From Balamuthia mandrillaris (Eukaryota), in contig JAVKOQ020000047.1 of NCBI GenBank assembly GCA_031835245.2, positions 62,001 to 126,000 on the forward strand: 64,000 bases of DNA, given 5' to 3'. The notes under the pieces were generated by a model that worked only from the letters and a program-made list of their open reading frames with translations, searched no databases and was not told the origin of the DNA. A program made the position numbers and the translations under genes. This document shows positions 1-64,000 of the stretch, piece by piece. Each line of letters begins with the position of its first letter. Position 1 is the first letter of the stretch.

Positions 1-564
1 GCTCCTCCGCCCCCCAGTGGAGGCCCACCACCACCAATGCCTCCTCCAGCTGCGCGGGCGCCTCCTCCAGCTGCGCCTCCCGCTGCTTCTCGCCCTCCTG
101 TGGAAGTTGGTCAACGGGTCATTGCTCAATGGAACGAAGACTTGCAGTGGTACAACGCTGTGGTGGACTCTATTAAAGAGGAAGGAGGGACATTTATCTA
201 TGCAGTTACCTTTACCGACTATGGCAACTCCGATACGGTCACCATTGAACAAATGACCGGTCCGAACGGAGAAGACTTGAAAGCCCTTGCTGCTCAAAAA
301 CCGCCTGCTGCTGCTCCTGCTCCTACTGGCGCAGGAGGGCTTGCTGCTGCTTTGGCTGCCAAAGCTGGCAACTTGCGTTCTGCTTCTACTCCTCTAGAGC
401 TGTCTAACATGACTCAGGAGGAAGAGGGCAATATAGTGGACAGTATACAGAAGGCTCTTAGTGCGCGAAGGCAGGGCATGTGCTTTTCTGTTTATGGCCA
501 TGACGCTGTGCCAGATGGTGAAGATGACTGGAGTGATGAGGACGATTCATGGATGGACTTTTAG
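1..564 (+). CDS. 3' part of a proline-rich protein with a Tudor domain and C-terminal WH2-central-acidic (VCA)-like tail (truncated by window edge)
   Basis: Poly-Pro; Tudor-like EVGQRVIAQWNEDLQWYNAVV...VTFTDYGNSDTV; LAAALAAKAGNLRSA (WH2-like); IVDSIQKALSARRQGM (central helix); EDDWSDEDDSWMDF (acidic, with Trp). Confidence 0.7.
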   Translation, partial: APPPPSGGPPPPMPPPAARAPPPAAPPAASRPPVEVGQRVIAQWNEDLQWYNAVVDSIKEEGGTFIYAVTFTDYGNSDTVTIEQMTGPNGEDLKALAAQKPPAAAPAPTGAGGLAAALAAKAGNLRSASTPLELSNMTQEEEGNIVDSIQKALSARRQGMCFSVYGHDAVPDGEDDWSDEDDSWMDF

Positions 565-734
565 TGACCTGTTACTTTCTTTTATTCTTGTTTTCTTCTT
601 GCTTGCTTTTGTCTTTGTTTTTTTTTGTGTTTGTAAACGAATTTGCCAAGTGACTTTTGAACAAACATGAAACATAGTTAAGCAGGATCCAATGTTGAGG
701 TATAAAAGGCAGGGTATGCCAGTGTGGGACTCAC

Positions 735-840
735 GGAGGAAAGAGGGAGGAAAAAACTGGATGGCTAAGTTAGGGTACTCATTCCGTCTCGCCGGGCTCA
801 CCAAAAAAGGCAATAACAGAGGAGAAACCGGTGGTGGGGA
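735..840 (+). pseudogene. Degenerate 5' fragment of Fanzor ORF (matches ~8725-8852)
   Basis: actcattccgtctcgcc...gctcaccaaaaaaggcaataacagaggagaaaccggtggtgggg versus intact copy actcgttccgtctcgcc...gctcaccaaaaaaggcaagaacggagaggagaaaccggtagtgggg. Confidence 0.8.
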
Positions 841-849
841 AGTGCAGAG

Positions 850-1470
850 ATCTGGGCTCAGTAGTAGTACCTATACTTCTAAGAAGGTTATTTGCTCTGA
901 TTGTACCTACTTAGTGTACTCTTACTTCTGTTACACCCTTATCCTCAATGCTTTCCCAATTGTTAACTAGAACAAGTGAAAGGTGTTGAATGAGCTTTTA
1001 GACTGGCTTGGTACAATAACTATCTATACTTAGTCAATCTTTCCAAAGAATTGGACATTCTAATAGGAAGTGTTCTCTTATTTCTTCCTCTGTATTGCAT
1101 GCTAGGCACTTGCTGTTTTCTTTAGATTAAGTTTCCACTTTTTTCAATAAGCAGTCCTGTAACAACAAATAGCATTCATCAAACATTTAAGTTGGTAATC
1201 ACTAAGCTATATTGTTGTTTAACTATTAGCTGAGACCAATAACATGTGGGTAAAATCACCAACACTTATCTTAAGACTCCTCATGCACAAAATGCCATAT
1301 TCTTAAGTCTTCTTTCTTTCCCCTTTCTCTTGGTGTTGTATGTCTTTTATTATCTTGAATACACTTCTTGTCTTGTCACTAACTCTTTTATTCTTAAGGA
1401 TGGATTCAATCAACAAACATTAGAATGCAACAAAGTAAGAATAGGCTTGTAATAAAAGAAAAGTGTCATG
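850..1470 (-). mobile_element. Decayed non-LTR retrotransposon (LINE ORF2 C-terminal zinc-knuckle region)
   Basis: Minus strand 1111->1052 reads KCLACNTEEEIREHFLLECP (CX2CX8HX4C). In an adjacent frame just upstream is LSDYQLKCLMNAICCYRTAY*KKWKL. Many stops, AT-rich, no CpG. Boundaries approximate. Confidence 0.55.
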
Positions 1471-1811
1471 ACGTGTGTGTAGTATCATTGTTCTTATTGC
1501 TTGTTTATGTTCTAAGAGAAAAAGAAAAAAAAAAGCAAAGATAAAAAACAACTCAGACAAAATGAATGAAAAAAACCATCGCAAGATTTCCTGGTGAAAA
1601 TCTTGAGATGACTCGGGCTGCAGTTCTTGCATTCGTATTTTTTTTCCAAAGCAACGTCCAGATGGCAAGTTTTGAGTGTTGTGGAGTGCCCTGCCTGGTT
1701 GGTTCCTTTTTGTTTTTGTTTGTTTGTTTGTTTGTTTTTTTTTTTTTTTGGCTGCAAACTATCCAATTGCTCCGCAGGGAATTTTCCCACAATCTAATGA
1801 GAAGGGTTAGA

Positions 1812-2447
1812 GTTGCCAAACCCCTCATCGATACATTCGCTGTGACGCCGTCGATGATTTCATCAACGGCGTCGTGAAAACCAGCTTGGCGGCGGGCAGA
1901 GGCACGACTGGATTCCAGATGAAGTTCCGTGGTCGGAAGGACAAGAGCCAGTCTCTCAGCATCCAAGCCAGGGAGTGGAATCACAACAGCTGCATCTGCC
2001 AACTCTTCTTCGGGGAGGCGCGAATCAAAGCGAGGGACAAGAACTACAAAGTTCCGTCGGACGTGCTCTATGCCGTTCGTCTGGTGAAAGACACTCGACT
2101 GGGCCATTACTGCCTCTGTGTGCCTCAGCCTTTGAAGCTCATGGGCGAGAGCCAAGCCCGTGAGCACCGAAGGAGAGAGGCAGGCATCATCGCCTTGGAT
2201 CCAGGAGTGCGCACATTCATGACCGCCTACAACGGCTGCGGGGAGGTCACCGAGTGGGGCAAAGAGGACATCAACGAGATAGGCAAGCTGTGCCACCGCC
2301 TGGATCGCATGCAGAGTAAGGGCACCAAGGGCAAATACTGACAACGGCGCCGTCTCCGAAGGGCCGCTGCTCGGCTTCCAGAGGATCCGCAACCTGGTGG
2401 GATAGGCGGTAAGGTTGCTTTGGTGCCGGAGGTGGTGGGTTATTTTT
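1812..2447 (+). pseudogene. Internally deleted Fanzor copy (matches ~9062-9641 joined to ~10050-10141)
   Basis: Near-identical to the intact copy (MKFRGRKDK...IIALDPGVRTFMT...). Premature TGA at 2339-2341, a 2-nt deletion, and a junction at ~2400 that jumps to the post-stop sequence taggcggtaaggttgctttggtgccgg; ends in gggttattttt. Confidence 0.92.
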
Positions 2448-2601
2448 AGTTTTATAATGGATAAACAATCTAAAAAGCCAAAAAATAAAAAAATGTTTGC
2501 AGTTTTTTCGACAATAAAAAGCAAACGTTCGGGGGGAAAGGAAAGGCCGCACTGGCCATTCCCATGCAGCAAAAAGGAGCCTAACCAAAGCGTTGTTGTT
2601 T

Positions 2602-3687
2602 TTACAGACAGGTGGTCTCCACGATCTTGGCACAAACAACATAAGGGTCGCAGTTAGAGGCAGGACGACGGTCCTCAAAGTAGCCCTTTCCTTCCTTGGC
2701 GGTGGAGGAGGGAATCCTGATGGAGGCTCCTCGGTCAGCAACGCCAGCCCTGAACTGGTCAATCCTGGCGGTCTCGTGTCTGCCAGTAAGGCGTCGCTCA
2801 TTGCCCTTGCCATAGGCAGCAATGTGCTCGATGTGTTTCTCGCTCAACTTCTGGATGGCCTCCTCGATGACCTTGTAGCCGCCCTCCTGCCTCATGGCCT
2901 CCGTGCTGTAGTTGGTGTGGCAACCGGCTCCGTTCCAGTCGCCAGGGATGGGCTTGGGGTCAAAGGACACGACAACGCGGAAGTACTCGCTCAATCGGTG
3001 GAGGATGTAGCGGGCCATCCAGAGGTGGTCACCGATGGAGATGCCCTCGCAGGGACCAACCTGGAACTCCCACTGGCCGGGCATGACCTCTCCGTTATCA
3101 CCGGCGATCTTGATGCCGGCGTAGAGGCAGGCGCGGTAGAGGGCCTCGTGGATGTCTCTGCCAAAGGCCTTGTCGGCACCGGCGCCGCAGTAGTAGGGTC
3201 CCTGTGGGCCAGGGAAGCCCTGCTCGGGCCAGCCAAAGGGACCGCCCCTCACGCTGAAGATGGTGTACTCCTGCTCTAAACCGAACCAGGGCTTGTGGTC
3301 CTTGGCCTTCTCCATGATCTCGTTGGCGTGGTAGCGGGTGTTGGTGGGGATGGGCTGATCATCCATGTCGTAGCAGTCGCACATCACCAAGATGTTCTTT
3401 CCTCTCCTGAAGGGGTCCCTGAAGATGGCGCGGGGCTTCAAATTGACCTCGCTCTTGTCGCCAGGGGCCTGGCCTGTGGAGGAACCGTCAAAGTTCCAGT
3501 GGGGGAGCTCCTCTGGGCTCTTGGGCTCAAATTCCAGTGTGCGAGACTTGCTGCGGACGTCCTCGCCGCTTCCGCCGATCCACACGTAGGTGGCTGTGAT
3601 CTTGTCCTCCGGCTGAGGGATGGCGTCCAAGAGACGGAAGAGCAAGTGGTGGTCCTGGTATCTGGAGCTAGCTTCAAAGAAGGCCAT
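2602..3687 (-). CDS. GLUL: Glutamine synthetase type II (intronless)
   Basis: [86 protein letters not shown]. Confidence 0.97.
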
Positions 3688-3825
3688 TTTGTGTGTGGTG
3701 TTTGGCGGAAAGAAAGAAAAGGAGCGTGAGGTGGTAGGGAGCAACAAACTGGCCCTTTGGGGGTGGTTGGTTGTTTTTGTTTCTTTTGAAGAAAGAAGGA
3801 AGAATGTCAGCTATCCTGCGGTCGG

Positions 3826-3880
3826 GTTTATATATGCAGGGCAGAGGGCGGGCGAGGGCCTCCCCTTCTTTATTGGCTGA
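3826..3880 (-). promoter_or_regulatory. TATA box and CCAAT box upstream of glutamine synthetase
   Basis: Minus-strand TATATAAA near 3827-3835 and AGCCAAT near 3872-3878, 140-190 bp upstream of the ATG. Confidence 0.5.
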
Positions 3881-4250
3881 CAAGGATGGCACCTTACGCC
3901 CAGAAGAAAAGGAGACAAGTTGGGGAGGTTGTTCCGCCCTCCCCCACCATGCTTGCCTCCCCCCCGCCGAACATCCTCCCCCCCCTTCCTCCTCATGTTC
4001 TTTCTCCCCCTACCATTTTCTTACGCGGAGTTTTTCAAAGAAAACTCCATGATCTTGTATGACGTAACCTATCCACGAAAAGTAAAAGGCATCTAGGTTG
4101 CACTGCCACGTCAGCCTTCCTTTGGTGACGTCACAGGACCCAAATATAGAAAAGCATACAAGATCATGGAGTTTTCTTTGAAAAACTCTGGCTTGTTGTT
4201 GGTTATTTTATTTAAATGAATGAAATGCGAGAACAAAATGCATAACACTT

Positions 4251-7031
<2,781 letters not shown>

Positions 7032-8315
7032 TCTCTTTTCTTTTAACAAAAAGCGCAGGACAACTAAAAAACAAGAGCGAGTAGTAACTCAGTATGCGTG
7101 CGTGGGTGAGCGAGCGAGCGAGCAAGTGACAAAGATGACTGACCTCCAAGTGATACGACTGAGTAGTACGAGGTGCTACTTCTCTGAGTCCGTGTGCGCA
7201 ACAAAACCTGTAGAAAAAAGCAGAGGAGGAGGAGGAGGAGGAGAGGGAGCAGCAGCAAGCAGCGGCTTTTTTGGGCGAAGCGGCCACCTTAACTTGGGAA
7301 ATTTCTCAGAACGCATGGCCAATTTTTGTCTCATTGTGGGAACACCAACCCATGCAACGGGCATCTACCGCCGATTTCAGGGATGGCGTTACACGCGACG
7401 GCAGCAATGGGGTGACGAATGGGGAAAAAAAAAACACAGCGGATGAAATGGACTGGCAGCGTTCGGCTCGGCACTTGCTTGCTCTCTCCGCTACTCCTCT
7501 GTGCCCTTCGACTCTTTTTTTTTCGCGGTGCGTTTTGGAGCCGTTAAAATATTTTTTTTATTCGGAATTTTTTTACTGCCATTTTGTAAGACGTGAGAAT
7601 GGACATGAGATATCCTAATTTCATGTCCCACAGGTGTGGTAGTCCCTTCGCTTGCTCTGCCTTCTCCCTTCCCCATGTTTTGTGTCCAGAAGAGAAGCGC
7701 TGCGTTACACCAGTGTTGCTTGTAAGGCGACGCAAAGATCATAAGATCTAAGGACAACAAAAAAGAAATCCGACATTCGTCTTTTGGGCCAATGAGCATT
7801 TTTCCCGCCAAAACAACCCTTCCTTCTCCCACGTCTTCGAAGGCAAAGTGGTGGGTTGGGGTGTGGGGTGGGGTGAATGGAATGGATGCTCATGCTGCTG
7901 CCGCCAATAAACTTTTGGTACTCGTCATTCGCCTTGACACTTTTCTGCTACTCGTTTTCTTTTCTTCTCTTCTTTTCTTGTCGTTTCTTTCTTTTCAAAA
8001 GTAAACACACAGACACACACATCCACGAAGCTCCACGCACCACCGTATTTCTCATTGCTACGCTTCTACTACACAAGGAGGAAACCAGCGGCGGAAGGAG
8101 GCAGAGGTGGAAACCGAAGCGGTTCAGCAGCAGGCAGGGGCACCGCTCCGATTGAAAAGGTAGCGTTCTTTTTTCTCTGCTCGCTCACTACATTTTTTGA
8201 TGATGGAAAAAAAATTTGTTACCAACCACTCACTAATGATTTCTTTTGTTTAAAAAAGAACAGCATCACGAACCTCTGTGCGCCTCTTCCACAACGCTGC
8301 TGGAAGCTGGCCTGA

Positions 8316-10052
8316 ATGGCAAGTTGCCCACAGTGCCGAAAAAAGTTTGCTACCTCTCACGGGTTGGCCGTTCACTTCGGTCGGGTCCACAAGGAAGGGG
8401 GTCGCACCACTACTTCTTCTACTCCCACTGCTACTCGGAAAAGAAGAGCGGAAAACGCCCCAGCGGCACCTCAGGCAAGGGCACAGAAGCGTGGAAGGCC
8501 GCAGGCTGCGCCCGCCCAGCCCTTTTGGAACCAGTTTTCCAGCGAAATCGGGAGAAGATTAATACGCCCAGAAGCCTTGTGCTTGGAAGAACCCTTTGCC
8601 TGTGGTTCAGGATGGTTCACCGCCTGCAAGCACATTCCTAACGGAGAAATGGTGTTGGAGGAGGAGGAGGAGGAGGAGAAGAAGGAGAAGGAGAAGAAGG
8701 AGGAAGAGGAAGAGGAGAAGGAGAAGGAGAAGGAAGAAGAGGAGAAAAACCAGAAAGGCTTGTTAGGCCTCATCGAGGGACTCGTTCCGTCTCGCCCAGC
8801 CGTACAGCTCACCAAAAAAGGCAAGAACGGAGAGGAGAAACCGGTAGTGGGGCGATTGGAGAAGATCCGCCTTTATCCGCGCTCGGAACAAAAGAAGACG
8901 CTGGCCAAGTGGTTCGGCACAGTACGATGGACCTACAACAAGGCCGTGGAGTTTCATCGTGAACATAAAGGAATGCCTCTTAAGGAGATGAAGGAACAAG
9001 TCAGGGAGAAATTCCTGAATAACGGCAATTTCAACGGAGAGGATAAGAGCCTTGCGTGGGTGTTGGAAACTCCTCGATACATTCGCAGTGACGCCGTCGA
9101 TGATTTCTTCAACGGCGTGAAAACCAGCTTGGCGGCGGGCAGGACTGGATTCAAGATGAAGTTCCGTGGTCGGAAGGACAAGAACCAGTCTCTCAGCATC
9201 CAAGCCAGGGAGTGGAACCACAGCAAGTCCATCCGCCAACTCTTCTTCGGGGAGGCGCGAATCAAAGCGAGGGACAAGAACTACAAAGTTCCGTCGGAGG
9301 TGCTCTATGCCGTTCGTCTGGTGAAAGACACTCGACTGGGCCATTACTACCTCTGTGTGCCTCAGCCTTTGAAGCTCATGGGCGAGAGCCAAGCCCGTGA
9401 GCACCGAAGGAGAGAGGCAGGCATCATCGCCTTGGATCCAGGAGTGCGCACATTCATGACCACCTACAACGGCTGCGGGGAGGTCACCGAGTGGGGCAAA
9501 GCGGACATCAACGAGATAGGCAAGCTGTGCCACCGCCTGGACCGCATGCAGAGTAAGGGCACCAAGGGCAACCACAGGCAACGGCGCCGTCTCCGAAGGG
9601 CCGCTGCTCGGCTTCGCCAGAGGATCCGCAACCTGGTGGATGACCTCCACAAGAAGCTCGTGTCTTGGTTGGTCAGGAACTTCTCTCTCATCCTTCTGCC
9701 AGAGTTCAGGAGCCAGCAGATGGTGCGGCGAGGCCACCGACGCATTGGCTCACGAACGGCCAGAGCCATGCTCACCTGGTCCCACTATCGCTTCAGGCAG
9801 AGGCTCCTCAACAAGGCCAAGCAATTTCCGTCCTGTACGGTCTGCCTCTGCGATGAGGAATACACCTCCAAGACCTGCGGCAAGTGCGGCCAAGTCCACC
9901 ACCAGTTGGGGGGAAACAAGACCTTTCGGTGCCCCCAACCCGAGTGTGGCTACCAGGCCGATCGAGATGCCAACGCCGCCCGAAACATCTTGATCCGCTT
10001 TTTTACGTTACAAGCACTTACCACCTCCTCCTCCTCTGTGAGGGGGCGGTAG
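8316..10052 (+). CDS. Fanzor2 / IS607-family TnpB-like RNA-guided endonuclease with N-terminal C2H2 zinc finger (578 aa, intronless)
   Basis: OrfB HTH KIRLYPRSEQKKTLAKWFGTVRWTYN; RuvC-I ALDPG (D374); ILLPEF with Pro at the canonical Glu site; DEEYTSKTCGKCG (E514); CPQPEC zinc ribbon; DRDANAARNIL (D551). N-terminal CPQC-X12-H-X4-H. Confidence 0.95.
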   Translation: MASCPQCRKKFATSHGLAVHFGRVHKEGGRTTTSSTPTATRKRRAENAPAAPQARAQKRGRPQAAPAQPFWNQFSSEIGRRLIRPEALCLEEPFACGSGWFTACKHIPNGEMVLEEEEEEEKKEKEKKEEEEEEKEKEKEEEEKNQKGLLGLIEGLVPSRPAVQLTKKGKNGEEKPVVGRLEKIRLYPRSEQKKTLAKWFGTVRWTYNKAVEFHREHKGMPLKEMKEQVREKFLNNGNFNGEDKSLAWVLETPRYIRSDAVDDFFNGVKTSLAAGRTGFKMKFRGRKDKNQSLSIQAREWNHSKSIRQLFFGEARIKARDKNYKVPSEVLYAVRLVKDTRLGHYYLCVPQPLKLMGESQAREHRRREAGIIALDPGVRTFMTTYNGCGEVTEWGKADINEIGKLCHRLDRMQSKGTKGNHRQRRRLRRAAARLRQRIRNLVDDLHKKLVSWLVRNFSLILLPEFRSQQMVRRGHRRIGSRTARAMLTWSHYRFRQRLLNKAKQFPSCTVCLCDEEYTSKTCGKCGQVHHQLGGNKTFRCPQPECGYQADRDANAARNILIRFFTLQALTTSSSSVRGR

Positions 10053-10165
10053 GCGGTAAGGTTGCTTTGGTGCCGGCACCGTTGCTTATAGCGAGTCGTA
10101 AGACAAGCCGTGATTAGGCACGCCGGAGGTGGGTTATTTTTTGTTTCTCTGTTTTTTTCCTCAGT
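10015..10165 (+). ncRNA. Putative omegaRNA (scaffold overlapping ORF 3' end and element right end, plus flank-derived guide)
   Basis: Expected position for TnpB/Fanzor omegaRNA. Pairings: ccacctcc(10021)/ggaggtgg(10125), gtgcc(10070)/ggcac(10117), gctt/aagc, and a gtc-GTAA-gac tetraloop. The end is shared with the second copy. Confidence 0.6.
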
Positions 10166-10341
10166 CAACTAATTTTGCTTTATTTTCGTTGTCCCATTGA
10201 TCGGCTTGATCTTGGCGCCATCTTAGCAATGGGGTTCTAGATACTTTAAAGGGGTCTTCAAGTATAGAGGCAGGGAGGCATGATGGGGCGACTGCGTTCG
10301 GTGAATGTATGCGTGGATGGAATTGGTTTTTTTTTAAACTG

Positions 10342-12595
10342 CTACTTTTTCCAGAGTTTAAGGAGACCATCGGTGGCCCAACTGGCCAGGATGTTGTGGC
10401 GGGGGTGGGCTGCTAAGCCCAGCAGGCTTTGGCTGTGGGCGTCCTGCAGGACGGTCTCCATCCGTCCTGTGGCGTACTCAAAGCAAAACACATTGCCCCC
10501 TTCGCTCCCTGCAAACACGTACTTGCCTATGCGTGTTATAGAGAGAGGAAGGTCAGCAATGTAAAAGCAAATAGAACGAGAGAAGCACTTACCCTTTCGC
10601 GACAGCACACATGAGACCAAGTCAGATTTGCCTACATTCGGTAAATCTCTCCTTGTTTCATTGTGAACAGCGCTCGATGCCGCCTCAGTAGCTCCCACGC
10701 CCTCTGCAGTGAAGGTCTTGAGGAGCCTGCCCTGCATATCCATGACAAAGCACTCCGAAGACTTGTTTCCCACCAGCAACAAGCTCCCCAGATTGGAGGA
10801 CGTAGAGGGGGATATCAAACAGATGGTGTGAATGCTTAGATTTTCCTTTGGCGAGAAAGTGTTGAGACAGTCCATGGTCTTGGTGTCCCAGACTTTGATG
10901 GTGCCGTCACTGCTGCCTGATATCACCTTGCTCTCATCCTCGCTGAAAACAGCAGTATTCACAAAGGAGGCATGGCCTCTGTAGGTCTTCAGCGTTTTAC
11001 CCGACTTAAGGCCATGCAACCTAGTTGTTTAACACAATCAACAAAATAAACCCAGGTGGCTCCATGGGTAACTGTACCGAATGGTATGATCATAGGAACT
11101 GCTTAATACTTTGGTGCTGTCGCTGGCGAAACAGACACATGTTACTCCACCGGAATGCGCACCGTCGAATCTTCGCAAGCATCTGCCACTTTTAAGTTCC
11201 CAAACCTACACTGAAACTTGTTAACGATAAGTGGAACCAACAACATGAAGGGCGCATACAGACCTTTACTTTACCGTCTTTGCTACCCGATGCAAGCAAT
11301 TGGTTATCTTTGCTGAACACTAAGCAAAAAACTGCCTCATTGTGCATCATCATTTTGTCCTTCGTGAAGAAATAACATATTAAACATGTTTTCAAGGGAG
11401 GAGAGAGGGAATAGTACCTCAGCTTGATATTTGAGATCCCGTCTTAGTTTTCCAGTAGTCCAGTCCCACACTTGAAAAGCAAGCAAGAGTAAGCAAACAG
11501 GCAACAACGAAGAACGTAACAGATGGTGAGCAAAAAAAAAAAACAATTACCCTCTATAAATCCATCCACACTTCCAGTAACAAGCGACTGCCCATCCAAA
11601 GAAAAACAAGCACATTCTGGATGAGATTGCTTCCCAAACTAATCTCCAAAGAAAAACAAAGGTAAGCACATCAAGACAAAAAAACTGGCCTAACCAACAA
11701 AAGGGTTACCTTTATGGTCTTCTTGAGCCTTTGGGGGCATTCGTCCTCTTCCTCAACAGGAGCAGCAGTAGTTCCTCTGAACAGGTCAATGTCAGTACCA
11801 GGGGGCAGCAGGCCCTGGTACTGCTGCCATTTGATGCCCTGTGAGATCAAGGCCATGAGCCTGGCGGGCGGCACCACCGCCACCTCCGGCTCCAAGGCCT
11901 TGGCAATGGCAGCCCGCCGTTTCTCCTTGGAGGAGCCATCAGGGTAGGCCTCCCTCGGCTCAAAGTGGGGCCTGGAGAGGAGTCGCTGCAGCCTGAGAAA
12001 GCGATCGCCGTCCGCTTGTCGTAAGGCAGCCATCGGCTTGCTCTGAGCCAACAGCATTCGAGCTGTGTCTATCTCTCTCAATTCCAGCAACTCCAAATAC
12101 ATCTTTCGTTTGCCCACATGGAATAGTTAGATCAGGGTGAGACGCAGGTAGAAAAGGCGTGCGTCTCAGAGTGTAACGTACTTGCTCGTAAATGTCAAAC
12201 AAAAGGTTGGGCGGCAACGACAACGTCTTCAGGTTGTGTAGCACAGCGTCCCAACGCCCATTCGTAACATCAGCCAAGAAGGCTTCCATATTGTCTACAG
12301 TGTTCAAGGAAAGCGCCGTCTCTTCCTAAACACAAACCTAAGTCTTAGCTAAGAGCCTTATTTTTCCAATCGTCGAGGGGAAAGAAGTTGTTCAACTTAC
12401 CTGCAACGTAGCCAGCGTTCGCTGCAACGAGTTCTCTTTGCAGAACTGCATGATCAGCCGGATGACACTGGCAGAAGAACGTAAGAAGAGCGGAAACCTC
12501 CAAGCCACATTTTTTATGTTTAAAAAAGAAATAAAAAAAAAAAACACGTACTCTCCAGCATCTACATTAATGGCGTTGGCGGGAGCATCGGCCAT
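10342..12595 (-). CDS. SMU1: WD40 repeat splicing factor SMU1, multi-exon
   Basis: [14 protein letters not shown] (LisH), LNTVDN...[79 protein letters not shown]. Confidence 0.95.
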
Positions 12596-12772
12596 CTTCT
12601 GCTCTCTTTCTTTCTCTTCACGTTCGAGGATATCTCTCATCAACCTAATAGTGTTTTTCAATATCCGAAGAGTAAATTTCATGACGACATGGATTTTAAA
12701 TTGTACGTGATTTTTGTTTTAGCGTTTTGTTAATATTAAATATTATAGTTTTAGCGTTTTGTTTAAAACGTA

Positions 12773-15743
12773 TTAAATATTATCCATGATCTCTTCCATC
12801 TCTGTGAAAGAGTAGCCGGCGGAGTAGGTGCCACCGGCGTCGTCCTCCTCCAATCCATATTCGTACTCGCCCTCGCTGCTGTCCAGCACCAGCTCCTGCT
12901 CTCCCTCCACCTCCGGATTGTTAAACTGATACATCTCCCTCATTTTGTCTTTGCGTGCGTTTGCGACGGCTTCAGGAGACTCGCCTTCCCCCTCAAGTCC
13001 TCCTTCGCCTCGGCCATGGTTGCTGAAGCTCACCATCTTCTTCAATCGCTGCCCCAAGCTGCTTCGTCGAGGGGTAGTGGCTCCATCCAGTCTTGATCCT
13101 GCCGCTCCTCCTTCTCCGATATCCAACGAATGAGCCGAGTTGTGAGTGCCGCCGTAGACGCTCCCCTCATCAGAGTTAAGCCTTATGTCTCCCTTTTCTC
13201 TGTCTACAATGATGATCCCTCCAGCCCCATCTTTGCCTTCACCACCCCCATAACCGTCATGATCATCTAAGTCGCCGCTTCCAGTGGCAAGGTCGTCGCC
13301 CTCGCCGGCCAGTTGATCGCGATGAAACTCAGAGTCCATGGCTGATAGTTCCAAGCTGCTGTACTTGCGGGTGAGGCGGGACTGTTCTTCTTTGTAAGCC
13401 AGCGACTCCTCTAGGTCGTTGTAGGAGGATATGAGAGCCGAGCAATGGCGGATGCACTGATGAACGTCAGCACCGATGAAAGACTGTAACTCGTGCTGAT
13501 CGCCATACTCTCTTAGAAACTCTTTTACGTCCTTGTTGTGCTCCAGGTAGTTCAACAGCATGTCCGTGCTCTGTACAATGCCTTCCCACATTCGATTCGC
13601 TTTGTCGAAATACTCTGCTGCTGGGTATTGATCTTTCTCTTTTGCCTTTCGTTCTTGCTCTTCTTCTTCTTTCCGTTTTGTTTCTTCTTCCTCTTTTTCT
13701 TCCTCTTCCTCTTCCTCCTCTTCCTCTTCTTCGATGATTTTGACCAACTCCTGAATCTCAGCTTCCTCTTCGTCCGTTTTCTTGGTAGTAGGGCTATCTA
13801 GCGGCTGCGCTCTTGTTGTTTGCTGGTCGTTGGTACTGCTGCTGCTGTCCGTAGCAGCATCTATATTTGGGTTTTGTGATAGCTCCTTTTCTTCACGTTC
13901 TCTCTCCAGTTGCCGCAATCGCTCCTCCTTTTCTCTTTGCCGCCGTTCCGCTTTCCGCCGTTCTCGTTCCCTTTTTCTTTTGTCCTTGAGCCGCTCCTTC
14001 TGCAACTTGTGAGAGAGCATGTAGGCCAATACCCAACCTACCGTCACCAAGAATAGCCGCTTCTTCCACGCGTTTAGCCGTCTACATACAAATCTAACTA
14101 GAGCCAGCGGGTTGAGAGGATGGTATGGCGATAGGCTCTCCACGTCCCTCTCTACCGTCCACCAGTAGCTTACGATGCTTTGGGCTGTCCCCCAAAACTC
14201 GCCTATCCAGCCGAGCTGTTGTTGCAGGCTGTTTTTCATGTCATTATTGCTATCGTGAATGAGACTTCCAGCGATGCTCCCAACAACAGCAGCGCCAAGG
14301 CTCAGCCCTTTCGTGCCCATGTGTCTTTTGTTCGTAACGGTAGAAGAAGAGTTGTGGCCGAGAAAATAGCGAGAGAACATAGGCACACCCACAAATATCC
14401 AAAAGAAAGTGCCAACGATTAAACTGATCTCCCACCAGAAGAATATCTTGTGGAAGAGCCGCTTTATCTCCTTGTTGAGCCGTTTCAACTCGCCGGCGTT
14501 GGGGTTGGCCCCGCTCTCCGCTGTGCTTTTGTAGAGTTGTTGCTCGTGGTGGTACTTTTGACGTTGGTACCGGAATGTGAGCTGGTCCTTGCCCTCCAGC
14601 GCCGACTCCCTCAACAACGTGAGCGCTTCCTCTAAAAACCGCCCGTCCACCTTCTCCAAGATCTCCTGCACTATCCGCAGCGACTTTTCTGCCTTCTTTA
14701 GATACTTCCTGTTTGTTTGCAAACATGTCGCTTTGGTGTGAGAGAAGCAAGAAAGAGAAACCGAGGAAAGAGGTGAGGTGAAGAGAAGAGAAATAGAAGG
14801 TCATTGACGTAGGACGTACTTGACCACTTTGATAAGAGGAAAGATGTGTTTCTTCAAAATGAGTTCGTCCTCTGCGTCTTCCTCCTCTGCGGTCTCGCCT
14901 CTCTCCCACTTTTCGTTCGATTCAGTCTCGGAGCTCAACAGGTAAAAGGCAGCATCAAGGCCGCGCACAAACTCCTCCAGCGGGTGGGAGGTAAGCTCAA
15001 CGTAGCCTCCTTGCCACCGGATCATGTACACCGGCTGCTCGTCCTCGTCCTCCTCCTCGTCGCTGGTGAAATCCTCCTCCTCATCCTCCTCTCCCTCGCC
15101 AAGGTCCTGCCCCCTCCCGTGCAAACGGGCTTCGTGCTCCTCCTCCTGAAGGGAAGCATCGGCGTACCACATGATAGCGGGGGAGGGGGTCCGCTCCTCT
15201 GTCCTCTTCTTCTTCCAGATCCTCTGCTGCTGCTGTCACTTTTTCCGTGTTGCTTCCTATCGTGTCGTCTCGAAAACTCTTAGATTTTGTCACGACGACA
15301 CGACTCAACAGTGGGATTGAGAATGCAAGAGCGGATGGCTCTCTTGCAGTGGAGGCGGGCGGAGAGAACGGTCATCCTCTATTGGCAGAGGCCGCAAAGC
15401 AAAAGACGAGAAAAAGAAAGAGGGAGAGAAGGGGGATGAAGAAAGATAAGGAGTGGATAGCGTGGTAGGCATTTCCAAGGGCAGAAATTCTCCAGAAAGC
15501 GGAGGAGAGCCCCGCCATCTTTCTCGTAAATGTTGGATAACATGTTGAGCAAACAACAGCCATTTGTCCATTCGTCTTGTGTGGCAGGTCCTGGCGACGA
15601 TGGCCACCTCCTTCTTCGGCACCATAATGAGAGAGCAGCTCATGGTGAAGATATTTCAACTTAGGCATCATCATTTCTTTCTCAGGGTAAGCCCAGGGGC
15701 GGCAATGGGAGCCTGCAACGGTAGCGATTGCACCATTGGGCAC
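12773..15743 (-). CDS. Hypothetical membrane protein with coiled-coil/acidic regions, multi-exon (5' end uncertain)
   Basis: 649-aa ORF 12773-14722 with hydrophobic segments and charged helices; upstream ORF pieces separated by GT-AG introns. Confidence 0.55.
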
Positions 15744-15879
15744 GCTTATAGCTTGGAGGAGAAGAGCATTGATGGATTGAGCATTCTGCCCTTTTGATTG
15801 CGTTGCATTTGCAAATGTTTTTAGGTGGTTTGCAGATTTGCGACAAAAGTTGTGTACAATTGCGATAGGGTCAGTTGCT

Positions 15880-16617
15880 CTAATGGGAAAGCGCAGAAGA
15901 AGAAGACGGAGAAGACGTAGATGAAGATGAAGATGAGGATGAAGATGAAGATGAAGATGAAGATGAAGATGAAGATGAAGATGAAGATGAAGATGAAGAT
16001 GAAGATGAAGATGAAGATGAAGATGAGATGAATGAAGATGAAGATGAAGATGAAGAAGAGGTTGATGATGATAAGGTGAATGGTGTTGATGTTAATGAAG
16101 AAGAAGTGTAAGCTGAGGGATAAACTGAAGTGAATTTAAACCGAAAGGAGGACTCATTGTTCGTACGGGGAGGAGGAGTGGAAGACGAAGAAGGAGAAGA
16201 AGACAAAACAAGAGCAGGAGAAGGCAGGGACGCTCGCGTTTGCTCTTGAAGGAGAGTCGCTATGAAGGAAATAGGAAGGTTCTGCGTGAGGTACCTCATC
16301 AACGGCAAATGCTCCGCCACCAGCTGCAACAAGCACTCCTCTAAGGTGTTGCCTCCCATCAGCCTTGTCAGGAGCAGCTCCGCCTGCCCTCTCACCACCT
16401 CGCTCTCAGGTAGGTGAAGCGTCTGCTCCAGGTGAGCATCCCAATCGACAGCCGCAATGGCTGCCATCGCTCGCTGGCACTTTGCCTTGCGCTGCTGCAG
16501 CAGCTCCCGCTGAGCTTGCTTGTCCTCCTCTGCGCGTTGCTTTCGCTTCTTGGAGGGGGCTGTCCTGGCCGCTTTGCAGCGTTGGCAGCTCTCCTCGCAG
16601 CAGTGCACCACGTGCAA
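15880..16617 (-). CDS. Hypothetical protein with poly-Ser tail (possible F-box-like or basic region; start uncertain)
   Basis: 245-aa ORF; basic NLS-like KKRKQR; tail encoded by a microsatellite. Confidence 0.35.
   Translation of the reverse strand: MHVVHCCEESCQRCKAARTAPSKKRKQRAEEDKQAQRELLQQRKAKCQRAMAAIAAVDWDAHLEQTLHLPESEVVRGQAELLLTRLMGGNTLEECLLQLVAEHLPLMRYLTQNLPISFIATLLQEQTRASLPSPALVLSSSPSSSSTPPPRTNNESSFRFKFTSVYPSAYTSSSLTSTPFTLSSSTSSSSSSSSSFISSSSSSSSSSSSSSSSSSSSSSSSSSSSSSSSSSSSTSSPSSSSALSH
15920..16052. repeat. (GAAGAT)n microsatellite
   Basis: Direct hexamer tandem repeat. Confidence 0.95.
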
Positions 16618-17140
16618 CTCATGAGAGCAGCGACTGTTCTCATCGGCGTAGGAACGACCACATGCTTCTTTTTGTATTTTTCAGTTTGATGAGAGGAAGA
16701 ACGAAAAAAGAGAGAGAAAGAGGGAGAGAGAGGAAATACTTTGATGGCGACAATAAAAGGGCCTGTTGGCGGCTTGGCCGGTCCTTTTGTCCTGCAGCTC
16801 AGCGCAGCGGGTGCAGGTGGAGGGGTTGCATGGGTGAGGACCCAGCCGCCGCTCATGCTTGTTGCGGCTGGAGTTGCAAGCAAAGGTGGGGTTTCCTCCC
16901 TCCTTCATGCCTCTGCACAGATGGTGCCTGCACTCCATTCCCCCAAACACACAAGACGACGACGCTAGCGCGTTGTTGCTCCACCACCACCACCACCACC
17001 ACTACCACTAGCACTAGCACCACCACTCCTCTCTCTTTCTGTCGATATTCTCTTGCTTTTTTGTCGATTATAATTTGTCCCGATGAGATAATTGTTGCTA
17101 ATTTTGCTGCAACGAAAAATATCGGGATATATCGACGATA

Positions 17141-19891
17141 ATGTGGATGGAAAAAACAGAGAAAAAGCAGGAAAGAAGGCCAGCCAGAAGCAGCAGCAAG
17201 CAACGTCATCCATCACCACCACCACCGCCGCCTGCTGCTGCTGGTGCTGGAGCTAGTGCCACGTGGACGCAGCAACCAGGGCAGCACCCCCGTAACGAAC
17301 CGCTACTCCACGCAAGGCAAGCAAAAGCCATGGGAAATTGCCACGGAGGCACAACAAGACGGAGACGGTCATGTTGGCCGACCCATGATCTTGGCGGAGG
17401 AATAGGAATGCTCCTCCGTAGGCGCTCCTCCTGCTGGAGGAGGCTGCTGCTGGTAGGGATTGCAGTGGCGCTGTTGGCTTTGTTGGATGGGAGCAGCGGG
17501 GCACAGGCTCGACGCAGCCGTTTTTGTGACTACCACCCAAACCACCCGGCTTGCCTCATCGAGAAGGAGCAAGAGGACGTTGCCGCTACTGACGAAGAAC
17601 AGGAGCCACAACCATGCCTCAATGACTTTCTGAAGGGGTCAGAAGCCGCTTCCACACAGTTGCGCCCTCCTCGGTCCTTTTTATTGTTGGCTGTAGCCAT
17701 TGGTTCGTTTGCTTTTTTCTCTCTCCTTTACTCACGTTTGCTTTCTCCCTTTAAACTGATATTTTGTGGTTGCATGAGGGCAGCAGTGTGCTTATCCACA
17801 GCGAGCATGTACATATGGTGGTTGAAGGCGACCAACGCTGACAACAACATTACTGCAGACGAGAACAACAATCAGAACCTCGCCACCACAGCAACGACAG
17901 AAACAGCAACATCTTTGACCTCAACACTACTTTCCGAGGCACCAACTTCTGCCATAACTTCCACAACAACCACCACTACCACAACAACAACTACTGTAAA
18001 GGGATCGCCAGACTTTGAAGAAGTTAACATCACTCAAGATAAGGAGGAACAGACTTTAACACATCCCGTTAGTGATAGTGATGATGCTGACGAATGTAAT
18101 AATGATAAGAAGGTTGGGGCGGAGGACGTGATGGCCAAGGGAAGAAAGGATACGAGCAGTGACGAGGAAGCAGAATCCCCTTCGTCCTCCGCTTCTTTTC
18201 TGAGAAGCCCACCCGGAGCTAGCAAATTTGCTGAAGACGAATGCATGCTGACGCAAGAATTGCGAGTTGTAAAGCGAAGGAGTGAGAGCGTGAGCGAAGG
18301 AGAGGCTAGCACTACAGCAGGCCAAGACATAGAGGAAGAGACATACGAAGAAAAGACAGTAGTAGTCTATGCTTCAACGAAATCACCACCATCGTCGACA
18401 AATACACAAGAACAGCGAAGAGCGAAACAAGAAAACATGGATGAACGGAGCCACGAACAGCGGATAGAAGGAGAAGACAACGATAGCCATTCAAGATTTC
18501 TTGTACCGGAAGAAACTGGTGATGGTCATCTCCACCATAACACAGATGAAATTATAAAAGACGTCATGAAGATAAGTACTGTTCTGGGCCTCAGCAAGGA
18601 AGAAGTACTCTCCCTTTCGCCCACTGAAAAGATCAAATACAGTCTGGAGTGCTACAAGCTGAAACAACATCAAAGCTTCTTGATGGAGCAACGACGAAAC
18701 AACAAAGCACAGGAAGACCTCTTAACGGTTCTCCACAAAAGCTCTCAAAGTCACCTGGAGGAGTCGCAGCGGCATCACGCTGTGGATGAGAGCATTCAGC
18801 TGCGTTCGAGCCAGGAGCTGATTCGCCACAATCGAAAGAAGGAGAAGTGGTCGCGGCAGCAGAGCCAGGAGATACGACGGCACCATCGCGTGAAGGAATC
18901 TCAGCTTCGTAGCGAGGGGCGGCAGCAACGCCTCCAACTGTTTGAAGCCCACCAACGGACTCTTCTGCTACGAACGACGTGGTTGGCTCTCTTTAGTTTC
19001 GCGTGTACATGGGCCTATTTTATGCACTTCGAGGTGGGACTTGCAGATGTTATCGCTCAACTGTTTGATCATTGGGACGTGCAACGCAACCACTTTTTGC
19101 GTTTGGTGGGAGCTTCAAGTTATGGATCCACTAGGTACAATGTTTTTTTCTTGCTGCTGTTATTACCTTCATTGTTTTTGTTTATATTTCTGTGATGTTC
19201 TGTCACGAACTTCTAAAATAGGAGTGGACGGTGTGGATGGATGTGGGCGATGGTGGGGATAACTGGAGAGGGAAGTTGCTTGGGTTTCATCTACGAGTTA
19301 TTGATGACCGTGCTATTTATACTGCTTACAGTCGTTGGTGCTGGGTTGCTGGTGTGGCGGTCCAAGATAGGCTATGTTGCTCTCTTCGTCAGCGCAATGG
19401 CGTTTGGGGTGAGCGTGCTACGAGCTGGTTTCTTCTTCTCCATCGTTCTGCTATTTCAATACTTCGTTCTGCAACTTTTGTGGCAGTGCATGAAAGCAGC
19501 TGGCCTCCATAAAAAAGATCCTGCTAAGCCACTCAACAAAAAGAGGAAAGCAAAGAAAAAATCAAAACAACGAACGAAAAAAGAAGCGGAAAGAACACAA
19601 GGCGTTACACCGGAGCAACTGGACGAGAAGGAAGCCTCTCGGAAGAAACCATCTAAAGGAAAGAACAAGAAAGAGAATGAAACCTCATTCAACAGACTGA
19701 TAGGCAAACGACGATGGATATTGAATGCATGGGAATGGCTGTGCTACCCAATGTTCGCGCTGGTGGCTGCGACTTTCGGATATTGGACGTTCCTCAGCGA
19801 CCCGCTCAACCCATTCTCGCTGGACAACTGGCTGCTCGACTCTTTTATTCTTCACTACCTCTCTTCCTTTCGTTGGCCTGTCTTCTCGTGA
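17141..19891 (+). CDS. Hypothetical multi-pass membrane protein (start may be 17329 or 17408; intron ~19135-19221)
   Basis: 684-aa and 216-aa ORFs with signal-like and TM segments, a Thr-rich region and coiled coil; GT..AG between them. Confidence 0.55.
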
Positions 19892-19928
19892 GTGCAGACA
19901 ATCAAAAAAAAAGCGAAGTATGTACACG

Positions 19929-22900
19929 TTATTGCTGCTGTTGATAAAGTACAAGAGAAGTTTTGAAAGCGACGATGAGCTGCTTGAATGCCTGCCGCCA
20001 ACCGGCGTAAGCCTCTTGCATGGAGGCCTCTGCCTTGGCCTCGTTTGCTGCTGCCTCCTCCCCATTCAGCGCGTGCCATGAAGACATCAACCACAACGAC
20101 CTCTCCAAAAAGGTTTTGGTGGCCTGCATCACCACCACCTTTTGCTGCTGTACTTGAGGTCGTTGGTCTGTGGTGTGGTGAATTGTTAATATCACGTGAA
20201 AGAGGAGAGAGGAGAAAAGAAAGGAAGCAGAGGAGGAGGAATGATGGAAACCTTCGACCAGGATAGTGGCAGCCTTTTGGATGGTGGCCACGAGAGCAAA
20301 GACGCGTTGCCGGAAGGCATCAGTGTCGAACAACATTTCTTCCTCCTCGTCGTCATCAAACTTGCACATGGAAGATATTTGCGTTAAGCCCTGGTTCACT
20401 TTTTTGGTGTACTCCAAAAAGGTCTTCTTCTTCTTGCTGCGAGCGGTTAGCTGCGGTTGCTGTGCTGTTTGCTGAAGGGCGTCCAAGACTGGACCGGCTC
20501 CAATGATCAAGTTCTCCAGTGCTAGTAGCACTTTGGCTTTGTTGGCTGCCAGAGCGTCGGCGTTGCCGCTCTCTCTTTGAAGAAGGAAGGACCGAAGCTC
20601 GGTGACTTGCGTTCCAAATTCTTGGCATAAGCGCAAAATAGACTGGCAGGTTTCCTCTTGAAAGTGCATGCTTGCGGCTTCTCCAGCGAGCGACTTGCCA
20701 TCCATCAACAATTGCTTCGCTGTTCCCGTAAGAGCTGCAACGGTGTCCTTTATACTAGTGTCTGCGAAGGAGGATGAACGGGGAGCAAACAGAGAAGCAT
20801 CGAGAGATTGCAGTAATGATATCATGCGTCTTCTTCCTGCTCCCATGCTCTCATTTATAGAAGAAGAACTACTTGCATCACGCTGGGTTCGGGGGGTAGG
20901 AGGGGATAGAGGGGAGATAAGACGCGGTGAAGAAGGAGCAGATGTTGTTGATAGCGAACGAGAGTGAGTCATCAGTCGAGAGAGTGGAGTGCACGGTTGC
21001 CGGGAAGCCACCGGAGGAGGGCGAGGAGTAGAAGCAACAGCAGCAACAGCAGGGCCTGTGGTGCGGTTGGGGCTCGGCCCTCGATAAGAATGTGGACGTT
21101 GGTGATGTATTGTTGCATCCAGTACGGGAAGGTTTAATATTGGTACAGTTAGAGGAACAGAAGAAGTAGAAGAAGGACATGGTGATATGGATGGTGCGAC
21201 ACGAGGAGAGGCTAGTGGCGCGCTATGGTCTGTGATTTGCGGCGAGATGGAAGACGGGGTGGTTCCAGCTCTGCGTCGAATCATTTCTGGGGATTGGTCT
21301 TTGGATTCAATAGCAGCGGCGATGACTTTCGTTAGAGCGTGCAACTTCGCGGTAATGGTCATCCTTCCAGCTGAGTAACGGGAGGCAATGTCTTTGTTCA
21401 ACAGCTGTTGTTCCTGCGATGGAGGTGGTACCTGCCTTCGCTTCATGCAATGAATGAGCTCCTTGAACACATGAATGAAATGCACAGTAGCTTGGCCAAA
21501 CTCTTTGGCTGCGCCGCTGATTGCCTGCTTATGCGCTTCCGTGTGGGCGGCGTCGCGTAGCTCCTGAGCAGCCGCCACAACAGCCTTTGATGCCACCACG
21601 AAGCAACGCAATGTGTCATCCAGCATCATATTTTCGTCTTTCATTGTTGGATTCAACATTGCCGTCTCCCATCTAAAGTCCCATTCGGGCATCGACTGCT
21701 CCAGCTCTTTTGACTGCGCAACAAATTTGGCTGTTGTGTGTGCACAAGAGGAAGTAGAAACGGCAACAGCAGTTGATAGTGGAATTGAAAGAGGAGGTGG
21801 GGTTGCATTCTTAGAGTTGCTAGGAGAGGGGTGTCGATAGCTTTTTCCCTTCTTTGTTGGCTCTTTTGATGATAAAGTACTCTCTTGCTTGGTGGGTGTT
21901 AAAGGTTGTGGCGTGAACGAAGGCTTTGTGCCAGGTTTTTTGAAAGCCTGTTGTGAAGGAATCGGAACGGGCGTTGCTTTGTCGGTGCTGCCATTCGTGC
22001 CGATGGCTACTTTGGCTTCTGTTGCTGTTGGTGTAACTTTTGAGGCTGGTATTGCTGTTGCGCTGCGCTGTCTCAGTTCAGCTGACGCAACTGCACGGGG
22101 CGGAAGAGGCGGTGGTGATGTCGTTCCTACGTTGCTGGGAGTAGAGTCATCAGGTGTGTTCAGTGTGGCTATGGTGATTTGTAGTCGTGCTGCGGCTGAT
22201 GTGTCTTCTGTAGTTTCTTTGTTGGATGGATCAGAAGAGCGAGGAGTGTTTGGTTCAGAACCAGCAAAGACATCTACATCAGCCTCTTCCGGCGACATTC
22301 CAGCTTCTTCCCATAGATTAAATATAGTGCGTGGACCTTGTTGGTTGCGTGCTGCTCATTTATATATTAAAATTGGCGAGGAGAGGAGAGGAGAGGCGAG
22401 GAGAGGAGAGGAGAGGAGAGGAGAGGAGAGGAGAGGGAGAGGAGAGGAGAGGAGAGGAGAGGAGAGGAGAGGAGAGGAGAGAGGGAGAGGAGAGGAGAGG
22501 AGAGAGGAGAGGAGAGGAGAGGAGAGGAGAGGAGAGAGAGGAGAGGAGAGGAGAGGAGAGGAGAGGAGAGGAGAGGAGAGGAGAAACGGACCTACTCGCA
22601 GAGCCAATGTATCAAGTCTGAGGTCGCTCAAGTCTGTTGCCTCAGTTGGTGTATCGTCTGAGTCATCAGAGTCGTCAGAGTCCGTTCCTTTCTCTCCTGT
22701 TCCAGTCTTATCAGTGGTGGGGTCCGCATTTTCGTATCTCTTTTGCTGAAACTGGATCCCCATGTGTTGTTCCAGCATAAATCGAGTTCGTTCTTCCACT
22801 GTACCCCCCATAGCCATCATGGGTCCTAACGGTTCCAAGCCGGATGATCCTTTTCTCTCTTGTTGTGATCGTTTTAGTCGCTCTTGCTCCTCTCTTTCGA

Positions 22901-24768
22901 TGGTTCTCTGCAGAATGTCTCTCAAAATAGCCTTCTCTTCGGTGACTCCATCACGTCTGCTCAATTCCTCCAAAGTTACTTTCAGCTCTTCTTTAGTAAG
23001 ACCGCCACCGCTGGCCAATGCCAATAGCTTTTTGGTGTTGGGTGCTTTCTTTTTGACTTCCTTTAGTGCCTTTTTCCGTGCTTTGTTCCTCTTTCGAATG
23101 GCTTTGATGTCTTCTTGCAAGTCTTCGGGTAAAGAGGGATAACCGTGAATAGAACTTATAGTAGCGGAACGATGTCGTTCCTTGGTAGCTTCCGGAAGAT
23201 GTCTTCCTATTGCCTCGGCCATGAACGTGCCTCTACGCTTCCTTCCAGCAGCAATGGGAGTGCCAGCGGCGTGAATGTCTGTCCCTTCGCTTTGCTGTTT
23301 TGCTGCTTCTTCACTGTTCCATCTCGGTAATGTTGGGCTTTTAGCTTGCGTACGGTTCTTTTTGCCCTTTCTTCAAAAGAAGAGATTAGATGGTCGTTAA
23401 AACTCTGTTTAAAAGAAGAACCACAAGATAGAGTCATCATTACCGATACTTTTTGGAGCCTCGATGGCTACCTTGATCATCTCTTAGCTTTTGGAGAACT
23501 TTTTCAATATCCTTATCTAACTTATTTTCTAGGTCCTTTCCTAGTTGCAATTTGTCGTTGAGCTGGTCAAAGTCACCTTCCGTTGTTGCTGTTGAGTATT
23601 CCTTCGCTCCTGCACGCAGTTGCACGTTTTCTGAAAGAGACAAAAGGAGAAGAATTCGTTATACGAGTTAGTTTCTCGATGAGTGAATCCAAATGACTCG
23701 ACTGACCTTCGTAAGATTTGAGTTGCTGGAGACAAACAGAGATGTAAAGCATCACCATCAACTCATTGGCTTTTCCTTTCGCCAAGTCCTCCGCTTCCAG
23801 CAATGGAGGTACGTCAAAGTGCCGATGAAGCAGGGCGATACTATTTGCTATTGTACGTTTGGAAACAATGCCTGATCGCCCTTCTCCAGCTTCTCCTCCG
23901 TTTGAAGTCCTCAGCATCATTGCAGCAGATACACCATCCACTTGTTTCATTCTATACAATGAAGAACAAAGAAACGCAAAGGAGGAGACCGCATAAGACA
24001 TAGGAGAAACATGCAATAAGGAAAACAGACGAACCTGCCGAGAAGAAAAGAGAGGATGGTGCCATCATTAAAGGCCTCCTCAAAGTTGGTGATAGGCAAG
24101 AAGGAGGAGTCCTTGAGAAACACGTTGAGCTCAGCCAACAGCCGCAGTCTTTTCGTGTCTTGGAGAGAGTGCTTGCTTTTTCTGGAGGAGCCCTTCTTCT
24201 TCGGTGGCTGCTGTGGCTGCAGCTGGTTGTTGCCTATTTGATAGTACAGCGCCAACTCCCAAAGCAACGCCACCACATGTTTCACATTTCCGTCCACCAA
24301 TTCTATAGAAGTGTTGAAACGTTTGTCAGAAGTGAGAGAGAGAGAGAGAGGAGAGAGGAGAGAGAGAGAGAGAAAGAGAAAGAGCGAGAGAAAAGAGCGA
24401 GAGAAAAAGGGAAGGAAGCAGAAGAGAGGGAGCAGGGTGAAGAGAGGAACAGAGAGCAGGAAAAGGAAAAGAGAAGCGATAAGAAGAAAAATAAAGAGAC
24501 CTTCAGCTGTCACTTTGGATGGAATAGGGAGCCGCTCCTCCCGCTGAAGCCAATGCAGCACGGTTTGGTTGTTCTGCAGTTTCTGGGAGCGGTTCTTAGG
24601 GGAAGGGTTGAGGCCAGGTATGGTCTTGTTGGAGAGGAGCTCCACCAATGCGGCCAGTTCCAACCCGGTAACGAAGCCCGTCTCCAGGTTGGCTATCTGA
24701 TGCATTTTCTTCTTGAGCACACTGTTGACCCATTTGGTGAGCACCAGAGCTTGCTCCGTGACGCTCAT
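19929..24768 (-). CDS. Calponin-homology (tandem CH) protein with C-terminal talin/vinculin-like helical bundles, multi-exon
   Basis: LTKWVNSVL...IANLETGFVTGLELAALVELLS (CH1); ITNFEEAFNDGTILSFLL...VPPLLEAEDL...ELMVMLYI (CH2); Ala-rich amphipathic helices in the last exons. Confidence 0.65.
22377..22583. repeat. (GAGGA/GAGAG)n intronic microsatellite
   Basis: About 200 bp pentamer-type purine repeat. Confidence 0.95.
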
Positions 24769-25023
24769 GCTTTGTTGGGTTGTGCTGTTGCCGGTTATGT
24801 TGCTCTCTTTCCTTCTCCTCTATCTGTGGCAACGTGACAACGGTTCCATTAATTAATTGATTCATATAACGAATCGCCCCAGTTATTTCAAGTATTTGAG
24901 GTATGATGAGAATGTTGCAACAATAAAATGATGAAAATATGGGGGGTATGCCAAGAATGCTGCAAGATAGAAAATATGTAAGTTATGAATAGAATGCGGT
25001 GAAAAAAAGAAAGGCAACCGTGA

Positions 25024-26133
25024 ATGGAGAGGACAAAGAGCGCAGAGGGAGGAGGCTGTGGTGGAACAACGCCCCTTGTCACCGTTGGTATGCTCGGTTT
25101 TCCCTGCCGCACTGCTGCTGCTTTGGGCAAAGAGGAGGCGGAGGAAGAAGCGGAGGCAGAACACCAACGAGAGCTACAAGAAGAGGAGGAAGCGCTGCTG
25201 GAGATCGTGGTGGGCAAATGGTTGCCCGCGATGGTGCAGAAGACGCGCGGTTTGGTGGAGCATGATTTCGGGCTGCGATGGGACGCTGTTCATCTGCTCT
25301 GTTGTGCCGGCGGTGGCGGAGCAGCCACTTGGATCGAACGAGTAGCGCTGGCCCTGTGGAGCAACTACACGCCACCACAACAACAAAGCCAGGATCAACA
25401 AAGACCGAGAAGGCTCACTCTATTTATTTCCAGCAGGCAGACGCCCGTGTCAAAAGGCATCCGAAGGGCAGTGGAGCAAGGCGCCTCGTTGGAAGTGTCT
25501 CATGTGGAGCTGGAGGAGTGTTGTGTGCGCCTTGCTTCTGCTGTTGACCACTTGATCGTCTTTTCACTGCACAACAAGAAACCAGCAACAGGAGAAGGGT
25601 TGCTCTCCAGCGATCTTCTTTGGAACAGAGTTAGCAGCTCGTTGTCACCGTCGTTGCGCTCCATCGTTCATGTCTCGTTGGGAGACCTCCTCTTTCAACA
25701 GCAGCAACAAAGACAATTACATCGCTTACCTGTAACAGTGCAGCTAGTTGAGGACGAAGAATATAAAGATCAACGACGACTGCAACGACAAGAACAGCAA
25801 GCGGAGGAGGAAGAGGAAGAGGAAGAGGAAGAGGAGGAAGGAAGGAAGAGTACTGGCCGCGCTAAGGAAAGCAGTATGCATGCACCCAAAAGACGAAAGC
25901 AAGGCTATAGTTCTTCGTCAGCAGAAAGCCAAACGCACATTGAAGAGATGCCATCGTCTGTCTCTCCTCCGCTGCACGGGATGAGCCTAGTACCACGATC
26001 ATCGCCGCTATCCCATCGCCATCGTCCCCAAAACAACGCTGGGACACCTCCAGCCTTTGCTCAACACATATCTGCTTCTCCCAGGAAAAGAAAGCACGCT
26101 GCTGCCTCCTCGTCAAAGGAAGATGGCGACTGA
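25024..26133 (+). CDS. Hypothetical protein (369 aa)
   Basis: Long ORF with host-like low-complexity Q/E tracts; no recognisable domain. Confidence 0.45.
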   Translation: MERTKSAEGGGCGGTTPLVTVGMLGFPCRTAAALGKEEAEEEAEAEHQRELQEEEEALLEIVVGKWLPAMVQKTRGLVEHDFGLRWDAVHLLCCAGGGGAATWIERVALALWSNYTPPQQQSQDQQRPRRLTLFISSRQTPVSKGIRRAVEQGASLEVSHVELEECCVRLASAVDHLIVFSLHNKKPATGEGLLSSDLLWNRVSSSLSPSLRSIVHVSLGDLLFQQQQQRQLHRLPVTVQLVEDEEYKDQRRLQRQEQQAEEEEEEEEEEEEGRKSTGRAKESSMHAPKRRKQGYSSSSAESQTHIEEMPSSVSPPLHGMSLVPRSSPLSHRHRPQNNAGTPPAFAQHISASPRKRKHAAASSSKEDGD

Positions 26134-26676
26134 CCGTTCGCACTTTGCTAACAAGCACCATTACTGAGTGGAAAAGTTCTGTACAGCTCATCGCATGTGC
26201 TGCTCAGCCAGAGGATGCAGAGGAAGAAGAGGAGTGACGCCGCTGGCCAAAGCTAAGGGCGATAGGATAGGTGTGATGCTTGATATACGGCAACGACTAT
26301 AGATAAATATTTGACAACAGAGGATGATTAAGTCGATTGTCTTGCGCAAGAGACAAACGAAGAAAGGCAAACCTTGCCGTGCTGCAACACCGAGTCATTG
26401 GTCAATACTAGAACTTGGTGAGCCGGTCCTCCCAAACCCCACAACGTTGCTTTCCATTTGCCGAGCAGGCCACGAGCTCCGTATTTCGCCACGTTTTGCA
26501 CATGAAGGGCTGGCCCCCTATTTTGATGGTTCATGATTAAAAATGCAACGTTGAAACAAAAACTCACATTCTCTGGCGATTCATTCAAAATACAACGTAC
26601 ATCAAAGCGGCTGAAGCTTCCTTTGCATTCAGTTTACGCGAAGAAGCAAAACGCTCTTGCATGTACCCTTTTTAGT

Positions 26677-26716
<40 letters not shown>

Positions 26717-26753
26717 AGTGAGTGAGAGTGAAATGAATGAGTGGGTGGATGAA

Positions 26754-27462
26754 TCAAACTGGTGTGCTGTAGAAACATGAGGGATTACCTGTGTAGCGGT
26801 CTAAAGTGAGAAACAAGGCCGCACTTTGCACGTCGTTTCCGCCAGAACAAAACAAAGCTACAACAAGGCAGAGCATCTGGCTAACTCGAAACGGGCTCCA
26901 ATGTTGCTCGTCTTTGCTTTCCTGGAGGTCATTCTCTTGTTCATACAAGGCTTTTGGTAGTGGTGATGAAGTTGGGAATAATGCCAATGTACTCAGGTCA
27001 TAGTCCAGTAGTTTGAGCTTGTTGTTTTGGAATAGCCTACTCGAAAGTTTGCTTAAGTGCTGCTCCACATCGTAGCTCCATTCTTGCTTTATCTATTAAT
27101 TGCAGAAGTTGAAGATACATAAGTCAATCATTTTGGCCCTCTTCTCTCAGAGATTAAGGGACAGAGACCACAAGAGATCGAATAGCACCGAACGAATTAA
27201 GTTGGTGGTAGTTTCTGCGGGTAAAGCCGGTGTAGGATACAGGTAAGTGATGGATTTGTTGGAAATTGGTTGCATGTGACCTTCGTCGTTTTAAACTGTT
27301 GCTAGACTCTGGTTGTCCATTACGCATTTTGTGATTTGCAGGGTCAGATGGCTGCACAAAGAAATGCAGCAGGTGGCTAGACACGTTATCCACGCGGGTT
27401 GATATTGTCTCCATCAAAGTTTCTTCCTCCCATTCCACAATACGAATCTCGCTTCTAGCAAT

Positions 27463-27509
<47 letters not shown>

Positions 27510-28212
27510 CGAGGAAGGAGAAGTTCACATGAGGGAAAGAATAAAAATATGGACGAACGAAGGATTCAAACCCCATGTTTATCATGACGGCGTTGGGATG
27601 CATGAAGGTGAGCATAGGATTGTGCTTCACCAAGGCAGAAGATATAGTCATGAACCACGTGCTAGCAGCACTGAACCTTTGATACTTGCTGCCTTTAGGT
27701 ATGTGGTTCAGCATATGCCCAAAGGGAGAGAGAGCTGAAAAACGAAAGCAAAAGGAATGAGAAGGAAAGCATTGGCACCTATGAAACCAAGAGGAGAAGG
27801 CACAATTGAAAGAAAGCAAGGCTGAGTAGTGCAGGCCACAGTGGCGTTGGGGGAAGGGGGTTCCCATGCTTGTACCACCCAAACGTCGTTTGGTGTTTCA
27901 ATGAAGGTTATCCTCAGTGGCTGTCCATTACTGTTTCCATTGTGGTTTGCGTGATGATATTCATAGCCATCTTGTTGTGTAAAGAGATCGCACTCGGCGA
28001 CAAGGCGAAGAGGAGAGCGGCCATCCCCAAAGAACCACCATTGCATTCTGTAACGAAACGGGCAATCCATGCTGCTAGCACCTTCCTCTTCGTCCTCTTC
28101 CTCTTCTGAAAGAGCGGTTGACATGGCTGGTGGCCTCACCATCCTGCACGAATATGATACTTGAGGTTACGTTAGCATCCACTCTCTATCCCGCTCATGA
28201 GTCTACAATTGA

Positions 28213-28249
<37 letters not shown>

Positions 28250-28932
28250 ACAAACTGAGAGAGAGAGAGAGAGAGAGAGAACCAATATGATTGCCATCCC
28301 TGGTAAAGCCAAGAAGCACGCAGCCGCTAGCTATCTACGCATGTTACAAAAGAACACAGTACAGTGGAGAGATAAGAGAACAAAGAACATGCGTGAGAAG
28401 CAGGAAACAGCGGAGAAGAACTAAGAGATAGGCACAGGGGCGAGGGATGGAACAGAGAGTCAGACCATATGTCTACGGTCCAATATGTCTTCCAAGGGGA
28501 CCTATGGCCATATTGTGCAGAGTCGCAAAAATATAGTGAGCAAAACAATGGACTCTAACGAGTATAGCAGAAACCGCCACCACTTCCAGCGTCAAACACC
28601 ATCTCATTGCCGCTCTGAAGGGTGGCACAACATACCAACAGTCTTCTGGGGATGACTGCAAAGAAGCGAGCAAGGTTCTGCCAGGAGCGAGTGCCCTCCA
28701 CTTGTCTCTGAAACAACTTACGGCACAGGCTATTGTTGCTGTGGTTCCGCCCTCGTCTCACCTCGCCAATAACCTTGGTTTTATCCTCATGACTTTGTCC
28801 GAGGTTCTTGTCTCTGGTTGCGTTGGGTGTCCGTTCTTTGTCATGGGGCTGCCTGCTGTTTTTCCTGCCGTCTTTGCTACTATTGGTTCTGCGGAGGGGG
28901 TAGCGAGAAGGAGGGGGAGAAGGCGTTTCCAT
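26754..28932 (-). CDS. Hypothetical protein with transmembrane segments, multi-exon (3' end uncertain)
   Basis: ATG at 28932 (METPSPPPSRYPLRR); several coding-like segments separated by (GA)n-containing introns. Confidence 0.4.
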
Positions 28933-29326
28933 TTTGCTCTCCCCAGTGTCTCTCTCTCTCTCTTTTGTCTGGATCAAGCACTCCTTGGCATACGTTCTTA
29001 AGAGCTTTTTGTTTTTTTTGCGTTTGTCACAGCTTCCAACCAACCGGAAGCCCACCCTCTCCTCCCCCCTTCCCTGGCTGCAAGGACTACTGCTGCTTCC
29101 ACTACTGCTTCTACGTTTTTACTACTCGTTTTTTTTTCTTTGGTTTTTTTGAAAGAAGCAGAAGAAAGAAAAGAAGTAGTGGCAAGCACTAAAAAGAGTA
29201 GAGGAGGAGGAAGCACACTTTTTTTTTTTGTTCGACTGGTGATTGATCCTACGAGGACACGAATCTTTGCTGTTCTTTTTTGTCGTTTCGTTGTTTTTTT
29301 GTTTTTCAGATTGACAAGAGGGAAGA

Positions 29327-30703
29327 ATGAGCGAGCCACAGCAGCACCGCACCAACCAACAGCGGGTAGCGGCTCACAAAAAAGAACAGCGACCAGCACG
29401 ACCAAAGGACGAGGAAGAGGAGGAGGAAGAGACGACCGCACCCACAACAGTGGAAGGATCTATGAACACGGTTGGCCAAATAGTGAGCCGATCGGACGCT
29501 CGTTTGTCTGCCTTTCTATCGCGTGAAGCAGGGGACCACCAGGGCCAACGGTCTAAGCCAAAACCGACTTCTTTGATGTCTTCTTCCTCTACATTCTCTT
29601 CTACTGACCTCCCTCCGACGAGAGACAGAGGAAACTCTGTTGGAAGTGGCCCTCCTGCTCATCAGAGTGCGTTACGCCAACCTCAACAACCGCAGCAGCG
29701 ACCACAATCACAACCACAGCAACAGCAACCGCCTCCTCGGGAGCACCCACCTCCTGGGAGAGCAGCTCTTCATAGATCCTTTCCTCCGGGCCTTCCTACC
29801 AGATCTTCCTCCTTTCCTTCTCTGCCCACTATCACCGCTGCCACAACTTCTTCCCACGACAGTACCGCTACCACGTCCGATGCCCATGCAACTTCTCTTC
29901 CTTCTTCTCCGGGTTCTCATCACCGTCACACACTCAACCAATACCAACAACCATGGCTGAAGGAAGGTTGGCTGCTTAAGCTTTCGGGTTATCTCTGGAA
30001 AACCTGGGAGCCTCGCTACTTCCGCCTCAAGCGCAACCGGTTTGTCTTTCTTCCTTCTGTTTTGTATATAGCAACTTACCGGACTCTTCAAAAGTTTGGC
30101 GTACTATTTGGACGAGGAAGACATGCAACCAAAGCGAGTGATAGAGCTGGATGGCTGTACCGTTACAGACATGACGCTGAGCGCCAGTGGCGCAGGTGAT
30201 GCCCCTCTCCATTTTTCTCTGCTGGAGAGCGCACGGCTACCACCGCACACATACTATTTGGGCGGCGAAAGTGCCGAGGAGCTTGATGAATGGCGTCTTT
30301 GCATCGAACGAGCCAGCACGTTCTTCATGGAGATTGTTTATGTGGTCATAACGAATGACATTGGTATCTTGGTTTGTGTAAGCAAATGCACCAAGTGACA
30401 CTTACATATTTTTTTTGGCATTGTGCAGATCGGATACTTGAATACTGTCCACGCCACTGGGCCAGCGAATTTCGAACGTTTAGCAAACTTGTTGATGAGG
30501 TCCTTTTGCAAAAACGGTATTATGCTCCTCTCTCTCTCCCTTGCTTTCTATCTAAATCGTACCACCTTTGAAACTATTAGGTATCGATTTTCTTTTGTAG
30601 AGAACGTTGGACGTAACCAAGCCAGTTATACCAACGATAGATTAACTTACAGGGCATACTACCTCCTTAGTGGAAACTTCGGTATCTCTCTCGCGCTCTT
30701 CCT

Positions 30704-30739
<36 letters not shown>

Positions 30740-31136
30740 GCTTTCTATCTCAAATTGAACTAATGCTTCTTTCTTCATCCGCGTTTGCAATCCATTCCCA
30801 AGTGTACATTTGTATCTTGGACAAACGGATGGAAGGAAGGAAACCCGAAGCTTTTCTCTGGGTACTGATCCTCCAAGTGAAATAATATTAATTTTTTGCT
30901 ACACTTGTTTTTAACTGAAACACCCTTCAATTCTGTCGTAGGATATTTGCGAACGATTCGAGAGCCTATCAGCTTGCAGTGCTTTGGAATTGCAACCATT
31001 TGTGGAGACCTTGAAACAACTGGTAGAAATCTATTCACCTGGAGGCTACTCCGACGTCCCCAAGAACCCTGAGCTTGTGCTCAATGCGGAGCGAGTACTG
31101 GATGACATTGACAATGCGAAGAATAAAGCAAAGTAG
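29327..31136 (+). CDS. PH-domain protein with C-terminal longin-like domain, multi-exon
   Basis: LKEGWLLKLSGYLWKTWEPRYFRLK...PKRVIELDGCTV...YYLGGESAEELDEWRLCIE (PH); then EIVYVVITND...GPANFERLANLLM...SYTNDRLTY...YICILDK (longin-like). Confidence 0.65.
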
Positions 31137-31271
31137 AACGTGCACGTGGTTTGTTGTTTTTGCCTTTTACGTTAAAATTGAATTTAATTATTGCTATGAT
31201 TTGCCTTATTTTTTAATTCCCCATTTCTCTTTGTGTAAACAGAAGAAGCAAGGAGAAAGGCGCAACACAGA

Positions 31272-34200
31272 ATGGCGTACGAAGAATACTTATCAAATAT
31301 TTTTAGGTTTGCGATTCTGGTAGTATGTATGTGTTTTTGTTGTACGATAAACCGTTGTGACGCGGACGTCTTGCGGTGGCGTTTTCCTGGCATACATGGA
31401 GAGTGGTTTGTCTTCTCTTTGTGTTTTCCTCTTTCCCTCAGCAACTAACCTGTAACCGTACCAAGGACGGATCCTACAAATTGGAGAGTGGAAGGAACTA
31501 ACGAGGCTCGAGTACCACTTCCTACGGACGATGTTGTGCTGGAAGGACATGACTGGCGCTGGGACTGGATTACCCATGTTAGAGTTTATGTACGTCCCGC
31601 TAGCTTCTGTTTCCACTTTCCCTCATTACTTCTCATCTAACGATAATTATTTACATTCATTTTCTTTGTTGTCGTTCCTTTGTTCTGTCTCTTTTTTGTT
31701 CCCTGCATTTTTTTATGGGAATAAGAAACCGCATGGTGGGCCAATTGTAATCAACAGCCTTACTCTCAACAAAATGGACACACCCTGCAATCCCAACGAA
31801 CCAAACCCGTTGAGCTATTTGCAGTGGGACGGCGCCAATTACCAACTCATAGGACTCAACATCACCGGAGCAAGAACAGGGATGGTGCTAGAGTTAGTGG
31901 CACCAACGGAAATCATAGTACGGCAAGATGTCCACGTGGAAACTCAGATCCGTTTCTTAGGCAGCCCCAAAGATCCACTTGCTAGAAGGTTTTTTTTTTT
32001 TTTGGAGGGGAGTTGTTAGTTCTGTATTAATTAAATGACACTAAAACCTTATAAAACAGCACACTGCAAGTTGTAGAAGGGAGTATAACTGCGGTAGGAG
32101 CGCAGTTTATTGGCCAAGCAGATATCCATGGAAATCTACTTGCTGACGACTTTACGTGGGATTTATTTATTGTTGAAGCGAACGGAAAGCCAACTTCTGA
32201 TCTTGAGCAAGCGGGAGCAACCGTCCATGTCCATGGAAATCTCGCTCTTGAAGGGACTAGCCGCATTGTCCTTTGGCGTACAACCTCTCCCTCTCTTTGT
32301 TTGAGTCTTCTTCCTTACACTTTGGTACTGGATTATTACTAGTGTATTCCAATAGCTCTGCTGGATATTCTCAGTTAGTTGTGGAGGGTGATATCGCATT
32401 CATGGCAAAGCCGTACCTTGGCTTGAGAGGACCATGGCGCGAGGAAACACCTGTGCTTATCAAGTTCAATTCCACTTCTGGTGATGGAGATTTTTTGGCC
32501 GTGGTGGACAATGGATTAATTCTACCCTTTAAATTGCGTGCTTGGACTCCTACTTTCAAATGCGAAGGTGAAGCTGGGCCTGGTGGAAGCCCTGTGCTCG
32601 TAGATAATTGTAAGAGAGAATCAACACGAGACTTTTCTCTGTTGCTTGGGTTCTCCGAAGACGTCTCTTGTGGAGGTACTGCTCCATTTTTCTGTGCACT
32701 GTTTGCTGATCTAACCTATTCTTCCCAATACAGAAAAGTGCCCAGGCACCCCAGGTAAAACAGTTGTTGTAGCTTTTTTTTTTTGGAGTTTGAGCTCACC
32801 TCTTATCCGATTGTAGAATGTTCTGGAAGGGGTCAATGTGTGGATGATGGTTTCAACACTCCTTATTGCTTGTGTAATGATGGCTGGGCCGACTTTGATT
32901 GCCGTATACGTATGTGGTTTCGCCTCTTTTTTTCCCCCTTCTTTCACACCTTTCCTTTTGCTTATTCCTTATCCAGCGGATTGCCCAGGAACACCTGATT
33001 GTAATAATAAAGGACAATGCATCAGTCTAAACGAAGCCGTTCCATATTGCAAATGCCTCCCAGGTAAAGTTCCTTATTTAACTTACCTTCAAGTCGTTCT
33101 TACCACCGGACACTTTTGCTATTAAATAACATAGGATGGGACTCAGTTGAGGATTGTTCCGTAGGTAAGTGCCCCAATGACTGCAGCAATACAGGCGACC
33201 ATCATCATGGCACTTGTGAACTTTCTGCTGTACCTCCTCGCTGCGTATGCGATATTGGTTGGACACTTGGTCCAGAATTGGATTGCTCCGTGCCACTCAA
33301 GCGTTGCCCTGGTCTAGAAGAATGCTCTGGATATGGTACCTGCGATAGGCTGACAGGAAACTGCACCTGTGTGGAGGGAAGAATGGGATCAGATTGCTCC
33401 GTTCCAAGCTGTCCTGGCAGTCCTCAATGCTCTCATCATGGAGAATGTGTATGGAAAAACGAACTGGCGAGGGCGGAGTGTGAATGCGATCGAGGTTGGA
33501 GTGGAGAAGACTGCTCACAGGCGAAATGCCCGTCTGCCAGTGAGGAGTTGGAATGCAGCGGGCGTGGCCAATGCGTCACTTCATTGGATCCACCTCGCTG
33601 TTTGTGTGACGCACCGAAAGAGGTACTTGTTTTTTGCATTCTGTTGTGCACAGTTTTCTTCGTTTTACTGACCACTCAAACTATGTTTCTAGACATTTGA
33701 ATTGTATGACGCCTCTCCAGTAGTTGGAGTTGATAACGTGGGATATACTGGCGAGGATTGTAGCATCGCCGTGAGTTCTTGCCAGGCAAGTTCTTCCCGC
33801 TGTCAGGTTAACTGCATTGCAGGCTATTGCAACATGGAGGCGTGTCCAGAAGGCTGGAAGGGCTTCGATTGTACCACTCGTATGTACCGTTTTTCTTTCT
33901 TTACTCTCTTTAAATCAACCCAGTCTTCTGATACCCGTTTGTTTATTTGATCTTCATAGCCGTATGTGAAGGATTTCCTGAGTGCAGTGGCCATGGACAG
34001 TGTCAAGTAAGTTTACTTGGGCAACCAACGTGCAAATGCCGAGCAGGATGGGACAATTCCACCGGTGACTGCCTGTTGGGTTGGTTTTACTTTCTCTGTG
34101 TGTTTTTATTTTTTATTTGTTTGTTTGTTGACTCAGCCGCGTTTAAAACGTAAAATAATTCTTCTTTTGCAAAAAGCTCAATGTGAGGTTTCAGGCTGCT

Positions 34201-34900
34201 CCGGAAACGGCTACTGTGATAAGGACTTATCTCCACCTCGTTGTGTATGCGAGGCTTTTTTTTATGGTCCAGAATGTCAATTCTGTAAGTCGCTTCGTAT
34301 TCCTGCATGAAGCACTGCTAACACCCTTACCCTTTCAATATAGATTCCGGAGCCTGTGTAGGGGAGCCTGAATGCTCAGATCATGGCTACTGTGTTAATA
34401 GAACTTGCGTTTGTGATGATTATTGGGAGGGCTTGGACTGTGCCTCTCCCATATGTACGTAGCTTTCCTCTTCTTGTTCTTCCTCTCCTTATGCTTCCTC
34501 TCGCTAGTCTCAAATTTTTTAATTCTGCTTCTTCCTGGAAAAAAAAGATGATTGCCCAAACGGGTGTTCTGGGCACGGAATATGCGTGCCAGACAACATG
34601 AATAGCAGCCAAAAGCGAAGAGAGGAAGAAGATGGCAGCAAGGTGTCTGGAGTCTGCAACTGTGATAACGCTTGGGCAGGGGAGGATTGCTCCCAAACCT
34701 TAGAGAGTCGTTCCAACGAAGATGACGAGGACGATCATTTGACGTGGATCATCCCGGTGGCCGCCTCCCTCATTTTTGTGGTGCTCGTCTTGGTGCTCGT
34801 GGCGCTCTTGTTTTGGGGTTACCGCAAGCGCAAACAGCAAAAGGCTCGCTCGGTTGCACTCCGGCGAAAACTCACCGCCATCAACTCTGACCTTCGCTAA
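31272..34900 (+). CDS. Type I membrane protein with multiple tenascin-type EGF repeats, multi-exon
   Basis: Signal-like N-terminus; repeated CSGRGQC...C.C..GW.G.DC; TM WIIPVAASLIFVVLVLVLVALLFWGY followed by RKRK. Confidence 0.85.
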
Positions 34901-35178
34901 AAAAAAAAATAAAAAAAATCAGGTTCCTTTTTGTATAAGAACGCTCTTTTCGTTTTGTTGCTTTGTCTGCTCTGTTTCTCTCTGCTCTCCGCTCTCCCTC
35001 TCTCCTCTCCCTGTCTCTCTCTCCGCTCTCCGCTCTCCGCTCTCCTCTCTCCCCTCTGCTTTTCACGACAAGAAAGAAAAAGGGCGGGAAAATCGCACCA
35101 CCACGTCAGCAAGAGAAGACACGGAAGAAAAGGAGGAGGGCAACACCAACAGAGAGACGAAAGCAGATTCATCAAGCT

Positions 35179-35631
35179 ATGGCAAGCGCGGTGGACAAGG
35201 TTTTGGAGGACCACCCCATCATCCTCTATTTTGTGGTCGCCATTGTTTTGATACATGTGATCGCACTCATATCCTTTTTCACCACAACCCTTTCTAGATC
35301 CGATTGTTTGTCATCTTTCTCGCTTTCGCTCTCTTTCTTTCTTGCTTATCGTGTCTTTTTTCCTTCACTCCGACTCACGCTTATTGGGTCTGGAGTATTG
35401 CAACAGAGCAACGGGCTAGGAACCGCCGGAAGCTGCAGTGAGCTACAAAGCGAACGCGCGCCCCCTTCCGCTCCCAGTGAAGGAGTTCCACGGCCTCGTT
35501 TTCATGAACGAAGAGCAGCAAGGGCAAGCCATTCTAACCAAAAAGAGTACAGCGTAAAGAGGCATAAAAAGGGGCTTCACTTTGGTTCTTATTTATGTAC
35601 ACCATCGTTATGCACTAGGTCTATGTCTTAA
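35179..35631 (+). CDS. Small putative membrane protein (structure uncertain)
   Basis: MASAVDKVLEDHPIILYFVVAIVLIHVIAL, a single TM segment; probable introns. Confidence 0.3.
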   Translation: MASAVDKVLEDHPIILYFVVAIVLIHVIALISFFTTTLSRSDCLSSFSLSLSFFLAYRVFFPSLRLTLIGSGVLQQSNGLGTAGSCSELQSERAPPSAPSEGVPRPRFHERRAARASHSNQKEYSVKRHKKGLHFGSYLCTPSLCTRSMS

Positions 35632-35658
35632 GACATTCTTCTCTCTCACATTCTCTCG

Positions 35659-36212
35659 CTATGAAGAAGTAGCGCCACGCAACTCTACCAGGCCTTTCAT
35701 CTGCTCCAGCGCAACGCTGCGCAGGTATAAGTGCTTGGAGAAGAAGGTCATGAGGTCTCGCCCCTCCACCTCGCTGTTTGGCATCTGGTGTCCCTTTCCT
35801 GAATACTCTCTCCATACCAAGCCGTTCCATTCCTCTTCCTTCTCGCTCTTCTTTCCTCCTTCTCGTTGCTGTGGATAAAACGTGTTGCGCAACAGCCTCA
35901 CTTTCTCTCTTGCTTTGGAGATGGGGTGCATTTCGTCATCTTTGCCGTGAGTGATCAGCATGGGCGACATAGGCACTCCTTTTCTCTCTGCTATTCTGGC
36001 GGGGGAGGGGTAGTCCTCCACGTTGCGCCAGTGCAGCAGCTCCGGTTCCATGAGTTGTTCCTCCAACAAGGAGTCGGAGATGGCCACCACCCCTCCCAAT
36101 AGTCTACTCTTCTCCAAATGTCCGTGTTGTTGCTGGTTGGAATAGTGACACAATGCAAGGTTCACTGCCACCACTGCTCCCTGCATAATAACGATAAGAA
36201 CAAAAAAACATG

Positions 36213-36256
<44 letters not shown>

Positions 36257-37074
36257 CACAGAGGACCTGTGAGAAACCAAGCAAGAATATTCGATTAAAG
36301 GGCCAACCGTATTTGTTGTGAAGAACTCGCAGCACCAGCGTTAACTCACAAATGCTATCCAGCAGCCCATTCCACCGCCTACGGTTAGCATCTTGCATTG
36401 GTTTTATCGCTTTTTTTTGTGTGTTTGGTGGTCGTTTTTGAACGTGAGCGAGTTTGAGTTGAGTGTGTCTTCACGAGAAAAAGTTAAAAACAAACAACCC
36501 AGGGGGGATACATACGCGTGCCATCATCCTCGAAGTAGGGGTACCAGGCATGGCCACAGTCAAGCGGGAGGGCCAGTGGGGCCGTGAGTGCCAGTGCACA
36601 AGTCTGCGGGAGGCTCATCGCTTCCGCCAGGCGAGCGAACTTGGTGTGGTCGTCCCCAAGGCCATGGAAGAGCAGCAACAGGTTTTCGTTTTGGCCGTCC
36701 TTGCTTGGCACCCACTGAAACTGTGGAAACACGTTGGGAAAGTCCTCTTTTCGTGGCGCCTGCTTTCTCTTTTCTCGCCAGTAGTCCGCTGTGCAAAGCT
36801 GCGGCGGCACTGCATGCGCGTGCGCAGCTGCGGCTGGAGATGATGATGATGATTGGGTGTGGTCGATGACGTTTTTGGGATGGGGCGGCGCCGCTGGCGA
36901 GTCTGGCGGTTTGCACGAGGCTCTGTGCGCTGGCCACGCTTTCTTTTGGCACGCTTGGCCGCAGTACCAGGCCTGCTTGCACCTGCCGCAGCGCAGCAGG
37001 CCCTGCCCAGGCGGGCTGGCGCAGCAGAAGGAACAGCTGGCGGTGGTGCGCCCAGCTGCTGCCGCTTGCTCCAT
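35659..37074 (-). CDS. MYND zinc finger + phospholipase/carboxylesterase (alpha/beta hydrolase), multi-exon
   Basis: CSFC...LLRCGRCKQAWYCGQACQKKAWPAHRASC (MYND); LLLFHGLGD, IFLLGFSQ|GA (GxSxG), THGKDDE, GKGHQM. Confidence 0.85.
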
Positions 37075-37295
37075 CGCTGAATAATTTTGAAATAAAATAT
37101 TCAAAAAATTAATAAATGATAATTATTTTTTGAAGTAAAATAATCAAAAAATCATTCCATCTATTAAATTTTTCCTGGAAACCGAATTATTATCCATAAT
37201 TTCAGGAATTTATCTAAATCGCAGCAAAAGATAAGAAGCTGGCCAGATCTTCTGTAACTTTCACTCCTCCAAGGAACCTCGGAACCATCCACACC

Positions 37296-39095
37296 ATGTG
37301 CGAGTACGTGAAGGAGTTTGCTGGCACGGAGGACAAGGAGTACGATGCCGCGGTGACAGCTTTGATAGACCACGTCAAACGGGACAGCGGCGAGTTTCAA
37401 CCCTCTGAGCTGTATTCTCGGCTGGAGGACCGCAAGTTCGTGGACCAAAGCCAACGTCGCTCCCTCTTCAAGACCCTCGCCGACTCGGAGACCTTTCGCC
37501 TCTCTCAGCTCGTGGTGGACCGGCTGAACGCCGCCGACGAGCAGTTTTTCTACTTTCTGGTCAAGAACAACGTTACCCACATAAAGTATGGCCAAGGCGA
37601 CTTCTTCTCAGCGCATGAGGACTACTTGAGCCTGACCACCAACATGCTGGAGGAGTACACGCTCTTGCTCTGTGCGGACGCCGACTGCGAGGGCGGAGAG
37701 ACCATCTTCCACTTGAACAAGTTCTTCAAGCACGCCTCACGTGCCTCCGTGACTCCCAAGCAAGCAGTTCTCTTCCGCAAGGACATAACCCATGAGGGAG
37801 CCCCTATCACTCGCGGTTACAAAGAGATACTAACGTTCAACCTTTGGGCCACACGAAAGGATTTTGGCGGCATCGTCGCCGTCACTTTCGAGGACCACGA
37901 GGGCGTCTATGTCATGCCGAAAGCCAACGTCATGAACCTGCCGAACAACAGCCTGGCTGGTCACATTCGGTTCAACGGGTTGGAGGAGCGGGTCATTGTC
38001 AACATCCACTTTGGTAGCGGGGAGGCCTCCGCCTCTTCTTCTTCTTCTTCTTCTTGCCCTTCGCCACTCACCTTTGAGAGCTTCGAGATTGTTTACAGGG
38101 TCATCATGCGGATGTATATAGATATAGAGAAACTGGACTTGCAGTTGTTGGACTACTTCAACATCGAAGCAAAGAACGTGTTGTTGGACGTCAGCCCATC
38201 GCCTTCTGCGTTGGATGAGGATGCAGCAAAGCGGTGGTCTCCGTTGTATAACGCCAAAGCCACCAAATCGGCTTTGCTCTCCCTGCAGGAGGACATCCTG
38301 CTGACTCCGTCTCCCGAGGTCATGGAGTACATATGCCACACCTGCGTGGCACCCAACCACCTGCCCTACCTCCCATTCCTCACCGTTTGGATTGAGGGCT
38401 TCTACAGCTATGGTGGAGAAATGACTGGCACGCCTGCCCTCAAGTTCTCCATGGAGCCCGTCTTTGCTGCTTTCAGCCAGGCTAACAACCTGTGGAAGTT
38501 CGTTCCGTTGGTGACCAGGGGCACGCCCTTCTTCGATTCAACAGACAAACCCTTTTGGAGTGTTTTCACGAACCACGGGAAGGAGCAAGTCCGCCAACAG
38601 TTGACACAGCCTAGACCAGTTCGATTGGTGGAGCATTATTCAAACACGGGTACCAAAGAGGACGGCGCCCTGGTTTTGGAGAGTGATGATGGGTGGCACT
38701 CGGAAGGACCTCGCGTTCACTACGGTTTGGAGGTGGCTTGCCCTGAGCTGACCACCAAGACTATCCTTGACCTCCTCCTGCGGCCCCCAACTGATCAACG
38801 AGCGTTGGAAGGCGTGCTTATGGGTGGGCTCTTTCCAGGCACCTCCTTCGAAGGCCCGCACTACAACCTGGACTGCGAGGGCAAGTCCTACCTCACCGAC
38901 AAACACTTTGAGGCGGTAATCAACCACATCTCCGATGCTCAGTTCTTTGAGAAGCTTAAACAGAAGCTGGCCAAGAACGAAGTCTCCCTCAACTTTCCGC
39001 AACTGGGCCACTCTTTCGAACACAACTTTTGCAACGAGGATGTCTACGGACAGCTCTCGCTCTCCCTCATCTCTGGATTCGTTCGGATGGCCTAA
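37296..39095 (+). CDS. 2OG-Fe(II) oxygenase domain protein with possible BTB-like middle region (intronless)
   Basis: IKYGQGDFFSAHED (HxD), YTLLL, CEGGETIF, FRKDITHEG (distal His), GYKEIL. Confidence 0.75.
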   Translation: MCEYVKEFAGTEDKEYDAAVTALIDHVKRDSGEFQPSELYSRLEDRKFVDQSQRRSLFKTLADSETFRLSQLVVDRLNAADEQFFYFLVKNNVTHIKYGQGDFFSAHEDYLSLTTNMLEEYTLLLCADADCEGGETIFHLNKFFKHASRASVTPKQAVLFRKDITHEGAPITRGYKEILTFNLWATRKDFGGIVAVTFEDHEGVYVMPKANVMNLPNNSLAGHIRFNGLEERVIVNIHFGSGEASASSSSSSSCPSPLTFESFEIVYRVIMRMYIDIEKLDLQLLDYFNIEAKNVLLDVSPSPSALDEDAAKRWSPLYNAKATKSALLSLQEDILLTPSPEVMEYICHTCVAPNHLPYLPFLTVWIEGFYSYGGEMTGTPALKFSMEPVFAAFSQANNLWKFVPLVTRGTPFFDSTDKPFWSVFTNHGKEQVRQQLTQPRPVRLVEHYSNTGTKEDGALVLESDDGWHSEGPRVHYGLEVACPELTTKTILDLLLRPPTDQRALEGVLMGGLFPGTSFEGPHYNLDCEGKSYLTDKHFEAVINHISDAQFFEKLKQKLAKNEVSLNFPQLGHSFEHNFCNEDVYGQLSLSLISGFVRMA

Positions 39096-39226
39096 CGGAG
39101 TGTAAACAGTGATGTTGTTTTAGTTTTTTAATGAATTCATGTCGACGATAAGGTTAAATTTCAATGAAATCTCGCTTTAAAGGAGGAATTAACCTTTCTT
39201 CGTTTTCGGAGTTTTTGAAAAATCTA

Positions 39227-39318
39227 CGTGGGCCAATGGGGTGCAGCGACGTTGAAATACAGGATTGGTACACGTCTGCCCGGAGTTAACCTGCTTTTTT
39301 TTTGTTAATTATATATAG
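39227..39318. promoter_or_regulatory. ERSE-II-like unfolded-protein-response elements and TATA box upstream of BiP
   Basis: 39227-39237 reverse complement = ATTGGCCCACG (exact ATTGGNCCACG); 39264-39276 ATTGGTACACGTC (1 mismatch); TATATATA at ~39310-39318. Confidence 0.6.
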
Positions 39319-39510
39319 GTGACATCACAAACGGAAAAAAAAAAGGACAAGGAAGAAAGTGAACAGGAAAGAAAGAAAGGACGAGTCTAGCGGCGGCCTT
39401 TACCTCTCCCTTTTTCTCTGCACTTTTTTTTTTTATTTTTCGTTATTTATTTATTTTTCACCACACCACACCACACAACACAACACTTTTTTTCACAACA
39501 ACACAACAAC

Positions 39511-41517
39511 ATGAAGAGCCACTACGCGAAAGTAGCGGTCTTGGTACTGTTTTTGGGAGCGTTGGCGGTCTTCGCTCAGGAGACGGAAGAGGGGGAAGAA
39601 CAGAAGGCCAGCGGAACCGTCATCGGTATTGACTTGGGTACCACCTACTCTTGTGTGGGTGTTTGGAAGAACGGACGAGTGGAAATTATTCCCAACGACC
39701 AAGGTAACCGTATCACGCCCTCCTACGTGGCGTTCACCGAGAATGGCGACCGTCTTGTCGGAGAGGCTGCCAAGAACCAGGCCACCCTCAACCCCGAGAA
39801 CACCATCTTTGACGTCAAGCGTCTGATCGGAAGGAACTTTGATGATGCCTCTGTGCAGTCCGACATGAAGCTTCTCCCCTACAAGATTGTGAACAAGGGC
39901 GGCAAGCCTCACGTCTCCATTACCGTCAAGGGTGAGACCAAGGTCATGCCCCCTGAGGAGGTGTCTGCCATGATCCTCGCCAAGATGAAGGACGTTGCTG
40001 AGGCTTACCTCGGCAAGAAGGTGGCCGGTGCCGTAGTCACTGTCCCCGCCTATTTCAACGACGCTCAACGTCAGGCCACCAAGGACGCCGGCGCCATTGC
40101 TGGCTTGAAAGTGGAGCGTATCATCAACGAGCCTACCGCCGCTGCCATCGCCTATGGCCTCAACGAGGACAAGAACAAGGAGAAGACCATCCTTGTGTTC
40201 GACTTGGGAGGTGGTACCTTTGACGTCTCCCTCTTGAGCATTGACGGAGGAGTGTTCGAGGTCATTGCTACCAACGGAGACACCCACTTGGGAGGAGAGG
40301 ACTTTGATCAGAGGGTCATGGCCCACCTGCTCAAGCAGTTCAAGAAGAAGACAGGTCTGGACGCTGGCGGCGACAAGAGAGCCCTTCAGAAGCTCAGGCA
40401 GGAGGCCGAGAGAGCCAAGAGGACCCTCTCTACCGCCACCTCTGTCAACATTGAGATCGAGCCCTTCTTTGGCGGTGAGCCCCTTCAGGAGACCCTCACT
40501 CGCGCCCGTTTCGAGGACCTCAACTTGGACTTGTTCAAGAAGACGCTGAAGCCAGTGCAACAGGTCTTGGAGGACTCTGGACTTCAGAAGCACGAGATTG
40601 ATGAGGTGGTACTTGTGGGTGGTTCCACTCGTATTCCTAAGGTTCAACAGCTCCTCAAGGACTTCTTCAACGGCAAGGAGCCCAGCCGCGGAGTTAACCC
40701 CGATGAGGCTGTCGCCTATGGCGCTGCCGTGCAAGGAGGCATCCTCAGCGGCGAGGAGGACACTGAAGCAATCGTTGTGTTGGACGTGACCCCTCTTAGC
40801 GTTGGTATTGAGACCGTTGGCGGAGTGATGACCACCCTCGTGGAGCGTGGAACCCTCATCCCCACCAAGAAGAGCCAGACCTTCTCCACCTTCCAGGATA
40901 ACCAGGACCGTGTCCTCATCCAAGTTTTCGAGGGTGAGCGTGCCATGACCAAAGACAACCACTTGTTGGGCAAGTTTGAGTTGGCTGGAATCCCTCCTGC
41001 TCCTCGTGGTGTGCCCCAGATCGAGGTCACTTTTGAGATTGACGTCAACTCTATCCTCCATGTGTCTGCCGTGGAGAAGGCCTCTGGCAAGGTTGAGTCC
41101 ATCACCATCACCGCCGAGCAGGGCCGTCTCTCTGAGGAGGAGATCCAACGGCTAATCCGCGAGGCTGAGGAGGCCCGCGACGAGGACAAGAGGCTTAAGG
41201 ACACCGTCACCGCCCGTAACAACTTGGAGAGCTACGTCTACCAAGTGCGCAACACCATCAACGACGAGGAGAAGCTCGCCGGCAAGTTGGACGCCGACGA
41301 CTTGGAGACCATCCAGACCGCCGTGAGCGAAGCCATCGAGTGGTTGGATGATCACCTCCACGCCGACAAGGAGGACTACGAGGAGAAGCAGAAGGAAGTG
41401 GAGAATGTGATCAACCCCATCTTCACCAAGCTCTACCAAGGAGCTGGTGGTGCTGGTGGTTTCCCTGGAGGCCCTGGCGGCTTTGCTGAGGATATGCCCA
41501 GCCATGACGAACTGTAA
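39511..41517 (+). CDS. HSPA5: ER Hsp70 chaperone BiP/GRP78 (intronless)
   Basis: Signal peptide, [37 protein letters not shown]-terminal HDEL. Confidence 0.98.
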
Positions 41518-42390
41518 ATTGTTTTTTTTTTCGACCCTTAAACTTCTTTCCTGTCTGCCTCTTCTTTCTTTTTTGTTCCCCGGTTCTGTTTTGTTTTTTT
41601 AATTTATTGTGAAGAAAGATAAAGGACGCTTTGACTTAAGAAAGCCTCTCATCTCCCATCTCTTTTCTGAGTCTCGCTGCTGAGGTTTTGTTAACTGACA
41701 ACACCGATGGTTGCTGATGGTAGTAGTGCTCCGTAGGCTGCACTCCTCGATTATACGTACTGCATCACCTATTGTTTGTAACACGGAAAGGAAACTGATA
41801 GTTTGCAGCATGCCCTTGACAATGGCGCCCATTGCCATATGAGAAAACGGCGGGCCGAGGAACATGAAAAGCTGCCCAACGAACGGCGTGTGTTTGTTTT
41901 AATCCCAACATGTTTTTCTGTTCTGGCCTCTCACACTACCCCACATTTTTGAGATGCTCCCAAGCAGCAGTGGCGAAAAGGTGCTACCACTTACAATTCA
42001 TGTCGTCATGATATGAAAATGAATTCGAGACGACATGAAAAAACTAGATGTTGCAGGTCAACTGCCGCAGCGGAGAAAAAAAGGGGAAAAGCGGCGGAAA
42101 AAAAGCAACCAGAAAAGAAAAGAAAGAGAAGAGACCCGTCGGCGGAGAGCGGCAATAGATTGCCAAAAAGCAGAACCACGGCGAAGGGGGTGAGCTTGAT
42201 GCTGGCACAGGAGCCACTATTTCATCTTTTGGAGAAGGGAGGAGTCGCTGAAATCATAGGAAGGACCAGCTCTCTGTAGTTATAGGCAATATTCATACGT
42301 ACACACACACACATTTCATAGCTAGTGCGGTAACCCACTTGGTATTCGATTTCAGTGCGTCTGCTCTGTGGCAGAAAACGAAAATAAAGA

Positions 42391-43212
42391 ATGAGCCAAG
42401 GCCAAGGTCAAGGAAGAAAGAAGTTTCTCACCTCCGGTGCTCAGCTGTTCCAACCATGGACCACCCGTAACGGCATGACCGTCAAGCTGCGCTTCATGAA
42501 GGAGCTGGACATTGACGACATCATGATCATCCAAAGCGAGCGCTACCGAGTGGAGTACAGGGAGAGCAAGCAGGAGCTACGCGAGATGCTCGCCTTCTCC
42601 CCCAACTCCTGCTTCACCGTGGTCCAGATCCTGCCGCCCGCCACGCGAGGCAGCCGCCCTCAACGCACCCGCGCACGTCTGGCCCATCAACAAGAGCGCG
42701 TGCTGGGCTACACCGTGCTCTTTCCCTGGCGGCGTGACCTGGGCTTCCCTTGCAGCGAGGACGGCCTCGTGGCCTCCCTGGAGCAGAACGCGGAGGACGA
42801 GGACCAAGCGGAGGACAACAACGCGCTGAGGGCCTCCATCAGGGAGGCAAACAACAACAGACGGCGGGCCATGGCCACGGCCGAGGACCCCCTCCGCTTC
42901 TCCGACTGCGACATTATGTTCCTCTACGACATGTGCTTGAGCCGCATTTGCAGGCGCACCGGCATAGGCCGTCGTCTGCACGCCCTTCACGTCTACGTTA
43001 CCAGGGCCTTTGGTTTTCGGGAGATCCTTGCCATCGCCGTGCAGGGCTCCTTCGAGATGCGGCACCGACACCTGGGCTGGCAGCTGCTCTCGGACGTGGC
43101 GCCCAAGGGCTACGGCACGGAGGCCCGCCCCATGATATACCGCCTTAGCGACGAGGAGTTTCGTCCTGCCGTCAACCAACCCTACTATGAACGACAAAGG
43201 GCTGCTCTTTGA
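42391..43212 (+). CDS. GNAT-family N-acetyltransferase (intronless)
   Basis: LRFMKELDIDDIMIIQ; FLYDMCLSRICRRTGIGRRL (acetyl-CoA motif A, RxxGxG); AIAVQGS...LGW. Confidence 0.75.
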   Translation: MSQGQGQGRKKFLTSGAQLFQPWTTRNGMTVKLRFMKELDIDDIMIIQSERYRVEYRESKQELREMLAFSPNSCFTVVQILPPATRGSRPQRTRARLAHQQERVLGYTVLFPWRRDLGFPCSEDGLVASLEQNAEDEDQAEDNNALRASIREANNNRRRAMATAEDPLRFSDCDIMFLYDMCLSRICRRTGIGRRLHALHVYVTRAFGFREILAIAVQGSFEMRHRHLGWQLLSDVAPKGYGTEARPMIYRLSDEEFRPAVNQPYYERQRAAL

Positions 43213-43394
43213 TCAGACTTGCTTTTTTTTTCTTCCTTCGCATTTTCTCTTCTCATTTTCTTCTTCTTGTTCTTCCTCTGTGCTCTTTCACTTTCTCTTC
43301 TCTGTTGATATGCCTGTGATTGTGCGAATAATGTTTTTGTTTTTTGTACTTGGGTCTTTGTTTGTTGTCTCGCGTTTACATACAGCAGCAATGG

Positions 43395-45193
43395 TTATGG
43401 ACCAGAGTGTACGTCGTTATCCTCAAAGGGCTCCTCTGGTGTTCGTCTCTTTCGGGACGATGACACCGCAGAGGCATTGTTTGTTTGCTCCGCAGGAACG
43501 TCCCCTTCTTGTTGTTGTTCTTCCTCTTGTTGGCTGTAGGAGTCGCTAGCTTGGTGTGCAGTGATGGTATCCTCCGTTCTAACAGAACGAATGCCATCCG
43601 TGACGACCACAAACGGCACGGTCTTGGCCTGCATGGATGGACATTTGAGGAGATGAGCATGTCGATGGCCGTCCTGCCAGTACAGGATAATACGGTTGGT
43701 GCAACTGTGGCCCCAACTCTCGCCCAAGGCTGGCACCAGCTGTCCTTTGTTGCCAGTAAGAGTGGAGGCTGTTATCTTGGTTGTGACTTGATTGATCAGC
43801 ACCACCTTTGTTTGTTTTTTTAAAAATGTAGTTGTTAGTTGCATGATGGTAGTGGTGAAAGGCGACAAACGCACCGCCACTTTGTATTGTTCGGCAATGG
43901 CGGTCAGGCTTTGAGCCATGTTGTTCAACAAACGGGTTCGGAGGAGGTAGTCCTCAAAGTCGTGCCGAAAGTGGAACGCCACACTGTCTAGTACTATTAG
44001 CTTTACCTGTTGGAGAGTGCAAAAAGTTGGAATAAGGAGAAATCGAGAACAGGAGAGAGAGGTGAGCTACTTCAGGATGCGCATCAAGGAATGCTGGTAG
44101 AACGTTGCACAGGGCTAGTTGTTCGATGTAGTCATGGACTCTGTACAAATGAACATTGGAAAGGATTCTTTGCATGCTTAGCGCCTCTAAAGCCTGTTTT
44201 CGCTCTGCGTTCTCTTCCGCCAACGTCCCAAGCCAGCGCAACATGGCATCAGCCATCTGAACCAAACGCTCTATCACAAAACTGCCCTCCGTATCTGGTG
44301 GTACAAAGCAAGAGTCAACATGACATTATCTCACAGGACATAACTGAAGAACAGGAAAATGAAAGATAAAAAACCAATATAAACACAAGCGCCTCCAGGC
44401 CCGCCAAACTCTTTTGGTATCTGAACAGAGGCAGCCAATTGCATTCTTTAACAAAAATGATATGGTAACAGAGAGTGAGTTAAAGAAATGGAGTCACGAC
44501 ATCCCTCGTGGTTAGCGAAGGCTGCAACTAACCCCATTTGAGTCTTGCCTATGCCTGGTACACCGCCTTTTTATACAGTTCATAGGAAAGGCAACTAACA
44601 TTATTATGCTTGGATGAAAGCTGCAACGAAACAAAGAGAAAGGAAGAAAGGAAGAAACGACAAGAAAGAACCACATACAAAACTCTGTGAGTTGGGAAGT
44701 AGGGACGCCCTGCCCTAACATCAAGTCAATGTCCTCACAAAGGGTGAATATGGACTGCCGCTCAGCCTCATTGAGTAGCTCCAACGCCGTCTTGCCTTGA
44801 CAACGCGAGGAGGAGAGCGACGAGGTAGAGCAAGCGGAACTTGGGGTAGACGTCGAGGCAGAAGAAGAAGATGCTGGTGATCCCGCCACACCTGCCGAGT
44901 AGTCCTTTATCGTACGCAGAATGCTCAGTGCGTCCTCATTGCTTACTTTCAACTCTAAGAAACAAACAAAATAAAAACAGATCAGAGAATAAAACAAAAT
45001 CAAAAGTAGCAACCAAAACAATCGAACCGGTGGCCAGGTCCAAAGGTCTGAGGCCATCAAAGTCGCTGACGGTGGTGAAACCCGCGGCAACGATCTTGTT
45101 CTTCAACGAAGGTGGAAAAGGGAAAGTGGTGATATCCCGTCCGCCAGGAGTCAACATAAACGCGGCGCTACCCTTGCTTTCTTTCTTCTTCAT
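43395..45193 (-). CDS. RAD51C: RAD51 paralog C, multi-exon
   Basis: IFTLCEDIDLMLGQGVP...TEFC|GVPGIGKTQ (Walker A), VYIDTEGSF, LDSVAFHFRHDFED, LVPALGESWGHSCTNRIILYW. Confidence 0.9.
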
Positions 45194-45537
45194 TTTGGTT
45201 GAACTTCTTCCCGAGTTTTTTTAATTTCTAGGAAAAATTTGGGTGTTTATATTTCCATCAGACAAAAACTGTAATGTAGCGATTGGGAATCGAACCCAAG
45301 GACTTTAATAGATCGCAGATCGCAATTCATCCAAAAGATCGAATGAAAAAATTGCAACGAACGCGAAGAAGAAGGAAAAATAGCAGAACCAAAGTATTAA
45401 ACTCAAAAAAAGTAGTGGAAAGAAGAGGAAAAAAAAAAAACGTAACCCCTTGCTTTGCCCCTGCTACCTTTTTTTTTTAATACTTTTGAAACAACAAAGA
45501 AAACCACACCACAGCAAAACAACACAAACAAACAGAG

Positions 45538-46467
45538 ATGGAGGGGAGTACTGCTCAGCCTGAACAACAACAACCACAGGAGGAACAGCAGCTGACGGAG
45601 GAGCAGCTGGCCTACCAGCAGAGGTTCGACAAAGCGGTGGACAACCTGTTTGCCTTGGAGAAGGCGGAGGACTGGCAGTTCCTCAAGGAAAACAGAGGCG
45701 TCAAGATCAGCAAAAAAGTCGTCCCTGGGAGCCCTGTACGTTTGTTTTCGTTCCCCTTCAAGCCCTGCATTTTTTTTTGGCTAACGAATTCGTTGTTTAT
45801 TTTTGTTTTTTTGGGAAAGGCTTCTCTGATGAGAGGCGAGAAGCTCATGGACTGTAGTGTGGAGGAGTTGAAGGCCATTCTCAGGGCTGTGGAAAGGCGG
45901 AAAGAATGGGATCCTCTCACTGCATCCTGCAAGAAGGTCAAGCAAGTCACTGACCTCTCTGCTATTGCCTACATTCAGTTTGTCACCAGTTGGCCTGGTT
46001 TGGCTTCTCCCCTCTTTTTCCTTTTCCTCGTTCTCTTCCTCTCGTCTTCTCTCTTCTCTCTCTCCCTCCCTCTCTCTCTCTCTCTCTCACTCTCTCGATG
46101 TAACGCTTTCTTATCTCGTCTTTCTCTCATTTCGAACATAGTATCCGTCCGTGATCTTTGCTACTATGCTTCATTCCGTACTTTGGAGGACGGAACCTTG
46201 GTCTTTGCCGCCTTCTCCGTGGAGGACAAGGCCTGCCCTCCCGTCTCCAGCAACGTGCGCGCTGACCTCTTGGCCAGCGGCTTCATCATCCGCCCATTGC
46301 AGGACCAAGAGGGCAAGTGTCATGTGACCTATCTCATCCAAGTGGATCTCAAAGGCTGGTTGCCGGGGTGGATCACCAACCTAGTCGGCGAGGAGGCCCC
46401 CTTGGTCTTGGACCGAATCCAACTGACCATCGACCGTGATAGAGCTGGCATTCAAGTCTCCCAATAA
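45538..46467 (+). CDS. START lipid-transfer domain protein, 2 introns
   Basis: WQFLKENRGVKI, RRKEWDP, WP..VRDLC, VRADLLASGFIIRP, VTYLIQVDLKGWLPGWITN. Confidence 0.88.
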   Translation: MEGSTAQPEQQQPQEEQQLTEEQLAYQQRFDKAVDNLFALEKAEDWQFLKENRGVKISKKVVPGSPVRLFSFPFKPCIFFWLTNSLFIFVFLGKASLMRGEKLMDCSVEELKAILRAVERRKEWDPLTASCKKVKQVTDLSAIAYIQFVTSWPGLASPLFFLFLVLFLSSSLFSLSLPLSLSLSLSRCNAFLSRLSLISNIVSVRDLCYYASFRTLEDGTLVFAAFSVEDKACPPVSSNVRADLLASGFIIRPLQDQEGKCHVTYLIQVDLKGWLPGWITNLVGEEAPLVLDRIQLTIDRDRAGIQVSQ

Positions 46468-46475
46468 GCGACCTC

Positions 46476-46509
<34 letters not shown>

Positions 46510-46668
46510 TTCATTTGACCATAACCTTACCTAGAGCAAAGTTTTATTTATTTATTCAAGTCCTCTCTCTCTCTCTCTCTCTCTCTCGCTCTCTCTTCTC
46601 CCACCTCTTTTGTTGTTAACTTTTATACAGGAAACAAAGTGAAAGACAAAGCGAAGGGTGGATTTCTT

Positions 46669-47989
46669 TTACAACAAGCCCAACCGCCGGATGGCTTTAA
46701 ACTGATCAGGTATCTCCATCAACGCTTCGATGGCGAACGACGCATCAGCATGCTTCAACGGTGCATGCTTATTCCACTCCACAAACTGAAACTGAAAAAG
46801 ATAGCAGAGCGAACGTGAGTATCATGTTTAAAACTAAACTAAATGAGATGAGAGGTAAACATACGTTATCGAAACGACGCGCAGGTAGTCCGTCATCCTT
46901 TTGGTTTTTGCCAAGCGTTAGCTCTTCGCGGAACAGAGGAAAAAAAACCGATACGTACAAACTCTTTCATGGTGTACCAAGGGCCATCGCCAACACCCAC
47001 AACGATGATGGACAGGGGATGGTTGGTGGCTTCCACGATGGCATCCACAGTCTCTTTCTCTCTGGTGATCTCGCCATCGGCGATGATGACCAGAATGTGA
47101 TAGCTTTTGTCCGCTTCCACAATCCGTATTGCTTCTTGAATCTGTGCAGAAGATTAGGAAGCAGAAAGAAGGATGGAGAAAGAAAGAAAGAAAGAAGAGG
47201 AGGAAGAAGAAGAGGAAGAAGAAGAGGAGGAATGAGAAATAACAAGCAGAGATGCTCATGAGGAAGAGGAGCGACGAACGATTGGAGCAAAGGAAGTGGG
47301 GCCACTGAGCAACACTCTGGGGGTGATTTCCTTGTACCGTGCCAAGGCTTCTTGGAAGCCACGGCAAGGACGCCCATCCGCAAAGAAACGAAACACGCCT
47401 TTATCCTTTGTCGTTACGTCTCCTATTCTGTTGGTTAACAAAAAGTGAAAAAAAAAAACACAAAGAAGACGAACCGAAGCCAAAGCAAGGAATAAGTCGG
47501 TCCTCATCAAAAGCTTCCAGAGTGCGACCTAGAATAGAGATGCAGCGCTCGTATGGGTTTGGCTCGGCCCCTGTCGTGTCATGCAGACTTCTCCCGTAAA
47601 AACTGTGTTTTCCATTCCACTCGTTGGACTTGGTGTAGTCGATCCCTATCATCGAGCAAGAGATCAAGAGAGAGAGAAAGAGAGAGAAAGAGATGAGAAT
47701 AAGTTTTGTTTTGCGGAGAATAAAGATAAAAAGAGTACCCAAGATCAAGTTGGAGCTCTCCAACCCGGAGGCTTTTAGAGCTTCTTGCACCTCCTCGATG
47801 GACTCGTACTTATCCTCTACGGAACCCATGACACTGTGAGTGAATTATTGTTTTCCACTGTCAAGAGAGGGAAGGAACCAAACCGATCGCATTGAAAGAG
47901 GTCCTCTTTGTGCGTGTCCTGGCCTGTGCCAACAACAAAACAAGCAGGAGAGCAAATGCTGCCAACATCAACAGCCCGGTCACCACCAT
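46669..47989 (-). CDS. Copine-type VWA protein (RGLG-like) with N-terminal hydrophobic anchor, multi-exon
   Basis: [96 protein letters not shown]. Confidence 0.9.
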
Positions 47990-48957
47990 CCTCTCTCTCT
48001 CGTTGAGTGTAGTTTTGCTGCGGAGTACGCGTGAGTGAGTGCTCTCTTTTGTGGTTTTTTTCACCTTGCAAACCATTAAAGACATCACCACTGCAAAAGG
48101 CGGGAAAGGGCTGAGGGAGACATGCATGTGGCAGGCTGGCATTGGCTGGACTCCGAAATTTCACCCGCTCTACGTGGCAACTTGGCTGAGGGGCTCTCTG
48201 GTGACGTCGTCACCTTCGAAATTTCCTCTCCGGAGTTTAATCACGAAATTTCAACAAAAATTGAACAACCCATTAAAATATTAATAGTTACCTTATTTGT
48301 GTCGGTAAGATATCTCCGCGGCTACAATCTTTCTTTTTCTCGTGGGTGGATCACATGCCGCGTGCTAGTTGTATGCACCAGATGCTTGTCTGGTCGCTGT
48401 AACCCCCCGGAAAATGAGTTGTAGACCATCCTCATCGGGGGGAGGGCCTTGCAGGCTGTTTGGGCGCCTGGGATAAACGGGGGAGGCAGCGAACCCCAGT
48501 TACTATTGACTGAAATGAAAGGAATGGCAAAGGGAAAATTAGTGTCGACGGACCGTATTCGGAGCGAACCGTTGCGCGCTGGTCTCACATGATCACAAAA
48601 GAGAAAGCGGAAGAAGAACCAAGAAACAAATAAAATGTCGGGAATGGAATAAACAGGTAACCGAGCCGTCAATGTTGTCAAACTCTCTCCTTTGAAGGCG
48701 GGGCTGGTCTGGGGGCGTTTCGCTGAACGTTGAAAAAAATAAAGTAAGAGCTGGGAAGACTGTCTGTTTCATGATAGACCAGCAATTGAACGTCGGGAAG
48801 CAGCATCTGTTCTTTCGCCAATACAATTATTAGTGCGATACCTCTTGTGGAGAGAATCAGACAAAGTCACCAGCAAAAACTATAAAATGAAAACGAAAAA
48901 CGCCCTTTCGCTCCTTCTCATCACAAAGACAACAAACGCAAAGACAAAGAAACAACA

Positions 48958-50365
48958 ATGAAAACCTTTACACTGCTCTTCCAACTGGCCGCGGTGCTGT
49001 TGCTGCTCCTGGCCCCTTCTTTCACCTCTGCGCATGTTCCCATGGCCATCGCCGAAGATGCGGAGCTTGAAGAGAGAGAAGAAGGCTTGACCTGGGCCGA
49101 CGTCGATATCGACATCGACGAGACTGGCATTGAGGACCTGCACGTCATCGAGTTCAACACCACCTCTCGCAAGGTTCTTGCCAAGGAGGAGGTCGAGGAG
49201 CTCATCCGTCAGGGTGTCTCCTTTGTGGACGTGACCCAGCACGAGGACCTTCGAGCCACCGCCGCTCCGGCCACGCCTCGCATCCCTTCCTCTCCCTCCC
49301 GCCAGTCCTTGGTTAACTCCTTCCTCCCTCAGTTGAGCACCCGCAACATCGAGGCCACCATCAGCAGGCTGTCCAGCTATTACACTCGCTATTACACCAC
49401 ATCCTCCGGAGAGAGCGCTGCCAGGTATCTCTATGAGAGATTCAGGGCCTACGCCAGGGCTCACAGCGAAGGCAGGGCCGAGGTGGAGCTCTTCCGTCAC
49501 AGCTGGAGGCAACCTTCCGTGATTGCTCGCATTCGTGGCTCTGGTAACTTTTCTTTCCTGTGTTTATGAGTTTAGGTGTTGAGGTTGTTTGTTGACTTGG
49601 CACTTTGATAAAGGATCCGCAGCAAATGAAGTGGTCATTGTTGGTGCTCACGAGGATTCTGTAAGCTCCCCAAGGACCAGCCGCGCTCCTGGTGCCGATG
49701 ACGATGGTTTGTTAAACAACACGCCTCTCCCGTCAAATAGAAAGAAAGAACATGCACTAACGGACGGCCTTTCATCCTTCCTCTTTTTCAGCCAGTGGTA
49801 TCGCCACCATCTTGGAGCTCTTCCGCATCTTGACTTCGGAGAACTACACCCCTGAACGCACTCTTGAGTTCCACTGCGTACGTCTGCTCATCTTTTCTTA
49901 TTCATTCGAGCACTTTGCTTATCTCTCTTTTACCAGTATGCTGCCGAAGAGGCTGGACTTCGTGGCTCTCAGGCCATCGCTGCCTCCTACCAATCCCGAC
50001 GCGTGGTCGTGGCCGGCATGATGCAGCTCGACATGACGAGCTACCGCCGCTCCGGCACCACCGCCAGCATCGCCCTCGTGCAGGACAATGTCCACTCGGG
50101 CCTCACCAACTTTGTGAAGCAGCTGGTGAGGAGCTACGCCAGGATCCCCTACACCACCACCACCTGCGGCTATGGCTGTAGCGACCATGCCAGCTGGACC
50201 AGGGCTGGCTACGCTGCCGTCTTCCCCTTCGAGAGCTCCATGAGCAGGCTGAACCCTAACATCCACAGCTCCAGGGACACGCTGGCCAGGCTGGACCTGG
50301 ACCACGGTTTGGAGTTTGCACGTGTGGCCATGGGCTTCCTTGTGGAACTCAGTTTTGATAATTAG
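48958..50365 (+). CDS. Secreted M28 leucine aminopeptidase, multi-exon
   Basis: Signal peptide; QPSVIARI, VIVGAHEDS, APGADDD, YAAEEAGLRGS, MMQLDMT, CGYGCSDHASW. Confidence 0.93.
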
Positions 50366-50781
50366 AGAGATCTTTTGTGCATGTGTGTGTGTATGTGTGT
50401 GTGTGCATAGGGAGGGAAGTAAGAGCAATGTACATAGTAAACTTGCGAACCGAAAATAAAAAAGAAGAGTAACGTATTTGACTCTCTTAGCGGCAGGCTG
50501 GCTGAGGTTTTGTGGCGAGGCTTCTCTCTGTTCCCTGCGTAGATCGTTTTTCTTGGGTGTTTGAAAAATTGTCCGCATTTATTTATGTATGAATTGCGAT
50601 TGGCCGCATTGCGCAAGGCTACGATCTACTCGTGACGTCAGGAGGGCAGCCAAGTTTCACCCAAAAAAAAATAAAATAATCAACTAAACGAAAGGAAAAG
50701 GCGAACAAGTCCACGGAAGAAAGCTGTTTTACGGCCTCTGTTGGTTCGGGGTGCCAACGCGTGGAGCGAGCGAGTAGCACA

Positions 50782-51785
50782 ATGTGGAGCTCCTTGTTTT
50801 TCTATGTACTGTTACCCCTTGCTTTGTTGGCCGGTGCCTATTTCAAGGTGTGTTCTCTCTCTTTTGTGTGTTACTCTCTTCTGCTACTTTTTTACTCATC
50901 TTCAACCCTTTTTTTTTTTGATTGGATGTGAAGTGGTTCCGTCGTTATTCTTCCAAAAGCAAGGACCGCACCACCAATGCAGGGCGAGGCAGACGGAGCA
51001 AGGTACCCCCGCTCACCGTAACCGAGTGCGAGGCCGGCCAGCTCCCCGAGGAGCTTCGCCGACAGGTGTGGCGCCTCTTCAAGCAAAACTTTGTCAACGA
51101 GCACAAAAACTTTCAGTCCTTTGATGAGTACCTCCGCAGCCGCCTCATCCTGCTCTTCCGGGACACCACCCCGCAGAGAGGGGTGCAGGGTTTCATCCTC
51201 CTCTCCGTCACTGACCACATGATAGAGGGCTGGAAGGTGGGCGTCATCATGGGTGATTTTTTCGCCCTCAACGGGGAGTACAGGGGATCCAGCGTGCCGA
51301 TCTTTGCCCTCCTGAAGTTTTGCGTGAAGACCAAGCTGCGCCACCCCTTCAAGCTCATGTATTACTTTTTTGTAACCTACAGCTACAAGAGCTATCTCAG
51401 CTTCAGCCGCTCTATGGGAGAGTTCTATCCACGACACTCGGTGAGGACTCCTGCGTGGGAGAACAAGGTGCTGAAATACCTGGGAACTCTCAGCGCAGGG
51501 GATTGGGGACGGTACAACCCGGAGAGGTATGTCATAGAGGACTGCGACCCAGGTAGGCAAGGGCAGCTGTCGGACCTGGCTCGCTCTCGGCCGCGTGACC
51601 TCAGCACCACTTGCGTTTGGTTCTCCAAACAGAATCCAAACTTTGCCAAGGGGGATTGCCTTTGTGTGCTGTGTTGCGTGGGGTTGAAGAACATCCTTGC
51701 TGGAGCGAAGAACAGTCTTATTAGGGCGTTAGGGCTTGCTAGCAAGAAGAGGAGAAGAATGCAACAAACCAAAGCTGTACGTTTA

Positions 51786-51827
<42 letters not shown>

Positions 51828-51978
51828 TAACATTAACAGATTTTGATGAACGACAATTGAACAGAAAATACAATTGGATAAGACGTCTCGTGCTCCCGTA
51901 GCGTTTGGCATCCGTGAAACTAGGGAAGAATTCCTTGCAAAGGTTTGTACTTTATCATCTGTTATTACGAACGCTCAT

Positions 51979-52015
<37 letters not shown>

Positions 52016-53893
52016 CTCTCTGAAATGTGAATATAAAAGAGAGTAGAAACCCAGCAACCGTTTAGAGTTCAAGTGGATGAAGAGGAACTGAGCGACCTGT
52101 TTGACCATAGACTAGAACGAGCTCGTTTCCCTGACCAGCTGGAAATGCAAGACGAAGAGGAAGAAGGAGCGGAAAACAAAAACGAGGAAGAGGAGGAAGA
52201 GGAGAAAAGACAAGCAGCAAACAAACGAAAAAAGAGCGAGGCTCAAGACGAGAGCAACGAGAAAAAGACTCTAGATAAGTGGAGGTACGGCTCCGAACTG
52301 GGATACATGAAAGAGCTGGTGGAGTATTGGCTCAACGACTACGACTGGACCAAACATGAGGCGTTGCTCAACAAGTACCCACAATACACAATGGAGATCA
52401 ATGGCAAGCGCATTCATTACCTTCATATAAAGTCCAAAGAGAAGAAGGCGCTGCCGTTGGTGTTGGTACACGGTTGGCCTGGCTCCTACTTTGAGTTCTT
52501 CAAGGTCATCGACATGCTAGTGGATCCTGTTAATCATGGCGCCAACGCTGAGCAAGCCTTTCACGTCATCATCCCGTCTATCCCAGGTTTGCTTTCTTTC
52601 TTCTTGTTTCTCTGTTGTTTTCTATTTATGTTTATTTTATTGTTTCTGTTTGTATAGGATATGGCTGGTCGGAGGCGCCAAAAGAGCCTGGCTATGACGT
52701 AAAAGCGGTGGCAAAAGACTTTACAGAGCTCATGGAGGCATTGGGGTACAAACATTACGTTGCTCAAGGCGGTGACTGGGGTCATCTTATCTGCGCCTAC
52801 ATGGCCCTGGTTGACCCTCATCACTGCCTTGGTATCCATATTAACATGGTTTGTTTTTTTTTTTTCAGTCTTTTCTTCGTTATGTTCTTGTTCCCCCTTC
52901 ATTTCTTTCTTGTTTCTGCTTCTTGCTTTGAAATACTTATTTAGATTCTTCAAAGGTGGCATTTTGGGAGCCACAAGACTTTTGGACCAAAGCCATGATC
53001 ACATTCGATGTTATATTACAGCGATGGCGGTTGAGCCCAGAGGAAAGGAAGTGGTTTGCGTTTGTGGAGGAGTTTACCGAAACGGAACTGGGCTACATGT
53101 CTTTGCAGCGGACCAAGCCCCAAACCATTGGTTATTCTCTCACCGATTCACCAGGTATTTACACATCCCTTGACATTCTCGGAACATAAAACAAAAAAAA
53201 AAGAGTAGCAGCTACTCGATACGTCTTTCTATCTTTTTTCTTCATTTCTCTTCTCACACCCGCAAATAGTGGGATTGGCGGCTTGGATCATTGAAAAGTT
53301 TCGAACATGGAGCGACTGTAACGGTGACTTGGAATCACGTTTCAGGTATTTGTGCTTGTTCTTCGTGTTCTTCTTGTTCTTGTTCTTGTTCTTGTTCTTG
53401 TTCTTGTTCTTGTTCTTGTTCTTCTTGTTCTTCTTGTTCTTCTTGTTCTTCTTGTTCTTCTTCTTCTTCTTCTTCTTCTTCTTCTTTTCTATTCTATTCT
53501 ATTCTATTCTATTCCCCATTCTAACATTATATAAAAACAATAACCAGCAAAGATGAGTTATTGACCAACATAATGATCTACTGGCTAAGCAAAAGCGGAG
53601 CCTCCTCCGCCCGTCTCTACTACGAAACCGCCAAGCGAGGTCGGCTGGCACCCCCTCAGTTCAAGGTGTGGACGCCCACGGCCGTTGCCATCTATCCCAA
53701 AGAGATCCTGCGGCCTCCCAGGCGCTGGGCGCAGCACTTTTACAACGTCAAGCGGTGGACGGTCATGCGGAGCGGCGGGCACTTTGCGGCGTGGGAGGAG
53801 CCGGAGAGCCTGGTCAAGGACCTCAGAGCGTTCTTTTATGATGACCTGCGTTTGCATCAAATGGATCTCTCTGGTGACTTTGGCTTTTGGTAA
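50782..53893 (+). CDS. N-terminal TM + GNAT-like domain fused to microsomal epoxide hydrolase, multi-exon
   Basis: Phase-0 splice path links MWSSLFFYVLLPLALLAGAYFK | 50934-51776 | KIQLDK...FLAK | RVETQQPFRVQVDEEELSDL. mEH motifs: LVHGWPGS, AQGGDWG, TKPQTIG, GGHFAAWEEP. Confidence 0.75.
53356..53511. repeat. Compound (TTCTTG)n/(TTC)n/(ATTCT)n intronic microsatellite
   Basis: Direct inspection. Similar tracts at ~55596-55800, ~58950-59065 and ~61815-62020. Confidence 0.9.
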
Positions 53894-53993
53894 GAGAAAA
53901 GTGGAGAGAACAAGCAGATGAAATACAAAAAAATAAAGCTTCAGTGGTAGATCCTCCAAAGTACTTTTTTTTCTCCTTCTTCACAAATCTTAT

Positions 53994-54254
53994 TTATGCC
54001 AATGCAGCTTTGATAGCAGCTCTGATCTGGTCTCTCTTTTCGCTGGTGTCAGGAGCACCTCCTCCCCAGGAGAGCAAAGGGGCATCTCGAGGCAGCTGCC
54101 CGTCCTTCATGATCTTCACCTCGAACTTGTCCAAACCGTTGGCAAGGGCTGGTTGTTCATCGAACTCGGCTTGAGGGAACTCGCGCTTCAGCTGGTCCAG
54201 CAGCTCTGTGGCCAGAGGGATGTGCTGTTGGGTGGCTCCAATGAATACTTTCAT
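53994..54254 (-). CDS. Small Rdx (SelW/SelT-like) fold protein lacking Cys/Sec
   Basis: Pattern ATELLDQLKREFP...KFEVKI...LLSW...AP...IRAAI resembles the Rdx family; the protein has no Cys. Confidence 0.45.
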   Translation of the reverse strand: MKVFIGATQQHIPLATELLDQLKREFPQAEFDEQPALANGLDKFEVKIMKDGQLPRDAPLLSWGGGAPDTSEKRDQIRAAIKAALA

Positions 54255-54532
54255 CCTTCTTTCGCTGTGTTGTTGTTCCTCTTTTCTTTTTTTTGTTTGG
54301 CTGTTTTCTCTCTCTTTCGTGTTTCACCTGTGTCTACAAAAATAGTTTCGCGTTCTCTCTTCTCTCCTCGCTCTATCCTCTCTCTTAACCTCTCTCTTAT
54401 CCTATCTCATATCCGAGCTCATATCCGATCTCTTGTCCTTGCTCATATCCTCTCTCCTGTACTCTCTCCTGTCCTTCGTAGGGGAAGGAAAAAGCAAAGG
54501 GGGTGAGTTTGGTTAACAGGCATAATAATATA

Positions 54533-56048
54533 TCACAAAAGACCAAGTTCTCTGATGGCACGGAATTGGTCGGGTATCTCCATCAAAGCGTCGATGGCAA
54601 AAGTGACCTCCGAATAAGAGGACTTGTTAAAGTCCACGAATTGAAACTACAAAAGAGAATCTGTGAATCCACAAAGGGAGAGAGAGAGAGAGAGAGAGAG
54701 AGAAGAAAGAGAAAGTAAACAGTGTCACGCACGTTATCAAATCTGCGAGCAGGTAACTTGTCATCCTGCAAAATACAATTAAAAAAGGATTACAAAACGA
54801 ATACAAAAGAGATGAAGAAAACAAGCAAAGACAGAGCCAATACGTACAAACTCTTGCATCATATCCCATGGCCCATCGCCAACCCCTTTTTATTTTGCAT
54901 TGTTAGATTCATACAGAAGCGAGAGAGAGAGAGAGAGAACAGTACCAATGACAATGATGGAGAGAGGATAGTTTGTGGCCTCCACAATGGCACTAATGGT
55001 TTCTCTTTCGTTGGTAACTTGCCCATCAGCTACTATCACTAGAATGTGATACTGCTCGAAAAATAGCACATAATCGAAAAGTTAGTGATTCAAAAGCAGA
55101 GCATAAAGTTGGTAAAAAATAGAAGAAGAAGAAGAAGAAGAAGAAGAAGAAGAAGAAGAAGAAGAAAACCTCTTGTCTTTCTCGGACTACTCGAATGGCT
55201 TCTTTTATCTAATTGCGAAAACCGAAATGAGATAACTAGAGGAGTGAGAGTGAGAGAGAGAGAGAGAGAGAGAGTACAATAGGAGCAAAAGAAGTGGGTC
55301 CACTCAAGATAACGTGTGGAGTGATTTCGTTGTACCGCTGAAGTACCTCGGAGACGCCATAACAAGGTCGTCCATCTGCAAAGAATGGAAACACCGCCTT
55401 GTCCTTTGTTGTTATATCTCCTGTTGTTCGAAAAAAAAACCTGCATGAATTACGAAGACGAGGCGAATAGAAAAGAGGGAAGATTGAAACCAAAGCCAAA
55501 TGCAGGGATAAGGTGGTCTTCATCGAATGGCTACCAACATAAAGAAACAAAAACAAGACGTTATAGGAAGCAACACAACGAAAAAAAAAAAGCTCAAACA
55601 AGAAGAAGAAGAAGAAGAAGAAGAAGAAGAAGAAGAAGAAGAAGAAGAAGAAGAACAAGAAGAAGAACAAGAAGAAGAACAAGAACAAGAACAACAAGAA
55701 CAAGAACAAGAACAAGAACAAGAACAAGAACAAGAAGGAGGAGGAGGAGTAGGAGAAGAAGAGCAAGAATGAGAACAAGAAGAAGAAGAACAACAAGAAC
55801 AAGATATACCTCGAGTGTGCGACCCACAATGTCAATGCAGCGTTGATAAGGGTTCAGCTCGCTGCCCAACGCATGCAAAGACCTGCCGCCAAAGGTGTTT
55901 CGTCCATTGTACTCGTTCGACTTTGTATAGTCGATAGCTGCATTCATTCATTCACACCCAAAAAAAAACATAAATATAAGAGAGAGAGAGAGAAACGACG
56001 AAAGAAGAGCCAAGAGAAAGCGAGGAGAGGAGAAAAAATAGAAACAAC

Positions 56049-56079
<31 letters not shown>

Positions 56080-56435
56080 TGAGAGAAACCGATAATGAGG
56101 TTGGAGCTTTCCAGACCGGCCTTCCGTAATGCCTCTTGCACTTCTTCAATGCTTTCAAACTTATCCCCTAACAACAAACGAACGTTTAACGAAGAGAACC
56201 AGAGAGAGAGAGAATCAGAGAGAGAGGAGTGTAACGTACGAATGGCAGAGAAACCAGAAGCAAAGGAAGAAGAAGACGAAGACGACGACGAGTGTGGTGC
56301 CACTGGTTGTGGTTGTTGTTGAGCAACCTCTCCTGGCAGGCCTTTCTTGTAGAAAGAGGCTATGATGGTGGAGCCCAACACGATGCAGATCAGCACCACC
56401 ACCACGAACAACAGGAGCAGCTCTTCGGGTTCCAT
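54533..56435 (-). CDS. Second copine-type VWA protein (paralog of 46669-47989), multi-exon
   Basis: [94 protein letters not shown]. Confidence 0.9.
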
Positions 56436-56677
56436 TTCTTTCTTCACTTCTTTCTTTCAACGAAAAAAAAAGAACCGTTGCAAACCTGCACAGGAAGAGC
56501 CCAATTTGACCAGCAGTTTGCTGCTGTGCACAAACGTTGACCTATTCCTTCTCTTTTTGTTCTCGTTTTGTTCTCGATTTGTGGAATTATCAACTTTTCT
56601 TCGCAATAATCGAATGATTATCGTGAAAAAATTGGATAAAAGAAAAAGAAGAAGAAGAAAAGAAGAGAGAGAGAGAG

Positions 56678-57997
56678 ATGGAGCGGCTTCGCGCTTGGAC
56701 CGGAGGACAGCTCACCCGCTTTGGCCTTGGAGGGCAAAGCAACCAGGGAGTGGGGGAGGAAGGCAAAGATGCCGCCGCTGCCAACAACACCGTGGCGCTC
56801 AACGCCGATGAGTGCCCCATCTGCACCGAAAAGCTCTACCACCAACCCCCACAAAACGAAACCGCCACTCACCACAAAGCCAGCTCTTCTGCTGCCTCTT
56901 CCTCTGCCTCACAAGGAGAAGGCGAAGAGGAAGCAGCGGCAGCAGCCACAAACACTCCCGCTGAGGGCAGCACTACTAATGATAATGTGCAGGTGCTCGC
57001 CTTGCCCTGCAACCCCCGGCACGTCTTTCACCTGAGCTGCATACGGCGGTGGGCCGAGGTGAACCCCACCTGCCCCTTGGACCGAAGCCCCATCCCACCA
57101 GAGGCCCTCATCCCCCGTTTCCACCGCCCCTGGAACCGTGGCCGCCTCTACGCCTCCTTCTTTGCGGAGGCCGTCATAGAGGGCACGTTCTACTACCTCT
57201 GGTGGCAGCACATCTGGAAGGAGCCCTCGGTGTTCCTCTCCCGCCTCACCATCGACACGTTCAGCCATTTGATAGCCTCCCTCTTGGACAACCAGGTCTA
57301 CGGAGGGGATGAGAATGATGCCAACAGACCCCCACAAAGACAGCTGCTGCTGCAGCACCACCATGAGGAGGAGGAAGAGGAGGAGGAGGATGAGAGTGAC
57401 CTTGATGTTAGCAGTGATGAGGATGAGAGCGAGGATGATGGGGAAGAGGAGGAGGAAGAGGACATGAGGATGAGGAATCATAGAAGGAGGTTACGGGCGT
57501 TGCAACGACAATTGAGCGACATGGAGGAGCGACAGCAGCGGAACGACGGTAGCAATAGAGGAAACGAAGGGCAAAGAAGACAAGATGAAGAAGATGTGGC
57601 AGAAGAAGAACAAGAACAACAACATGATTCAGCTCACACCGGAGTCTTGCACCGAGTTCGTCCGGCTCTCTTCAGCGTCAGTGAATACGCCCTCAACTGC
57701 ATGCTGACCTTCTGCTTCTCCAGCAACAACTTCCAGCGGACAATCCAGTTCGTCTTCAGGCAGCACCTCGAGACCTACTCCCACCGGCTCTTCACCAAGA
57801 CGCTTCACCTCTGCAACACTGGCTATGACTATGCCACTGCCAGGAGCATCGTCAAGGTGGATCCTTTCCTGTGGCTCAGCGGAACGGTGGTCGGCGTGTT
57901 CGTGGTGGGAGGCTTTGCCAGAAGCCTCTCCGACTCTCTCTCCCACAAGGCCTCCCTGTTTTTGCTCTCCAGCAAGCCCTGGTCTCTTGTCTTTTAA
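56678..57997 (+). CDS. RING-H2 finger protein with C-terminal hydrophobic segment (putative E3 ligase)
   Basis: CPIC...(insert)...LPCNPRHVFHLSCIRRWAEVNPTCPLDR. Confidence 0.8.
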   Translation: MERLRAWTGGQLTRFGLGGQSNQGVGEEGKDAAAANNTVALNADECPICTEKLYHQPPQNETATHHKASSSAASSSASQGEGEEEAAAAATNTPAEGSTTNDNVQVLALPCNPRHVFHLSCIRRWAEVNPTCPLDRSPIPPEALIPRFHRPWNRGRLYASFFAEAVIEGTFYYLWWQHIWKEPSVFLSRLTIDTFSHLIASLLDNQVYGGDENDANRPPQRQLLLQHHHEEEEEEEEDESDLDVSSDEDESEDDGEEEEEEDMRMRNHRRRLRALQRQLSDMEERQQRNDGSNRGNEGQRRQDEEDVAEEEQEQQHDSAHTGVLHRVRPALFSVSEYALNCMLTFCFSSNNFQRTIQFVFRQHLETYSHRLFTKTLHLCNTGYDYATARSIVKVDPFLWLSGTVVGVFVVGGFARSLSDSLSHKASLFLLSSKPWSLVF

Positions 57998-58486
57998 AAA
58001 AACGTGCCGCACACATCAAAAATTGTTATTTTATAAAAAAAAGTCATACTAGACATGAGAGAGGACATGAGATAGATCACAACTTTAGATCAATATGATG
58101 ACGTGTCTTGTTTGCGATCTGCAGCGACCCCTCATCCTGTTTCCTAGCAACCTATTAAATTAATTAAAATTAATTATTAACTTTTCTTCTAATTAGGGAA
58201 ACTTCAAACTTTTCACGACAAGCCCAAAGAAAATTCGGGTGCTGGTTGTGGCCGGAAAGGCAGCCGAGAAAGGGAAAGAACACGCAACCTTCCCAAGAAA
58301 AGCAAAGGAAGCTGGACGCTCTGCCACCATCCTCTTCTTCTTCTTCTTCTTCTTCTCCTCTTCTACTTATTACCTCCTTGTATTGGCACTTCATATATTC
58401 TTCTTTCTTTTTTTTCTTTTTGTAAAAAGTGTAATATTTGTTTTCGAGTCTCACGAGGAACAACAGAGAGGAGGTGGTTTAAAAAA

Positions 58487-58662
58487 ATGATAGAGGCAAG
58501 TGTGTTTCGCTATGCATGGAGGATACTTGGGGGAGTGTGCATGTTGACCGTGTTGGCAGTGTGCGGCTTTGGGTTCACGCTGACGGACAGCGGGTGGAGT
58601 TACTCGGAGGGATGTCACTATGGCTGGCTCCGAGGCTCATGCGATGGAGAAGTGGTAAACAT

Positions 58663-58700
<38 letters not shown>

Positions 58701-59536
58701 CACGCTTCGTCTGAGGAACACAAGCTGACTGTCCTGTTGGCTCTACTGAAAAAAAAAAAAAGGTGGAGTTGGATGGTAAAGCAAAGGAGTCAGGCATTGT
58801 TGCCATTACCACCTCGTCAGTGAGCATCGCTCTGGTGGGCCTCGCGCTGCTCTTCCAAAACTGTGGAGGCTTCTACCGAAAACAACCGTTTGCACTCATT
58901 CTGATTTCTTTGGCCTGGTTTGTATCTTGGCACTCTTTCTTTATCTTTCTGTTCTGCTTCTGCTTCTTCTTCTTCTTGTTCTTCTTCTTCTTCTTGTTCT
59001 TCTTCTTCTTCTTGTTCTTCTTCTTGTTCTTCTTGTTCTTCTTCTTCTTCTTCTTCTTCTTCTTCTCCCTCTCAAGCTCTCTCCTTCTTCCTTTCTCTCT
59101 CGTGTGCTTTCTTTCCTTTGTTCTAAAATGCAAAAAAAACAATAGGTTCATCCATACTGTCTCCGCTATCGTCTTCTTCGCGTTAGTGCTCTCCATTTGG
59201 AAGGATGGCGGCCAACAGCCAAGAGTAGGGTGGTTCGGTTGGATTTGGATGGCGACCGGCTGTTTGGTGTTGCTGGTGGGCAGATGGGCAGCCTCAAGAG
59301 AGTTTCTACGTGTCCAGAAGAAAGACTTCATCATTCCAGCGATTGTCAACGAGAGCAGCTGCTTGCTCTCCGCTGCGCATAACAAAAGGACCACAAAGAC
59401 GTTTTGTGGAGATGAGCTCGTGGAGAAGGGTAAAACCGTGGCGGAGAAGAAGAAGAAACTGTTGGATATTGAGAGCGCAATAGTGGTGGAGATGAACGAA
59501 GAGATTTTGACTGATAGTGATGAAGACCGGATTTAG
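58487..59536 (+). CDS. Four-TM membrane protein (claudin-like topology), multi-exon
   Basis: Four hydrophobic segments; W..GC.YGW..GSC extracellular loop. Confidence 0.5.
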
Positions 59537-59607
59537 AGTGTTGAATGTAATGTTTTGATCATCGTTTTGTTGTGCATAGCTTTTCTTCTGTTGTTGAAGC
59601 GAAATAA

Positions 59608-61002
59608 CTAGACCTGTTTTGTATCATCTACTCTAGTCTCTTCTTCCTCGTTTTCTTCTTGTTCTCCTGTGCAGTCACTTTGTTGTTGTTGCTGCCCTCT
59701 TTGGTTGCTTTCACTTCTTTCATGCCGTCTCCTCTCCTGCTTCGCCCACTCCAACAATTCCCCATGTTTCCGCTCAGTGGCCAACTTACAAACCATGCGA
59801 TAATTCCAAGGGCAACCATGCTCCCTCGCCCACTTCAACACTTTCAGATGCCCTCCAAACGCTGCTATGGTGCATGTGCCTTCGTCCCAAGGGCATCCTT
59901 CCTCGTGTAACCATTGCAATAATTCCAAGTTACCATTTCTCGCTGCTTGTGTGCAAACCTTGGGACCCCAAGGGCACGGTTGGTTCCGCTGTTCTGCTCC
60001 TCTCATCCATTTGAGCACATGCAGTTGTCCGTGAGCAGCAGCTGCAATGCTCGTGGCGAGACCCCAAGGACAGCCTTGCTCGCGTGCCCATTTCAGCATG
60101 TTTATCTGGCCGTGCACTGCCGCCCAACCACAGATCTCTAAAGTGGAAGTAGGGAGCGGACAGCCTTGCTCGTGTGCCCATTTCAACACGTTTAGCTGGC
60201 CACTCTTTGCCGCGATGGAGCAAGCCTTGTTCTTGTCCCAAGGACAGCCTTGAGCAACCATCCATTTCACCACGTGCAGCTGTCCTCCTCGGATCGCCTG
60301 CTCGCTGCTGTTTTGGCTCCAAGGACATCCATGCTCTCTCGCCCATTGCAGCACCTCCAAATGGCCGTTCTTGGCTGCATTTGTGCAGGTCCACTCGTTC
60401 CAGGGGCAACCCTGCTCTCTAACCCACTGCAATACCTCCAAGTGTCCTCCGCTTGCTGCTCCAGCGCTGGTTCGTTGGTTCCAAGGACATCCATGCTCCC
60501 TCGCCCATTGCAGCACTGCTAGGTGGCCGTTGAGGGCTGCCGCCCTGCAAGTCCACGCGTCCCAAGGACAACCCTGCGCACGAGCCCACTGCAACACCGC
60601 CAAGTGCCCGTTGCTGGCCGCTTGGTAAGTGGTCTCCCAGCTCCAAGGACATCCATGCTCTCTGGCCCATTGCAGCACCGCCAAATGGCCGTGCTTGGCG
60701 GCTTCTCTGCAGGTGTTGGGGCTCCAGCGACATCCCCGTTTCCGTGCCATCGCCAAGACCTGCACGTTGCCAAGAGAAGCAGCAAGGTCGCAGGTGGTTT
60801 GGTCCGTTTGGAAGCCGTTGAGGAGGGACCATTGGAACAAGGCCGGCGAGCTGCAGGCCACCCTCGCGCTCAACCTGTGCCTCCGCTCCGCGGGACAACA
60901 GGCAAACCAACGGCGACAGGTCCTGGCAGCCACCGCCACCGTTCCTGGCGGAAGAAAGTCCAGCACGTAGGCTATCACCTCTGCTGGCAGCAGCTCCTCC
61001 AT
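59608..61002 (-). CDS. F-box + ankyrin-like (LQWAREHGCPW) repeat protein (intronless)
   Basis: LLPAEVIAYVLDFLP...ARTCRRW (F-box); about 13 repeats of the type AA..GHL.VLQWARE.GCPW. Met at 61002 is the likely start. Confidence 0.85.
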   Translation of the reverse strand: MEELLPAEVIAYVLDFLPPGTVAVAARTCRRWFACCPAERRHRLSARVACSSPALFQWSLLNGFQTDQTTCDLAASLGNVQVLAMARKRGCRWSPNTCREAAKHGHLAVLQWAREHGCPWSWETTYQAASNGHLAVLQWARAQGCPWDAWTCRAAALNGHLAVLQWAREHGCPWNQRTSAGAASGGHLEVLQWVREQGCPWNEWTCTNAAKNGHLEVLQWAREHGCPWSQNSSEQAIRGGQLHVVKWMVAQGCPWDKNKACSIAAKSGQLNVLKWAHEQGCPLPTSTLEICGWAAVHGQINMLKWAREQGCPWGLATSIAAAAHGQLHVLKWMRGAEQRNQPCPWGPKVCTQAARNGNLELLQWLHEEGCPWDEGTCTIAAFGGHLKVLKWAREHGCPWNYRMVCKLATERKHGELLEWAKQERRRHERSESNQRGQQQQQSDCTGEQEENEEEETRVDDTKQV

Positions 61003-61138
61003 GCTTCTTGTCTTCGCTCTGTTTTTTCTCACGTTCTTCTTTGGTTTCGTTCTCATGTCGTCATGAAATATTATCATGACGACGTGAGGTTTTGAATCAA
61101 CATTAAAGAAAGAAGTTACTCGCCGATCCGAAGAAGAG

Positions 61139-63246
61139 ATGGAGCCGCCTCCGTCGACGCCCGCGGTGGCGGTGGTGCTCACCGAGGCCGAGAGGCAGAT
61201 ATTCGATTTCTTGTTGGAGGTGGTCGCTCACTATCAGCTTGGGACCACGCTGCGAGCCGCCGGGGGTTGGGTTCGAGACAAGGTTGGTTTTCTTGCTTTC
61301 CTGTTGCACAAGCTTCTTCCTTCCTTCCTCTCTGTCTTCCTTGCTCCTCTTTTTCGTTTCTATTTGTTTGTAACGAACGTTCACAAACCTTTTTTTTTAA
61401 AAAAAAAAAGATACGTGGGAACGAAAGCGACGACATTGACATTGCGCTGGATAATATGATGGGCAGCCCCTTTGCCACTCTCGTCAATGAACACCTTCAA
61501 CAGAAGGGCTATGAAACCCACTCCATCGGTTAGATCGAAGCAAACGTTTTCTCTTCTCTTGCTATGCTCCTTTTGTCTCTTCTCTTCTCATTCTCTCTCA
61601 CATACACACATCTGCTGCTCTGCCTCTAAGCGTCTCCGCTTCGGGCGCTGTTAACGTATGATATGTAAACAGGCGTAATACACTCCAACCCCGAACAGTC
61701 AAAGCATTTGGAAACAGCCACAATGAGGATCTTTGATGTGTGGATCGATCTCGTCAACCTTCGCTCCGAATTCTACGCCGCTGACAGTCGCATTCCTCAT
61801 CACACTGTTCGCATCCTCTTGTTCTTGTTGTTGTTCTTCTTCTTTTTCTTGTTCTTCTTCTTCTTCTTCTTCTTCTTCTTCTTCTTCTTGTTCTTGTTCT
61901 TCTTCTTCTTCTTGTTCTTGTTCTTCTTCTTGTCTTGTTCTTGTTCTTGTTCTTGTTCTTGTTCTTGTTCTTGTTCTTGTTCTTGTTCTTCTTCTTGTTC
62001 TTGTTCTTGTTCTTGTTCTTTATCTCTTTTGCTATGTTCTCTCGTTTCACTTATCTTCTTCTCTATTCCTTGCGTCTTACGTTTTTTCTTAAAAAGCAAA
62101 TAGGAACACCAAAGGAAGATGCATTGCGTAGGGATCTTACTATTAACTCGCTTTTCTATAACATCAACACTGCATCAATTGAGGATTGGACAGGAACCGT
62201 AACGTCTCTCCTCTAGCCTCTCATACTTCTCTCTTTTCTCCTCTTCTTCTAGCATGACATAATCTAAAAGAATGACAAAAGTATAGGGCCTAAAAGACTT
62301 GGCTGAAGGAATCATTCGAACACCGCTCTCTCCTCATACTACATTCCTGGACGATCCTTTGCGAGTGTTGCGCGCTGTTCGGTTCGCCAGTCGTCTTGCC
62401 TTTGTGTTGGATGATGAGCTTGTTTCTGCTGCCATGGATCCTGAAATACAGGTTTCTGTTTGTATCTTGTTGTCTCTCTCTGTCTCTCTGTCTCTCTGTC
62501 TCTGTTTCTCTCTGTCTCGGCCTTTCCCTGTCTCTGTCCTTCTCCTCTCCTCATCTCTGCCTTCTTTCTCTGTTTTCTAAGTTAGCAAGTACTTAGCTCA
62601 CTTCTCTCTTCTCCTGTCTCTCTATCATATAAATGGATAAAGACCGCTTTGTCGCAGAAAGTAAGTCGAGAAAGAATTGGAAACGAGGTGGAAGGCATGC
62701 TTAATGGTATATTTTTTTTTTTAATAAGGACGTGCTTCCTAACCCTCAACATCATCTATATTGACGAGTCTATATTATGGCTATAAGGACCCAACCCAGA
62801 CAAAGCTTTTGATTACATTCTTCAGCTTGGATTGTTTGATATCGTTTGGAATCTACCCCCAAAGACAGGTATCCTAGTCTCTTCCATGCACATGCCTTTT
62901 CACTATGAGCTCATTGTTGATGTTAAACCCTTTCTCTCTCTGCCCTCTTCCTGAGTACAGATTTCTCTCACCAAAGTGATTCCAGAGAACATTGCACTGC
63001 TCAACTCCACAGAATGAAACGGTAAAATGCGCAAAGACTGTTGTCATTTAATGACTTCCATGTTAATATTTTTGTCAAAATAAGGTTGCTGAACGTGGCT
63101 GCGTCTTCCATTTCTATTGACCCCGCTAGAAGACGGCTGCTGCTCCTTAGCAGCTTTTTCAAACTGTTTGCCGGTCATTCTTATGCCAACAAGAAGGGAC
63201 GAGCTACACCCTTAATTGAGTATTTGGTTATCGAATCTGTCAAGGT

Positions 63247-63287
<41 letters not shown>

Positions 63288-63946
63288 TCTCGCTCGCTCC
63301 TCAGTTCATCACTTCATTTCGTCTTTTTTTCTCTCTTGCTCTTTCTCTTTTCCTCGCATTCTCCCCGCTCTGTTTATGATGCTCGTTGTTTTGTGCTTAC
63401 ACAATTCAACAGTGGAAGATCAAAGACGCCAAAGACATCATCACCGTTGCAGAGAATGCGGAGAAGCTTCGTGCTTTTGCCACATCACTTGCTTCCACCA
63501 ACTCATTCAACCGTCAATCCGTTGGTTCGTTGCTGCGCTATCTCTTCTCTCTCCCTTACTAAAGCACTCTTCTCCTACCATCCATCAACTCAAAACAAAA
63601 AGGTTTGGTGCTAAGAGAAACCAAACAACTTTGGGAAGACGCTCTGTTGGTCGGTCTTTCCCAGGAACTTCCTTTCTCTTCTTCGGAAGAAGAGCAACAC
63701 CAACAACAAATCTTGGCTCTCTTTCGGCTCTTTCAAAGCAAAGTGTTGGAGGAAGGATTGGACCAAGTGTGGAAGCTTGCCCCTTTGTGGAACGGCAAAG
63801 AGTTGGCGGGGGCGTTGGGCCTTGCTCCCGGCCCTCGCATCGGGCAGCTCATCCAACGAGAGATCGAGTGGCAACTCGCTCATCCTTCTGCCTCCAAAGA
63901 GGAATGCTTGCTGTACCTCCGAAAGGAAGTCTCCTCTTCTTCTTGA
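61139..63946 (+). CDS. CCA1: CCA-adding tRNA nucleotidyltransferase, multi-exon
   Basis: LRAAGGWVRDK, SDDIDIALDNM, NPEQSKHLETA, GTPKEDALRRDLTINSLFYN, TFLDDPLRVLRAVRFA, KVSRERIG. Confidence 0.95.
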
Positions 63947-64000
63947 CTGTAAAGTTTACAAAAACAAAGCAGAGTGTTTCAGCTTTCAACAGAGTTTAAT

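Follow-up and report, generated by a model that had tools for sequence, protein, structure and literature searches.

An intact Fanzor2 gene

The window, as the whole stretch of 64,000 nucleotides of Balamuthia mandrillaris DNA is called here, carries a Fanzor2 gene on its plus strand. The frame and its catalytic elements are arranged as follows.

8316..10052, plus strand: Fanzor2 open reading frame, 578 aa in one unbroken frame
8862..8954, plus strand: HTH_OrfB_IS605 domain, residues 183-213 (Pfam match, E 6e-10)
9435..9437, plus strand: RuvC-I residue D374 in ALDPG (D374-P375-G376), placed by the alignment with PDB 9B0L, a residue check and a 102-row alignment
9699..9701, plus strand: P462 at the canonical RuvC-II Glu position (9B0L and 102-row alignments)
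9855..9857, plus strand: alternative catalytic residue E514 in DEEYTSKTC, just before the zinc finger (9B0L and 102-row alignments)
9876..9947, plus strand: C4 zinc ribbon C521, C524, C539 and C544 (Pfam, residue check)
9966..9968, plus strand: RuvC-III residue D551 in DRDANAARN, with R550-D551 following the zinc ribbon (9B0L and 102-row alignments)

Beyond the helix-turn-helix, Pfam matches a Cas12f1-like_TNB domain at residues 490-558 (E 2e-16). The NCBIfam model guided_TnpB scores 125.7 bits against a cut-off of 100 on the 578-aa ORF, while IS200_TnpB and IS607_TnpB both fall below their cut-offs. The mimivirus Fanzor2 ApmFz2 (9B0L) heads the 16 PDB sequence matches (E 2.7e-27), and its D324, G416, E467 and D501 align with D374, P462, E514 and D551, respectively. 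D324, E467 and D501 constitute the ApmFz2 catalytic triad (PMC11832414), and G416 occupies the canonical RuvC-II position (bioRxiv 10.64898/2026.06.23.733943). Across the 102-row alignment, position 462 is Pro in 92 rows and Glu in 9, and position 514 is Glu in 90. The protein therefore combines the DPG motif, a Pro at the canonical RuvC-II site with an alternative Glu, and a C4 ribbon followed by RD, all of them Fanzor marks; DPG with the alternative Glu is described as the fingerprint of Fanzors and pro-Fanzors in PMC10711439.

The AlphaFold2 (AF2) model of the core has a pLDDT of 91.4, and its best fold match is again 9B0L (E 3e-17, TM 0.73), compared with a TM of only 0.34 for the Fanzor1 structure 8GKH. 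The compact TnpB-like fold with an OrfB helix-turn-helix, nearer to ApmFz2 than to Fanzor1, is that of a Fanzor2. The Fanzor1 traits of enlarged REC/WED insertions and pseudoknot loss are absent: the core is compact, a pseudoknot is predicted and the TM to Fanzor1 is low. The original prediction had read an uninterrupted 578-aa frame here, with the OrfB helix-turn-helix, D374, P462, E514, four cysteines and D551; the frame is present and every residue is where it was placed. The C2H2-like motif at residues 4-25, the second copy in the window and the predicted omegaRNA structure were missing from that prediction. Its assignment to Fanzor2 with an intact triad is upheld by Pfam, NCBIfam, the 9B0L alignment and the fold match. 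By homology, the product is likely a catalytically competent, programmable nuclease.

The N-terminal region

Ahead of the core, four segments follow one another.

8325..8390, plus strand: C2H2-like zinc-finger motif (C4, C7, F11, L17, H20 and H25; residues 4-25), a sub-threshold Pfam match
8436..8501, plus strand: basic patches RKRR (41-44) and KRGRP (58-62), a putative nuclear localization signal (NLS) read from the sequence
8520..8636, plus strand: PFW...W segment, likely a RuvC-R-like part of the Fanzor2 N-terminal domain (alignment of relatives, AF2)
8655..8748, plus strand: Glu/Lys low-complexity tract, whose length differs among copies

The zf-C2H2_4 match reaches E 0.0019 and 19.2 bits, under the Pfam cut-off of 27, so a zinc finger is proposed at the level of a sub-threshold motif. 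Residues 1-64 have a pLDDT below 50 and the motif is unfolded in the AF2 model, where it occurs in only 3 of the 56 rows. It recurs in 3 of the 130 proteins compared, all three from the Balamuthia family, and a search of 128 candidates matched Balamuthia-labelled proteins only. Five of the 12 annotated copies have gene models that start at upstream exons and skip these cysteines. The sole co-mention of Fanzor and C2H2 found in the literature is in a red-alga genome paper.

The basic patches, which may resemble an AT-hook, are likely to serve as an NLS. An N-terminal NLS is frequent among Fanzors (PMC10530073). All nine relatives aligned have N-termini homologous to the PFW...W segment, in which W71 and W100 are invariant, and residues 71-110 are folded in the AF2 model (pLDDT 68-90 in blocks of ten residues). 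The likeness to giant-virus Fanzor2 N-termini suggested in the original prediction agrees with this alignment.

Phylogenetic position and nuclear context

Trees were built with FastTree from 100 rows, after 33 had been thinned out and two poorly aligned ones dropped, and with IQ-TREE in quick mode from 46 rows. In both, with rows that do not include named Fanzor1 or Fanzor2 proteins, the window protein lies inside the DPG/alternative-Glu clade with support of 98-100. The best trees group it with Lipomyces, EukProt and metagenome proteins, apart from the cyanobacterial pro-Fanzors, on enclosing branches of 90-94, unstarred; an AU test of a clade with the cyanobacterial proteins gives no rejection (p 0.21). 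A phylogeny with Fanzors and TnpBs had been proposed as a check, and it supports the wider clade, leaving the separation from pro-Fanzors at these lower values. A single-sequence scan of viral contigs yielded six stretches and zero confirmed relatives, whereas an alignment-based scan did recover relatives.

The cyanobacterial pro-Fanzors share the fingerprint at 33-38% identity, and the AU result allows kinship with them; both would suit a bacterial IS607 TnpB sitting on a contaminant or chimeric contig. Against this origin stand the closest homologues. A search of 7986 candidates gave 337 matches, the three best carrying the label Balamuthia mandrillaris. All 10 members of the best match's cluster bear it as well, and two more bring the total to 12 proteins, 72-98% identical to the window protein and spread over many different contigs. 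The exact window protein is absent from the protein collection searched. The WD40 gene adjoining the ORF is spliced, with its intron visible in reads, and a contig of run X1 spans from this gene to 10196 with zero mismatches. Upstream, a class II tRNA synthetase gene, presumably glycyl by its motif, is split by introns. Spliced eukaryotic neighbours together with Balamuthia-labelled paralogues make contamination very unlikely, and a bacterial source is a scarcely credible reading of the locus. A contaminant or chimeric contig, named in the original prediction as what would overturn it, is largely ruled out by the paralogues, spliced neighbours and X1 contig, and the amoeba-like nuclear setting it described is confirmed; the gene resides in a eukaryotic genome, as a Fanzor does.

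Elsewhere in the window, a glutamine synthetase gene (2602-3747, minus strand) is one open frame amid intron-rich neighbours. An F-box and ankyrin-repeat ORF (Pfam) lies at 59608-61182 on the minus strand, an architecture common in amoebae and their giant viruses. A 599-aa ORF with Pfam matches to Pox_C4_C10 and 2OG-Fe(II) oxygenase (37296-39095, plus strand) stands beside an Hsp70 gene (39511-41517). Three further long unbroken ORFs, 12773-14722 (minus), 17141-19195 (plus) and 19929-22298 (minus), encode 649, 684 and 789 aa and match no Pfam family above cut-off, in a genome otherwise intron-rich. Of the element's words, a small share (0.19) occurs in the soil metagenome run X4, and shares of 0.34 and 0.20 occur in two runs of a second organism, these being word shares alone.

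Copies, transposase and element ends

Relics of a second copy and a shared upstream region accompany the gene.

1824..2452, plus strand: decayed second copy, 95% identical over 579 bp, with a stop and a frameshift; RuvC-II/III and part of the scaffold are deleted
774-839, within the window: further fragment of the decayed copy
7792..8315, plus strand: upstream region common to other annotated copies (minimum leftward extent), with two putative GT-AG introns and no TnpA

The two pieces of the decayed copy are separated by about 980 bp of unrelated AT-rich sequence, and its scaffold deletion fuses both GCCGG motifs of the pseudoknot, a microhomology. As annotated, none of the 12 copies has a complete catalytic core. 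Four of them break at the homopolymer runs 9908-9913 and 9932-9936; as no indel appears there in the RNA reads, assembly error may account for some of the apparent decay.

Six-frame translation of the window contains no serine recombinase TnpA (best E 0.15), and the frames overlapping the PFW segment hold no TnpA remnant; the autonomous IS607 arrangement, with TnpA upstream of or overlapping the nuclease gene, is thus lacking within the window. Among relatives, a same-strand serine-recombinase motif occurs at 45/80 viral, 44/80 metagenome and 60/80 genome loci. TnpA lies upstream in 35 of 45 hand-picked relatives; in 26 of these 35 the PFW segment is overprinted on TnpA in a different frame, mostly 136-145 nt past the recombinase motif. 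The window retains the PFW segment, and the C2H2-like motif sits where TnpA would be.

Neither terminal inverted repeats nor a target-site duplication was found in the window, within which the element is traced leftward at least to 7792. The pair TAAGACG/CGTCTTA was considered as a terminal repeat and set aside, since its 5 occurrences in the window are close to the chance expectation (mean 3.9). For the TAM, the left ends of relatives give a partial prediction: a G precedes the element, the full dinucleotide not always matching.

Predicted omegaRNA scaffold and guide

Downstream, the last codons of the ORF run into a predicted RNA.

10012..10128, plus strand: predicted omegaRNA scaffold of about 117 nt, with a long stem and a pseudoknot; AG end at 10128, 5' end approximate
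10129..10148, plus strand: predicted guide, the first ~20 nt beyond the scaffold, placed from the scaffold end
10129..10226, strand unspecified: 3' tail seemingly common to some copies, the last ~55 bp (10171-10226) being dispersed and repeat-like

The long stem (10012-10067) overlaps the final ORF codons. Next comes a hairpin at 10069-10080; its loop, CCGGC, would pair with the GCCGG of 10122-10126, directly before AG. In 240 related loci collected, the region downstream of the ORF has a common layout: an initial stem, a hairpin of 3 bp with a loop of 5-7 nt, more stems, the complement of the loop and a terminal N-G. Applied to 220 sequences, namely 219 loci and the window (21 loci lacking the C-terminus or enough flank were left out), a descriptor of the pseudoknot finds 5 or more Watson-Crick pairs in 113, against 24 of 660 shuffles, with a single match in the window. 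Since the descriptor itself requires pairing, the independent check is the copy boundary: shared sequence ends 0-3 nt past N-G in 14 of 20 copy pairs of relatives, with the motif identified by eye in two of the 14, while five pairs continue through shared flanks and one is cut by a contig end. Shuffles of the window match in 13 of 500 cases, which is not a blind p value because the candidate had been seen by eye before the descriptor was written. A hairpin-flank profile built from 35 relatives alone ranks the window site first, weakly (2.6 bits against 6-17), and 10008-10128 folds better than shuffles (z -2.9). Rfam returns seven weak matches on 9800-10400, all far under gathering scores.

A pseudoknot is required by an IS607 TnpB and predicted in Fanzor2s (PMC10711439). 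Such a pseudoknotted 3' omegaRNA, typical of Fanzor2, is present here by prediction, with a descriptor that was not blind. The CCGGC/GCCGG pair is, as predicted, the family pseudoknot in a sequence changed on both strands, which is new here. Two other approaches to the motif were abandoned: a looser descriptor was noisy and chose the wrong partner in the window, and in a MAFFT alignment the right-end motif came apart into two separate blocks. Support for a scaffold end at 10128 comes from RNA reads of other copies, three of which leave the window sequence at 10128 and four at 10130. The position 10226, also tried as scaffold end, was dropped: it has no pseudoknot partner, and 10128 fits.

The sequence beyond 10128 bears on a different reading, in which the Fanzor core lies inside a larger mobile unit ending near 10226, so that the guide is internal and the same in many copies and the enzyme is a fixed-target nuclease. 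This would be a Fanzor2*-like capture or early domestication, perhaps with help from the added zinc finger. In its favour, 20 of the 22 nt at 10125-10146 are matched in the decayed copy, whose 3-nt insertion at 10127 is found again in an X1 contig; in three X10 reads, ORF position 9667 is fused to 10209-10219 with another flank; and beyond 10219-10226 several different flanks are seen. Against it, the X1 contig could derive from the decayed copy, which in turn could have arisen by local duplication, and 10171-10226, found next to unrelated left flanks as well, may be a repeat of its own. Moreover, other copies end at the scaffold, as the loose ends at 10128 and 10130 indicate, the sole candidate terminal inverted repeat is the chance-frequency pair described above, and the window has no second target-like guide site. 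The larger unit is accordingly held to be unlikely. The predicted guide begins with 12 nt that the decayed copy has as well, which is unexpected under a variable-guide model, Fanzor guides being described as not conserved among copies (review PMC13565253), and a fixed-guide subfamily of copies is possible.

The ~55 bp at 10171-10226, ending in GGCGCC(R)TCTTAG, have several different left and right flanks in reads and contigs and may represent a dispersed repeat or else the terminus of a different mobile element. On the minus strand, the transcript of the WD40 gene extends into them.

Transcription of the family

The interval 8760-10700 is covered by 170, 187 and 112 reads, respectively, from three raw RNA runs, which may derive from other strains and were sampled at 3-5% each. 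The two mate directions occur at similar levels and do not reveal the strand of the transcript. Read depth drops past ~10125 in all three runs. The window's base is carried by no read at 8856, 9044, 9184 and 9686; transcription is therefore seen for the family and not for the exact window copy. Of the RNA-seq check proposed for expression, the family-level part is positive and the part specific to this copy is negative at these four sites. No run containing the stretch is catalogued as RNA, a blank that carries no evidential weight.

Eighty-three differences were found among the reads and 40 of them listed, 38 within the ORF; 18 of the 38 are synonymous against a synonymous-site fraction of 0.23, a count that mixes copies and strains and handles codons change by change. 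In the part from 9290 onward, synonymous changes make up 10 of 13 ORF differences. The excess is suggestive of purifying selection.

These data weigh on the reading of the gene as a dormant relic, with a frame that is open because the family is young, unexpressed or without a working RNA, in a family decaying after transposase loss. The missing TnpA in the window, the decayed neighbouring copy, the numerous reads and gene models of copies with deletions or rearrangements, and the four alleles absent from RNA reads would all agree with it. On the other side, the synonymous excess and the intactness of the catalytic residues, zinc residues and predicted pseudoknot speak for function; the homopolymer breaks may be assembly error and the RNA runs may come from other strains. 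A relic is judged improbable, slightly more so than the larger unit.

Comparison with known Fanzors

ApmFz2 resembles the window protein in triad geometry, in the order HTH/REC-WED-RuvC-ZnF, in its N-terminal extension and in a pseudoknotted RNA, which is predicted here. Identity is about 22%, the window protein has P for G at the canonical Glu site, and it carries the C2H2-like motif and Glu/Lys tract in addition. ApmFz2 has an omegaRNA of 247 nt and a GGG TAM and belongs to an IS607 element that encodes TnpA, whereas the window has no TnpA and a predicted scaffold of ~117 nt. The cyanobacterial pro-Fanzor IS607 TnpBs share DPG with the alternative Glu, the pseudoknot hairpin and the N-G end; they differ in forming a separate clade in the best trees, in having a TnpA motif at 60 of 80 loci and in pseudoknot cores such as GATAC, GATTC or GACGG in place of CCGGC.

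Fanzor2 elements of Acanthamoeba castellanii were already listed in 2013. ACa-1 and ACa-2 likewise lie in an amoebozoan nuclear genome and, unlike the window element, carry an IS607 serine recombinase, as compared by the description in PMC3627910. NlovFz2 of Naegleria lovaniensis and MmeFz2 of Mercenaria mercenaria are Fanzor2s of cellular organisms whose N-terminus is disordered and which lack a clear link to a transposase (PMC10432273), a likeness by description and not by sequence; both are shown there to cut DNA, with TAMs CCG and TAG. MmeFz2 elements have terminal inverted repeats and target-site duplications (PMC10711439), none of which was found in the window. Naegleria, clam and mimivirus Fanzor2s have been assayed (PMC10432273 and PMC10530073). 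With amoeba Fanzor2s known before from Acanthamoeba and Naegleria, the Balamuthia protein is a further, mostly ordinary Fanzor2. The original description of the family as uncharacterised holds for the Balamuthia-type element; for Fanzor2, with several assayed members and a structure, it fails. No joint mention of Balamuthia and Fanzor was found in the literature, and Balamuthia is unnamed in the supplements of the Fanzor papers checked (one scanned file excluded), whose tables may give accessions only.

Proposed function and significance

The best reading of the locus, held as probable, is an intact Fanzor2 gene within a multicopy, IS607-derived element without TnpA in the window, encoding a likely RNA-guided double-strand DNA endonuclease. 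The protein would enter the nucleus via its basic N-terminus and bind RNA from the element's own 3' end, comprising the pseudoknotted scaffold to 10128 and ~15-20 nt of flanking sequence that serves as guide. The target of this complex would be the empty insertion site, cleaved where a short G-ending TAM adjoins the guide match. The element would be restored or copied as the break is repaired with the occupied chromatid or homologue as template, a restorative or homing-type maintenance of the kind modelled in a review (PMC13565253). To reach new sites, the element would depend on a transposase acting in trans.

A more speculative view, to which a low probability is assigned, is that this Fanzor2 is caught in mid-domestication: the IS607 transposase lost, a C2H2 finger gained, and a sub-lineage carrying ~100 bp of former flank with one hard-wired guide and target.

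The protein is divergent (~22% identity with ApmFz2) and natively intact, and its scaffold is predicted to be short (~117 nt), which makes it a possible compact editor with its own TAM; the predicted pseudoknot, rewritten on both strands, provides a natural case of covariation. If the frozen-guide reading is true, the locus would represent a rare eukaryotic guide fixed by element growth. In conclusion, a multicopy, transcribed family without an adjacent transposase bears on what Fanzors do in their hosts.
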